The notes under the pieces are model-generated. The model worked only from the letters and a program-made list of their open reading frames with translations. It did not search any database and was not told the origin of the DNA. From Squalus acanthias (Eukaryota), in NCBI GenBank assembly GCA_030390025.1, contig CM059432.1:5394001-5458000 (forward strand): a stretch of DNA of 64,000 nucleotides. Direction: 5' to 3'. Of this stretch, positions 1 to 64,000 are shown one piece after another. The position numbers and the translations under genes were made by a program. Within the stretch, counting starts at the first letter, position 1, and every line of letters begins with the position of its first letter.

Positions 1-886
1 CCCCCCCCCCCCACCCACCCGCTCCCAAAAGACTCGTGGGTGTTGACACCGTTCAATGGTCAGTCACTAGACTTCGGCAAACAGCATAAATCAAACGGAT
101 ACCGATCATTCGCAGCCGACGGAGCTGCTGTTGGTCAGAGGGCCTCGTTACTAGTGCTTTCAAACAGTTGAGAAAGCCGGAGAGGGAGAGGGGAAACAAT
201 TTAATTGGTTAAGAACAAATGGAAATACTTGAAATAAAAGGTTTTAAAACTAGAGGTCAGAGTTTAAAGCACAGATATTAGAGAAAAATACAAAATATTA
301 AACTTAAATAGTCTGGTTAGAACCTAAACCATAACCCTGCTGCAGGTTTAAAAAAAAAATTCCAGTTTCGACTTTGCAGTGTTGGCATCTGAGTATTGTT
401 AAGAGATGACTCGTGCATGCAAAGCCATGTGCATTGTTTAATAACTTTACCAAATGTACATTCTCTCGATAAGGACCATGGTATTTTACACCACCTACTT
501 GAGTTAACCTGATCATCGTAAGCCATGATTATTGTTTTTGAATGGGTGTAAGATGTTCGTGCTGCACAGCGAAAGAAAATGGAGCATAAGTTTAAAACGA
601 GCGGATACTAATGGTTCCTCGTCCACTAATCTACTGTCTCATGACTGTTACTTAGTTTGGTGGCAACCAGATTCCTACGGTTTTGCAAAGTTTAAATAAT
701 GAGTGTCATTATGCTCCCAGTAACCTGCCTTAATTGGTTATGACGTGGTATTTGTTGTGCTTTTGTAATTACCTTGATTACTAAAGTTAAACAAATGTAT
801 TTATACCTGTTCCAGAAACATAGCAAGTATGTTTACATGTTCTAAAGTTTGTTAAAATGCAATGAATTTCTAAGTTGATTTGTTCA

Positions 887-892
887 AATAAA
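887..892 (+). promoter_or_regulatory. Candidate polyadenylation signal ending an AT-rich 3'UTR-like segment
   Basis: AATAAA at 887-892 after ~700 bp of AT-rich, non-repetitive, non-coding sequence, followed by T/GT-rich bases. A single hexamer is weak evidence. Confidence 0.25.
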
Positions 893-2339
893 TTTAGCAA
901 ATTAATATGTATGCATTGTATATTTTTTCCCCGCCCTCGCAAGATTCCCTGTGGCATCGCGTACAGGTGTTTGAGACCAATTTGGATTTTTCAGCTCACG
1001 CAGGGTTAGAGGGTGTGGAATACCAAGGTGGGGTGGGAGAAAGGGAATTGAAGAGGAGGCAAATCCGGGTGTGAGGCAAGAGCAGAGATGTGACAAGTCG
1101 GGGGAGGGAGAGAGGGAAGGAAAAGGACAGTGGAAGAGGAGCGAGGAAGGGCGTACTGAGGAAGTGAAATTCAGTGCAGTGGAGGTAAGGGGTTTGAGGC
1201 ATAAAACAGCCAGCCATTGGGGGGGAAGAAGAAATGCAGTCAGTCGAGGTGATACTGTGGAGGGGAAATGCAGTTAGAGGGGAGGAGGGGCGATTACTGT
1301 AAAGGAGGAATTGAAGTGGGGTAGGGGGTAATCGGAGAGAGACGACTGCACCCAGTGGGAGGGGGGGGGGAGCAGCTGGGAGGAAGCGGGGGGATTGGCA
1401 GCCAGTGCATGGGTTGAGATGGGAAATGTAGCCAACAGAAGTAGAGTTTGAAATCTTGTTCATTAATGGGGGCGGGGGGGGGGGTTGCAAAATAATGTTC
1501 TTCAGGGGAGAAATGGGGCCAAATTTTTGCTCAGTAGATTTGCAGGGTTGTTGGGCTGTAAACATGCTCAGTGGTGGGGTGCAGTGTTTTTACAACTAGC
1601 CAGGGCCCTATTCTGATTATGTTTTAGTCTGCTTTGGGGGGGGGGGGGGGGGGGGCGACTGTCCTCTCCTTTTTATACATTATGAAAATTTGGGAGAGTG
1701 GCATTTTTCAGTCCTGGCTGCGCTTTCAGTCGAGCTGTTGCGAGGGTGAGGATGGCATTTCCCAGTTGTGTTTGGAAATGGGCCGCAGTAGTTCCTGCAA
1801 GGTGCAGCTTGCTGAAGCTGTCCAAACGCTGCTTCGGGCAGAAGCGGACAGCGGGAAGGTGAGTTCATTATTTTTTTTATGGGCGGGGGGTTGTCACCCG
1901 TCTAAAGACTTGAGTACTTCAAAATTGTTTGGGAAAACTGAGAGCGAGATGGGGGTGTTGCTTCAAAAAGGGACGAAAATAACCACAATGGCCGGGCTAT
2001 GTAATTGTATAAAATGCCTCCCTTGCTTAAAGTAAATTGCTGGATGCTCTACATCAGCGTGTCTAAGCTTTGTCGTCATTGTTACACCAGTGCACGCCAT
2101 GGAGCCTCACTGTATAGGGCTGAAAATAGACTAGGGTGGTAGATGATCATCCGCCCGTTTTACGCACCGCTCGATTTTTAATTTGCATTGACTGATGTAA
2201 ATCGGGTTGTGTGTAAAACCAACGGCCAATTCGCTATGGTCGGTTTTGCGCTACTGCCCAAGACACGTTTTACCCCGGTAAAGTTTAATTTCACGCTCCT
2301 ATTTGCACGTACGTATCTCAACTACTAAAAGATCTTAAA

Positions 2340-2550
2340 CAAAAACGGAATACTGCGGATGCTGGAAATCTGAAAAAAAGGCATAAAGTACTGGAAATAC
2401 GCAGCAGGTCGGGCAGTATCTGTGCAGAGAGAAACAGAGTCAACATTTCGGGTGGATGACATTTCGTCAGAACTGGAAGATGTTAGAGATTTAACAGTTT
2501 TTAAGCAAGTACTGAGCCAGGGATGCGGAGAGGAAAGAACAAAAGGGGAA
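2340..2550 (-). mobile_element. Penelope-like element terminal (pLTR) fragment
   Basis: Reverse complement resembles the terminus at 58260-58392 (tactgcggatgctggaaatctgaa...cagcaggtcgggcagtatctgtgcagagagaaacagagt) and carries a degenerate hammerhead core. Confidence 0.7.
2438..2474 (-). ncRNA. Degenerate minimal hammerhead ribozyme motif
   Basis: Minus strand reads AGTT-CTGACGA-aatgtcatccaccc-GAAA-T-GTT-GACT. The core boxes and stem I are present, but stem II is decayed. Confidence 0.5.
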
Positions 2551-2780
2551 GGGCTATTTTGGGGTGGAATGGAGAAGAGCTGTGATGGGGAAGGGCTGGG
2601 CAGTGATGGGGTGCAATGGGGAAGGGAAGAGATGGGGTGGAATGGGGAAGGGAAGAGATGGGGTGGAATGGGAAAGAGCTGCGATGGGGAAGAGCTGTGA
2701 TGGGGTGGAACAGGGAATAGCGTGGAATGGGGCTGGGCTGTGATAGGGTAGAATAGGGAAGAGCTGCGATTGGGTGGAAT

Positions 2781-3014
2781 GGGAAAGGGTTGCGATGGGG
2801 TGGAATGGGAAAGGGTTGCGATGGGCTGGAATGGGAAAGGGTTGCGATGGGCTGGAATGGGAAAGGGTTGCGATGGGCTGGAATGGGAAAGGGTTGCGAT
2901 GGGCTGGAATGGGAAAGGGTTGCGATGGGCTGGAATGGGAAAGGGTTGCGATGGGCTGGAATGGGAAAGGGTTGCGATGGGCTGGAATGGGAAAGGGCTG
3001 CGATGGGCTGGAAT
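2781..3014. repeat. Homogeneous 26-bp sub-array GGGAAAGGGTTGCGATGGGCTGGAAT (~9 copies)
   Basis: Near-perfect tandem copies; they produce the 26-aa periodic ORFs at 2770-3117. Confidence 0.9.
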
Positions 3015-6000
3015 GGGGAAGGGCAGTGATGGGGTGGAATGGGGCTGGGCTGTGATTGGGCGGAATGGGGAAGGGCTGGGCTGTGATTGGGTGGAATGGG
3101 GACGGGCTGGGCTGTGATTGGGTGTAATGGGGAAGGGCTGGGCTGTGATTGGGTGGAATGGGGAAGGGCTGGGCTGTGATTGGGTGGAATGGGGAAGGGC
3201 TGGGCTGTGATTGGGTGGAATGGGGAAGGGCTGGGCTGTGATTGGGTGGAATTGGGAAGGGCTGGGCTGTGATTGGGTGGAATGGTGAAGGGCTGGGCTG
3301 TGATTGGGTGGAATGGGGAAGGGCTGGGCTGTGATTGGGTGGAATGGGGAAGGGCTGGGCTGTGATTGGGTGGAATTGGGAAGGGCTGGGCTGTGATTGG
3401 GTGGAATGGGGAAGGGCTGGGCTGTGATTGGGTGGAATGGGGAAGGGCTGGGCTGTGATTGGGTGGAATTGGGAAGGGCTGGGCTGTGATTGGGTGGAAT
3501 GGTGAAGGGCTGGGCTGTGATTGGGTGGAATGGGGAAGGGCTGGGCTGTGATTGGGTGGAATGGGGAAGGGCTGGGCTGTGATTGGGTGGAATGGGGAAG
3601 GGCTGGACTTTGATTGGGTGGAATTGGGAAGGGCTGGGCTGTGATTGGGTGGAATGGGGAAGGGCTGGGCTCTGATTGGGTGGAATGGGGAAGGGCTGGG
3701 CTGTGATGGTGTGGAATGGGGAAGGGCTGGGCTGTGATTGGGTGGAATGGAATGGGGAAGGACTGGGCTGTGATTTGGTGGAATGGGGAAGGGCTGGGCT
3801 GTGATTGGGTAGAATTGGGAAGGGCTGGGCTGTGATTGGGTGGAATGGGGAAGGGCTGGGCTGTGATTGGGTGGAATGGGGAAGGGCTGGGCTGTGATTG
3901 GGTAGAATTGGGAAGGGCTGGGCTGTGATTGGGTGGAATGGGGAAGGGCTGGGCTGTGATTGGGTGGAATGGGGAAGGGTAGGGCTGGGCTGTGATTGGG
4001 TGGAATGGGGAAGGGCTGGGCTGTGATTGGGTGGAATGGGGCAGAGCTGGGCTGTGATTGGGTGGAATAGGGCTGCACTGTGATTGGGTGGAATGGGGAA
4101 GGGTTGGGCTGTGATTGGGTGGAATGGGACAGAGCTGGGCTGTGATTGGGTGGAATGGGGAAGGGCTGGGCTGTGATTGGGTGGAATGGGGAAGGGCTGT
4201 GCTGTGAGTGGGTGGAATGGGGAAGGGCTGGGCTGTGATTGGGTGGAATGGGGAAGGGCTGGGCTGTGATTGGGTGGAATGGGGAAGGGCTGGGCTGTGA
4301 TTGGGTGGAATGGGGAAGGGCTGGGCTGTGATTGCGTGGAATGGTGAAGGGCTGGGCTGTGATTGGGTGGAATGGGGAAGGGCTGGGCTGTGATTGGGTG
4401 GAATGGGGAAGGGCTGGGCTGTGATTGGGTGGAATGGGGAAGGGCTGGGCTGTGATTGGGTGGAATGGGGAAGGGCTGGACTTTGATTGGGTGGAATTGG
4501 GAAGGGCTGGGCTGTGATTGGGTGGAATGGGGAAGGGCTGGGCTCTGATTGGGTGGAATGGGGAAGGGCTGGGCTGTGATGGTGTGGAATGGGGAAGGGC
4601 TGGGCTGTGATTGGGTGGAATGGAATGGGGAAGGACTGGGCTGTGATTTGGTGGAATGGGGAAGGGCTGGGCTGTGATTGGGTAGAATTGGGAAGGGCTG
4701 GGCTGTGATTGGGTGGAATGGGGAAGGGCTGGGCTGTGATTGGGTGGAATGGGGAAGGGCTGGGCTGTGATTGGGTAGAATTGGGAAGGGCTGGGCTGTG
4801 ATTGGGTGGAATGGGGAAGGGCTGGGCTGTGATTGGGTGGAATGGGGAAGGGTAGGGCTGGGCTGTGATTGGGTGGAATGGGGAAGGGCTGGGCTGTGAT
4901 TGGGTGGAATGGGGCAGAGCTGGGCTGTGATTGGGTGGAATAGCGCTGCGCTGTGATTGGGTGGAATGGGGAAGGGTTGGGCTGTGATTGGGTGGAATGG
5001 GACAGAGCTGGGCTGTGATTGGGTGGAATGGGGCTGGGCTGTGATTGGGTGGAATGGGGAAGGGCTGTGCTATGATTGGGTGGAATGGGGAAGGGCTGGG
5101 CTGTGATTGGGTGGAATGGGGAAGGGCTGGGCTGTGATTGGGTGGATTGGGGAAGGGCTGGGCTGTGATTGGGTGGAATGGGAAAGAGCTGCAGTGGGGT
5201 GGGGCTGTGATGGGGGTGGAACGGGGAATAGCTGGGATAGGGTGGAACGGGGCTGGTTTCTCATAGGGTGGAATGGGGAAGGGAAGGACTGTGATGGGCT
5301 GGAATGGGGAAGGGCTGTGATGGGCTGGGCTGTGATTGGGTGGAATGGGGCAGGGAAGGACTGGGTGGTATGGGGAAGGGCTGTGATTGAGTGGAATGGG
5401 CAAGGGCAGGGCTGTGCTGTGATTGGGTGGAATGGGGAAGGGCAGGGCTGGTCTGTGATTGGGTGGAATGGGAATGGACTGGGCTGTGATTGGGTGGAAT
5501 GGGGAAGGGCTGGGCTGTGATTGGGTGGATGGGGAAGGACTGGGCTGTGATTGGGTGGAATGGGGAAGGGCTGGGCTGTGATTGGGTGGAATGGGGAAGG
5601 ACTGAGCTGTGATTGGGTGGAATGGGGAACGGCTGGGCTGTGATAGGCTGGAATGGGGAAGAGCTGAGCTGTGATAGGGTGCAATGGGGAAGGGCAGTGA
5701 TGGGGTGGAATGGGGACGGGCAGTGATGGGTGGAATAGGGAAGGGCAGTGATGCGGTGGAATGGGGAAGGGCTTTGATAGGGAAGGGAAGAGATGGGCTG
5801 TGATAGGATGGAATGGGGAAGGGCTGTGCTAGGGTTGTATGGGGAAGGGCTGGTCTCTGATTGGGTGGAATGGGGAAGAGCTGTGATGATGTGGAATGGG
5901 GAAGAGATGTGATGGGGTGGAATGGGGAAGAGCTGTGATGATGTGGAATGGGGAAGGGCCGAGGTGGGGTGGAAAGGGGAAGGGCTGTGATAGAGTGGAA

Positions 6001-9000
6001 TGGGGAAGGGAAGAGATGGGCTGTGATAGGGTGAAATGGGGAAGAGCTGGAATAGGGTGGGGCTGTGATGGGGTGGAACAGGGAATAGCTGGGATTGGGT
6101 GGAATGGGGAATAGCTGGGATAGGGTGGAACGGGGCTGGGCTGTGATAGGGTGGAATGGGGAAGGGAAGGACTGTGATTGGGTGGAATGGGGAAGGGCTG
6201 TCATGGGGTGGAATGGGGAAGGGCTGTGCTGTGCTGGGCTGGAATGGGGAAGGGCAGTGATGGGCTGGGCTGGGCTGTGATTGGGTGGAATGGGGCAGGG
6301 CTGGGCTGTGATTGGGTGGAATGGGGAAGGGCAGGGCTGAGCTGTGATTGGGTGGAATGGGGCAGGGCAGGGCTGTGATTGGGTGGAATGGGGAAGGGTA
6401 GGGCTGTGATTGATTGGTTGGAATGGGGAAGGGAAGGGCTGCGCTGTGATTGGGTGGAATGGGGAAGGGAAGGGCTGGGCTGTGATTGGGTGGAATGGGG
6501 AAAGGCTGGGCTGTGATTGGGTGGAATGGGGAAGGACTGGGGTGTGATTGGGTGCAATGGGGAAGGACTGGGCTGTGAATGGGTGGAATGGGGAAGGGCT
6601 GGGCTGTGATTGGGTGGAATGGGGAAGGGCTGGGCTGTGATTGGGTGGAATGGGGAAGGGCTGGGCTGTGATAGGCTGGAATGGGGAAGAGCTGTGATGG
6701 GGTGGAATGGTTAAGGGCTGTGATAGGGTGGAATGGGGAGCGCTGAGCTGGGATAGGGTGCAATGGGGAAGGGCAGTGATGGGGTGGAATGGGGAAGGGC
6801 AGTGATGGGGTGGAATGGGGAAGGGCAGTGATGGGGTGGAATGGTTAAGGGCTGTGATAGGGTGGAATGGGGAGAGCTGAGCTGGGATAGGGTGGAATGG
6901 GGAAGGGCAGTGATGGGGTGGAATGGGGAAGGGCAGTGATGGGGTGGAATGGGGAAGGGCAGTGATGGGGTGGAATGGGGAAGGGCTGGACTTTGATTGG
7001 GTGGAATTGGGAAGGGCTGTGATCGGGTGGAATGGGGAAGGGCTGGGCTGTGATTGGGTGGAATGGGGAAGGGCTGGGCTGTGATTGGGTTTAATGCGTA
7101 GGGCTGGGCTGTGATTGGGTGGAATGGGGAAGGGTTGGGCAGTGATTGATTGGTTGGAATGGGGAAGGGAAGGGCTGCGCTGTGATTGGGTGGAATGGGG
7201 AAGTCCAGGGCTGGGCTGTGATTGGGTGGAATGGGGAAGGGCTGGGCTGTGATTGGGTGGAATGGGGAAGGGCTGGGCTGTGATTGGGTGGAATGGGGAA
7301 GGGAAGGGCTGGGCTGTGATTGGGTGGAATGGGGAAGGGCTGGGCTATGATTGGGTGGAATGGGGAAGGGCTGGGCTGTGATTGGGTAGAATGGAGAAGC
7401 GCTGGGCTGTGATAGGGTGGAATGGGGAAGGACTGGGCTGCGTTTGGTTGAAAGGGGGAAGGACTGGGCTGTGATTGGGTGGAATGGGGCAGGGCTGGGC
7501 TGTGATTGGGTGGAATGGGGAAGGACTGGGCTGTGATTGGGTGGAATGGGGAAGGACTGGGCTGTGATTGGGTGGAATGGGGAACGGCTGGGCTGTGATA
7601 GGCTCGAATGGGGAAGAGCTGAGATGGGGTGGAAAGAGCAAGGGCTGTGATTGGGTGGAATGGGGAAGGACTGGGCTGTGATTGGGTGCAATGGGGAAGG
7701 GCTGTGATGGGGTGGAATGGGGAAGGGCTGTGATGGGGTGGAATGGGGAAGGGCTGGGCTGTGATTGGGTGGAATGGGGAAGGGCTGGGCTGTGATTGGG
7801 TGGAATGGGGAAGGGCACGGCTAGGCTGTGATTGGGTGGAATGGGGAAGGGCAGGGCTGGGTTGTGATTGGGTGGAATGGGGCAGGGCTGGGCTGTGATT
7901 GGGTGGAATGGGGAAGGGAAGGGCTGGGCTGTGATTGGGCGGAATGGGGAAGGGCTGGGCTATGATTGGGTGGAATGGGGAAGGGCTGGGCTGTGATTGG
8001 GTAGAATGGAGAAGCGCTGGGCTGTGATAGGGTGGAATGGGGAAGGACTGGGCTGCGTTTGGTTGAAAGGGGGAAGGACTGGGCTGTGATTGGGTGGAAT
8101 GTGGAAATGCAGGGCTGTGATTGGGTGGAATGGGGAAGGGCTGAGCTGTGATTGGGTGGAATGGGGAAGGGCTGGGCTGTGATTGGGTGGAATGGGGAAG
8201 GGCTGGGCTGTGATTGGGTGGAATGGGGAAGGGCTGGGCTGTGATTGGGTTGAATGCGCAGGGTTGGGCTGTGATTGGGTGGAATGGGGAAGGGTTGGGC
8301 AGTGATTGATTGGTTGGAATGGGGAAGGGAAGGGCTGCGCTGTGATTGGGTGGAATGGGGAAGTCCAGGGCTGGGCTGTGATTGGGTGGAATGGGGAAGG
8401 GCTGGGCTGTGATTGAGTAGAATGGAGAAGTGCTGGGCTGTGATAGGGTGGAATGGGGAAGGACTGGGCTGCGTTTGGTTGAAAGGGGGAAGGACTGGGC
8501 TGTGATTGGGTGGAATGGGGCAGGGCTGGGCTGTGATTGGGTGGAATGGGGAAGGACTGGGCAGTGATTGGGTGGAATGGGGAAGGGCTGGGCTGTGATT
8601 GGGTGGAATGGGGATGGACTGGGCTGTGATTGGGTGGAATGGGGAACGGCTGGGCTGTGATAGGCTCGAATGGGGAAGAGCTGTGATGGGGTGGAATGAG
8701 CAAGGGCTGTGATTGGGTGGAATGGGGAAGGACTGGGCTGTGATTGGGTGCAATGGGGAAGGGCTGTGATGGGGTGGAATGGGGAAGGGCTGTGATGGGG
8801 TGGAATGGGGAAGGGCAGTGTTGGGCTGAGCTGTGATTGGGTGGAATGGGGAAGGGCACGGCTGGGCTGTGATTGGGTGGAATGGGGAAGGGAAGGGCTG
8901 AGCTGTGATTGGGTGGAATGGGGAAGGGTTGGGCTGTGATTGATTGGGTGGAATGGGGAAGGGAAGGGCTGGGCTGTGACTGGGTGGAGCGGGGAAGGGA

Positions 9001-12000
9001 AGGGCTAGGCTGTGATTGCGTGGAATGGGCAAGGGAAGGGCTGGGCTGTGATTGGGTGGAATGTGGAAATGCAGGGCTGTGATTGGGTGGAATGGGGAAG
9101 GGCTGAGCTGTGATTGGGTGGAATGGGGAAGGGCTGGGCTGTGATTGGGTGGAATGGGGACGGGCTGGGCTGTGATTGGGTGGAATGGGGATGGGCTGGG
9201 CTGTGATTGGGTGGAATGGGCAAGGGCTGGGATGTGATTGGGTGGAATGGGGAAGGGCTCAGCTGTGATTGGGTGGAATGGGAAAGGATTGGGCTGTGAT
9301 TGGGTGGAATGGAGAAGTGCTGTGCTTTGATTGGGTGGAATGGGGAAGGACTGGGCTGTAATTGGGTGAAATGGGGAAGGGCTGGGCTGTGAATGGGTGG
9401 AATGGGGAAGGACTGGGCTATGATTGGGTGGAATGGGGAAGGACTGGGCTGGTATTGGGTGGAATGGGGAAGGACTGGGCTGTGATTGGGTGGAATGGGG
9501 AAGGGAAGGGCTGAGCTGTGATTGGGTGGAATGGGGAAGGGTTGGGCTGTGATTGATTGGGTGGAATGGGGAAGGGAAGGGCTGGGCTGTGACTGGGTGG
9601 AGCGGGGAAGGGAAGGGCTAGGCTGTGATTGCGTTGAATGGGCAAGGGAAGGGCTGGGCTGTGATTGGGTGGAATGTGGAAATGCATGGCTGTGATTGGG
9701 TGGAATGGGGAAGGGCTGAGCTGTGATTGGGTGGAATGGGGAAGGACTGGGCTGTGATTGGGTGGAATGGGGACGGGCTGGGCTGTGATTGGGTGGAATG
9801 GGGATGGGCTGGGCTGTGATTGGGTGGAATGGGGAAGGGAAGGGCTGAGCTGTGATTGGGTGGAATGGGGAAGGGTTGGGCTGTGATTGATTGGGTGGAA
9901 TGGGGAAGGGAAGGGCTGGTCTGTGACTGGGTGGAATGTGGAAATGCAGGGCTGTGATTGGGTGGAATGGGGAAGGGCTGAGCTGTGATTGGGTGGAATG
10001 GGGGAGGGCTGGGCTGTGATTGGGTGGAATGGGGACGGGCTGGGCTGTGATTGGGTGGAATGGGGATGGGCTGGGCTGTGATTGGGTGGAATGGGCAAGG
10101 GCTGGGATGTGATTGGGTGGAATGGGGAAGGGCTCAGCTGTGATTGGGTGGAATGGGAAAGGATTGGGCTGTGATTGGGTGGAATGGAGAAGTGCTGTGC
10201 TTTGATTGGGTGGAATGGGGAAGGACTGGGCTGTAATTGGGTGAAATGGGGAAGGGCTGGGCTGTGAATGGGTGGAATGGGGAAGGACTGGGCTATGATT
10301 GGGTGGAATGGGGAAGGACTGGGCTGGTATTGGGTGGAATGGGGAAGGACTGGGCTGTGATTGGGTGGAATGGGGAAGGGCTGGGCTGTGATTGGGTGGA
10401 ATGGGGAAGGGCTGGGCTGTGATTGGGTGGAATGGGGAAGTGTTGAGCTGTGATTGGGTGGGATGGAGAAGGGCTGTGCTGTGATTGGTTGGAATGGAGA
10501 AGGGCTGGGCTGTGATTGGGTGGAATGGGAAAGGTCTGGGCTGTGATTGGGTGGAATGGGGAAGTGCTGGGCTGTGATTGGGTGGAATGGGGAAGGACTG
10601 TGCTGTGATTGGGTGCAATGGGGAAGGGCTGTGATGGGGTGGAATGGGTAAGGACTGTGATGGGGTGGAATGGGGAAGGGCTGCGATGGACTGGGCTGTG
10701 ATTGGGTGGAATGGGGCAGGGAAGGGCTGTGATTGGGTGGAATGGGGAAGGGCTGGGCTGGGCTGTGATTGGGTGGAATGGGGAAGGGCATGGCTGGGCT
10801 GTGATTGGGTGGAATGGGGAAGGGCTGGGCTGTGATTGGGTGGAATGGGGAAGGGCTGGGCTGGGCTGTGATTGGGTGGAATGGGGAAGGGCATGGCTGG
10901 GCTGTGATTGGGTGGAATGGGGAAGGGCTGGGCTGTGATTGGGTGGGATGGAGATAGGCTGGGCTGTGATTGGGTGGAATGTCGAAGGGCTGGGCTGTGA
11001 TTGGGTGGAATGGGGAAGGGCTGGGCTGTGATTGGGTGGAATGGGGAAGGGCTGGGCTGTGATTGGGTGGAATGGGCAAGGACTGGGCTGTGATTGGGTG
11101 GAATGGGGAAGGACAGGGCTGTGATTGGCTGGAATGGGGAAGGGCTGGGCTGTGATTGGGTGGAATGGGGAAGGACTGGGCTGTGATTGGGTGGAATGGG
11201 GAAGGACTGGGCTGCGTTTGGTTGAAAGGGGGAAGGACTGGGCTGTGATTGGGTGGAATGTGGCAGGGCTGGGCTGTGATTGGGTGGAATGGGGAAGGAC
11301 TGGGCTGTGATTGGGTGGAATGGGGAAGGGCTGGGCTGTGATTGGATGGAATGGGGATGGACTGGGCTGTGATTGGGTGGAATGGGGAACGGCTGGGCTG
11401 TGATAGGCTCGAATGGGGAAGAGCTGTGATGGGGTGGAATGAGCAAGGGCTGTGATTGGGTGGAATGGGGAAGGACTGGGCTGTGATTGGGTGCAATGGG
11501 GAAGGGCTGTGATGGGGTGGAATGGGGAAGGGCTGTGATTGGGTGGAATGGGGAAGGGCTGAGCTGTGATTGGGTGGAATGGGGAAGGGCTGGGCTGTGA
11601 TTGGGTGGAATGGGGACGGGCTGGGCTGTGATTGGGTGGAATGGGGATGGGCTGGGCTGTGATTGGGTGGAATGGGGAAGGGAAGGGCTGAGCTGTGATT
11701 GGGTGGAATGGGGAAGGGTTGGGCTGTGATTGATTGGGTGGAATGGGGAAGGGAAGGGCTGGTCTGTGACTGGGTGGAATGTGGAAATGCAGGGCTACGA
11801 TTGGGTGGAATGGGGAAGGGCTGAGCTGTGATTGGGTGGAATGGGGGAGGGCTGGGCTGTGATTGGGTGGAATGGGGACGGGCTGGGCTGTGATTGGGTG
11901 GAATGGGGATGGGCTGGGCTGTGATTGGGTGGAATGGGCAAGGGCTGGGATGTGATTGGGTGGAATGGGGAAGGGCTCAGCTGTGATTGGGTGGAATGGG

Positions 12001-13242
12001 AAAGGATTGGGCTGTGATTGGGTGGAATGGAGAAGTGCTGTGCTTTGATTGGGTGGAATGGGGAAGGACTGGGCTGTAATTGGGTGAAATGGGGAAGGGC
12101 TGGGCTGTGAATGGGTGGAATGGGGAAGGACTGGGCTATGATTGGGTGGAATGGGGAAGGACTGGGCTGGTATTGGGTGGAATGGGGAAGGACTGGGCTG
12201 TGATTGGGTGGAATGGGGAAGGGCTGGGCTGTGATTGGGTGGAATGGGGAAGGGCTGGGCTGTGATTGGGTGGAATGGGGAAGTGTTGAGCTGTGATTGG
12301 GTGGGATGGAGAAGGGCTGTGCTGTGATTGGTTGGAATGGAGAAGGGCTGGGCTGTGATTGGGTGGAATGGGAAAGGTCTGGGCTGTGATTGGGTGGAAT
12401 GGGGAAGTGCTGGGCTGTGATTGGGTGGAATGGGGAAGGGCTGGGCTGTGATTGGGTGGAATGGGGAAGGACTGTGCTGTGATTGGGTGCAATGGGGAAG
12501 GGCTGTGATGGGGTGGAATGGGTAAGGACTGTGATGGGGTGGAATGGGGAAGGGCTGCGATGGACTGGGCTGTGATTGGGTGGAATGGGGCAGGGAAGGG
12601 CTGTGATTGGGTGGAATGGGGAAGGGCTGGGCTGGGCTGTGATTGGGTGGAATGGGGAAGGGCATGGCTGGGCTGTGATTCGGTGGAATGGGGAAGGGCT
12701 GGGCTGTGATTGGGTGGAATGGGGAAGGGCTGGGCTGGGCTGTGATTGGGTGGAATGGGGAAGGGCATGGCTGGGCTGTGATTGGGTGGAATGGGGAAGG
12801 GCTGGGCTGTGATTGGGTGGGATGGAGATAGGCTGGGCTGTGATTGGGTGGAATGTCGAAGTGCTGGGCTGTGATTGGGTGGAATGGGGAAGGGCTGGGC
12901 TGTGATTGGGTGGAATGGGGAAGGGCTGGGCTGTGATTGGGTGGAATGGGCAAGGACTGGGCTGTGATTGGGTGGAATGGGGAAGGACAGGGCTGTGATT
13001 GGCTGGAATGGGGAAGGGCTGGGCTGTGATTGGGTGGAATGGGGAAGGACTGGGCTGTGATTGGGTGAATGGCGAAGGACTGGGCCGTGATTGGGTGGAA
13101 TGGGGAAGGGCTGGGCTGTGATAGGCTGGAATGGGGAAGAGCTGAGATGTGATAGGGTGCAATGGGGAAGGGCAGTGATGGGCTGGAATGGGGAAGGGCA
13201 GTGATGGGCTGGAATAGGGAAGGGCAGTGATGGGCTGGAATG

Positions 13243-13335
13243 GACAAAAATGAGAAGTCGCACAACACCAGGTTATAGTCCAACAGTTTTATTTGAAATC
13301 ACGAGCTTTTGGAGCGCTGCTCCTTCGTCAGGTAA
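13243..13335 (-). mobile_element. Penelope-like terminal fragment with hammerhead motif, embedded in the satellite (copy 1)
   Basis: Non-satellite insert. Minus strand reads TTAC-CTGACGA-A-GGAGC-agc-GCTCC-AAAA-GCTC-GTGA, followed by AATAAA. Confidence 0.7.
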
Positions 13336-14539
13336 ATGGGGAAGGGCTTTGATAGGGATGGGAAGAGATGGGCTGTGATAGGGTGGAATGGGAAAGAGCT
13401 GCGATGGGGTGGGATTGCGAAGGGCTGTGATAGGATGGAATGGGGACAGGCTGGTCTCTGATAGGGTGGAATGGGGAGGAGCTGTGATGAGGTGGAATGG
13501 TGAAGGGCTGTGATAGGGTGGAATGGGGATGGGTTGGTCTCTGATAGGGTGGAATGGGGAAGAGCTGTGATGGGCTGGAATGGGGAAGAGCTGTGATGGG
13601 GTGGAATGGGGAAGAGCTGTGATGGGGTGGAATGGGGAAGGGCTGTGATGGGGTGGAATGGGGAAGGGCTGTGATGGGGTGGAATGGGGAAGGGCAGTGT
13701 TGGGCTGAGCTGTGATTGGGTGGAATGGGGCAGGGAAGGGCTGGGTGGAATGGGGAAGGGAAGGGCTGTGATTGGGTCGAATGGGGAAGGGCTGGGCTGT
13801 GATTGGGTGGAATGGGGAAGGGCACGGCTAGGCTGTGATTGGGTGGAATGGGGTAGGGCAGGGCTGGGCTGTGATTGGGTGGAATGGGGCAGGGCTGGGC
13901 TGTGATTGGGTGGAATGGGGAAGGGAAGGGCTGAGCTATGATTGGGTGGAATGGGGAAGGGTTGGGCTGTGATTGATTGGGTGGAATGTGGAAGGGAAGG
14001 GCTGGGCTGTGATTGGGTGGAACAGGGAAGGGAAGGGCTAGGCTGTGATTGGGTGGAATGGGCAAGGGAAGGGCTGGGCTGTGATTGGGTGGAATGTGGA
14101 AATGCAGGGCTGAGATTGGGTGGAATGGGGAAGGGAAGGGCTGGGCTGTGATTGGGTGGAATGGGGAAGGGTAGGGCTGGGCTGCGATTGGGTGGAATGG
14201 GCAAGGGAAGTGCTGGGCTGTGATTGGGTGGAATGTGGAAATGCAGGGCTGAGATTGGGTGGAATGGGGAAGGGAAGGGCTGGGCTGTGATTGGGTGGAA
14301 TGGGGAAGGGTAGGGCTGGGCTGTGATTGGGTGGAATGGGGAAGGACTGGGCTGTGATTGGGTGAATGGCGAAGGACTGGGCCGTGATTGGGTGGAATGG
14401 GGAAGGGCTGGGCTGTGATAGGCTGGAATGGGGAAGAGCTGAGATGTGATAGGGTGCAATGGGGAAGGGCAGTGATGGGCTGGAATGGGGACGGGCAGTG
14501 ATGGGCTGGAATAGGGAAGGGCAGTGATGGGCTGGAATG

Positions 14540-14632
14540 GACAAAAATGAGAAGTCGCACAACACCAGGTTATAGTCCAACAGTTTTATTTGAAATCACG
14601 AGCTTTTGGAGCGCTGCTCCTTCGTCAGGTAA
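14540..14632 (-). mobile_element. Penelope-like terminal fragment with hammerhead motif (copy 2, duplicated with the array)
   Basis: Appears identical to 13243-13335, offset 1297 bp, with matching satellite flanks. Confidence 0.7.
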
Positions 14633-16464
14633 ATGGGGAAGGGCTTTGATAGGGATGGGAAGAGATGGGCTGTGATAGGGTGGAATGGGAAAGAGCTGCG
14701 ATGGGGTGGGGCTATGATGGGGTGGAACGGGGAATAAATGGGATAGGGTGGAACGGGGCTGGGCTGTGATAGGGTGGAATGGGGAAGGGAAGGGCTGTGA
14801 TAGGGTGGAAAGGGGAAGTGCTTTGATGGGCTGGAATGGGGAAGGGCAGTGATGGGCTGGGCTGTGATTGGGTGTAATGGGGCAGGGAAGGGCTGGGTGG
14901 AATGGGGAAGGGCTGGGCTGTGATTGGGTGGAATAGGGAAGGGCAGGGCTGGGCTGTGATCGGGTGGAATGGGGAAGGGCTGCGCTATGATTGGGTGGAA
15001 TGGGGCAGGGCTGGGCTGTGATTGGGTGGAATGGGGAAGGGCTGGGCTGTGATTGGGTTTAATGCGCAGGGCTGGGCTGTGATTGGGTGGAATGGGGAAG
15101 GGAAGGGCTAGGCTGTGATTGGATGGAATGGGGAAGGGAAGGGCTGGGCTGTGATTGGGTGGAATGGGGAAGGGCTGGGCTGTGATTGGGTGGAATGGGG
15201 AAGGGCTGGCCTGTGATTGGGTGGAATGGGGACGGGCTGGGCTGTGATTGGGTGGAATGTGGAATGGCTGGGCTGTGATTGGGTGGAATGAGGAAGGGCT
15301 GGGCTGTGATTGGGTGGAATGGGGAAGGGCTGGGCTGTGATAGGCTGGAATGGGGAAGGGCTGTGATGGGGTGGAATGGGTAAGGGCTGTGATAGGGTGG
15401 AATGGGGATGGGCAGTGATGGGGTGGAATAGGGAAGGGCTTTGATAGGGAAGGGAAGAGATGGGCTGTGATAGGGTGGAATGGGAAAGAGCTGCGATTGG
15501 GTGGAATGGGAAAGGGCTGGTCTCTGATAGGGTGGAATGGGGAAGAGCTGTGATGGGGTGGAATGGGGAAGGGCTGGTCTCTGATAGGGTGGAATGGGGA
15601 AGGGCTGTGATAGGGTGGAATGGGGAAGGGCTGTGTTCGGGTGGAGACCTATCTTTTCCCAGCCCCCATTCTCACCGGCCCAAGCAGCGAGTAATGGAAC
15701 AAGCCACAGGCAGAATTAGAAATTGCAGGTCAGTCGACATCTGTCGAGAGAGAAAAAACTGATTAGTAATTCGGACAGTGTCCTTCAGAACTGACGAGCC
15801 GAAAATGATAACCCATTTTAATACAATCAGGGTTGGGTAGAAACAAATAACAGATCGTGGAATCACAGAGAAGTCGTTAGTAGTTGAATGGCCTTCGAAC
15901 TGAAACAGAAGCAGGTGATCATTGGGTGATACGAAGGATCATCTCCGACACGCAATAGGCGGAAGTTATAGGAACTGCAAATAGCTGAGAAAATATTGGA
16001 GGATTGGAAAATTACAGAGAAAACCTAGAATTAAAAGTGAAGTGCTGGGAAATGGAGGATGCAGCTAAGATCAGAATTTACTAAAGTCATTGGCCCCGAA
16101 TTTGCAGTCAGCGGCGAAGCAAAGAAAGCTGCCCACAAAGGTCTAGCGATCTCTGTGGCATCAATTTCAGCTCTCCCGACCTTCACTTGAACCTGGCGCC
16201 AAATCAAGCGAATCACCAGCGTCCAGCATTGAAGAATTTTCAGAGACAGCAAACCAGGAAGTAAGAGGCACAGATTATAATTTACTATTTATAAATTTTA
16301 CAGAGCGCGAAATAAAGATTGGGACATAAACATAGGGTTAAGGAAAAGCTGAAATATAAACAAACATTTTTTAAAAAGTTATATCAAAAGCCATGTGATT
16401 CTTATCATAATAGAAAAATTTGACATAGCACAAATATAAAATTAGTTTTTCAGAGCCAGAACAA

Positions 16465-17165
16465 TTGTTCAGCCGTCATATCCACAGCATAACTAAGACT
16501 GCCTTTTTCCACCTCTGTAACATCTCCCGTCTCCACCCTTGCCTCAGCTCATCCGCTGCTGAAACCCTCATCCGCGCCTTTGTTACCTCTAGACTTGACT
16601 ATTCCAACACACTCCTGGCTGGCCTCCCACATTCTACCCTACGTAAACTTGAGGTCATCCAAAACTTGGCTGCCCGTGTCCTAACTCGCACCATGTCCCG
16701 TTCGCCCATCACCCCCTGTGCTCGCTGACCTACACTGGCTCCCGGTTAAGCATCGCCTCGATTTCAAAATTCTCATCCTTGTTTTCAAATCCCTCCATGG
16801 CCTCGCCCCCTCCCTCTCTCTGCAATCTCTTCAAGCCCCTCAACCCCCCGAGAAATCTGCGCTCCTCGAATTCTGCCCTCTTGAGCATCCCTGATTATAA
16901 TCGCTCAACCTTTGGTGGCTGTGCCTTCTGCTGCCGAGGCCCTAAGCTCTGGAATTCCCTCCCTAAACCTCTCTACCTCTCCTCCTTTAAGACGCTCCTT
17001 AAAACCTACCTCTTTGACCAAGCTTTTGGTCACCTGCCCTAATTTCTCCTTATGTGGTTCGGTGTCAAATTTTTTGGCTTATAATAATCCTGTGCCGCGT
17101 CTTGGGACGTTTTACAGCGTTAAAGACGCTATATAAATACTTTTTGTTGTTGAAGTTGTTGTTGA
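16465..17165 (+). mobile_element. L2-clade LINE 3' fragment
   Basis: Translation HIHSITKTAFFHLCNISRL...AETLIRAFVTSRLDYSN...IQNLAARVLT is the typical L2 ORF2 C-terminus; ends in a (TTG)n tail. Confidence 0.88.
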
Positions 17166-17234
17166 AATGCAGAGAGTTTCGTCGTCATCACCACCACAAA
17201 ATGCGGGCCGTTATTTGGACCGGAGGATTGCAGG

Positions 17235-17460
17235 TTTTCCAGCTGAAAGCGGACGCACTGTTCCTGAAGCTTGCCTTTGACCTTGTTTTGAACAATGTAC
17301 AAGGGTCAAAGATGGAGAAATCAGAGTGGAAATGGAAGGACGAGCTGAGTTGGCAAGGCACAGTGAGCTTAGGGTCGCACTCGTGGAAAGAACTGAGGTG
17401 CAAAGTGGCCCCCTAATCAGCATTTGGCCTTCCCAACGTAGAGGGGGCCACACCATCAAT
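17235..17460 (-). mobile_element. Old Penelope-like element, GIY-YIG endonuclease remnant
   Basis: Minus strand gives WCGPLYVGKAKC*LGGHFA (YIG-like motif) and HLSSFHECDPKLTVPCQLSS, which is homologous to the peptide at 57790-57995. Related sequence appears to resume at ~21953 after the CR1. Confidence 0.65.
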
Positions 17461-17546
17461 AGCATGGAAGATAGGAGCAGGAGTAGGCCATTCGGCCCCT
17501 CGAGCCTGCTCCGCCATTTAATGAGATCATGGCTGATCATCCAAAT

Positions 17547-20340
17547 TCAGTACCCTGTCCCTGCTTTCTCCCCATATCCCTTGATCCCTTTAGCCTTAAG
17601 AAATATATCTATCTCCTTCTTGAATAAATTTAATGAATTGTCCTCAACTGCCTTCTGTGGTAGAGAATTCCACAGGTTCACCACTCTCTGGGTGAAGAAA
17701 TTCCTCCTCATCTCTGTCCTAAATGGCTTACCCCTTATCCTTAGTCTGTGACCCCTGGTTCTGGACTCACCCCGCCATCGGGAGCATCCTTCCTGCATCT
17801 AGTCTGTCTAGTCCTGTTAGAATTTTATAAGTTTCAATGAGATCCCCTCTCATTCTTCTAAACTCTAGTGAATATAAGCCTAATCAACCCAATCTCTCTT
17901 CATACGTCATTCCTGCCATCCCAGGTATCAGTCTGGTAAATCTTCGCTGCACTCCCTCCATGGCAAGAACATCCTTCCTCAGATAAGGCAACCAAAACTG
18001 CACACAATACTCAAGGTGTGGTCTCACCAAGGCCTTGTACAACTGCAGCAAGACATCCTTGCTCCTGTACTCGAATCCTCTCGCTATGAAGGCCAACATA
18101 CCATTTGCCTTCTTAACCGCTTGCTGCACCTGCATGCTTACCTTTAGCGACTGGTGCACAAGGATGCCCAGATCTCGTTGCACTTCCCCTTTTCCCAATC
18201 TATTGCCGTTCAGATAATAATCTGTCTTCCTGTTTTTGCCACCAAAGTGGATAACCTTGCATTTATCCACATTATACTGCATCTGCCATGCATCTGCCCA
18301 ATCACCCAACCTGTCCAAATCATACTGGAGTTTCTCTGCATCCTCCTCACAGCACACACGCCCACCCAGCTTTGTGTCGTCTGCAAACTTGGAGATATTA
18401 CATCTAGTTCCCTCGTCTAGATCATTAATATATATTGTGAATAGCTGGGGTCCTAGGACCGATCCCTGCGGTACCCCACTGGTCACTGCCTGCCACTCGG
18501 AAAAAGATCCGTTTATTCCAACTCTTTGCCTCCTGTCTGCCAACCAGTTCTCTATCCAAATCAGTACCTCACCCCCAATCCCATGTGCTTTAACTTTGCA
18601 CGCTAATCTCTTATGCGGGACCTTATCGAAAGCCTTCTGAAAGTCCAAATACACCACATCCACTGTTTCTCCCTTATCTATCCTACCAGTTACATCCTCA
18701 AAAAATTCCAGTAGATTAGTCAAGCATGATTTAGTTTTTGTAAATCCATGTTGACTTTGTCCGATCCTGTCACTGTTTTCCAAGTGCTCTGCTATTACAT
18801 CTTTTATAATGGATTCTAGCATTTTGCCCACTACCGATGTCAGGCTTACCGGTCTATAATTCCCCGTTTTTTCTCTACCACCTTTTTTAAATAGTGGGGT
18901 TACATTAGCTACCCTCCAATCCATGGGAACTGTTCCAGAGTCTATAGAATTTTAAAAGATGACCAGCAATGCATCTACTATTTCTAGGGCCACTTCCTTA
19001 AGTACCCTAGGATGTAGATTATCAGGCCCTGGGGATTTATCGGCCTTCAATCCCGTCAATTTCCCTAACACCATTTCCCTACAAATACTGATTTAATTCA
19101 ATTCCTCCCTCTCATTAGACCCTATGTTCCCCGACATCTCTGGGAGTTTATTTGTGTCCTCCTTTGTGAAGACAGAACCAAAGTATGTATTTAATTCGTC
19201 AGCCATTTCTTTGTTCCCCATTAGAAATTCCCCTGATTCTGACTGCAAGGGACCTACGCTTGACTTCACCAATCTTTTTCTCTTCACATATCTATAGAAG
19301 CTTTTACAGTCAGTTTTTATGTTCCCTGCAAGCTTACTCTCATATTCTATTTCCCCCCTCTTAATTAATCCCTTTGTCCTCCTTTGCTGAATCCTAAACT
19401 GCTCCCAATCCTCAGGTTTGCTGCTTTTTCTGGCCAATTTATATGTCCTCTCCTTGGATCTTATGCTATCCCTGATTTCCCTTGTTAGCCACGGTTGAGT
19501 CACCTTTTTTGTTTTATTTTTATGCCAAACAGGGATGAACAAATTCTGTAGTTAATCCATGCGATCTTTGAATGTTTGCCATTGTCTATCCACCGTCAAC
19601 CCTTTAAGTAATGCTCCCCAATCCACCCTAGCCAACCCGCGCCTCGTACCATCGTAGTTTCCTTTATTTAAATTCAGGACCCTAGTCTCTGAGTCAACTA
19701 CTTCACTCTCCATCTTAATGAAGAATTCTATCATGTTATGATCGTTCCTCCCCAAGGGGCCTCGCACAACAAGATTGCTAATTAACCCTTTCTCATTCCA
19801 TAATACCCAGTCTAAGATGGCCTGATCTCTAGTTGGTTCCTCGACATATTGGTCCAGGAAACCATCCCGGTCTAGGAATTACTCCTCCACAGTATTGTTA
19901 CTAATTTGGTTAGCCCAATCTATATGTAGATTAAAGTCACCCATGATAACTGCTGTGCCCTTATTGCACGCGTCTCTAACTTCCCGTTTAATGCCATCCC
20001 CAACCTCAGCATTACTGTTTGGGGGTCTGTATACAACTCCCACTAACGTTCTCTGCCCCATGGTATTTCTCAGCTCTACCCATACAGATTCCACATCATC
20101 AGAGCTAATATCCTTCCTTACTATTGTGTTAATCTCCTCTTTAACCAGCAATGCTACCCCACCTCCTTTTCCTTTTTGTCTGTCCTTCCTGAATATTGAA
20201 TACCCCTGGATGTTGAATTCCCAGTCTTGGTCACCCTGGAGCCATGTCTCCGTAATCCCAATTATATCATATCTGTTTACATCTAATTGCGCAGCTAATT
20301 CATCCACCTTATTACGAATGCTCCTCGCATTAAGACACAA
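17547..20340 (-). pseudogene. CR1 ORF2 (APE endonuclease + reverse transcriptase), broken by several stops
   Basis: Fragments 19879-20340 (CLNARS, GITETWL, MGDFN), 19552-19767, 19093-19542, 17884-18924 (YLDFQKAFD, GVPQGSVLGP, KFADD) and 17547-17798. Confidence 0.93.
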
Positions 20341-20468
20341 AGCCTTCAGGCTTGTTTTTTTAACGCTCTTAGTCCTTTTAGAATTATTATTTACTGTAGC
20401 CCTGTTTGATTTACACCCTTGATTTCTCTGCCTTCCACTTTTGCTTTTCTCCTTCCTGTCTTTTGCTT

Positions 20469-21476
20469 CTATCCTTGCTTCCCTTTCCTCTGTTTCTCTG
20501 CACAGGTTCCCAACCCCCTCCCATTTGAGTTTAAACCCTCCCCAACAGCACTAGCAAACACTCCCCCTAGGACATCGGTCCCGGTCCTGCCCAGGTGCAA
20601 ACCGTCCAGTTTGTACTGGTTCCACCTCCCCCAGAACCGGTTCCAATGTCCCAGGAATTTGAATCCCTCCCCCTTGCACCATTCCTCTAGCCACGTATTC
20701 ATCTGAAATATCCTTCTATTTCTACTCTGACTAGCACGTGGCACTGGTAGCAATCCTGAGATTACTACCTTTGAGGTCCTATTTTTTAATTTACCTCCTA
20801 GCTCCCTATATTCAGCTTTTAGGACCTCATCCCGTTTTTTACCTATATCGTTGGTACCTATATGCACCACAACAACTGGCTGTTCACCCTCCCCCTCCAG
20901 AATGCCCTGCAGCCGCTCCGAGACATCATTGACCCTTGCACCAGGGAGGCAACACACCATCCTGGAGTCTCGTTTGTGGCCGCAGAAACGCCTATCTATT
21001 CCCCTTACAATAGAATCCCCTATAACTATAGCTCTCCCGCTCTTTTTCCTCCCGTCCTGTGCAGCAGAACCACCCATGGTGCCAGGAAGTTGGTTGCTGC
21101 TGCCTTCCCCCGATAAGCCATCTCCCTCAACAATATCCAAAGTGGAATATCTGTTTGAGAGGGGGATGTCCACAGGGGACCCCTGCACTATCTGCCTGCG
21201 CCTACTACTCTGCCTGGTGGTCACCCATTCCCTTCCTGCCTGTGCAGCCTTTACCTGCGGTGTGACCAACTCCCTAAACGTGCTATCCACGATGTCCTCA
21301 GCATCGCGAATGCTCCAGTATGCATCCATTCGCAGCTCCAGCGCCGCAATGCGGTCTGCCAGTAGCTGCAGCTGGATACACTTCCCGCACACATGGTCAA
21401 CAGGGACACAGGAAGTGTCCCTGATTTCCCACATAGTGCAGGAGGAGCATGCCACGGGGCTGAGCTGTGCTGCCAT
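20469..21476 (-). CDS. CR1 ORF1p: N-terminal zinc finger plus SGNH esterase domain (open, 335 aa)
   Basis: CSSC...CGKC zinc motif, coiled region, then IVIGDSIVRG, CLPGA, VHIGTND and DGLHL esterase blocks. Confidence 0.9.
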   Translation of the reverse strand: MAAQLSPVACSSCTMWEIRDTSCVPVDHVCGKCIQLQLLADRIAALELRMDAYWSIRDAEDIVDSTFRELVTPQVKAAQAGREWVTTRQSSRRRQIVQGSPVDIPLSNRYSTLDIVEGDGLSGEGSSNQLPGTMGGSAAQDGRKKSGRAIVIGDSIVRGIDRRFCGHKRDSRMVCCLPGARVNDVSERLQGILEGEGEQPVVVVHIGTNDIGKKRDEVLKAEYRELGGKLKNRTSKVVISGLLPVPRASQSRNRRIFQMNTWLEEWCKGEGFKFLGHWNRFWGRWNQYKLDGLHLGRTGTDVLGGVFASAVGEGLNSNGRGLGTCAEKQRKGKQG

Positions 21477-21784
21477 GACTTATCCTTTAATTAATTTAAA
21501 TTAACTCAAATCAATACCACAAATTACACTACAATTAAATGATATACTCAAGGGCCCTTGTATATTAGCCCTCCCTGCTACACAACAGAGACCTTAGAAA
21601 CTATAACCACAAAAATTAGGACCTACTAAACTTTATAAACTATTAACCTTAACTGTCAAACTACAGAGTAGTATAAATACTCACCTGGCCGTACTCACCC
21701 AATCAGCTTGTTCCTCTTGTCCGCGTCACTTTTTGAATTGTGACGTGGCTCTGGAACGCTGCCGGCGGTCTGTGAGATTGGTAA

Positions 21785-21953
21785 GCCTCTGAAAAAAAGC
21801 CCGCGAAAGTGAGTTTTAATACTCACTGTGCTGCTGCTCTCCGCTCCCGACACTGGCCTCTGCAAAAAAGTCCGCGAAAGTGAGTTTAAATACTCACTGC
21901 GCTGCTGCTCTCCGCTCCCGACACTGGCCTCTGTAAAAAAAAAAAAAGCCCGC
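21785..21953. repeat. 71-bp tandem repeat (~2.3 copies) at the CR1 5' end
   Basis: gcctctg recurs at 21785, 21856 and 21927; each full unit has the hairpin GTGAGT-N6-ACTCAC. Confidence 0.85.
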
Positions 21954-22119
21954 AGTACACCGCATGTGTATATTGCTGTCTTGCATCTGGGTTGAAGAGA
22001 TGGATATTGAGAATGTTTTTAGAGGTGGAGAGAGAGTAGGGGCCAAGGCAGCGGAAGTATCTGCCACCAATGCAGGAGCAGAAGATAATGGCTGCAATAT
22101 TGAGCTATAGAAAATTATA

Positions 22120-22700
22120 ACAACAACAACTTGTATTTATACGGCGCCTTTAATGTAGTAAAACATCCCCAAGGCGCTTCACAGGAGTGTTATCAAAAAG
22201 AAATTGACACTGAGCCACAAAAAGGAGATATTAGGACAGGTGACCAAAAGCTTGGTCAAAGAGGTAGATTTTAAGGACCATCTTTAAGGAGGAGAGAGTG
22301 GCAGAGATGTTTAGGGAGGGAATTCCTTAGCTTGGGGCCCAGGCAGCTGAAGGCACGGCCGCCAATAGTGGAGAAATTTAAATCAGGGATGCGCAAGAGG
22401 CTGGAATTGGAGGAGCGCAGAGATCTCTAAGGGCTGTAGGGCTGGAGGAGATTACAGAGATAGGGAGGGGCGAGGCCATGGAAGGATTTGAAAACAGGGA
22501 CGAGAATTTTAAAATCAAGGCGTTGGTGGACCAGGAGCCAATGTAGGTCAGCGAGCACAGGGGGTGATGGGTGAACGGGGTTTGCTTTGAGTCAGGATAT
22601 GGACAGCAGAGTTTTGGATGAGCCCAAGTTTATGGAGGGAGCAAGGTTGGAGGCCGGCCATGAGAGCATTAGAATAGTCGAGTCTGGAGGCAACAAAAAG
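22120..22700 (-). mobile_element. L2 LINE 3' fragment
   Basis: (CAA)n tail then reverse-complement similarity to 16465-17165. Confidence 0.85.
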
Positions 22701-22752
22701 CAAGATTGCAACTATTGAATAATCCAAACAATTTTACCATCCCACCTTCATG

Positions 22753-23216
22753 GTCAGCTGTGGCTCAGTGGGTAGCACACTCGCCTCTGAGTCAGAACGT
22801 CGCGGGTTCAAGTCCCACTCCAGAGACTTGAGCACAAAATCTAGGCTGACACACCAGTGCAGTGTTGAGGGAGTGCTGCACTGTCGGAGGTGCCGTCTTT
22901 CGGATGAGATATTAAATTGAGGCCCTGTCTGCTCTCAGGTGGACATAAAAGATCCCATGGCGCTATTTCAAAGAGCAGGGGAGTTCTCCCCGGTGTCCTG
23001 GGGCCAATATTTACCCGTCAATCAACATCACAAAAAAACAGATGATCTGGTCATTATCACATTGCTGTTTGCGGGAACTTGCTGTACGTAAATTGGTTGC
23101 CGCGTTTCCCACATTACAACAGTGACTGCACTCCAAAAAAGTACTTCATTGGCTGTAAAGTGCTTTGGGACGTCTGGTGGTCGTGAAAGGCGCTATAGAA
23201 ATGCAAGTCTTTCTTT
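22753..23216 (+). mobile_element. Full-length tRNA-headed Deu-domain SINE (SacSINE1/AmnSINE-like)
   Basis: A box TGGCTCAGTGG, B box GGTTCAAGTCC, central gaggtgccgtctttcggatgaga...aagatcccatggc core, and an L2-like tail (ggcgctatagaaatgcaagtctttctt). About 11 copies in the window. Confidence 0.88.
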
Positions 23217-23971
23217 TAACAGCTAAGTGGCTGGAGCTACAGGTCTTCAATTTTACATTAAGTTTTTTTTTAAATGTTCCAGGAGTTAAGTGAGAGTGTG
23301 GTGGTGAGCCTCGTAAAAGTGTTGTTGGTCAACTGTAAATCATTGTGAGTTATCAATTAACTAGAGTTTACAATTTTGAAGTCCCTAGCTACTTTTCTTG
23401 AACATTGGCCACGTTCAAAATAAAAATATTTTATTTTATTTTCTTGAATTTGTCTGAATTTACCTGGGTTTTTTGAGACCTAGTTTTCTCCTGGGTTTTT
23501 TTTTTGTACCTCTGATTTTTTAAAAAAAAGGCTTTTAAATTGGTTAATAAACCTGACTTCAGTAATTATTATCGATGCACCAATATATCTTCTGGTTTGG
23601 CAGTCAGTAACACATCAAATTGTTTTCTTGCTCCCTCCAAATATAGCCCATTAAAATTCCATAAATCCCTTTAAAATATTAAAACATCATCTAATGAAGG
23701 CCGCATTAAATTTAAAGGGCTATATAATTAAACGAGCCCCAATTATTATGTCTGTCCAATGTTTATACATGAAGCTGGCTCTGAGTGGATTTGTTTTGAT
23801 CGCGCATGTTGCAATTTGCCATAAAAAGGCTTTCCAAAACACTGAAAAGAGGGTTTGCAATACGCTCTGATAACATTGAATGATTAATCAATTTAAACAA
23901 ACATTGCAATCAGTCTAGTATTTTAATATTCTGATGTTAAGATGCCCAAATCACTATTGGGGTAGGAATAC

Positions 23972-24260
23972 AACCCTCCGAGATATCTGCGCCTCCTCCA
24001 GTTCCGGCCTCTTGAGCATCCCCGATTTTAATCGCTCCACCATCAGTGGCCGTGCCTTCAGCTGCCGAGGCCCTAAGCTCTGGAATTCCCTCCCTAAACC
24101 TCTCCGTCTCTCTACCTCTCCCTCTGCCATTAAGACGCTCCTTAAAACCTATCTCTTTGACCAAGCTTTTGGTCATCTGTCCTAATATCTCCTTATGTGG
24201 CTCGGTGTCAAATTTTGTTTGAGAATCGCTCCTGTGAAGCGCCTGGGGACGTTTTACTAT
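23972..24260 (+). mobile_element. L2 LINE 3' fragment
   Basis: Similar to 16840-17120 (PKLWNSLP...KTYLFDQAF). Confidence 0.85.
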
Positions 24261-24261
24261 G

Positions 24262-24470
24262 AAATAGTGGCCCTGGAATCTTTTACGTCCACCTGAGAGG
24301 GCAGACGGGCCTCGGTTTAATGTCTCATTTGAAAGATGGCACCTCCGACAGTGCAGCATTAACTCAGTACTGCACCGGAGTGTCAGCCTAGATTTTGTGC
24401 TTGAGTCTCTGGAGAGGGGCTTGGACCCACAACCTTCTGACTCAGAGGCGAGAGCGCCGCCCACTGAGCT
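24262..24470 (-). mobile_element. Deu-domain SINE, 5' half
   Basis: Reverse complement of 22760-22970. Confidence 0.85.
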
Positions 24471-24611
24471 GCAAGTTTGTGTAAGGGCTTGACATGGGTG
24501 ATCAGGGAATGCGAAATATGTTGAGAGTCCACACCTTGTCACGTACAATCTCAGGCTGTCTACCGGATACAGGTTAATGTCTGGTCATCTCAAATTGGCA
24601 GATTCCTTCGA

Positions 24612-24960
24612 GTCAGCCGTGTCTCAGTTGGTCGTTCTGATGAGACGTTAAACCGAGGCCCCCGTCTGCCCCCTCAGGTGGATGTAAAAGATCCCACGGA
24701 CGCTATTTCGAAGAAGAGCAGGGGAGTTATCCCCGGGGTCCTGGGGCCAATATTTATCCCTCAACCAACATCACTAAAAACAGATTATCTGGTCATTGTC
24801 ACATTGCTGTGTGTGGGAGCTTGCTATGCGCAAATTGGCTGCCACGTTTCCCACATTACAACAGTGACTGCACTTCAAAAAGTACTTCATTGGCTGTGAA
24901 GCGCTTTGAGACGTCTGGTGGTCGTGAAAGGCGCTATAGAAATGCAAGTCTTTCTTTCTT
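24612..24960 (+). mobile_element. Deu-domain SINE with internal deletion
   Basis: Head start gtcagccgtg joined directly to the core and complete tail. Confidence 0.85.
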
Positions 24961-25139
24961 AAAATGTGCTGTTTCCTGCAGCTGATCCCAAGTCCCTGCA
25001 GTTAGTGTAAACAGTCTGCTGCCAGGGAGAGAGAACTGCTGTCCTTTGCGAAGAGTGCCCAGTAGTGTCAAGCAGGGCAATCCTCCTTTGCACCCATCCA
25101 TCCCCTGCAGGCAGCAGCTGCTCCACTTGCCAGCTATCA

Positions 25140-25678
25140 AACCATCTACAAGGCACAAGTCAGGAGTGTGATGGAATACTCTCCACTTGCCTGGATGAGT
25201 GCACCTCCAACAACACTGAAGAAGCTCGACACCATCCAGGACAAAGCAGCCCACTTGATCGGCACCCCATCCACCACCTTAAACATTCACTCCCTCCACC
25301 CCCGGCGTACCGTGGCTGCAGTGTGTACCATCTACAAGATGCACTGCAGCAACTCGCCAAGGCTTCTTCGGCAGCACCTCCCGAACCCGCGACCTCTTCC
25401 ACCTAGAAGGACAAGGGCAGCAGGCGCACGGGAACACCACCACCTCCAAGTTCCCCTCCAAGTCACACACCATCCCGACTTAGAAATATATCGGCCGTTC
25501 CTTCATCGTCGCTGGGTCAAAATCCTGGAACGAACTCCCTAACAGCACTGTGGGAGCACCTTCACCACACGGACTGCAGCGGTTCAAGAAGGCGGCTCAC
25601 CACCACCTTCTCAAGGGCAATTAGGGATGGGCAATAAATGCTGGGCCTTGCCAGCGACGCCCACATCCCAGGAATGAG
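25140..25678 (+). mobile_element. 3' fragment of a second CR1-group LINE lineage
   Basis: YKAQVRSVMEYSPLAWMSA...LDTIQDKAA...HSLHPRRTVAA RT C-terminus; tail tagggatgggcaataaatgctgggccttgccagcgacgcccacatccc. Confidence 0.8.
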
Positions 25679-26071
25679 TACCGCCTGCCCACAGGTTAAT
25701 GTTATAGAATCATATACCTGCACATTTCAGTTCATTTTCACCTGGCACTTTTCTGGCATTTCTCTCTCCCGCCACCTCCCAGCCTCGGTAATGGCCTAAA
25801 AGTATTTAACATTCATTTTGAAGCTATTTAAAGACTGAAACAATATTTGTCCCCCTATGCTTACTTATGTCCCATTTACTGTTAAATGTACGCATCCTTC
25901 TCAGAGCTGGTAGCTAGGTTTTCCACATTCTCCTATTAGGCTTCCTTCCTGCATGATGCCAAAACTGCGCAAGCACCTATTTGAATAACTATTCAATTGA
26001 ACTAGGTACAAAAGCATGAACGTAGCTTGTTAAATTAGTTTATTGTCACGCTACAATTGGCTTCAGTGTTA

Positions 26072-27230
26072 CATAGAATTGCATCAAGAGTATAGCACAG
26101 AAACAGGCCATTCGATCCAACTGCTCCGTGCCGGTGTTTATGCTCCACACGAGCCTCCTACATAAGAACATAAGAAAAGGAGCAGGAGTCGGCCAATCGG
26201 CCCCTCGAGCCTGCTCCGCCATTCAATGAGATCATGGCTGATCTGATCCTAACCTCAAATCTAAAGAACACAAGAAGTAGGAGCAGGACCAGGCCACTCA
26301 GCCCCTGGGCCCGCTCCGCCCACCACAGGGCCTTGACCGATCCGAACTCAGCCTCATGTCCAATTTCCTGCCCGCTCCCCGTAACCCCTGATTCCCTTTA
26401 CTTCTAGGAAACTGTCTATTTCTGTTTTAAATTTATTTAATGATGTAGCTTCCACAGCTTCCTGGGGCAGCAAATTCCACAGACCTACTACCCTCTGAGT
26501 GAAGAAGTTTCTCCTCATCTCAGTTTTGAAAGAGCAGCCCCTTATTCTAAGATTATGCCCCCTAGTTCTAGTTTCACCCATCCTTGGGAACATCCTTACC
26601 GCATCCACCCGATCAAGCCCCTTCACAATCTTATATGTTTCAATAAGATCGCCTCTCACTCTTCTGAACTCCAATGAGTAGAGTCCCAATCTACTCAACC
26701 TCTCCTCATATGTCCACCCCCTCATCCCCAGGATTAACCGAGTGAGCCTTCTTTGTACTGCCTCGAGAGCAAGTATGTCTTTTCTTAAGTATGGACACCA
26801 AAACTGTATGCAGTATTCCAGGTGCGGTCTCACCAATACCTTATATAACTCCCATCCTTCTTCATCTCACCCCATCAGCATAACCCTCTATTCCTTTCTC
26901 CCTCATGTGATTATCTAACTTCCCCTTAAATGCATCTATACTATTCGCCTCAACCACTCTCCGTGGTAGCGAGTTCCGCATTCTCACCACTCTCTGGGTA
27001 AAGAAGTTTCTGCTGAATTCCCTATTGAAGTTATTAGTGACTGTCTCATATTTATGGCCCCTAGTTCTGGTCTCCCCCACAAGTGGAAACATCTTCTCTA
27101 CACCTATCCTAATAAACCCCTTTCATAATTTTAAAGATCTCTTATCGGCTCGCCCCCTCAGACTTCCCTTTTCTAGAGAAAAGAGCCCCAGCCTGCTCAA
27201 TCTTTCCTGATGGGTATGAACCTCTCAGTT
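26072..27230 (-). mobile_element. Nested CR1 3' fragments (inner copy 26161-26850 splits an outer copy)
   Basis: The outer tail at 26072-26160 resumes at ~26851. Inner [15 protein letters not shown]...RRNFFTQRVV carries a doubled 3' hairpin tail. Confidence 0.88.
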
Positions 27231-27587
27231 CTTAAATCAGGGCAGCGAAATATTATCTGGATCCCTGCTCCTGATCATCGTCAAGTGACGGCTGTTGGAA
27301 GTTGTACACACGTTGGCAGCGGATGGAAACGGAATGTGGTTCAGCTGTTATTCCCACCAAAATTGAATATTCTGCCAACACCCAGTATCTAGGCTAACAA
27401 TGAAGAATAGCCACTTGAATGAGGTCCCCGTGGAACCAAAGTCACACACAATTCACTGCCGTCAGAAGAGGACAGGAGAATTCTGGAGAAAAAAATAAAG
27501 GTCAGCTACACAATATAGTGCGTTGTACACAGGTAAAATGAATCGGGGGGGGAAATCATTAAACCATTGTCCGTACATAGCTGCAGA

Positions 27588-28860
27588 AACATAGAAACAT
27601 AGAAGATAGGAGCAGGAGTAGGCCATTCGGCCCCTCGAGCCTGCTCCGCCATTCGATGAGATCATGGCTGATCATCCAAACTCAGTACCCTGTACCTGCC
27701 TTCTCCCCATATCCCTTGATACCTTTAGCTTTAAGAAATATATCTAACTCATTCTTCAATATATTTAATGACTTGGCCTCAACTACCTTCTGTGGTAGAG
27801 AATTCCACAGGTTCACCACTCTCTGGGTGAAGAAATTCTTCCTTATTTCTGTCCTAAATGACTTACCCCTTATCCTTAGATTATGACCCCTGGTTCTGGA
27901 CTCTCCGACCATCGGGAACATTCTTCCTGCATCTAGTTTGTCCAGACCTGTCAGAATTTTATATGTTTCGATGAGATCCCCTCTCATTCTTCTATACTCC
28001 AGTGAGTATAAGCCCAATCAACCCAATCTCTCCTCATATGTCATTCCTGCCATCCCAGGTATCAGCCTTGTGAATCTTCGCTGAACTCCTTCCATGGCAA
28101 GAACATCCTTCCTCAGATAAGGCGACCAAAACTGCACACAGTACTCAAGGTGTGGTCTCACCAAAGCCCTGTACAACTGCAGCAGGACATCCCTGTTCCT
28201 ATACTCAAACCCTTTCGCTATGAAGGCCAACATACCATTTGCCTTCTTCACCGCCTGCTGCACCTGCATGCTTACCTTCAGCGACTGGTGCACAAGGACA
28301 CCCAGGTCTCGTTACACTTCCCCTTCTCCCAATCTATTGCCATTCAGATAATAGTCTGCCTTTCTGTTTTTGACACCAAAGTGGATAACCTCGCATTTAT
28401 CCACGTTATATTGCATCTGCCACACTTCTGCCCACTCACCCAACCTGTCCAAATCATCCTGGAGTTTCTTGGTATCCTCCTTGCAGCACACACGCCCACC
28501 CAGCTTTGTGTCATCTGCAAACTTGGAGATATTACATTTAGTTCCCTTATCTAGATCATTAATGTATATTGTGAATAGCTGGGGTCCAAGGACCGATCCC
28601 TGCGGTACCCCACTAGTCACTGCCTGCCACTCGGAAAAAGACCCATTAATTCCTACTCTCTGCTTTCTGTCCGCCAACCAGTTCTCTATTCAAGTCAATA
28701 CCTTGCCCCCAATCCCATGTGCCTTAACTTTACACGCTAATCTCTTATGCGGGACCTTATCGAAAGCCTTTTGAAAGTCCAAATACACCACATCTACTGG
28801 TTCTCCCTTATCTATTTTCCCAGTTACATCCTCAAAAAATTCCAGTAGACTAGTCACGCA
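27588..28860 (-). mobile_element. 5'-truncated CR1, same subfamily as 17462-21953
   Basis: RT motifs GVPQGSVLGP and KFADD; closely similar to 17462-18730. Confidence 0.95.
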
Positions 28861-28866
28861 CGTTAC

Positions 28867-30611
28867 TGTTAACGAGGTTTTGATAAGGCCACTTCAATTT
28901 AGTATAATTGAAGGCCCAGAAAGCAGTTACAACAGTTACAAGTTTGAGTTCTCCAGTAACAACAGTTCAAGTTCAACAGAAGGCAGTTCTGCAGTTTTGG
29001 AGTTCAATTTGAAAGCCTGTTTTCAGCAGAAGTCAGTGCTGGAATTACAGAGTTCAGGAGAAGCAAGTTGGGCAGTTAAAGAAGACAGTTCAGTAAGAAG
29101 GGAGTTCTCCAGTTCTCCAGTAAAACAGTTCAAGTTCAACAAGCAGGCAGAAGGCAGTTTCCACAGTTCTGCAAGAAGGCAGTTCCACAGCTCGGAAGAA
29201 GACAGTTTAAACAGAGGCAGAGTTCAACAGAAAGAAGTTCAACAAAGAAGGCCAACAGCTCCAGAAGCAGGCCGACACGCAAGAAGAAACCAGAGCGACC
29301 GCCTCAGTGACCATCGGACACCTCGCAGCAACAAGGGCCTTACGAAACTTTTTACTCAAAAGACTCTAAACCCTAAGGGGGAAAAATTAGGTCGCGCCCC
29401 ATTTGGGGCGCAAATATCGTCTGGACGCAAATATTAGCGCCTGGCACTAATTATCGGCAGTGACTGTAAACTTCACTTTTACCGCCCCGGGAGGTGAGTG
29501 GAGCGCTAAATCAGGCACTGCACACCTGTCTTAAGGCGCAAAGGCCAAGGAGTGAGGCGCTACCTCAGAGCGCTGGCGAAGCTCATGTAATGTCAGTCAG
29601 CAATGGAACACACACACAATGGCACGGGCCAGTTCTTAAAGGGGATGGTTAATCTTGCTTTCCATCCACATCCTGTTCATTGCAGCCTTGAATCTCGGCC
29701 TGGAGAGACTTGCACATCAAATGTGCTGGAAAGAACAATGGAGAGTACCAGGCAAAGAGCTCAGAGTGCAGCTCCCACAGTCTCTGCTAAATCGATACAA
29801 GGAATGGCAAATCAAAATGAACCTGCAAAGTGCTGCTCAGTACCCAAAACTCCTTCACACAACGTTGAATCTCTCCAGAAGTCTCTCCCTCTCTCTCTCA
29901 GAATGCATAGTTCAAAAATGGCACCAACAATAAAAGACAGGAAGAGGCCCCCTTTAAATAGCGCCCCCCCCAGCCCCACAGCGATTGATAGCGTTCCAGT
30001 CTTCTGGTCGTTGGATGCGCCAGGCGGTAAGGCAGGGGGCGCCACTCAATTTCCGCTCCGGGGCGCCACAAGGGCGTTGCACCATGGAATGACGTCACAA
30101 TCTGCGCGCGCAGGTGGTCGCAGCGGTAAAGTTTAGCGCCGCCGCACAATCTCTAGTTAAGTTCCCGAGCGGCGCAAACATCGCTGCGCCCGGGCGTTAG
30201 CGGCTTTGCGCCCCATTAGCGCCCTCTTAAGGCGCTAACGGGAGGCGCAACCAACTGAATTTTTACCCCTAACTCTCAACTGTCAAGGATTCGTTTGGTG
30301 GGCATTATCCCTGGTTCTCCAGAGTCCAACCTAGCTAGTAAAGTGGGATTGGGAGGGGTGAAGTATTCTTCTAATGTTATTTCCCTCACTTGTACCGAAG
30401 TGTTCCCCACCTTTAGAGTGTTAAGAGTGTTTGTGTTGTGTTTTACTTTCTTGAATAAAGATCGAAGTTCTTTCATCAAACTCAGTTGTCTGCTGCACCT
30501 TTTGTATCACAACCCCCAAATAAGTCCAAGGTCTAGAACCAAGGGAGTGGAAGCGATTCGAACCGCTCAGAAGTCAGAGGCAAAGCTGACACAAAAACAC
30601 CACCCCCTACA
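28867..30611 (+). mobile_element. Probable solo LTR (TG...CA) interrupted by a Harbinger-type element
   Basis: Starts TGTT, ends TACA, has AATAAA at 30454-30459 and a CAGTT-rich internal part; ~850 bp once the insert is removed. No TSD found. Confidence 0.45.
29377..30269. mobile_element. Non-autonomous PIF/Harbinger element
   Basis: TIRs GGGGGAAAAATT / AATTTTTACCCC (1 mismatch), flanked on both sides by TAA, the canonical Harbinger 3-bp TSD; CpG-rich subterminal regions. Confidence 0.82.
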
Positions 30612-30740
30612 CTAGTGATAGTGATTGTTTTAAGTTCCTCCCTCCCTTTTGCCCCTTGATTATCTATTATTGGGATGCTTTTAATGTCTTCTACCATGAA
30701 GACAGATACAAAATATTTGTTCAAAGTCTCTGCCATTTCC
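30612..30740 (-). mobile_element. CR1 ORF2 internal fragment
   Basis: EMAETLNKYFVSVF...REELKTITIT, homologous to the peptide at 19093-19210. Confidence 0.8.
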
Positions 30741-31149
30741 CAGACATCCCAAAGTGCTTTACAGCCAATGAAGTACTTTTTTGGAGTGTAGTCACTGTTG
30801 AAATGTAGGACACGTGGCAGCCAATTGGGCACAGCAAGCTCCCACAAACAGCAATGTGATAATGACTAGATCATCTGTTTTAATGATGCTGATTGAGGGA
30901 TTAATATTGGCCCCAGGACACCGGGGATAACTCCCCTGCTCTTCTTCGAAATAGTGTCATGGGAGCAGACGGGGCCTCAGTTTAATGTCTCATCCGAAAG
31001 ACGGCACCTCCGACAGTGCAGCGCTCCCTCAGTAACTGCACTGAAGTATCAGCCTAGATTTATTTTGTGCTCAAGTCTCTGGAGTGGGACTTGAATCCAC
31101 AAACCTTCTGACTCAGAGGTGAGAGTGCTGCCCACTGAGCCACGGCTGA
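30741..31149 (-). mobile_element. Deu-domain SINE
   Basis: Reverse complement of the 22753 family; tail truncated at the CR1 junction. Confidence 0.88.
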
Positions 31150-31391
31150 AATTGAAGGAGTGGGCCCATACATGGCAGCTATATGAATAAGTGTAGTTTT
31201 ATGCACTCGTGTCTAATAAATTAGAGGCATCTGTATATAATAAAGGCATATCCAGTAAAAGTTACGGAGCAGGAGAGTGACTCGGGAGTTATAGGCGATA
31301 AATCACTGAAGATCCACAAGCATCACAATGAGGCTGTTGGGAAGATAAAGAGGATTTTAGGACAAAACAATATAAAACTAAGAATATGATA

Positions 31392-32210
31392 CATAGAATT
31401 ACATAGAATTTTACAGCATAAAAACAGGCCATTCGGCCCAAAAGGTCTATCCCTGTGTTTATGTTCCACACGAGCCTCCTCCCACCCCTCTTCATCTCAC
31501 CCTATCAGCATATCCTTCTATTCCGGTCTCCCTCATGTGTTTATCCAGCTTCCCTTAAATGCCATACTTTCTCCAGTTTTGGTCTCCACAAATGGAGGGG
31601 GGTATCAAGGCCCTGTCAAAGGGACAGAGAAGGATGGTTAAAACAATACCTAGAATTAGGGATCAATTATCAGGATGGGCTCAAGGAGGTGGGACTTATT
31701 TCATGAGAGAAACCCAGGGTTAGAGGAGGCACGATTACATAAGAACATAAGAAATAGGAGCAGGAGCAGGCCATTGAGCCTGCTCCGCCATTTAATGAGA
31801 TCATGGGCTGATCCGATTTTGGCCTCAACTCCACTTTCCTGCCCGCTCCCCATAAACCTTGACTCCCCTGTTGCTCAAAAATCTGTCTATCTGAGCCTTG
31901 AATATATTCAATGACTCAGCTTCCACAGCTCTCTGGGGTAAAGAATTCCAAAGATTCATGACCCTCTGAGAGAAGAAGCTTTAAATTCATTCTATCCAGT
32001 TGGACAGATCATTTGAGATGGATAAGGATGTGAGAACTAAGGGGCATGTGCATAAAATCTGTAGGCAAAGTGTCAGGATAGATGTGAGTACGTATTTCTT
32101 TTCACAAAGATCCTTCGCCCTCTGGAACAGATTACCAAGGCCTGCGGTGAGTTTGGATTCCCTGCAGTCCTTCATAAAGAAGCCTGATACATTCCTGAAG
32201 GATGAGACAT
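31392..32210. mobile_element. Cluster of short CR1 3' fragments in both orientations
   Basis: Minus-strand tails at 31392-31560 and 31738-31980; old plus-strand piece RTKGH...FFSQRSFALWNRLP at 31985-32200. Confidence 0.7.
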
Positions 32211-32399
32211 TTGCAATTATAAAGGGTAATTCTCAGGATGCCTGGGAATAGTGAGACGTGACTTACCACGGTCTCCTGGAGTTTGTTTGATTTCCTTACG
32301 GAGTCAGAGGCGAATGTCCCAGAGTTTTTCCTAAACTGGCTTCAGGTATTTTCTGGGTTTTTTTCAGCCTTTCCAAAGAAAAAATGACAGACTTGCATT

Positions 32400-33305
32400 T
32401 ATAAGAACATAAGAATTAGGAGCAGGAGTAGGCCATTTGGCCCTTCGAGCCTGCTCCGCCATTCAATAAGATCATGGCTGATCTTCTACCTCAACTCCAC
32501 CTTCCCGCACTATCCCCATATCCCTTGATTCCCTTTGTTACCAAAAATTTATTGACCTCTGTCTTGAATATACTCAACGACTGAGCCTCCACAGCCCTCT
32601 GGGGTAGAGAATTCCAAAGATTCACAACCCTTTGAGTGAAGACATTTCTCCTCCTCATCTCAGTCCTAAATGGCCGACCCCTTATTCTGTGACTGTGACC
32701 CCATGTTCTAGATTCCCCATTTTCCCAGCATTAACCCTGTCAAGCCCCTTAAGAATTTTATATGTTTCAATTAGATCACCTCTCACTCTTCTAAACTCTA
32801 GAGAATATAGGCCTAGTCTACTCAATCTCTCCTCATAGGGCAATCCCCTCATCCTAGGAACCAGTCTAGTGAACCTTCGTTGCACTCCCTCTAAGGCAAG
32901 TATGTCTTTCCTTAGGTAAGGAGACCAGAACTGTACACAGTACTCCAGGTGTGGCCTCACCAATGCCCTGTATAATTGTAGTAAGACTTCTTTACTCTTA
33001 TGCTCTAATCCCTTTGTAACAATAGCTAACATACCATTTGCTTTCCTAATTTCTTGCTGTACCTGCATGTTAGCTTTCTGTGATTCATGTGCAAAGATAC
33101 CCAGGTCCCTCTGAGTGCAAACATTTCCCAGTCTCTCACCTTTCAAAATATATTCTGCTTTTTTGTTTTTCCTACCAAAGTGGATAACTTCACACTTCCC
33201 CACATTGTATTCCATTTTCCATGTTCTTGCCCACTCAATCAACCTGTCTATATCTCTCTGTAGCCTCTTTGTGTCCTCCTCACAGCTTACTTTCCCACCT
33301 AACTT
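32400..33305 (-). mobile_element. 5'-truncated CR1
   Basis: KLGGKVSCEED...RPHLEYCVQFWSP; CR1 tail ataagaacataagaa. Confidence 0.93.
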
Positions 33306-33757
33306 TATAGCACCTTTCACGACCTCAGGACATCTCAAAGCGCTTCACAGCCAATGAAGTGCTTTTTAAAGTGACATCACTGTTGCAATGTAGGAAATGC
33401 GGCAGCCAATCGCGCACAGCAAGATCCCACAAACAGCAATGTGATAATGATCAGATAATCTGTTTTTGTTATGTTGCTTGAGGGATAAATATTGGCCAGG
33501 ACACCGGGGGAGAACTCCCCTGCTCTTCTTCGAAATAGTGGCCACGGGATCTTTTACACCCACCTGAGGGGGCAGACGGGGCCTCGGTTTAGCGTCTCAT
33601 CCGAAAGACGACACCTCTGACAGTGCAGCACTCCCTTAGCCCTGCACAGGGAGGGTCAGCCTAGATTTTTGTGCTCAAGTCTCTGGAGTGGGACTTGAAC
33701 CCACAACCTTCTGACTCAGAGGTGAGAGAGAGTGCTGCCCACTGAGTCACGGATGAC
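33306..33757 (-). mobile_element. Deu-domain SINE
   Basis: Nearly full copy in reverse orientation. Confidence 0.88.
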
Positions 33758-34093
33758 TCTAATATAAAATTTCTGACAGTATATCTGTAATTTATTAAAA
33801 AATATTGCAACTGCACACACTTCCTGTTTGTCACACTTATTTCCTCTGTCGTAATTTGTTAAAGCCTGGGTACTTTTGTTTTTTAAAGTATAAATACCTA
33901 CTCCTCATGACTTACCTTGCAGTGCAGTCCTCCCAACAGATGGTGGCGCTTTTGCACCTGGTCTCATCATCTTCCAATGATTGCCCTGCCTGACCTACAC
34001 CGTTTTTTCACAGCCTTGCCACCTTCACCTGGGGGTTGCCAACCCTCCAGGATTGTCCAGGAGACGCCAAGAATTAAAGATTAAATTAAAATG

Positions 34094-34470
34094 TCAGCCG
34101 TGGCTCAGTGGGTAGCACTCTCGCCTCTGGGTCAGAAGGTTGTGTGTTCGAAGTCCCACTCCAGAGACTCGAGCACAAAAATCTAGGCTGACACTCTCCC
34201 AGTGCAGCGCTGAGGGAGCGCTGCACTGTCGGAGGTGCCGTCTTTTGGATGAGAGATGTGAATGGTGGTGGGCCATTTAAACAACTAACGGGAGGAGGAG
34301 GCTCCATGAATACCCCCCATCCTCAATGATGGTGGAGCCCAGCACATGAGTGCAAAAGACAAGGCTGAAGCGTTTGCAACCATCTTCAGCCAGAAGTGCC
34401 GCGTAGATGATCCATAGCGGCCTCCTCCTGACGCCCCCAGCATCACAGAAGCCAGTCTTCAGCCAATTCG
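34094..34470 (+). mobile_element. SINE 5' part (34094-34253) fused to an internal LINE ORF2 fragment
   Basis: tRNA head with A/B boxes, then a frameshifted WW..KQLTGGGG...ILNDGGAQH.SAKDKAEAFATIFSQKC peptide. Confidence 0.7.
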
Positions 34471-34819
34471 GTCATGTGATGGCACCCCCCAGGACTATGT
34501 CCAACCCTACCACTACCTCATTCCTAGGCCTGCTATTGTGTTTGCCCATCCAAAGCCTGTTTTGCCCTGGCATCTCATTTTTACCAACACCAGTAGTGAA
34601 CCAGTTGGGTTTTTTGCAACAACCCAGCAGCTTTTCATGTGTCAGATTTCTAGTACCAGCCCGCAAGTTCCCAGATTTACTAATTATGATACCTTGCTAT
34701 AGTGGGATTTGGACTCATGACTTTTTGCGTGGCTAGTCTAGTACCGTAACCAGTGGGCTACCATGGCACAAAATCAAACAACTGCAGATGCTAGAAATCT
34801 AAAATAAAAAAACAGAAAA

Positions 34820-35670
34820 TCCCATTAGTCCCACTCCCCTGCTCTTTCCCCAGAGCCCTGCAAATTCTTCCACTTGAAGTATTCATCCAATTCCCCTTTG
34901 AAAGTTACTATTGAATCTGCTTCCACCGCCCTTTCAGGCAGCGCATTCCAGATCACAACAACTCGCTGCGTAATCACTAACTAAGCTCCCACGGGACCAC
35001 AGTGTTTTCTAACAGGAGGTTTCTAATTGTCTATTATCATTTATATTATTTCACTGTATTAAAGGCAACCGAAGTGAACCGGAAGAAATTTGATCCAAAA
35101 TTTGCAGGGCTACAGGGAAAGGGCAGGGGGTGGGGGGGGGGGGGGGGGGAGTGGGACTGGCTGAAGTGCTCCCGCAGCGAGCCGACACGGGCTTGATGGG
35201 CCGAATGGCCTCCTTCTGTGCTGTAACCGTTCTGTGATTCTGTGAAAAGGGTTGTCTTCTATTTTTTTTGACAATTAGAGAAGGGATTTGATAGAGGCGT
35301 TCAAAATCATGAACGGCTTTCATAGAGTAAATAAGGAGAAACTGTTTCCGCTGGCAGGAGAGTGGGTAACCAGAGGACACAGATTTAAGGTCATTGGTAA
35401 AAGAACCAGAGGCGACCCGAGGAAAACATTTTTTTTTTACGCAGCGAGTTGTTGTGATCGGGAACGCGCTGCCTGAAAGGGCGGTGGAAGCAGATTCAAC
35501 AGCAACTTGCAAAAGGGGAATTGGATGAATACTTGAATAGGAAAAATCGTACAGAGCTATGGGGAAAGAGCAGGGGGGGGGAGTGGGACTAATGGGACCG
35601 CTCTACCAAAGAGCCAGCACCAGCACGATGGACCGAATGGCCTCCTTCCGTGCTGTGTGATTCTAGGATT
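34820..35670. mobile_element. CR1 3' fragments (minus 34820-34970; plus 35100-35240 and 35283-35670)
   Basis: IEAFKIMNGF...TRGHRFKV peptide and CR1 tails gggccgaatggcctccttctgtgctg. Confidence 0.8.
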
Positions 35671-36411
35671 CTAAAGATATTTGGATCTGTTCCAACGATG
35701 GTTATTGCAGATGCTGCAAATTTTTTTTGATTTTTTTTTTGTGAAAAAAAACTGGTTTACAGGGTTAAAAGCTAAAAGGAATGATGAACCCTGGCCTCAT
35801 TCTAAAGAGAGGAAATGATGAGGATGAGAATTGTGACCCCTGAACCTGTGATTTATCGGAGGGAGAGGAATCCGTTCTTTGAGAGCAGCGAGAGAGCAGT
35901 AAAAAAATGGGAAATAAATGCTTTGGATTTTTCAGGACATTTTTTATTGCTGAAGTGTTTGTGTATATTTGGCAAGAAAGTACTTGTCCAGGGGCAAGAG
36001 AGAGAGATGGGTTGGATGGGGGTGTGGGGAGAATGTAGAATAAAATCTATGGAGGGGAGGATAAAGAAACGCTGTTTCAGTGCTAGATTCCAATGCATGT
36101 TACTGTCAGCTTGGATCGGAGGAGTGTGGGGTGGGGAGAGGGTTAAAGCCTCTCTGCTCCCCCCTGCCCATCTGCTGCAGGCGGTGCAGGAGGCATTGAG
36201 TGACAGGAGAGAGCCTGGGAGGAGGGTCAGTGACAGGAGAGCCGAGCATTGTTAGTGTTGCTAAGAGAGAGAGAGACAGACAGAGGTAGACCGCGCATCA
36301 TTTCCAGCTCTGCGGTCTGGTGGCCAGTGCAGATTCCTCATTTCGGGGGTTTTATTTTTTTTGTGTGTATCTAACTCCGTGTTGGGGTTTTTTTTTTGTG
36401 TGTCAGGAGTC

Positions 36412-36507
36412 ATGAGGATGAGCTCGCCCTTGGATCGCTGGTATTCCAACAGCTGCTGCTGCTGTCATGTTCGCACTGGGACCATAATCCTGGGAGTCTG
36501 GTACATG
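36412..36507 (+). CDS. LAPTM4B: Lysosomal-associated transmembrane protein 4B, first coding exon
   Basis: [32 protein letters not shown] then a GTGAGT donor (phase 0). Matches the recalled vertebrate LAPTM4B N-terminus (..[25 protein letters not shown]). Not in the ORF track. Confidence 0.93.
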
Positions 36508-36514
36508 GTGAGTT

Positions 36515-37170
36515 AGTGAGGGTGATGGGAGGGAAGGAGGGAGTGAAGGAACGAGGGAGTGAAGGAATGAGGGTGGGAGGGAATGAGGGAGTGAATGAAG
36601 GAGGGAGTGAAGGAATGAGGGAATGAGAGTGAATGAATGAGGAAGGGAGGAAGGATGTGAGGGAGGGAGGGGCGGAGTAGGGAGGGAGGAAGTGAATGAG
36701 GGAGTGAGGGAGAGAGGATGGGCGTGAATGAGGGAATAAGGGTGGGAGGAAGGATGTGAGGGAGTGATGGATGGAGGGAATGAGGATGGGAGTGAGTGAG
36801 TGGGGGAGTAAATGAATGAGGGAATGAGAGAGTGAATGAATGAGGGAGGAAGGAAGGATGTGAGGGAATGAGGGAGGGAGGGAGTGAAGGAGAGAGGATG
36901 GGAGTGAGGGATGGAGGGAGTGGGAAGGGAGTGAGTGATGGAGTGGGGTGATGGAGGGAGTGAGTGATGGAGGGAGTGAGTGATGGAGTGAGTGATGGAG
37001 GGAGTGAGTGATGGACGGAGTGAGTGAAGAGGGGAGTGAGTGATGGAGGGAGTGAGTGATGGAGGGAGTGAGTGATGGAGGGAGGGAGTGAGTGATGGAG
37101 TGAGTGAAGAGGGGAGTGAGTGAGTGGAGGGAAGGAGAGAGGAGGGGACTGAGGGAGGGAGGGAGTGAGT
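36515..37170 (+). repeat. Purine-rich low-complexity tract including GAGGGAGTGAGTGATG repeats
   Basis: Almost only G/A/T on the + strand at the start of intron 1. Confidence 0.9.
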
Positions 37171-38526
37171 TGAATGCCAGGTGGAAGGGATAGCGTTGCT
37201 GTCTTTATGATGCTCTCTCAGCAAGCTCGGTGCTTTGTGGGGCCGGCCCAGCCTAATCCTGATAAACACCCAGATAAGGTGAAGCGATCTCAGGCGGTTG
37301 TGATGTTTATGACTGCAGTCTGTTGACCAAAAAAGCAGAAAGTAACTGCTTGTCTTCAGACCCAATGCTGTCTGTGGGCAGGGAGGGTTTCCCCGGTCAC
37401 CGTGAAAGGTCTTTCACTATTGGGGTAAATTGGGATTGTACATTTACACTTGCCCCTGGACAAGTACTTTCTTGCATTTCATTGCATTGGTGAAAATGCA
37501 GCATCTCGAAAGCCATTAATGGCCTTGGAAGGGTATTTCTGGAACTGTGTAACCTTCACACGGCTTTATATCCCGGAGTGTTATTAAGATAATACTTTAG
37601 ACTATACGCTCCTTCTAAGCTCCTGCTTGAGTCTCAGAATATCCTGCAATGTATTGCAATAGGTTGGATAAACACGACTGGATAAAAGGTGCAAAAATTG
37701 AATTCCTTGGAGTAGCAGTAGGGGGTAGAAAATGCTAATTTATTACCCGGCTGTTTCGCAATTTGTGCCCATCCTACTTCAAAGAATCCAACCAATTTTT
37801 CGTCGGGGAACCAACTTAATTAAAAAAAAAAATATTCTAAAAGATGTAGGTTAAAAAAAAGTGAAGCGTTGGAGTTCAATTTCCTGCGGTGTCCCCCAGG
37901 GGAGGGTCGAGTGATTATTTTGAACAGTATTTTTTTTTTAGCTCTGCATTGTTCTGCAGTAAATTCGTCCTGTTTGTAGATAAAAGCACAGGATTATTTT
38001 ATGTAGGCAGATGGGCTACATTTTCATTAATTGATGTGCTTTGAATTCTACATGATGACTGTCTCCCCACACTTTATCTGACACGCAATCAATCCCCAGT
38101 TATCCGTTTCTCAACCTACTGCCTCCAAAAAATATGATGAAATGTGCTGTAGGATTGCATGAGTCGCTGAAGCAGGGCAGGGGAATTCCCTCGGTCTGTA
38201 TCTCTTAGCGAAAAGTGCTTTATAATGAAAATGGTGTTCCAGCAAACATGACTACTGAGTCAGATAATTCATTGGTTTGTGGTTTACAGCAGACTGCAGC
38301 AGAAGCATTTTTTTTCCCCGCTGAATATGTTGACCAACACTAAATGCACAGGCGAGTTAAAATAATTGGTTTATTCATGAAATTGGAAAGAAAGCAGAAA
38401 GGCAAAGCAGAAATTCTTGCTGGTGTAAATGCTGATTCATGAAGAAATTGACACCAGCAATTTGGCTTATGAGTTACAGTTTGAAGTCACGGTTTTCTCA
38501 AGAATGAATCTCAAACTAATGCCGCA

Positions 38527-39820
38527 AGGATCAGGGCTGGGGCCTCAGCTATTTACAATCTACATCAATGACTTAGATGAAGGGCACCGAGTGCAATGCT
38601 GATGATACAAAGCTAGGTGGGAAAGTAAGATGAGAGGAGGACACAAAGAGGCTGCAAAGGGATTCAGTCAGGTTAAATGAGTGGGCAAGGAGGTGGCAGA
38701 TGCAGTATAATGTGGGCAAGTGTGAAATTATCCACTTTGGTAGGAAGACTAGAAAAGCAGAACTTTTTTTAAAAGGTGAGAGACTAGTAAATGTTGGAAT
38801 GCAGATGGACCTGGGAGTCCTTGTACACGAATCACAGAAAGTTAACATGCAGGTACAGCAAGCAATTAGGAAAGCAAATGGTATGTTCGCTATTGTTACA
38901 AAGGGATTAGAGTACAAGAGTAAAGAAGTCTTACTACAATTATACAGGGCATTGGTGAGGCCACACCTGGGGTACTGTGTACAGTTCTGGTCTCCTTACC
39001 TCAGGAAAGACATACTTGCCTTAGAGGGAGTGCAACAAAGGTTCACTAGACTGGTTCCTAGGATGAGGGGATTGCCCTATGAGGAGAGATTGAGTAGACT
39101 AGGCCCATATTCCTTAGAATTTAGAAGAATGCGAGGTGATCTAACTGAAACATATAAAATTCTTGAACAGCTTGACAGGGTTAATGCTGGAAAAATGTCT
39201 CCCTGGCTGGGGAATCTAGAACATGGGGTTACAGTCTCAGAATAAGGGATTGGCCATTTAGGACTGAGATGAGAAATTTCTTCACTCAAAGGGTTGTGAA
39301 TTTTGGAATTCTCTACCCCAGAAAGCTGTGGATGCTCAGTCGTTGAGTATATTCAAGACAGAGGTCGATAAATTTTTGGTAATTAAGGGAATTAAGGGAT
39401 ATAGGGATAGTGCGGGAAGGTGGAGTTGAGGTAGAAGATCAGCCATGATCTTGTTGAATGGCGGAGCAGGCTCGAGGGGCCGAATAGCCTACTCCAGCTC
39501 CTATTTCTTATGTTCTTAGATTGATCCCTGGGATGAGAGGGTTGTCCTATAAGGAGAGATTGAGTAGAATGGGCCTATACTCTCTGGAGTTTAGAAGAAT
39601 GAGAGGTGAGCTCAGTGAAACATTCAAGATTCTGAGAGGGATTGACAAGGTAGATGCTAAGAGGCTGTTTCCCCCTGGCTGGAGAGTCTAGAACTAGGGG
39701 GCACAGTCTCAGGATAAGGGGTCGGCCATTTAGGACTGAGATGAGGAGGAATTTCTTCACTCAGAGGGTGGTGAATCGAGGGGCCATGTGGCCTACTCCT
39801 GCTCCTATTTCTGATGTTCT
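38527..39820 (+). mobile_element. Two tandem 5'-truncated CR1 copies (38527-39518, 39519-39820)
   Basis: QGSGLGPQLFTIYINDLD, ADDTKLGG, RPHLGYCVQFWSP; two CR1 tails. Confidence 0.92.
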
Positions 39821-39977
39821 TATATATAATCAGATTTCTCAGAGCATTTAGGTCAAACGTGTTTAATAAGCATTTCTGATGCAGTACCAAAGTGTGTTAT
39901 TTACAATGTCTTGATATTTTTGCACATAAGTAACTAATTTACAGAAACTTCAAAATCTACCATTCTTACTTACTGAA

Positions 39978-40492
39978 CAACAACTACTTGTATTTATATA
40001 GCACCTTTAATGTAGTGAAACGTCCCAGGGCGCTTCACAGGAGCGATTATCAAACAAAATTTGACACTGAGCCACATAAGGAGATATTAGGGCACATGAC
40101 CAAAAACTTGGTCAAAGAGGTAGGTTTTAAGGAGCGTCTTAAAGGAGGAAAGAGAGGGAGAGGTGGAGAGGTTTAGGGAGGGAATTCCAGAGCTTGGGGC
40201 CCAGGCAGCTGAAGGCACGGCCGCCAATGGTGGAGCGATGAAATCGGGGGATGCGCAAGAGGGCAGAATTCGAGGAGCACAGAGATCTCGGAGGGTTGTA
40301 AGGCTGGAGGTGTTTACAGAGATAGGGAGGGGGGGCGAGGCGATTGAGGGATTTGAAAACGAGGATGAGAATTTCAAAATCGCGGTGTTGCCGGAGCGGA
40401 AGCCAGTGTGGGTCAGCGAGCGACAGGGGGGTGATGGGTGAACGGGACTTGGTGTGAGTTAGGACACGGGGGCAGCAGAGTTTTGGATGAGC
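39978..40492 (-). mobile_element. L2 LINE 3' fragment
   Basis: (CAA)n tail and KTLLKTYLFDQVF. Confidence 0.85.
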
Positions 40493-40560
40493 ACAGAACC
40501 ATATTGGTCAACCAATGGAGGCTGTTTAGTCAGCGTATTTCAAATGTAAAAGATGAGCGT

Positions 40561-40920
40561 AGAAAAATGCTGCAAACACACAGTAGGTTAGTCAACATCT
40601 GTGGAGAGAATGGATAAGTTTACCTTTTGGGTGCAGACCCTTCTCCAGACTGAGTTCTGCCCCCGAAATGTAAACTTGTCTTATGATGTATTTACAGCAC
40701 AGAAACAGGCCATTCAGGCCCGACAGCTCCATGCCAGTGTTTACGCTCCACACGAGCTTCATCTCACCCCATCGACATATCCCTCTATTCCTTTCTCCCT
40801 CATGTGTTTATCTAGTTCCCCCCCCTTTTGTCTGTTCCCTTCACAGATGCGGTCTGTGTGTTTCCAGCACATTCAGTACTGGTTTCAGATTCCCCCAGCA
40901 TCCGCAGTATTTTTGCTCTT
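40561..40920. mobile_element. Inverted pair of Penelope-like termini split by a small CR1 tail
   Basis: Minus-oriented terminus 40561-40655 with a decayed hammerhead (CTGGAGA-A-GGGTctgcACCC-AAAA); plus-oriented remainder 40655-40680 and 40830-40920. Confidence 0.55.
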
Positions 40921-41065
40921 TTACTTGTGAAAACAAAAACAAATGCCTTTTTTTTTGGTTGTGCGAAGAAAATTAAATAGCAAAGCGTTCGATCAAGCTT
41001 TTGCTCCTGCACTGGTAATTTAGGACAGTTTGGTGCCGGGGGGTGGGGGGAGGGGGTCAACATAT

Positions 41066-41372
41066 GGGGGCATAATTTCAGAATAAGGGGGCACCCATTT
41101 AAAACGGAAATGAGGAGGAATTTCTTCTCTCAGAGGGTCGTGAATCTTTGGAATTCGCTTCCCCAGAGAGCTGTGGAGGCTGGATCATTGAATATATTTA
41201 AGGTGGAGAGAGACAGATTTTTGAACGGTAAGGGAGTCAAGGGTTCTGGGGAGCGGGCAGGGGAGTGGAGTTGAGGCCAAGATCAGATCAGCCATGAGCT
41301 TATTGAACGGCAGAGCAGGCTCGAGGGGCCGAATGACCTACTCCTGCTCCTATGTCTTATTATGTTCTTATG
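41066..41372 (+). mobile_element. CR1 3' fragment
   Basis: GHNFRIRG...RRNFFSQRVVNLWNSLP and CR1 tail. Confidence 0.88.
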
Positions 41373-42127
41373 TAAATGATTGGCAGGTCTTCAAATGTCG
41401 GAAAAACTGCAACTCGAGCTGCGGTTGTGTTGGAAATGCAAGTAGCTAGAATTCGATCTGTTGGGAAGATTATATTCATTACCTGGTATCCATTACATCA
41501 AAGGGCTTCGTATATTCAGACTGATGCGCTGGCGATGAAGGTAGCTGTCCAGCAATTCAGCAAAGGTGTTAGAGAGTTAAGTTTGCCCCGTACCGTATAA
41601 GTAGTAATTTATATCCAACCTGATACGCACCAGAGTGCATGAGTCACGTGGAAAGATAATCAGGGAAACTGAAACGCTATCACCATTAAATTTTCAGCAG
41701 CCCCTTTAAGCCTTGGCAAGATAATTGATACACATGAATGAGGCAATAAAATAGTCATATTTTGATTGAAGCCATATCTTCTCAAGTCCTGAATTCGCAA
41801 AGGGCTGATTCTTCCTTTGAAATGCCGTCCCCCATAAGCATTCGTGAATTGTATTTTTGCTGTATTTTGGTGGTGTTTTTTTTTTGCACTTGCAAGCTAT
41901 TTTTTAAGAGGAGCTGCAGACTAATGATTTGGCAAGTTTCCCTTATTTTCAGCCTGGCCCCCCTTGCAAAAAATAACTGCATCCTATTAAATTGAATTCA
42001 TGTCGCAGTGGATCGTTTTTTGATATTTTTGCAATAGATTTTGGGTCTCATCTTTCTACCCTTTAAATGTTTATGCTTGATGGTTTCTAACTTGGGAGAT
42101 TTCTCTCCTGCATCGGTACTTTACTCT

Positions 42128-43487
42128 CATAGAATCGTAGAAATTCTATGGTGCAGAAGGAGGCCATTCGGCCCATCGTGTCTGTGCCGGCCAACAAAGA
42201 GCTATCCAGCCTAATCCCACTTTCCAGCTCTTGGTCCGTAGCCCTGCAGGTTACAGCACTTCAAGTGCATATCCAAGTACATTTTAAATGCGATAAGGGT
42301 CTCTGCCTCTACCACCCTTTCAGGCAGTGAGTCCCAGACCCCCAACACCCTCATTGTTGTCAGAAGCCTTTCCCATTCCTTCGCCGTTTCTAGACGCAAC
42401 ATCTAGGAACATAGGAACAGGAGGAGGCCATTCAGCCCCTCGAGCCTGTTCCGCCATTCAAAGAGATCGCGGCTGATTTATATCTTACTCACCTTGGTTC
42501 CATATCCCTTAATACCCCTTGCCTAACAAAAATCTATCCATCTCAGTCTTTAAATTTTCGATTGACCCCCCAGCCTCAACAGCATTTAGGGGCAGAGATT
42601 CCAGATTTCCACGACCCTTTGTGTGAAGAAGTGCTTCCTGACATCACCCCTGAACGGCCTGGCTCTAATTTTAAGGTTACGCCCCCTTGTTCTGGACTCC
42701 CCCCCCACCCCCCCACCCCCACCCCCCACCAGAGGAAATAGTTTCTTTCTATCTATCCTATCAACTCCTTTAATCATCTTAAACACCTCGATTAGATCAC
42801 TCCTTAATCTTGTATACTCGAGGGAATACGAGCCTAGTCTACGCAACCTGTCCTCATAATTTAACCCTTTTAGCCCCGGGTATCATTCTGGTGAATCTGC
42901 GCTGCTCCCTCTCCAAGGCCAATATATCCTTCCTGACGTGCGGTGCCCAGAACTGAACAGAGTACTCCAGATGGGGTCTGATCAGCGCTTTATACAACTG
43001 AAGCATAACTTCCACCCCTTTATATTCTCCAACGCCTTCCTTGCCAGCCTCCTGTCCTGTACCCTTCATAAGCCCTAAAACCTATCGCTTGTATCCTGAC
43101 CCATGCTAAGTCCTGCTCACCATCACCCCATCCATATTTGATTGAGGTTTTTAGGATTTTGACAGGAATTGATAGGGTAGATAGAGGGAAACAGTTTCCA
43201 CTGGTGGGGGAGTCTAGGACAAAGGAGCCTGGCCATTCAGGAGAGACGTTAGGAAACACTTCTTCACGCAAACAGTGGTAGAAGTGTGGAACTCCCGCAA
43301 AAAGCAGTAGATGCTAGCTCAATTCATAATTTTAAATCTGAGACCCATAGATCTTTGCTAGACAAGGATATTAAGAGATATGGAACCAAGGCGGGTGGAT
43401 GGAATTAAGATACAGATCAGCCATGACCTCATTGAATGGCGGAACAGGCTCGAGGGGCTGAATGGCCTACTCCTGTTCTTATGTTCC
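42128..43487. mobile_element. CR1 3' fragments: minus 42128-42352, minus 42405-43030, plus 43137-43487
   Basis: ORF2 C-terminal peptides and tails; the last two share a tail type and are inverted. Confidence 0.85.
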
Positions 43488-43767
43488 ATCCTTCCTAATC
43501 CAGCTCCAGCTCTGCATCTCCAGCCCTTTGTTCCTCCCCGTGTGACTCTGTTCTTGTGACTCTGTCCCTCCCACTGCTACAGCTTTGGTGGCAGATCCCA
43601 GCCCTACTCTTTGGAGCTCGCTCTGCAAACATCTTCGCCTCTGCATTTGCCTCCCCTTCTCCAAGAGCCTACTGTAAGCACAAACTCTTTGCTCAAGCTT
43701 ATGGCCTCCTCTTCTAACCCGTGTGAACGCTGGGATTCTACTCTTGTTCTCCTCTCTTGGGATGTTT

Positions 43768-44116
43768 TTCAACAACAACAACAACGTGTATTTATATAGC
43801 GCCTTTAACATAGTAAAACGTCCCAGGGCGCTTCACAGGAGCGATTATAAAACAGAAATTTGACACCGAGCCACATAAGGAGATAGGTGACCAAAAGCTT
43901 GGTCAAAGAGGAAGGTTTTAAGGAGCATCTTAAAGGAAGAGAGAGAGGTAGCGAGGCGGAGAGGTTTAGGGAGGGAATTCCAGAGCTTAGGGCCTAGGCA
44001 GCTGAAGGCACGGCCGCCAATGGTGGAGCGATTAAAATCAGGGATGCGCAAAAGGCCGGAATTGGAGGAGCGCAGAGATCTCGGAGGGTGGTAGGGCTGG
44101 AGGAGGTTACAGAGAT
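43768..44116 (-). mobile_element. L2 LINE 3' fragment
   Basis: (CAA)n tail; GGRAFSCLGPKLWNSLP. Confidence 0.87.
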
Positions 44117-44714
44117 GCGTTAACGGCACTATATAAAAGTGAGTTGATGTTGCTGGTGAACTCAAAGGGATGTGCGACGGTATTGTGGGGAAGGTTTGCA
44201 CTACTTTGCTTTAGTATGTGCAAAGATCCAGCTGGGACCTGACTTTTGGGTCATACCGCCACTTGCATCAGTGCACACAGCTTTACATTATCAACGTGAC
44301 AGCGTAATTGCACCCTTAGTTAATTGCATTTAATTAATTTTGTATTTAACTTCAATAGAGAAGAGAACTGTATCCTCTCTAAGATGGGTGTGAAAGGTTG
44401 TGAACACTGTTACATCTACCCATGTGTCGGTGTACAATTAATACAATAGAAAAGACCAAATTGGTCAGATTTGAAAGTCTGGCTCTATATGTCTGGCACA
44501 TTTTAGTAAATACTATATTGTACCATAGTCCACGTGATATCTGGGGGAGTATGTAATTATTGCATCATTTTGTTCCCTCAATTTAAATTCCTGATTCTAA
44601 GGTACGACATAAGAATCTGGATAGACGCATTCTGGCTTTGACAGACACCCGTGTGACATCAATTCACATTTGCATTAAGATCCTTAAAAGATATGTGCTA
44701 TAAATAAAGAACAG

Positions 44715-45035
44715 AAGTCTTGCCTTTATATCGCACCCTTCATGACCTCAGGCCATCCCAAAGCACTTTACATCCAATTAAATGCCTTTGAAGTGTCGTC
44801 GCTGTTGTAATGTGGGAAACGCGGCAGCCAATTCGCGCATAGCAAGATCCCACAAACAGCAATGTGATAATGACCAGATAATCTGTTTTTAGTGATGTTG
44901 ATTGAGGGATAAATATTGACCAGGACACCGGGGAGAACTCCCCTGCTCCTCTTCGAAATAGTGGCCCTGGGATCTTTAACGTCCACCTGAGAGAGCAGAC
45001 GGGGCCTCGGTTTAACCTCTCATCCGAAAGACGTT
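44715..45035 (-). mobile_element. Deu-domain SINE, 3' two-thirds
   Basis: Core and tail in reverse orientation. Confidence 0.85.
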
Positions 45036-45522
45036 AAACCTTGTGCGACTAGCTAGATCATTTCCATTGTTAAGTTTAAGGTGACAAATTTTAAGTAAAA
45101 TTAAGTAACAATTTTCAATTTCAATCTATGATTTGTTCCCTTGGGAGAGTAAGTATGGCAATAATTGTTATCACGATAGCTGCACAATTCTCGTGAAGAG
45201 GACTAATTTTGCAGGGCTATGGGGAAAAAGCTGGGGTGTGAGACTAATTGGAGAGCTCTTTTCAAAGAGCCGGCACAGGCATGACAGGCCGAATGGCCTC
45301 CTTCTGTGCTGTAAGATTCTACCTCACTGCATCTTTTATTTATTTTGGTGAATCATAGTGAAGGATGCTAGTGTTGTGCAATAGAACATTTTCCCCTTTT
45401 TTTTGCGCCCATCAAGTGATCCCAGGGCAGGGCCAGCAACATCATAGGTAAAATAAATCTCCCTCTACCCTGATCCAACAGTGTATCTCCAACCTCAGAA
45501 TAATATCCCACTTCCTGCTTAG

Positions 45523-45937
45523 TGTCAGCTGTGGCTCAGTGGGCAGCACCCTCACCTCTGAGTCAGAAGGTTGTGGGTTCAAGTCTCGCTCCAGGGACTT
45601 GAGCACAAAAACCTAGGCTGACACTCCAGTGCAGTACTGAGGGAGTGCTGCACTGTCGGAGGTGCCGTCTTTCGGATGAGAAGATAAACAGAGGCCCTGT
45701 CTGCTCTCTCAGGTGGATGTCCTTGGCCAATATTTAGCTCTCAATCAACATCACTAAAACAGATTATCTGGTCATTATCACATTGCTTTTGTGGGAGCTT
45801 GCTGTGCGCAAATTGGCTGCTGTGTTTCCTACATCACAACAGTGACTACACTCCAAAAGTGCTTCATTGGCTGTAAAGTGCTTTGGGACGTCCGGTGGTC
45901 GTGAAAGGCGCTATAGAAATGCAAGTCTTTCTTCTTT
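45523..45937 (+). mobile_element. Deu-domain SINE
   Basis: A/B boxes, core with a short deletion, tail. Confidence 0.88.
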
Positions 45938-46194
45938 CCACAAGCATAAATTTCTTTACATTTCCCATCTCACTTCCTCTCATGGCCTCTCGAAGTGAGA
46001 CAGCAACTTATACATTGCATTTAAAGTAGCAACACTTCCCAAGGTGCTACACTGGGTGGAGGGGAGACTGAGCAAGAATTGGGAGGAAACAAATGAGACA
46101 AGACCAAAGGCCGAGGTTGTGAGGAAACATTTGACAGAGGGGAGAAATGTAAGAAGGGTTTGGGAAGACAAAACCAGAGAGCAGAGCCAGGATG

Positions 46195-46867
46195 AACATA
46201 AGAACATAAGAAATAGGAGCAGGAGTCGGCCATTTGGCCCTTCGAGCCATTCAATAAGATCATGGCTGACCTTCTACCTCATCTCCACTTTCCTGCACTA
46301 TCCCCATATCCCTTGATTCCCTTAATATCCAAAAATCTATCGATCTCTGTCTTGAATATACTCAACGACTGAGCCTCCACAGCCCTCTGGGGTAGAGAAT
46401 TCCAAAGATTCACCACCCTCTGAGTGAAGAAATTTCTCCTCGTCTCAGTCCTAAATGGCCGACCCCTTATTCTGAGACTGTGACCCCTGGTTCTAGACTC
46501 CCCAGCAAGGGGAAACATCCTCCCTGCATCTACCCTGTCAAGCCCTGTAAGAATTTTGTATGTTTCAATGAGATCACCTCTCATTCTTCTAAACTCTAGA
46601 GAATATAGGCCTAGTCTACGCAATCTGTCCTCATAGGACAATCCCCCCATCCCAGGAACCAGTCTAGTGAACCTTCGTTGCACTCCCTCTATGGCAAGTA
46701 TATCCTTCCTTAGGTAAGGAGACCAAAACTGTACACAATACTCGAGGTGTGGTCACACCAGGGCCCTATATAATTGCAGTAAGACGTCTTTACTCTTATA
46801 CTCAAATCCTCTTGTAATAAAGGCCAACATACCATTTGCTTTCCTAATTGCTTGCTGTACCTGTATG
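46195..46867 (-). mobile_element. CR1 3' fragment
   Basis: QRRFTRLVPGM...RRNFFTQRVVNLWNSLP. Confidence 0.92.
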
Positions 46868-47295
46868 GTAGAAAGCTGTGCTACTGATGGTGGATGGAGG
46901 GGGAGCAGGGGGAACACATGGCAGTGCAGATCCAGAAGAGCTGGAGGAGGCTATCGAGATATGACATGAAGAAATGTCCAAACCAGCACAAGAATTTTGA
47001 GTCTGCAAGGTTAGGGGTGATGGTTGAGCAGGACTTAGTATGGGATTGGATGTTGGTCATGGAGTTCCGGATAAGCTGGAGTTTGTGTTAGGGAGGACTT
47101 GGGAGGCCAATATGGAGAGTGTTGATGAGAGAGCCTTTGATATCTTTGTTGGACAGATCTTTCAAAGAGCCGGCACAGGGACAATGGGCCAAACGGCCTC
47201 CTTCTGTGCTGTATCATTCTATAAGCCTGGAGGTAATGAGGGCATGGATGAGGGTTTCAGTGACCGTGGGGGTGACGTAGAAGTAGAGACACAAA

Positions 47296-48084
47296 GGGCT
47301 GGATTTTGTCTTGGGGTCGGGTTGGGGTCGTGTCATCCGCATTTCGTGGTTCCCCCCCGACTCCAGATTAATGTGGATGAATGATGCAATTTTCACTTAA
47401 TTGGGCAATTGAGTTCCAGCATGTGGGAACCCATGAACTAATTAGTGTTTTCAGTCTGAAAGTCGCCTCTGATGATGTCATCATTGCTGACTGCCGAGTC
47501 TCAGAGACTGTTGGTGAGAGAGGACCTGCGTGGCTTGCTTTTGATGTGTGTGGACCTGGATGCAAAAATGGGGGGGGGTTAAGAGAGAGAGAGAATGAGA
47601 ATTTTTTTGCATCCAAGTCCTCTCACAGCAAAGGCCAGGCAGTCTCTGAAGACATTCAATGCAGCAGCATCAGAGGCGACTTTCAGACCTAATACTACTA
47701 CTACCTTCATCACAATACTACTACTACCTTCATCACATCTCCGTTGTAATAGTGGACCTGCAGCTCATAGTCAGCTATCCACTTGTGCTCCCGCCAGGTT
47801 TCACTGGAGTGTTTCACACCAGGCGTACTTCACGTCAGAAAAGGGTTAAACTAGCTAAAACGTTTCAAAATGGCATTACAGAGCCAATTTAGGGCTTGTT
47901 AAGGGCTTTAATGGCCTCTCCCGCCTCTTGGAGGCGGGACGGAGTCGGGAACCCCGCGACTGATTTTGTCAAAATTGCGTGGAGGCGGGATGGAGTCGGG
48001 ATGGGGTCGGGACCCCCGACCCCGCAAATTTAACCCCCCACACGCCTCCAAACCCGACTCCATGGGTCATTCAAAATCCAGCCC
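47296..48084. mobile_element. Non-autonomous Harbinger-type TIR element
   Basis: Perfect 13-bp TIRs GGGCTGGATTTTG / CAAAATCCAGCCC; flanks AAA/ATA. It sits next to an old L2 remnant (ETLIHALITSRL at ~47225-47260). Confidence 0.75.
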
Positions 48085-48301
48085 ATAATGTTTTGGAGGT
48101 GGAAATAGGCGTCTTGCTGATGGACTTGAGTTTGAAGCTCTTACTCACAGATGAACAGGACACCAAGGTTGTGAACTGTTCGGTTTAGTCTTGAGCGAGC
48201 AGCTGGGGAGGGGGGCTGATGAGTTTTGAGAACTGAACACAATCTTACCACCACTTACTGAGTTGGAATACGTTCTGGCTTGTCTCTGATTTGAGTTTGT
48301 C

Positions 48302-49077
48302 AGTGAGTTCCAGACCCCCACCACCCTCTGGGTGAAAAAAGTTCTCCTCAACTCCCCTTTAATCCTTCTACCAATTACTTTAAATCTATGCCCCCTGGTT
48401 ATTGACCCTTCTGCTAAGGGAAATAGGTCCTTCCTATCCACTCTATCTAGGCCCCTCATCATTTTATACACCTCAATCAGGTCTCCCCTCAGCCTCCTCT
48501 GCTCCAAAGTCAACAACCCTAGCCTATCCAATCTTTCCTCATAGCTAAAATTCTCCACTCCTGGCAACATTCTCGTAAATCTCCTCTGCACCCTCTCTAG
48601 TGCAGTCACATCTTTCCTGTAATATGGTGACCAGAACTGCGCGCAGTATTCTAGCTGCGGCCTAACTAGTGTTTTATACAGTTCAAGCATAACCTCCCTG
48701 CTCTTATATTCTATACCTCGGCTAATAAAGGCAAGTGTCCCATATGCCTTCTTAACCACCTTATCTACATGTCCTGCTACCTTCAGGGATCGGTGGACAT
48801 GCACTCCAAGGTCCCTCTGATCCTCTGCACTTCTCAGTGTCCTACCATTTATTGTGTATTCCTTTGCCTTGTTAGCCCTCCCCAAATGCATTACCTCACA
48901 CTTCTCCGGATTGAATTCCATTTGCCACTTTTCTTCCCACATGACCAGTCCGGTGATATCTTCCTGCAGTCTGCAGCTTTCTTCTTCATTATCAACCACA
49001 CGGCCAATTTTTGTATCATCTGCAAATTTCTTAATCATGCTTCCTACTTTGAGGTCTAAATCATTGATATATACCAC
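48302..49077 (-). mobile_element. CR1 RT fragment
   Basis: VYINDLD...KFADDTKIG...RPQLEYCAQFWSP...FFTQRVVGVWNSL. Confidence 0.93.
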
Positions 49078-49559
49078 AAAAGACAGTTGGACAGCACAGC
49101 AATAGTTCTGGAGTCAGGTGCAGTGAATTGAGAATTAGAACTTTGGTGTTGTCATGGGACATACGCATAAAATTTGATCCCTTGCTCCCACATAACATCG
49201 GCAAGGGGCAGCATACACACCAGCAGTGTGCGAGGGGGTTGAGGACGGGATCTTGGGGCAACTCGCCGTTGGTTGTGGGGTCATAGGAGGAGAATCCATT
49301 GCAGGAGATTGTGTTGGGAATAATGGGAGAGGTGGAATTGGAGAAGTGGAAAGGTAAGTGCTGCGGAGGTGAGGCGATGTAGCCGGATTGAATGTTGTGG
49401 CGAGGTTGGCGTGCCAAATTCTGAACATGTGCATACTGTGAACAGACGCTCGGTAAGAACTGGACTGAGTTTGATAAAACTTACTTTGCGTCGAACTTTT
49501 ACACGTAGCAGGGAGAAGAAATCTGTTCCCATCAATCTGGCTGAATTTGAATCAACGAA

Positions 49560-51285
49560 GGGCTGGATTTTCCGGGGGGGGTTTCAGTGGGCGCGATCGG
49601 TGGCGGGTCAGGTGGGAAAATGTTTTTTTCCCCCCAGCGGGTCAGGACCCCGCTGTGAACCCGCCACCACGCGCCTTTACCAAATGTCGGGTCTGCCAGC
49701 GCTGAGCAGACCCGACACACAGTGGCGGGGGCGGCAATTACAATCATTAGTGGCTTATTTACAGCCAATTATCAATGGTTTTTCCCCAGCTTTTTGGATT
49801 TGACAGGTCACCCACCGGTTTCCCGCTGTGCCTAGACCTCGTCTGTGAAGCTGAGGCGGGAGGTCAGTGGCCATTGAATCAGCTGATGATTTGACAGCTT
49901 CAAATGTCAAGTCAAAGCTCCCAGCTGATTGAGAAATGTTCCCTTAGCCGCTAGCTTCTCTAAACTGCATTTCCACTACAGATTCAGGATGCTGCAAGTC
50001 TTTACACAAGTCTCCATCCAGTCTGACCTCATTACCTCTCCCACCATTGACAGATCGCTTCTGTCATCTCTACTTCACCTGCCATCTATTCCACCAGCAT
50101 GGGTGCCCTTGAAACTCTCTCACCTTGGTCCTCAGAATCAAACCACGATCAGCCCCAACACCAGCATCACCGGGCACACCAGCAGCACCAACATCAACAC
50201 CAACCTTCTCCGCAATCACCTGATGCTGCACAGGACACAGGGCATCAGCACCCGACCACATTGCTGCCCAGAAGGTCAGGGATGGCCTCATCATGGCCAG
50301 ATTTACTTCACTTGACGCTGTACACCCTGGCTGCCACATCATGTGCCAGGTTGGCACCACCCCACACCAACACCATAAAGCATCCCTACAATGCCCAAGC
50401 CATTCCTTTCACACTCACCACCATTGCGGGGGGTACCGTTATGTCTCACCATTCACTGCAACTGACTAAGACACTTCCAACGGTGCACACAAATCTGTCC
50501 AAGAACGCAAAGAGTTGAAAATAAAGTTTTCAATGTTTGACACCACATTAACAGAAACTTTACATGAACATTGCATAAAACACCCAAGTGTTTACCCTTG
50601 TGTGTTGTTAGTTGGTATGATTGGACTAGGATGAGGGTGAGTGTGAGGGGTGGCTAGTGAGATGGAAAAGTGATAATATAGATAGAGAGGGATGGATGGA
50701 GGTGCAAGGTAAGTTGGTGTGAGTAAGGATGTGCAGGAGTAGGGTAGGGAAGGCAGAGTGATGGGGATGTGATGAGAGGCACAGCAGGATAAGGTTGAGT
50801 GTGGCTTTGTACTAACATTTTGTGATCTATTGCACTGCACCCAGGCCTTCCTGACCACATCCCTGCTTGTGCCCTCCTCTGCAATGTGCAACCAGGCTGT
50901 GTTGGTCTCCTGGGGAGGTCTCTTCCGCCCATGGGAAGGGGAGAGGACCTCCCTGCGTGCTGTGACTCCCTCCATAAGCAAATGGAGGGAGCCATTGGAG
51001 AGCCTGGGTGCAGCCCTGTGCCTCTGTGCAGCGCTTGTCGGTGTTTGCAGCACCTCAATGCTGTAGAACACCGACAGCACAAATGTCAAACTAAAGTTGG
51101 CCGTGGTCCCTTTAAGGAAACCGGCTGATGGTGCGTCATGAATGATGTCACCAGACCCGCTTCCTCTAATTGGCCGGGAAAATGCGCTGGGCGGGGCTTA
51201 ACAAGCCCAATCAGGGGAAATTCATTCCAGAGGCCGGGATGGAGCCGGCACCGGGGTCGTCGCCGAGGTTCGTAAAATCCAGCCC
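49560..51285. mobile_element. Harbinger deletion derivative with Myb/SANT remnant
   Basis: TIRs GGGCTGGATTTT / AAAATCCAGCCC, 3-bp TSD GAA on both sides, internal minus-strand Myb/SANT-like peptide. Confidence 0.85.
50825..51035 (-). pseudogene. Myb/SANT-like DNA-binding protein remnant (Harbinger accessory ORF)
   Basis: RAAPRLSNGSLHLLMEGVTARREVL...AWLHIAEE...RKAWVQC fits the trihelix Myb/SANT pattern (R.PRFS..L...V..R...L...AW..IA...R...QC). Confidence 0.75.
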
Positions 51286-51647
51286 GAAAGGGTGGGGAAG
51301 GTTATCTCACTCACTGCACCTATCAAAGGTATGGGATACGGAAGCACTGGAGGAGGGGCGGTGTGCTCCATCCGAGCTAAAGGTTGATATTAGTGTCGAG
51401 TCAAGATGGATGGTAGCAGTAAGAGCGCACCGTGCAGTTCCGGTGCCAAAGAAAAATCAATTCTCCAGCACTTTTATCCAACGCTGTGATCCATCACCAT
51501 GATATATACACAGATGTGCACAAAATATATAATAATTAGCATTAATATTGGGAATCATGGAAGAGATAAGTGTGACTCACTAAGTACGTACGTCTTGGTG
51601 ATCAGTGGTTTGGGAGATAAAAATACCGGCCATACTGACCAATAAAT

Positions 51648-52960
51648 TCTTGACAGGGTAGATGCTGAGAGGCTGTTTCCCCCTGGCTGGAGAGTCTAGA
51701 ACCATGGGGCATAGACTCAGGATAAGTGGTCCACTGAAGCGTACAAGAGCATGGGCCTTACACTAAACATCCATAAGACAAAGGTCCTCTACCAACCTGC
51801 CCCCGCCACACAGTACTGCCCCCCGATTATCAAAATCCATGATGAGGCCTTGGACAACGTGGACCACTTTCCATACCTTGGGAGCCTACTGTCAACAAGG
51901 GCAGACGTCGATGACGAAGTCCAACACCGGCTTCAGTGTGCCATTGCAGCCTTCGGTCGCTTGAGGAAGAGAGTGTTTGAAGACCAGGACCTCAAACCCA
52001 GACCCAAGCTCATGGTCTACAGAGCAGTAGTGATACCCGCCCTCCTGTATGCTTCAGAGACATGGACCATGTACAGCAGGCACCTCAAAGCACTGGAGAG
52101 GTACCACCAACGCTGCCTCCGCAAGATCCTGCAAATCCATTGGCAGGATAGGCGCACCAATGTCAGTGTTCTCACTCAGGTCAACATCCCCAGCATCGAA
52201 ACTTTGACCACGATCGATCAGCTCCGATGGACGGGCCACATCGTCTGCATGCCCGATACGAGACTCCCAAAGCAAGCGCTCTACTCGGAGCTCCGACACG
52301 GCAAGAGAGCCCCAGGTGGGCAGAGGAAACGCTTCAAGGACACCCTCAAAGCCTCCTTGAAAAAGTGCAACATCCCCACCGACACCTGGGAATCCCTGGC
52401 CCAAGACCGCACAAAGTGGAGGAGAAGCATCCGGGAAGGCGCCGAACACCTCGAGTCTCTTCGCCGGGAGCAAGTGGAAGCCAAGCGCAAACAGCGGAAG
52501 GAGCGCACGTCAACCCAAGCACCCCACCCACCCGCCCCTTCAACCACCGTCTGCCCCACCTGTGACAGAGACTGTAGGTCCCGCACTGGACTCATCAGTC
52601 ACCTGAGAACTCATTTTTAATGTGGAAGCAAGTCATCCTCGGTTCCGAGGGACTGCCTAAGAAGAAGAATAGTCTCAGGATAAGGAGTCGGGCCATTTAG
52701 GACTGAGATGAGGAGAAATTTCTTCACTCAGAGGGTGGTGAATCTTTGGAATTCTCTACCCCAGAGGGCTGTGGATGCTCAGTCGTTGAGTATATTCAAG
52801 ACGCAGATCGATAGATTTTTGGACACTCAGGGAATCAAGGGATATGGGGATCGGGCAGGAAAGAGAAACTGATGTAGAACTTCAGCCGGGACCTTATTGA
52901 ATGGCGGAGCAGGCTCGAGGGGCCGTATGGCCGACTCCTGCTCCTATTTCTTATGTTGTT
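51648..52960 (+). mobile_element. CR1 3' fragment split by an RTE insertion
   Basis: CR1 sequence 51648-51731 resumes at 52669. Confidence 0.85.
51732..52668 (+). mobile_element. 5'-truncated RTE-clade LINE; open ORF 51751-52620
   Basis: GLTLNIHKTKVL...FPYLGS...LLYASETW...LRWTGH...RLPKQALY...GGQRKRFKD, C-terminal C2H2 (CPTC...HLRTH), (AAG)n tail, ~21-bp TSD. Confidence 0.92.
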
Positions 52961-53299
52961 ATGTGTCAGTTTTGATGCATAGGTGGTTCGCACAATACCC
53001 GATGCTGAAATGCTAACTGGGAATGAGCCATAACAATTAAGGCCATTGGTTGTCTTGCCAACCACCGACCGGCATTACTGTCTCCATGTTGAAAGGCAGG
53101 CTGCAGGTGTCCTGCCTGCAGATGACAAAGCTCTGTCAGCTGACCTGTACCAAGGTGAGACAGTTGTCCTGGGCCATTGGTAAATAGGTAGGCCAAGGTC
53201 TGCAGAATGGCCTTCTGATATACCAGGTATGCATCTTGTACCATCTCCTCCATAAGATTGAGGTGCTTTACAAACAGATATAACTTGTTTAAAAAAAAA

Positions 53300-53769
53300 A
53301 GGAAAGTCTTGCATTTATATAGCGCCTTTCACGACCTCAGGACGTCCCAAAGCGCTTTACAGCCAATGAAGTAATTTTTGAAGTGTAGTCACTGTTGTAA
53401 TGTGGGAAACGCAGCAGCCAATTTGCACACAGCAAGCTCCCACAAACAGCAATGTGATAATGACCAGATAATCAGTTTTTAGTGATGTCGGTTGAGGGAT
53501 AAATATTGGCCCCAGGACACCGGGGAGAACTCCCCTGCTCTTCTTTGAAATAGCGGCCATGGGATCTTTTACATCCACCTGAGAGCGCAGATGGGACCTC
53601 GGTTTAACGTCTCATCCGAAAGACGGCACCTCCGACAGTGCAGCACTCCCTCGGTATCTGCACTGGGAGTGTCCGCCTAGATTATGCGCGTAAGTCCCTG
53701 GAGTGGGGAGCTTGAACCCACGACCTTCTGTCTCAGAGGCGAGAGTGCCGCCCACTGAGCCACGGCCGA
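53300..53769 (-). mobile_element. Full-length Deu-domain SINE
   Basis: Complete reverse copy. Confidence 0.9.
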
Positions 53770-54419
53770 CAAGAAAAATCAGCGGGAAGAAAAGGCGAGG
53801 AAAAACCAACCAGGGTTCGAGCTGCTGGCTGCTTCCCGGTAACTCCAGTCTGACTGTGTAAGCACTGGGTGAGACCAGGATTGAGTTTTTGCTGTGATGT
53901 GTTCCAGTCAGACAGACTGCCAGCACTCACTGTTTAGGCTCTCGCAGGAAGAATGCTCATTTGGATGAAGCACTGGAAGGCTGCCGGTATCTGTGGAACG
54001 CGGTGTGCCAATTCATCAGCAACGTCGAGCGAGCTGGGAAAAATTGAGGGGAGAGAGCTTTCAACTACAGCCGCACTTTACTGACTGTTATAGTGTTTGT
54101 GCTTTGTTTCGGCCATTCGCCCCATTGTAACTTACCCTAGTTTTAACGAAAAGAAGTATAAAGTCATTGATGCATGAAGGACCGAGGGTTAATTTGATCT
54201 GGGAACGCTCACTAGTTTTGCAGGGATAGGCGCTGAAAATCTGTGGGCTTGCAAACCCAGCAGCACGGTGCCTGCGGGAGTACTCTACCGCTGATCCTGA
54301 CGGACTTTCTGGGGTCGGGGGAGGGGTGGGGGGGGACGGTGTCCTCGCGTGCAAATCAGCGGCAGTCACCTGCGCATCCATGGACATGTTTAGGCTGACC
54401 GCCTGGAGGCTGCAAGGTG

Positions 54420-54572
54420 CTGTTTGTGGGAGCTTGCTGTGCGCAAATTGGCTGCCGCGTTTCCCCAGATTACAACAGTGACGACACGCGTCAAATGTAC
54501 TTCACTGGCTGTAAATGCGCTTTGGGACGTCCTGAGGTCGCGAAAGGCGCTGTCTAAAATGCAAATCTTTCT
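54420..54572 (+). mobile_element. Deu-domain SINE 3' fragment
   Basis: Tail portion only. Confidence 0.8.
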
Positions 54573-55300
54573 TGTTTCGCTTCCATAAGTCGCAGCGCTT
54601 TCCAAGTCATTCCTGAGGCAGAGCACTTGAGAGGTTTTGAAGTGAATGTATGAATGCAAATATTGTTACTATTTACAACCTATATTATTTTTAGTACTGG
54701 CCTGTCCGGAATGGACGTACCACAGGTCGTCCGTCAACCTTGCGCTCCCGGTGGGAAGTCTGACACCCATCAGGAAACCCGGTCACTTGCTCTGCGCGGT
54801 TTCCCAAACCCAAGGCCCAGAAACCCGCGGGCTGTACGTCTCAGTGTAAGTTGTGGGATGTGCTCCCCTTTGACCTCTCGTTTGTCAGCGATGAGGGAAA
54901 GCGCTCTGTTCGAATATGGCGGGTGCGCGGCCACACCACTAGGGGGGCACATCTTGTGCGCCAGCCTGTGGCTGTCCCTGTTAGAAACTGGAATGCTCCT
55001 GTCTAGGGTGTTGGGGTAGACAGGGCCACGATCCAGGACGAGACCCCCGGGGTCTGGCCCCACATTCGCCGTTTGGCAGGGCCGCACGCCTGGCTTTATC
55101 CAGTGTACCGGCCAGCCAATATCCCGCCAGACCAGGGTGCTGGAACTTCTGTCCTGGAAGCTTTAGGCTCGTGTGGAACATACATACCGGCATGGACCAG
55201 TTGGGCCGAATGGCCTGTTTCTGTGCTGTACTTTCGATGTCCCTGGCCACACTCCCTCCTAAGCCACTGCAAGGGGCTGTGATATATCAGCCCATTGTAG

Positions 55301-55915
55301 GGTACAATAGCGTAGTGGTTATGTTACTGGACTTGCAATCCAGGGGCCTGGACTAATGATCCAGAGACATCATTAGTCTCCTCCCCTGCTCTCTCCCCAC
55401 CTTCCCGTCCCCTCCACTTGCTCTCCTCCTCCTCCCTCCCCTGCTCTCTCCCCACCTTCCCGTCCCCTCCACTTGCTCTCCTCCTCCCCCCCTCCCCTGC
55501 TCTCTCCCCACCTTCCCGTCCCTACAAGAGTTCAAATCCCACCACGGCAGCTGGGGAATTTAAAATCAGTTAATTAAATAAATCTGGAATTAAGAAGCTA
55601 GTATCAGTAATGGTGACCATGAAACTACCGGATTGTCATAAAAACCCATCTGGTTCACTAATGTCCTTACCTGGTCTGGGCTATATGTGACTCCAGACCT
55701 ACAGCAATGTGGTTTGACTCTTAACTGTTCTCTGAGCAAACCACTCGGTTGTACCAAACCACTACAAGGAAGTATACGCACTGTGGGAGTACCTTCACCT
55801 CATGGACTGCAGCGGTTCAAGAAGGCGGCTCACCACCACCTTCTCAAAGGCAATTAGGGGATGGACAATAAATACTGGCCTTGCCAGTGACGCCCACATC
55901 CCGTGAATGAATAAA
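55301..55915 (+). mobile_element. Second tRNA-headed SINE family sharing the tail of the 25140 LINE
   Basis: A-box-like TAGCGTAGTGG, B-box GAGTTCAAATCC, 3' end gggcaattaggggatggacaataaatactggccttgccagtgacgcccacatccc. Confidence 0.75.
55377..55523. repeat. C/T-rich minisatellite (~57-bp unit, ~2.6 copies) inside the SINE head
   Basis: ctcccctgctctctccccaccttcccgtccc occurs three times. Confidence 0.85.
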
Positions 55916-56164
55916 CAGAAAAATAAAATCACGCTTAATTAAAACGGTCAGGAAATCATGCACAGTGCGAGCCTGAATTTCCAATATCTCTCGCCCAGGA
56001 GAGTGAGGCTCCCTGTCTGGAATGTGAGGTCGGAAAATTACCTGCATTATCTTCAAGTTGGAGGCTGAACCATTAACAGCTAAACGCTCTTCCAATCTGC
56101 CATAGGAGGTGCCCCAGGGCACACCTCAATGCCTGTCTCTCCAAGAACATTTTTAAAATTCATT

Positions 56165-56628
56165 CACAGTGCTGTTAGGGAGGGAGTTCCAGGATTTTGA
56201 CCCAGCGACAATGAAGGATCGGCCCGATATATTTCCAGGTCAGGATGGTGTGTGACTTGGAGTGGAACTTGGAGGTGGTGGTGTTCCCATGCGCCTGCCG
56301 CCCTTGTCCTTCTAGGTGGAAGAGCTCGTGGGTTTGGAAGGTGCTGCCGAAGAAGCCTTGGCGAGTTGCTGCAGTGCATCTTGTAGATGGTACACACTGC
56401 AGCCACGGTGCGCCGGTGGTGGAGGGAGTGAGTGTTTAAGGTGGTGGATGGGGTGCCGATCAAGCGGGCTGCTTTGTCCTGGATGGTGTTGAGCTTCTTG
56501 AGTGTTGCTGGAGCTGCACTCATCCAGGCAAGTGGAGAGTATTCCATCACACTCCTGACTTGTGCCTTGTAGATGGTGGAAAGGCTTTGGGGAGTCAGGA
56601 GGCGAGACACTCGCCACAGAATACCCAA
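56165..56628 (-). mobile_element. Second CR1-group LINE fragment
   Basis: LGILWRVSRLL...IYKAQVRSVMEYSPLAWMSAA; same family as 25140. Confidence 0.82.
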
Positions 56629-56949
56629 CATTGCAGAGCTGATTAATGTTAATGATGGGTTAGACAGCTGAAGTACTGCCCAGGGCAACTGGTGCAGCCA
56701 GTTCACGGTCACCTGCAATCCTGCTGATCTATTAGCCAGGGCTTACGAGTAAGTAGCGCTATTTGGAGGATCGGTGGTCTTCACAGTGTCTGACAGGTTT
56801 GAGATGTGACCCTTGCAACGCACAAGACTTAAGATCCTAGATTTTGGAAGGAGGCGCGATCTGCACCAGATGTGTGACAGAGTGGGACATCCGCCTGCCT
56901 GACCTCGTGCAGTGCCGTCCCCACCGTGACTTCCAGGATCAGCCTCATT

Positions 56950-57580
56950 TTACATAGAATTGCACAGAAAGTACAACACCGAAAGAGGCCATTCGGCCCA
57001 ACTGGTCCGTGCTGGTGTTTATGCTCCATGTGAGCCTCCCCCCCCCCTCTTCATCCCACCCCATCAGTAAGTAATCGGTAGAAGGATTAGACGGGAGTTG
57101 AGGAGAACTTTTTTCACCCAGAGGGTTGTGGGGATCTGGAACTCACTGCCTGAAAGGGTGGGAGAGGCAGAAACCCTCATCACATTTAAAAAGTACTTGG
57201 ATATGCACTTGAAGTTCCATAACCTGCAAGGCTACGGACCAAGAGCTGGAAAGTGGGATTGGGCTGGATAGCTCTTTTTCGGCCGACTCAGACACGATGG
57301 GCCGAATGACCTCCTTCTGTGCCGTAAATATCTATGATTCTATGAACATATCCTTCTATTCCTTTCTCCCTCATGTGTTTATCCAGCCTCCCCTTAAATG
57401 CATCTATGCTATTCGCCTCAACCACTCCCTGTGGTAGCGAGTTCCACATTCTCACCACTCTCTGGGTAAAGAAGGTTCCCCGATTGGATTTATTGGTGTC
57501 TATCTTGTATTTATCCCTAGTTTTGGACTCCCCCCCTCCCCCCCCACCCCCCACAAGTGGAAACATCTTCTCTACATCAT
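56950..57580. mobile_element. Nested CR1 3' fragments (plus copy ~57070-57345 inside a minus copy)
   Basis: The minus tail at 56950-57067 resumes at ~57346 after an opposite-strand CR1 end. Confidence 0.78.
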
Positions 57581-57789
57581 TTGAATAGTTAGCTTGGGCT
57601 TTGGAAAGACCTGTCACTGGGGAGCTTGCCCACCTGGTCGCAGACAATACCCCGCTGCAGCAGCTTAAAGGACCAGACGTCATCACAATCCTTTTGGCTG
57701 AATCGAGGGAATATCGGCTCGTAAAAATGTCTGGACTGCTGCAGAGTCCGCTGATATGTGGATTCTGAGGTGGAAATACGACTGCAGGA

Positions 57790-58392
57790 GGTTAGTCCGT
57801 AAGGGTGACCCCGAGCTTCCGGTCGCCTGTCATTTTAATTCACCGCTCCACGCCCACTCTGACCTCACCGTCCTCGGCCTCGTGCATTGTTCCACGGAAG
57901 CTCAGCGTAAGCTCGAGGAACAGCACCTCATCTTCCGATTAGGCACTTTACAGCCTTCCGGACTCAATATCGAGTTCAACAATTTCAGATCATAACCTCG
58001 GCCCCTACCACATATGTATACATTTTATCCACCCTTTTGGTTCGTGCCTTTTTCCTTTTTTTTCTCTCTCTCCCCCTACGGCAGCTGTCTCTCATTCTGC
58101 CAGCATTTCACACTTCTAGCCACCTTTTGTTTCTTAACCTGTCCTATTACCATCTCGTCTTGCCTTGAGCATCTCTTAATGTCTCTACTTACCATAGTGA
58201 TTCCTCCCCCCAGCCTCCCCCTTGCTTTTTTATCTGTTTCATTTCCTGCTTTTTTCTCAGTTCTGACGAAGGGTTTCGACCTGAAACGTTAACTCTGTTT
58301 CTCTCTCTCCACGGATGTTGCCTGGCCTGCTGAGTTTTTCCAGCGTTTCCTGTTGTTGTTTCAATTTTCCAACATCCGCAGTATTTTGCTAT
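57790..58392 (+). mobile_element. Penelope-like element 3' end: GIY-YIG C-terminus plus pLTR
   Basis: VRKGDPELPVACHFNSPLHAHSDLTVLGL...RKLEEQHLIFRLGTLQPSGLNIEF* is a characteristic PLE endonuclease tail, followed by a pyrimidine-rich spacer and hammerhead-containing terminus. Confidence 0.88.
58259..58294 (+). ncRNA. Minimal type I hammerhead ribozyme motif with intact core
   Basis: AGTT (stem I) CTGACGA - AGGGTTTCGACCT (stem II) - GAAA - CGTT (palindromic AACGTT, GUU triplet) - AACT (stem I). Confidence 0.72.
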
Positions 58393-58584
58393 CGTAGAAA
58401 GAAAGAACTTGCATTTACACAGCTGCTGTTTCCCAGAGTGGCCGGCGCGATTTTAAGCGCTTTCATGGTGGTTTTATTTCAAGCCTTCGTGAATGGGAAG
58501 GTGGATGTTGCTCCTGATTTTATTTTTCCCATCTCACGGAGCACGGTGGCATCATGGCAAATGGTGGGCGAGAAGCGCATGAGG

Positions 58585-59895
58585 ACCCCACTATTTAAAA
58601 AAGGAGGGAGAGAGAAAACAGGGAACTACAGACCGGGTTAGCCTAACATCAGTAGTAGGGAAAATGCTACAGTCTATTATAAAGGATGTGATAACAGGAC
58701 ACTTAGAAAATATCAACGGGATTAGACAAAGTCAACATGGATTTATGAAAGGGAAATCGTGTTTGACAAACCTACTGGAGTTTTTTTTGAGGATGTAACT
58801 GGTAGAGATAGAGGATCAGCCATGATCACATTGAATGGCGGAGCAGGCTCGAAGGGCCGAATGGCCGACTCCTGCTCCTATTTCTCTATGTTTCTATGAC
58901 CCCTCCCACCAGCTCCTCTGATGCCTGCGCATGTGGCAGAAAGAAGGCAGGGCAACTGCAGTAGCACAAGGCTCGGAGCCTGCAGCAAGCCTATACTAGG
59001 ACTCAACTGCTGCGAGGCAAAGGCCACCTCGGTCCCAACAGACTCCACTTGGCATCTTATATTTTTGAACGGTAAGGGAGTCAAGGGTTATGGGGAGCGG
59101 ACAGGGAAAGTGGGAGTTGAGGCCAAGACCAGATCAGCCATGATCTTATTGAATGGCGGAGCAGGCTCGAGGGGCCGAATGACCGACTCCTGCTCCTATT
59201 TCTTATGGTTCTTATGGCATATAATGATCAGTCACCTCATGCATTCCTGCCACTCTAATCGGAGAAGCACTAGATTAGAGTTAAGAGTTCATATTTCACA
59301 TTCACCACAGAATTTTTAGGCTTGTGTATTTATAGCCTGTAGCTCAAACATAGAGTCATACAACATAGAAGGAGGCCATTCGGCCCATCGTGCCTGTGCT
59401 GGCTCTTTGAAAGAGCTCTCCAATTAGTCCCACTCCCCCCTGCTCTTTTCCCACAGTCCTGCAAATTTCTCCTTTTCAAGTAATTTATCCAATTCCCCTT
59501 TTGAAAGTTACTATTGAATCTGCTTCCACCGCCCTTTCAGGCAGCGCGTTCCAGATCACAACAACTCACTGCGTAAAAAAATGTCTCCTCATCTCCCCTC
59601 TGGTTCTTTTGCCAATTACCTTAAATCTGTGTCCACTGGCTAATGACCCTCCTGCCCCTGGAAACAGTTTCTCCCGATGTACGCTATCAAAACACGACAT
59701 CATTTTGAACTCTGCTCTAAGGAGGACAATCCCAGCTTCTCCAGTCTTTCCACATAACTGAAGTCCCTCATCCCCGGAACCATTCTGGTAAATCTCCTCT
59801 GCAAACCCTCTCCAAGGCCTTGACATCCTTCCTAAAGTGCGGTGCCCAGAACTGGACACAATACTCCGGCTGAGGCCGAGCCAGTGATTTATAAA
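58585..59895. mobile_element. CR1 fragments: plus 58585-58897 (internally deleted), plus 59060-59215, minus 59350-59895
   Basis: TPLFKKGGREKTGNYRP joined to a tail; further tails and [14 protein letters not shown]. Confidence 0.82.
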
Positions 59896-60154
59896 CTGAT
59901 CTGTTATCTGTATTGAAGCAAATCTCTGAATGGTATCCATTTCTTCTCACATTCTATAAATTCTGTAATTTCTTGGAGACCATGTACAGGATATTTATAA
60001 CGTTCTATGATGTGTAGGTGATAATTAAATATATTAATATTGATTCATTAGGATTATTGAAAACAATTTGCATTCTCTTAAAAGGCCCTTGGGGATTGGA
60101 AAAGATCGGCTTTTGATCCGCGTTATTTACTGATCTATTCTTCTCTTCCACTAG

Positions 60155-60266
60155 CTGATCAATGGTGTGGTGCTGCTGATCTTACTGTCTGCACTCAGTG
60201 ACCCAGAACGGTACCATCTGCCCCGTGCTGAACTAGGCAGTGACTTCGACTTCACCGATGATGCCA
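60155..60266 (+). CDS. LAPTM4B: LAPTM4B second coding exon (112 nt)
   Basis: Polypyrimidine tract and TAG acceptor at 60152-60154, LINGVVLLILLSALSDPERYHLPRAELGSDFDFTDDA, GTAAGT donor at 60267. In frame with exon 1 and matches recalled IINAVVLLILLSALADPDQY...ELGGDFEFMDDA. Confidence 0.95.
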
Positions 60267-60370
60267 GTAAGTCCATAAGTTTGTTCATTGTCTCTCTCCC
60301 TCTCTCGCTACCTCCCCCCCCCCCCCCGCCCCCACCACCACCGCTCGCCTCACTCGCTTAATTGTCTTAA

Positions 60371-60800
60371 GTCAGCCGTGGCTCAGTGGGTAGCACCCTC
60401 GCCTCTGAGTCAGAATGGTTGCAGGTTCAAGTCCCACTCCAGAGACTTAAGCATAAAAATCTAGGCTGACACTCCCAGTGCAGTGCTGAGGGAGTGCTGC
60501 ACTGTCAGAGAGTGCCGTCTTTCAGATGAGATGTTAAACCGAGGCCCCGTCTGCCCTCTCAGGTGGACGTTAACGATCCTGTGGCACTATTTCGAAGAAG
60601 AATAGGGGGGAGTTCTCCCCGGTGTCCTGACCAATATCCCTCAATCAACATCGCTAAAATAGATTATCTGGTCATTATCACATTGCTGTTTGTGGGAGCT
60701 TGCTGTGTGCAAATTGGCTGCATTACAACAGTGACTGTACTTCATTGGCTGTAAAGTGCTTTGGGAAGTCCTGAGGTTGTGAAAGGTGCTATAGAGATGC
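60371..60800 (+). mobile_element. Deu-domain SINE
   Basis: A/B boxes, core and tail up to atgcaag. Confidence 0.88.
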
Positions 60801-61385
60801 AAGATATGTTGAACCTTTATAAAGCGCTGGTTAGGCCACAACTGGAGTATTGCGTCCAGTTCTGGTCACCACACTTTAGGAAGGATGTGAAGGCCCTTGA
60901 GAGAGTGCAGAGGAGATTTACCAGAATGGTTCTGGGGATGGGGGATCTTAGCTACAAGGACAGATTGGAGAAGCTGGATTTGTTTTCATTAGAGCAAAGG
61001 AGGTTGAGGGGTGATTTGATAGAGGTGTACAAGATTATGACGGGTTTGGATAGGCTAGACAGGGAAAGGCTGTTCCCACTAGTTGATGGTACAAGGACTA
61101 GGGGACACAGATTTAAGGTTTTGGGCAAGAGGTACAGGGGGGATGTGAGGAAAAACTTTTTTACACAGCGAGTGGTGAGGACCTGGAACTCACTGCTGAC
61201 GGAAGTGGTGGAAGCGGAGACACTCAATGTTTTCAAGGGGAGACTGGATAGGCACTTGAGGGAAATAAACTTGCAGGGCTACGGGGATAGAGCGGGGGAA
61301 TGGGACTGACTGGATTGCTCTACAGAGAGCCGGCACGGACTCGATGGGCCGAATGGCCTCCTTCTGTGCCGTTATGACTCTATAA
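60801..61385 (+). mobile_element. CR1 3' fragment
   Basis: MLNLYKALVRPQLEYCVQFWSPH...KNFFTQRVVRTWNSL. Confidence 0.92.
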
Positions 61386-62039
61386 GATCTTTCTTTCTTG
61401 TGTAGCTAACTCAAAATGTTGTCGATTCTAAGTAAGTAGCCCGTCAGTGGCCTGTTCAGAATCGTGCCAGTGACCAACACTAGAATCCACTAGGCTGTCC
61501 TAATTTCTGGAGACTAAGCTGCTTCATAGTTGCCTGATTGAACTGGCTTTACTCTTCATACGTCACCAGTTATTACTAGACTTTAAAACTAACAGGGATT
61601 CAGTCACACTATACTGTATTCTCCGTCCAAAAGAAATGCTGGTGCGGATTAAAGCGTAATTATCCTTCGCTGATAAAATCCCTTTTCACTTGCCTCTGAA
61701 TCGCTACAGGGGATTCTGCGCTGCATGTGTGACCACATTATAGCCTGCCTGCAAAGACTTGGAAAATGATACGTAATTGAAGAAGCCTGTGGCTGCATTC
61801 CGTATTTAACCTCTTTTAGCATTGAATGTTAATTTTAGATTTTTGAGTACAATCATGGTTTCTGTCGCATCGGCAAAGGGGATGTAGTGGTGTATAATTG
61901 GGGAGAGGAAGGGTAACGCACGTGTACGCTGTATGCGTACTGAGCACAGACTTGCTTTTAAAATGAAAACAAATATATACATGTCAGTTGTTTGAAAGAA
62001 CGAGTTAGATCACCAGTGCATTGCATACAGGAGTCGCGA

Positions 62040-62665
62040 CCCTTTGTGTGAAGAAGTGCTTCCTGACATCACCACTGAACGACCTAGCTCTGATGTTAAG
62101 GTTATGCCCCCTTGTTCTGGACTTTTTTTAATATTCATTCACGGGATGTGGGCGTCGCTGGCAAGGCCGGCATTTATTGCCCATCCCTAATTGCCCTCGA
62201 GAAGGAGGTGGTGAGCCACCTTCTTGAATACAACTGAGTGTCTTGCTCGGCCATTTCAGAGGGCAGTTAAGAGTCAACCACATTGCTGTGGGTCTGGAGT
62301 CACATATAGGCCAGACCGGGTAAGGACGGCAGATTTCCTTCCCTAAAGGACAGTAGTGAACCAGATGGGTTTTTATGACAATTCGGTAGTTTCATGGTCA
62401 CTATTACTGACACTACTTTTAATTCCAGATTTATTTAATTAACTGAATTTAAATTCCCCAGCCTCTGGATTACTAGTCCAGTAACATAACCACTATGCTA
62501 CCGTACCCCGTACTCCCCCCATCAGAGAAAATGGTTTCTCTCTATCTACCTTATCAACTCCTTTGATCATCTTAAAACACCGCAATTAGTTTACCCCTCA
62601 ATCTTCCGTACTCCAGAGAATACAAGCCTAGTCTGTGCAACCTGTCCTCGTAATTTAACCCTTTC
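62040..62665 (-). mobile_element. CR1 fragment interrupted by a minus-strand copy of the second SINE family (62124-62510)
   Basis: CR1 ...gttctggact resumes as actccccc after a SINE that is the reverse complement of 55301-55915. Confidence 0.8.
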
Positions 62666-62711
62666 AATGTGTGTGGGGGAGAGAATTTTTAGCTTCCAAT
62701 ATATTTCGATA

Positions 62712-63025
62712 TGCCTCCCAAACCCGCGACCTCTACCACCTAGAAGGACAAGGGCAGCAGGCGCATGGGAACACCACCACCTCCAAGTTCCCCTCCAAGT
62801 CACACACCATCCTGACTCGGAACTATATCGCCATTTCTTCATCGTCGCTGGGTCACACTCCTGGAACTCCCTCCCTAACAGCACTGTGCGAGTACCTTCA
62901 CCATATGGACTGCAGCGGTTCAAGAAGGCGGCTCACCACCACCTTCTCGAGGGCAATTAGGGATGGGCAATAAATGCTGGCCTTGCCAGCGACGTCCACA
63001 TCCCCATAACGAATATTAAAAAAAA
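62712..63025 (+). mobile_element. Second CR1-group LINE 3' end
   Basis: Matches 25377-25678. Confidence 0.82.
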
Positions 63026-63420
63026 TTGCCGATTGAATCAGTGTCACCAATATTGAAAATGCTAACATTAAAAATTGGGTTGATTTACAGGGAGAATATA
63101 TTTTAAATTGGAATAAATTGCCAGAGACAAAGTTGTTTTATTTGCTTTTTTTTTTCATTTCTATTTTTTTTTTGGACATGTTTTTATCTGCTATGGGAAT
63201 CATCCATTTCAGTTCTCATCTCCTGAACATCTTTTGTTTCTTGAATTGCTCCTGCTGATTATCCAAGTTGTGGGGGTTAGTCTGTGACAGCCACAAGGAA
63301 ATGTTCTGAAAGTCTCATTCAAACACTTGGTGAAGAGGCCAGAAATTCTGATGTATTGCTTTAGATTTAAAATATTTTCAGCGGTGGGTTATATCCATAT
63401 TGGCTGATCAGATTCAGTCA

Positions 63421-64000
63421 GATAAGAACATAAGGACGAGGAGCAGGAGTAGGCCTTTTGGCCCTTCTAGCCTGCTCCGCCATTCAGTAAGATCATGGCT
63501 GATCTTCTACCTCAACTCTACCTTCCTGCACTATCCCCATATCCATTGATTCCCCTAATATCCAAAAATCTATCGATCTCTGTCTTGAATATACTCAACG
63601 ACTGAGCATCCACAGCTCTCTGGGGTAGAGAATTCCAAAGATTCACCACCCTCTGAGTGAAGAAATTCCTCCTCACCTCAGTCCTAAATGGCCGACCCCT
63701 TATCCTGAGACTGTGACCCCTGGTTCTAGACTCCTCAGCCAGGGGAAACATCCTCCCAGCATCTACCCTGTCAAGCCCTGTAAGAATTTTATGTTTGAAT
63801 GAGTTTACCTCTCATTCTTCTAAATTCTAGAGAATATAGGCCTAGTCTACTCAATCTCTCCTCACAGGACAATCCCCCCATCCCAGGAATCAGTCTGGTG
63901 AACCTTCATTGCACTCCCTCTATGGCAAGTATATCCTTCCTTAGGTAAGGAGACCAAAACTGTAGACAATACTCCAGGTGTGGTCTCACCAGGGCCCTAT
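63421..64000 (-). mobile_element. CR1 3' fragment running off the window
   Basis: CR1 tail and FPLAEESRTRGHSLRIRG... Confidence 0.92.

What the first reader, a model, noticed from the sequence alone, without database searches (positions are those of the whole stretch)
58259..58294. Hammerhead ribozyme with an intact catalytic core on the sense strand of LAPTM4B intron 1
Seen: both conserved boxes (CTGACGA, GAAA), a 4-bp stem I (AGTT/AACT), a stem II (AGG/CCT, or GGGT/ACCT with a UUCG loop after an extra A) and a palindromic AACGTT in place of stem III, ~270 bp downstream of a Penelope GIY-YIG stop codon. Established: Penelope-like elements carry minimal type I hammerheads thought to cleave as dimers. 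Inference: this copy is transcribed within the LAPTM4B pre-mRNA, 1.9 kb upstream of exon 2, so it could cleave co-transcriptionally. GUU is a weaker triplet and no second intact sense copy is seen nearby.
Basis: partly seen in the sequence, partly recalled or inferred. Interest (0 to 1): 0.72.

Follow-up and report, generated by a model that had tools for sequence, protein, structure and literature searches.

The report
Penelope stump hammerhead in LAPTM4B intron
This small hammerhead motif is one of tens of thousands carried on the broken ends of a Penelope-like jumping gene; this lone copy is missing from the same intron in a related fish and is likely a passenger that does not cut the LAPTM4B transcript.

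Summary
The motif is present as described, in the sense strand of LAPTM4B intron 1 (gene and exons confirmed). It is the minimal hammerhead of a 603-bp, 5'-truncated Penelope-like element (PLE, 57794-58396). The exact 36-mer has 1,163 copies in the genome. The family core pattern has 60,850 (control 122), and a second PLE family adds about 52,000. Stems I and II and the palindrome covary between the two families, so the fold is real. Rfam has no match.

Co-transcriptional cleavage of LAPTM4B is unlikely. Helix III is absent, so a dimer partner is needed, and the gene holds no second sense copy of this family. The hammerhead fold is under 0.2% of the predicted ensemble. Published monomers did not cleave, and the lizard PLE hammerhead needed the element's protein. 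One contig from a related organism shows the clean empty site, so the copy is not conserved. Genomic copies show no excess of 5' ends at the cut site (weak test). No usable RNA data were found.

The scan has noted shark PLE hammerheads many times on other DNA. Verdict: ordinary new member of a known kind; interest 0.15.

The parts
57794..58396 (+). 5'-truncated copy (603 bp) of an endonuclease-bearing Penelope-like element, likely Neptune clade
   Evidence: Homology to other genomic copies starts at 57794 and ends at 58393-58398; empty site in run X19
57795..57995 (+). Last 66 codons and stop of the PLE RT-endonuclease ORF (GIY-YIG motif itself truncated away)
   Evidence: 65/66 identical to residues 802-867 of the L087 frame, which hits RVT_1 (E 2e-5) and GIY-YIG (E 0.0025), both under Pfam's curated cut-offs
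57996..58314 (+). Pyrimidine-rich 3' UTR / pLTR carrying the hammerhead
58259..58294 (+). Minimal type I hammerhead motif: helix I 4 bp, extra A, helix II 4 bp + UUCG, no helix III, ACGU palindrome, predicted cut after 58290 (GUU)
   Evidence: 1,163 exact genomic copies
58315..58396 (+). First 27 codons of the PLE ORF (MLPGLLSF...), ending at the longer of two preferred 3' ends (the PLE tail)
   Evidence: Same peptide opens the ORF in copies that run on into the RT; 3' ends of 80 copies cluster at +62..+78 (43) and +93..+112 (32) from the cut
57793..57794 (+). TA at the 5' junction (2-bp target duplication or microhomology)
58395..58396 (+). TA at the 3' junction
36412..36507 (+). LAPTM4B coding exon 1 (GT donor at 36508)
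   Evidence: tblastn with shark LAPTM4B P0007, E 1e-15
36508..60154 (+). LAPTM4B intron 1 (23.6 kb), host of the insertion
60155..60266 (+). LAPTM4B coding exon 2 (AG acceptor, GT donor)
   Evidence: tblastn E 1e-17

Best explanation
The 36-mer is the minimal hammerhead in the pLTR of a 603-bp, 5'-truncated Penelope-like element sitting in LAPTM4B intron 1, and this lone copy is likely a passenger that is spliced out uncut. Shown: element anatomy, copy number, absence of a same-family sense partner in the gene, and an empty orthologous site in one relative. Inferred: the copy arose when the element's RT primed at its tail site (about +106 from the cut), read through the uncut hammerhead and the 3' UTR and stopped 66 codons into the endonuclease. 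Inferred: the motif is kept by selection on the mobile element, where two pLTRs on one tandem transcript could pair their ACGU palindromes into a 4-bp helix III, possibly helped by the element's own protein. A single copy in a host intron has no helix III and is predicted not to cleave on the time scale of splicing.
For: 1,163 exact copies, control 0. 60,850 core-intact family copies, control 122. 52,333 matches to a second pattern dominated by another PLE family, control 43 (overlap of the two patterns not measured). Fragment 98% identical to the end of an RT + GIY-YIG ORF. Hammerhead 23-25 nt upstream of the ORF start. Bimodal 3' ends, about 30-35 nt apart, in 75 of 80 copies. 10 of the 29 closest other loci have an inverted partner, one arm with and one without the tail (counted by eye). 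Empty site: contig 11 of run X19 runs 57656-57792 straight into 58395-58548. No second same-family sense copy from 36200 through the last exon. Hammerhead-compatible fold has probability 0.0016 alone and about 1e-6 to 1e-7 with 30-200 nt of flank; the ACGU duplex is worth only -1.7 kcal/mol. PMC4209133 (parts 1-3 of 4 read): a single min-HHR showed no detectable cleavage, dimers low. PMC11167929 (parts 1-2 of 4 read): the Anolis PLE HHR did not cleave without PLE protein, unprocessed RNA was the main substrate, and no RNA-seq reads began or ended at the site. bioRxiv 2026.07.22.740005 (passages): 1 of 9 Xenopus retrozyme dimers cleaved.
Against: The core is fully intact and the copy is young (12-18 mismatches over about 570-600 aligned bases to the nearest of the loci held), so it has not decayed. 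The subfamily lost one C of helix II yet keeps a 4-bp helix with a UUCG loop, which fits selection on the fold. Nearest-neighbour folding ignores tertiary contacts, Mg2+, proteins and co-transcriptional folding. The empty site rests on one contig in one of three DNA-like runs; X20 and X21 gave no listed bridging contig either way. No RNA test was possible.
Confidence: 0.82

Rival explanations
1. The copy is conditionally active. In cells that express the PLE, the element's protein, or an abundant PLE RNA pairing in trans through the ACGU palindrome, would trigger low-level cleavage of LAPTM4B pre-mRNA and of many other sense intronic copies, as a side effect.
For: PLE protein switches on HHR cleavage in vitro for the Anolis element (PMC11167929). 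Intact core. Near-identical family copies with long open frames exist (up to 867 aa). PLE-derived contigs occur in runs guessed to be RNA (not shown to be RNA).
Against: The copy holds only 82 nt of the ORF start, while the Anolis protein needed the first 172 nt of its ORF for activity (PMC11167929). The trans helix III is worth about -1.7 kcal/mol. No excess of genomic 5' ends at the cut: about 6 foreign junctions in the 100 listed of 134 hits at +1, against about 6-9 of 62 at +3 (classified by eye).
Confidence: 0.1
2. One reading: this copy cleaves LAPTM4B pre-mRNA co-transcriptionally by itself and so affects the gene's output.
For: Sense orientation, intact core, 4+4 bp stems, 1.86 kb before exon 2. 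Stems covary between families. GUU is an allowed triplet; a GUU-targeting ribozyme was the most active one in PMC9217987 (passages).
Against: No helix III and no cis partner. The only other sense hammerhead in the gene has an AGCU palindrome that cannot pair with ACGU and sits in a perfect fold-back. G-U instead of G-C at 10.1-11.1. Fold probability 0.0016 or less. Absent in a relative. All 7 coding exons are intact. About 60,000 like copies are tolerated genome-wide on both strands equally (30,274 / 30,576; not resolved by gene orientation).
Confidence: 0.04
3. In this PLE family the motif has drifted from catalysis and serves mainly as a structural or protein-binding signal at the ORF start, or overlaps a splice acceptor, so it would not cleave even as a dimer.
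For: All 31 family-A rows lack the G10.1-C11.1 pair called highly conserved in PMC4209133 (A-U or G-U instead, one mismatch). No cut-site footprint. HHR mutants did not affect insertion in vitro (PMC11167929). A TTAAC-pyrimidine-CAG|ATG acceptor-like run follows the cut in some copies.
Against: Both core boxes are identical in two families whose stems differ completely (the boxes were part of the search pattern). The acceptor AG is present in only 13 of 68 family copies counted and is CGG in this copy.
Confidence: 0.04

Closest known systems
Minimal hammerheads (min-HHR) in pLTRs of metazoan Penelope-like elements (Cervera and De la Pena 2014, PMC4209133; Lunse et al., cited in PMC6765202, not read)
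   Same: Type I layout, 4-bp helix I, extra nucleotide between 9 and 10.1, no helix III, palindromic 15.2-16.2, located in the pLTR, mostly present as dispersed single motifs on truncated copies
   Different: G-U (family: A-U or G-U) at 10.1-11.1 rather than G-C; helix II only 4 bp in this subfamily; about 60,000 copies of this family alone against about 4,000 (coelacanth) and 9,000 (Xenopus) reported there, by different search methods
PAc (Poseidon of Anolis carolinensis) hammerhead and tail (Frangieh et al. 2024, PMC11167929)
   Same: HHR at the pLTR-ORF junction; two preferred 3' ends 30-40 nt apart inside the ORF start; 5'-truncated genomic copies
   Different: Here the ATG lies 23-25 nt after the cut, in PAc the cut is 26 nt after the ATG; the ORF here has a C-x4-C-x2-C linker before the endonuclease, the Neptune-type feature named in PMC8557442 (no tree built)
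Domesticated intronic hammerheads of amniotes (RECK, CTCL, DTNB; PMC6155905 passages)
   Same: Type I hammerhead inside a host intron
   Different: Those are conserved across amniotes and drawn with tertiary contacts; this one is a minimal motif in a young high-copy insertion that is absent from a close relative
Rfam Hammerhead_1 and related hammerhead models
   Same: Same core consensus
   Different: No match at gathering score or at E up to 10, likely because helix III and loop 1 are missing (inference)

Membership tests
PLE minimal hammerhead (min-HHR) | Core boxes CUGANGA and GAAA..UH | tested here: met
   58263-69, 58283-86, GUU 58288-90
PLE minimal hammerhead (min-HHR) | Helices I and II supported by compensatory change | tested here: met
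   61 sequences, 45 distinct: 96.4% of cells paired; 4 of 4 helix I and 3 of 5 helix II pairs change on both sides; slid controls 15-42%. The signal comes mostly from two families, so it reflects few independent events
PLE minimal hammerhead (min-HHR) | No helix III; palindromic 15.2-16.2 | tested here: met
   ACGU here; CG (26) against GC (19) across distinct rows. The search patterns required CG or S-S at these places
PLE minimal hammerhead (min-HHR) | Extra nucleotide between 9 and 10.1 | tested here: met
   A58270
PLE minimal hammerhead (min-HHR) | Purine-pyrimidine pair at 10.1-11.1 (recalled consensus; G-C is typical per PMC4209133, not obligatory) | tested here: met
   G-U pair here; the typical G-C is not present in this family
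PLE minimal hammerhead (min-HHR) | Located in the pLTR of a PLE | tested here: met
PLE minimal hammerhead (min-HHR) | Self-cleavage as a dimer or with protein help | not testable with these tools
   Only contigs were served; the indirect genomic footprint test showed no excess
EN+ Penelope-like element | Single ORF with RT and C-terminal GIY-YIG | tested here: met
   In relative L087 (both Pfam hits under curated cut-offs); this copy holds only the last 66 codons
EN+ Penelope-like element | 5' truncation, inverted or tandem partners, 30-40 bp tail | tested here: met
Neptune clade of PLEs | Cys-rich linker between RT and EN; phylogenetic placement | tested here: inconclusive
   C-x4-C-x2-C seen in the L087 frame; no tree built
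Domesticated intronic hammerhead (RECK type) | Conserved at the orthologous site across species | tested here: not met
   Empty site in run X19, organism F (one contig)
Domesticated intronic hammerhead (RECK type) | Canonical monomer architecture with helix III | tested here: not met
   No helix III; no Rfam match

The most novel reading that the evidence does not exclude
The genome carries on the order of 100,000 core-intact PLE hammerheads, many of which must lie sense in introns like this one. If the PLE protein or PLE RNA switches them on in trans, PLE expression would nick host pre-mRNAs genome-wide, LAPTM4B included, making a mobile-element-triggered ribozyme network.
Probability: 0.07. 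Interest if true: 0.75.

Novelty: new member of a known kind. Interest (0 to 1): 0.15.

Why it matters
As a single locus it matters little: it is a recent transposon stump. The family is of some use because the role of PLE hammerheads is still open (PMC8557442 passages say so), and this genome offers two very large, young families with different stems and palindromes for dimer and protein-assistance assays. With gene annotation, it would also allow a well-powered test of whether sense intronic copies are selected against. If trans activation were real, a retroelement could cut host pre-mRNAs at thousands of sites.

Tried and rejected
Rfam: no hammerhead at gathering score in the whole window or at E up to 10 in 57600-58600 (three unrelated chance hits).

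Pfam on single exons and on the 66-aa fragment: no hits (the second protein may be off the exon). ESM Atlas on exon 2: no usable hit. PF03821 search of G000: nothing, and its controls were silent too, so it is uninformative.

RNA evidence: no RNA holder listed. All 24 runs are contigs, which cannot show ends, strand or level, so say nothing on expression, cleavage or splicing. Runs X20 and X21 gave no listed contig bridging either the empty or the filled site.

Cut-site footprint: of 100 listed copies anchored downstream (54,724 in all), about 30 begin within the 45 nt shown, spread over many positions, and 1 is ambiguous at the cut (by eye). Of the 100 listed of 134 hits forced to start at +1, about 43 are small deletions, 27 are inversion joints on the AGTT/AACT microhomology (compatible with a start at the cut but not proof), 9 other inversions, 9 insertions, 6 foreign and 6 other. 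The +3 control gave 62 hits, about 6-9 foreign. The -4 control (754 hits) was rejected because about 95 of 100 listed are another repeat's end. The test misses copies preceded by a pyrimidine and exact fold-backs.

Heterodimer with the intron 3 hammerhead rejected (ACGU against AGCU gives two mismatches). Cryptic acceptor rejected for this copy (CGG, not CAG).

Literature: 'hammerhead ribozyme' + 'shark' gave 22 papers, 20 listed, none on shark PLE hammerheads by title or abstract start. Lunse et al. is not held. Supplements of PMC4209133 were not read and may list shark motifs.

Full report
1. Observation. The sequence at 58259-58294 is as described: helix I AGTT/AACT, CTGACGA, an extra A, helix II GGGT/ACCT with a TTCG loop, GAAA, the palindrome AACGTT and a GUU triplet with the predicted cut after 58290. 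On its own the motif is not statistically unusual. The generic two-box pattern has 4 matches in the window against 6.4 expected, the 36-mer folds no better than shuffles (z -0.11), and Rfam finds no hammerhead at gathering score or at E up to 10. The host gene is LAPTM4B: a 41-aa exon hits 204 proteins, those listed with a name nearly all LAPTM4B, the best identities (95%) in sharks and rays. Three cartilaginous-fish proteins map all 7 coding exons on the + strand. The motif lies in the 23.6-kb intron 1 (36508-60154), 1,860 nt before exon 2.

2. What it is. A DNA search of the own genome (3.7 Gb) gave 1,020 candidates, 40 scored at 89-100% identity. The exact 36-mer occurs 1,163 times, 600 + and 563 -, control 0. 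The pattern CTGAYGA-N12-16-GAAACGTY occurs 60,850 times against 122 for the reversed pattern. A pattern demanding G10.1-C11.1 occurs 52,333 times against 43, and its 100 listed matches all belong to a second family with an AGCT palindrome. The window copy is homologous to other loci from 57794 to 58396. Its first 66 codons are 65/66 identical to the end of an 867-aa frame at L087, which hits RVT_1 (E 2e-5) and GIY-YIG (E 0.0025), both below Pfam's curated cut-offs. That frame has a C-x4-C-x2-C run before the endonuclease, the linker that PMC8557442 (passages) ties to Neptune PLEs; I built no tree. In copies that carry the 5' end of the ORF, the hammerhead is followed by an ATG 23 nt after the cut and the peptide MLPGLLSF..., which runs on into the RT. 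The last 82 nt of the window copy (58315-58396) are thus the ORF start. The 3' ends of 80 copies (loci chosen on the full tail or on the ORF 5' end left out) fall at +62..+78 (43) and +93..+112 (32) from the cut, 5 elsewhere; the window copy ends at +106. Ten of the 29 closest other loci have an inverted partner with the other end type (by eye). This is the truncation, inversion and 30-40 bp tail pattern described for PLEs (PMC8557442 passages; PMC11167929).

3. Is the fold real? On 61 sequences (the window, the first 30 hits of each family pattern; 45 distinct), 96.4% of cells pair. All 4 helix I pairs and 3 of 5 helix II pairs change on both sides, and the palindrome flips CG/GC; slid controls give 15-42% paired. 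Caveats: most of the signal is one contrast between two families, the core boxes and palindrome were part of the search patterns, and the count of pairs with two-sided change alone (8) is matched by 83 of 500 shuffles. Family B also shows a C-G to U-A change within helix I. The window's subfamily lacks one C of the family's 5-bp helix II and keeps 4 bp with a UUCG loop. Family A has A-U or G-U, not G-C, at 10.1-11.1.

4. Does this copy cut LAPTM4B? Probably not. (a) There is no helix III; activity is thought to need a second copy (PMC4209133, parts 1-3 of 4 read: monomer no detectable cleavage, dimer low; review passages in PMC6765202). From window 36200 to past the last exon there is no other sense copy of the family: the two others found are antisense. 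The single other sense hammerhead, in intron 3 (L081:7099), is family B, has an incompatible palindrome and lies in a perfect fold-back. (b) The hammerhead-compatible monomer has ensemble probability 0.0016 alone, 2e-4 with 10 nt of flank and 1e-7 to 6e-6 with 30-200 nt; the intermolecular ACGU helix is -1.7 kcal/mol (nearest-neighbour model only). (c) The Anolis PLE hammerhead cleaved only with PLE protein, and no RNA-seq reads began or ended at its site (PMC11167929, parts 1-2 of 4 read). One of nine Xenopus retrozyme dimers cleaved (bioRxiv 2026.07.22.740005, passages). (d) The insertion is not conserved. In run X19 (organism F, flanks about 93-94% identical) one 324-nt contig aligns 57656-57792 and continues at 58395-58548 with no letters between. 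That is the empty site, with TA at both ends of the insertion. X20 and X21 were uninformative. (e) If cleaved RNA were a common template, genomic copies should pile up at +1. They do not: about 6 foreign junctions among the 100 listed of 134 hits at +1 against about 6-9 of 62 at +3, and about 30 of 100 sampled starts spread over the motif with one ambiguous at the cut. These were classified by eye; the test misses starts preceded by a pyrimidine and exact fold-backs, and 27 inversion joints on the AGTT/AACT microhomology could be read either way. Against my reading: the core is intact, the copy is young (12-18 mismatches over about 570-600 aligned bases to the nearest held loci), GUU can be cut efficiently in engineered ribozymes (PMC9217987, passages), and no RNA-level test was possible.

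5. Mechanism. Most likely (0.82) the element's RT primed at the tail site, copied through the uncut hammerhead and stopped in the endonuclease region, leaving a stump in the intron (inferred from the anatomy and from PMC11167929). The motif is likely maintained in the mobile lineage, where tandem pLTRs could dimerise; the lone intronic copy is likely removed uncut with the intron. Rivals: conditional trans activation by PLE protein or RNA (0.10), autonomous co-transcriptional cleavage (0.04), a family motif that no longer cleaves at all (0.04).

6. Comparison and novelty. It meets every testable feature of the PLE min-HHR class, with the atypical G-U at 10.1-11.1, and fails the tests for a domesticated intronic hammerhead. 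A search for 'hammerhead ribozyme' with 'shark' listed 20 of 22 papers, none on this subject by title or abstract start; the 2026 preprint includes one chondrichthyan genome; supplements of PMC4209133 were not read. The scan's own notes hold 236 findings on these words in at least 26 genomes, including the intron 3 fold-back of this gene; they are leads, not support. One of them reports cut-site footprints in another genome, which my test did not show for this family. Verdict: new member of a known kind, interest 0.15. The boldest reading not excluded is trans-triggered cleavage of many intronic copies (probability 0.07).

Noticed in passing
G000, genome-wide: About 95 of the 100 listed of 754 hits have a DNA-transposon-like end (AAAAT..GCCC type; class not tested) abutting the ACGT palindrome of the family-A hammerhead, which looks like an insertion hot spot of another repeat inside the hammerhead.
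   Followed up: no
L081:6945-7185 (LAPTM4B intron 3, about 6.9 kb past the window end): Fold-back pair of a second PLE family with back-to-back hammerheads (GGAGC/GCTCC helix II, AGCT palindrome); already noted by the scan as e1-7940316.
   Followed up: partly
window 58289-58317 and family copies: A branch-point-like TTAAC overlaps the cut site and is followed by a pyrimidine run and CAG|ATG in 13 of 68 family copies counted (CGG in the other 55, this one included). It may be a relic PLE intron acceptor.
   Followed up: partly
G000: 27 of 100 listed hits are inversion joints that use the 4-nt complementarity of helix I (AGTT/AACT) as microhomology; about 43 are short deletions between the two AAC repeats around the cut site.
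   Followed up: no
window 2349-2475 (-), 40565-40654 (-), 40854-40913 (+), 15725-15757 (-): Older, decayed PLE ends related to the same family (72-82% identity).
   Followed up: partly
L094 and L095 (C1, about 6.99 and 7.05 Mb): Tandem arrays of about 1.7-kb units, each with a family-A hammerhead on the same strand and a roughly 35-bp minisatellite; these are natural candidates for dimer cleavage.
   Followed up: no
L093:1416 and 1779: Two identical sense hammerheads of the window's subfamily 363 bp apart, a natural tandem dimer for an in vitro test.
   Followed up: no
window 51715-52620 (+), 56164-56742 (-), 60755-61309 (+): Open frames that look like 3' fragments of LINE retrotransposons (recalled resemblance; Pfam gave only weak zinc-finger hits for the first).
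   Followed up: no
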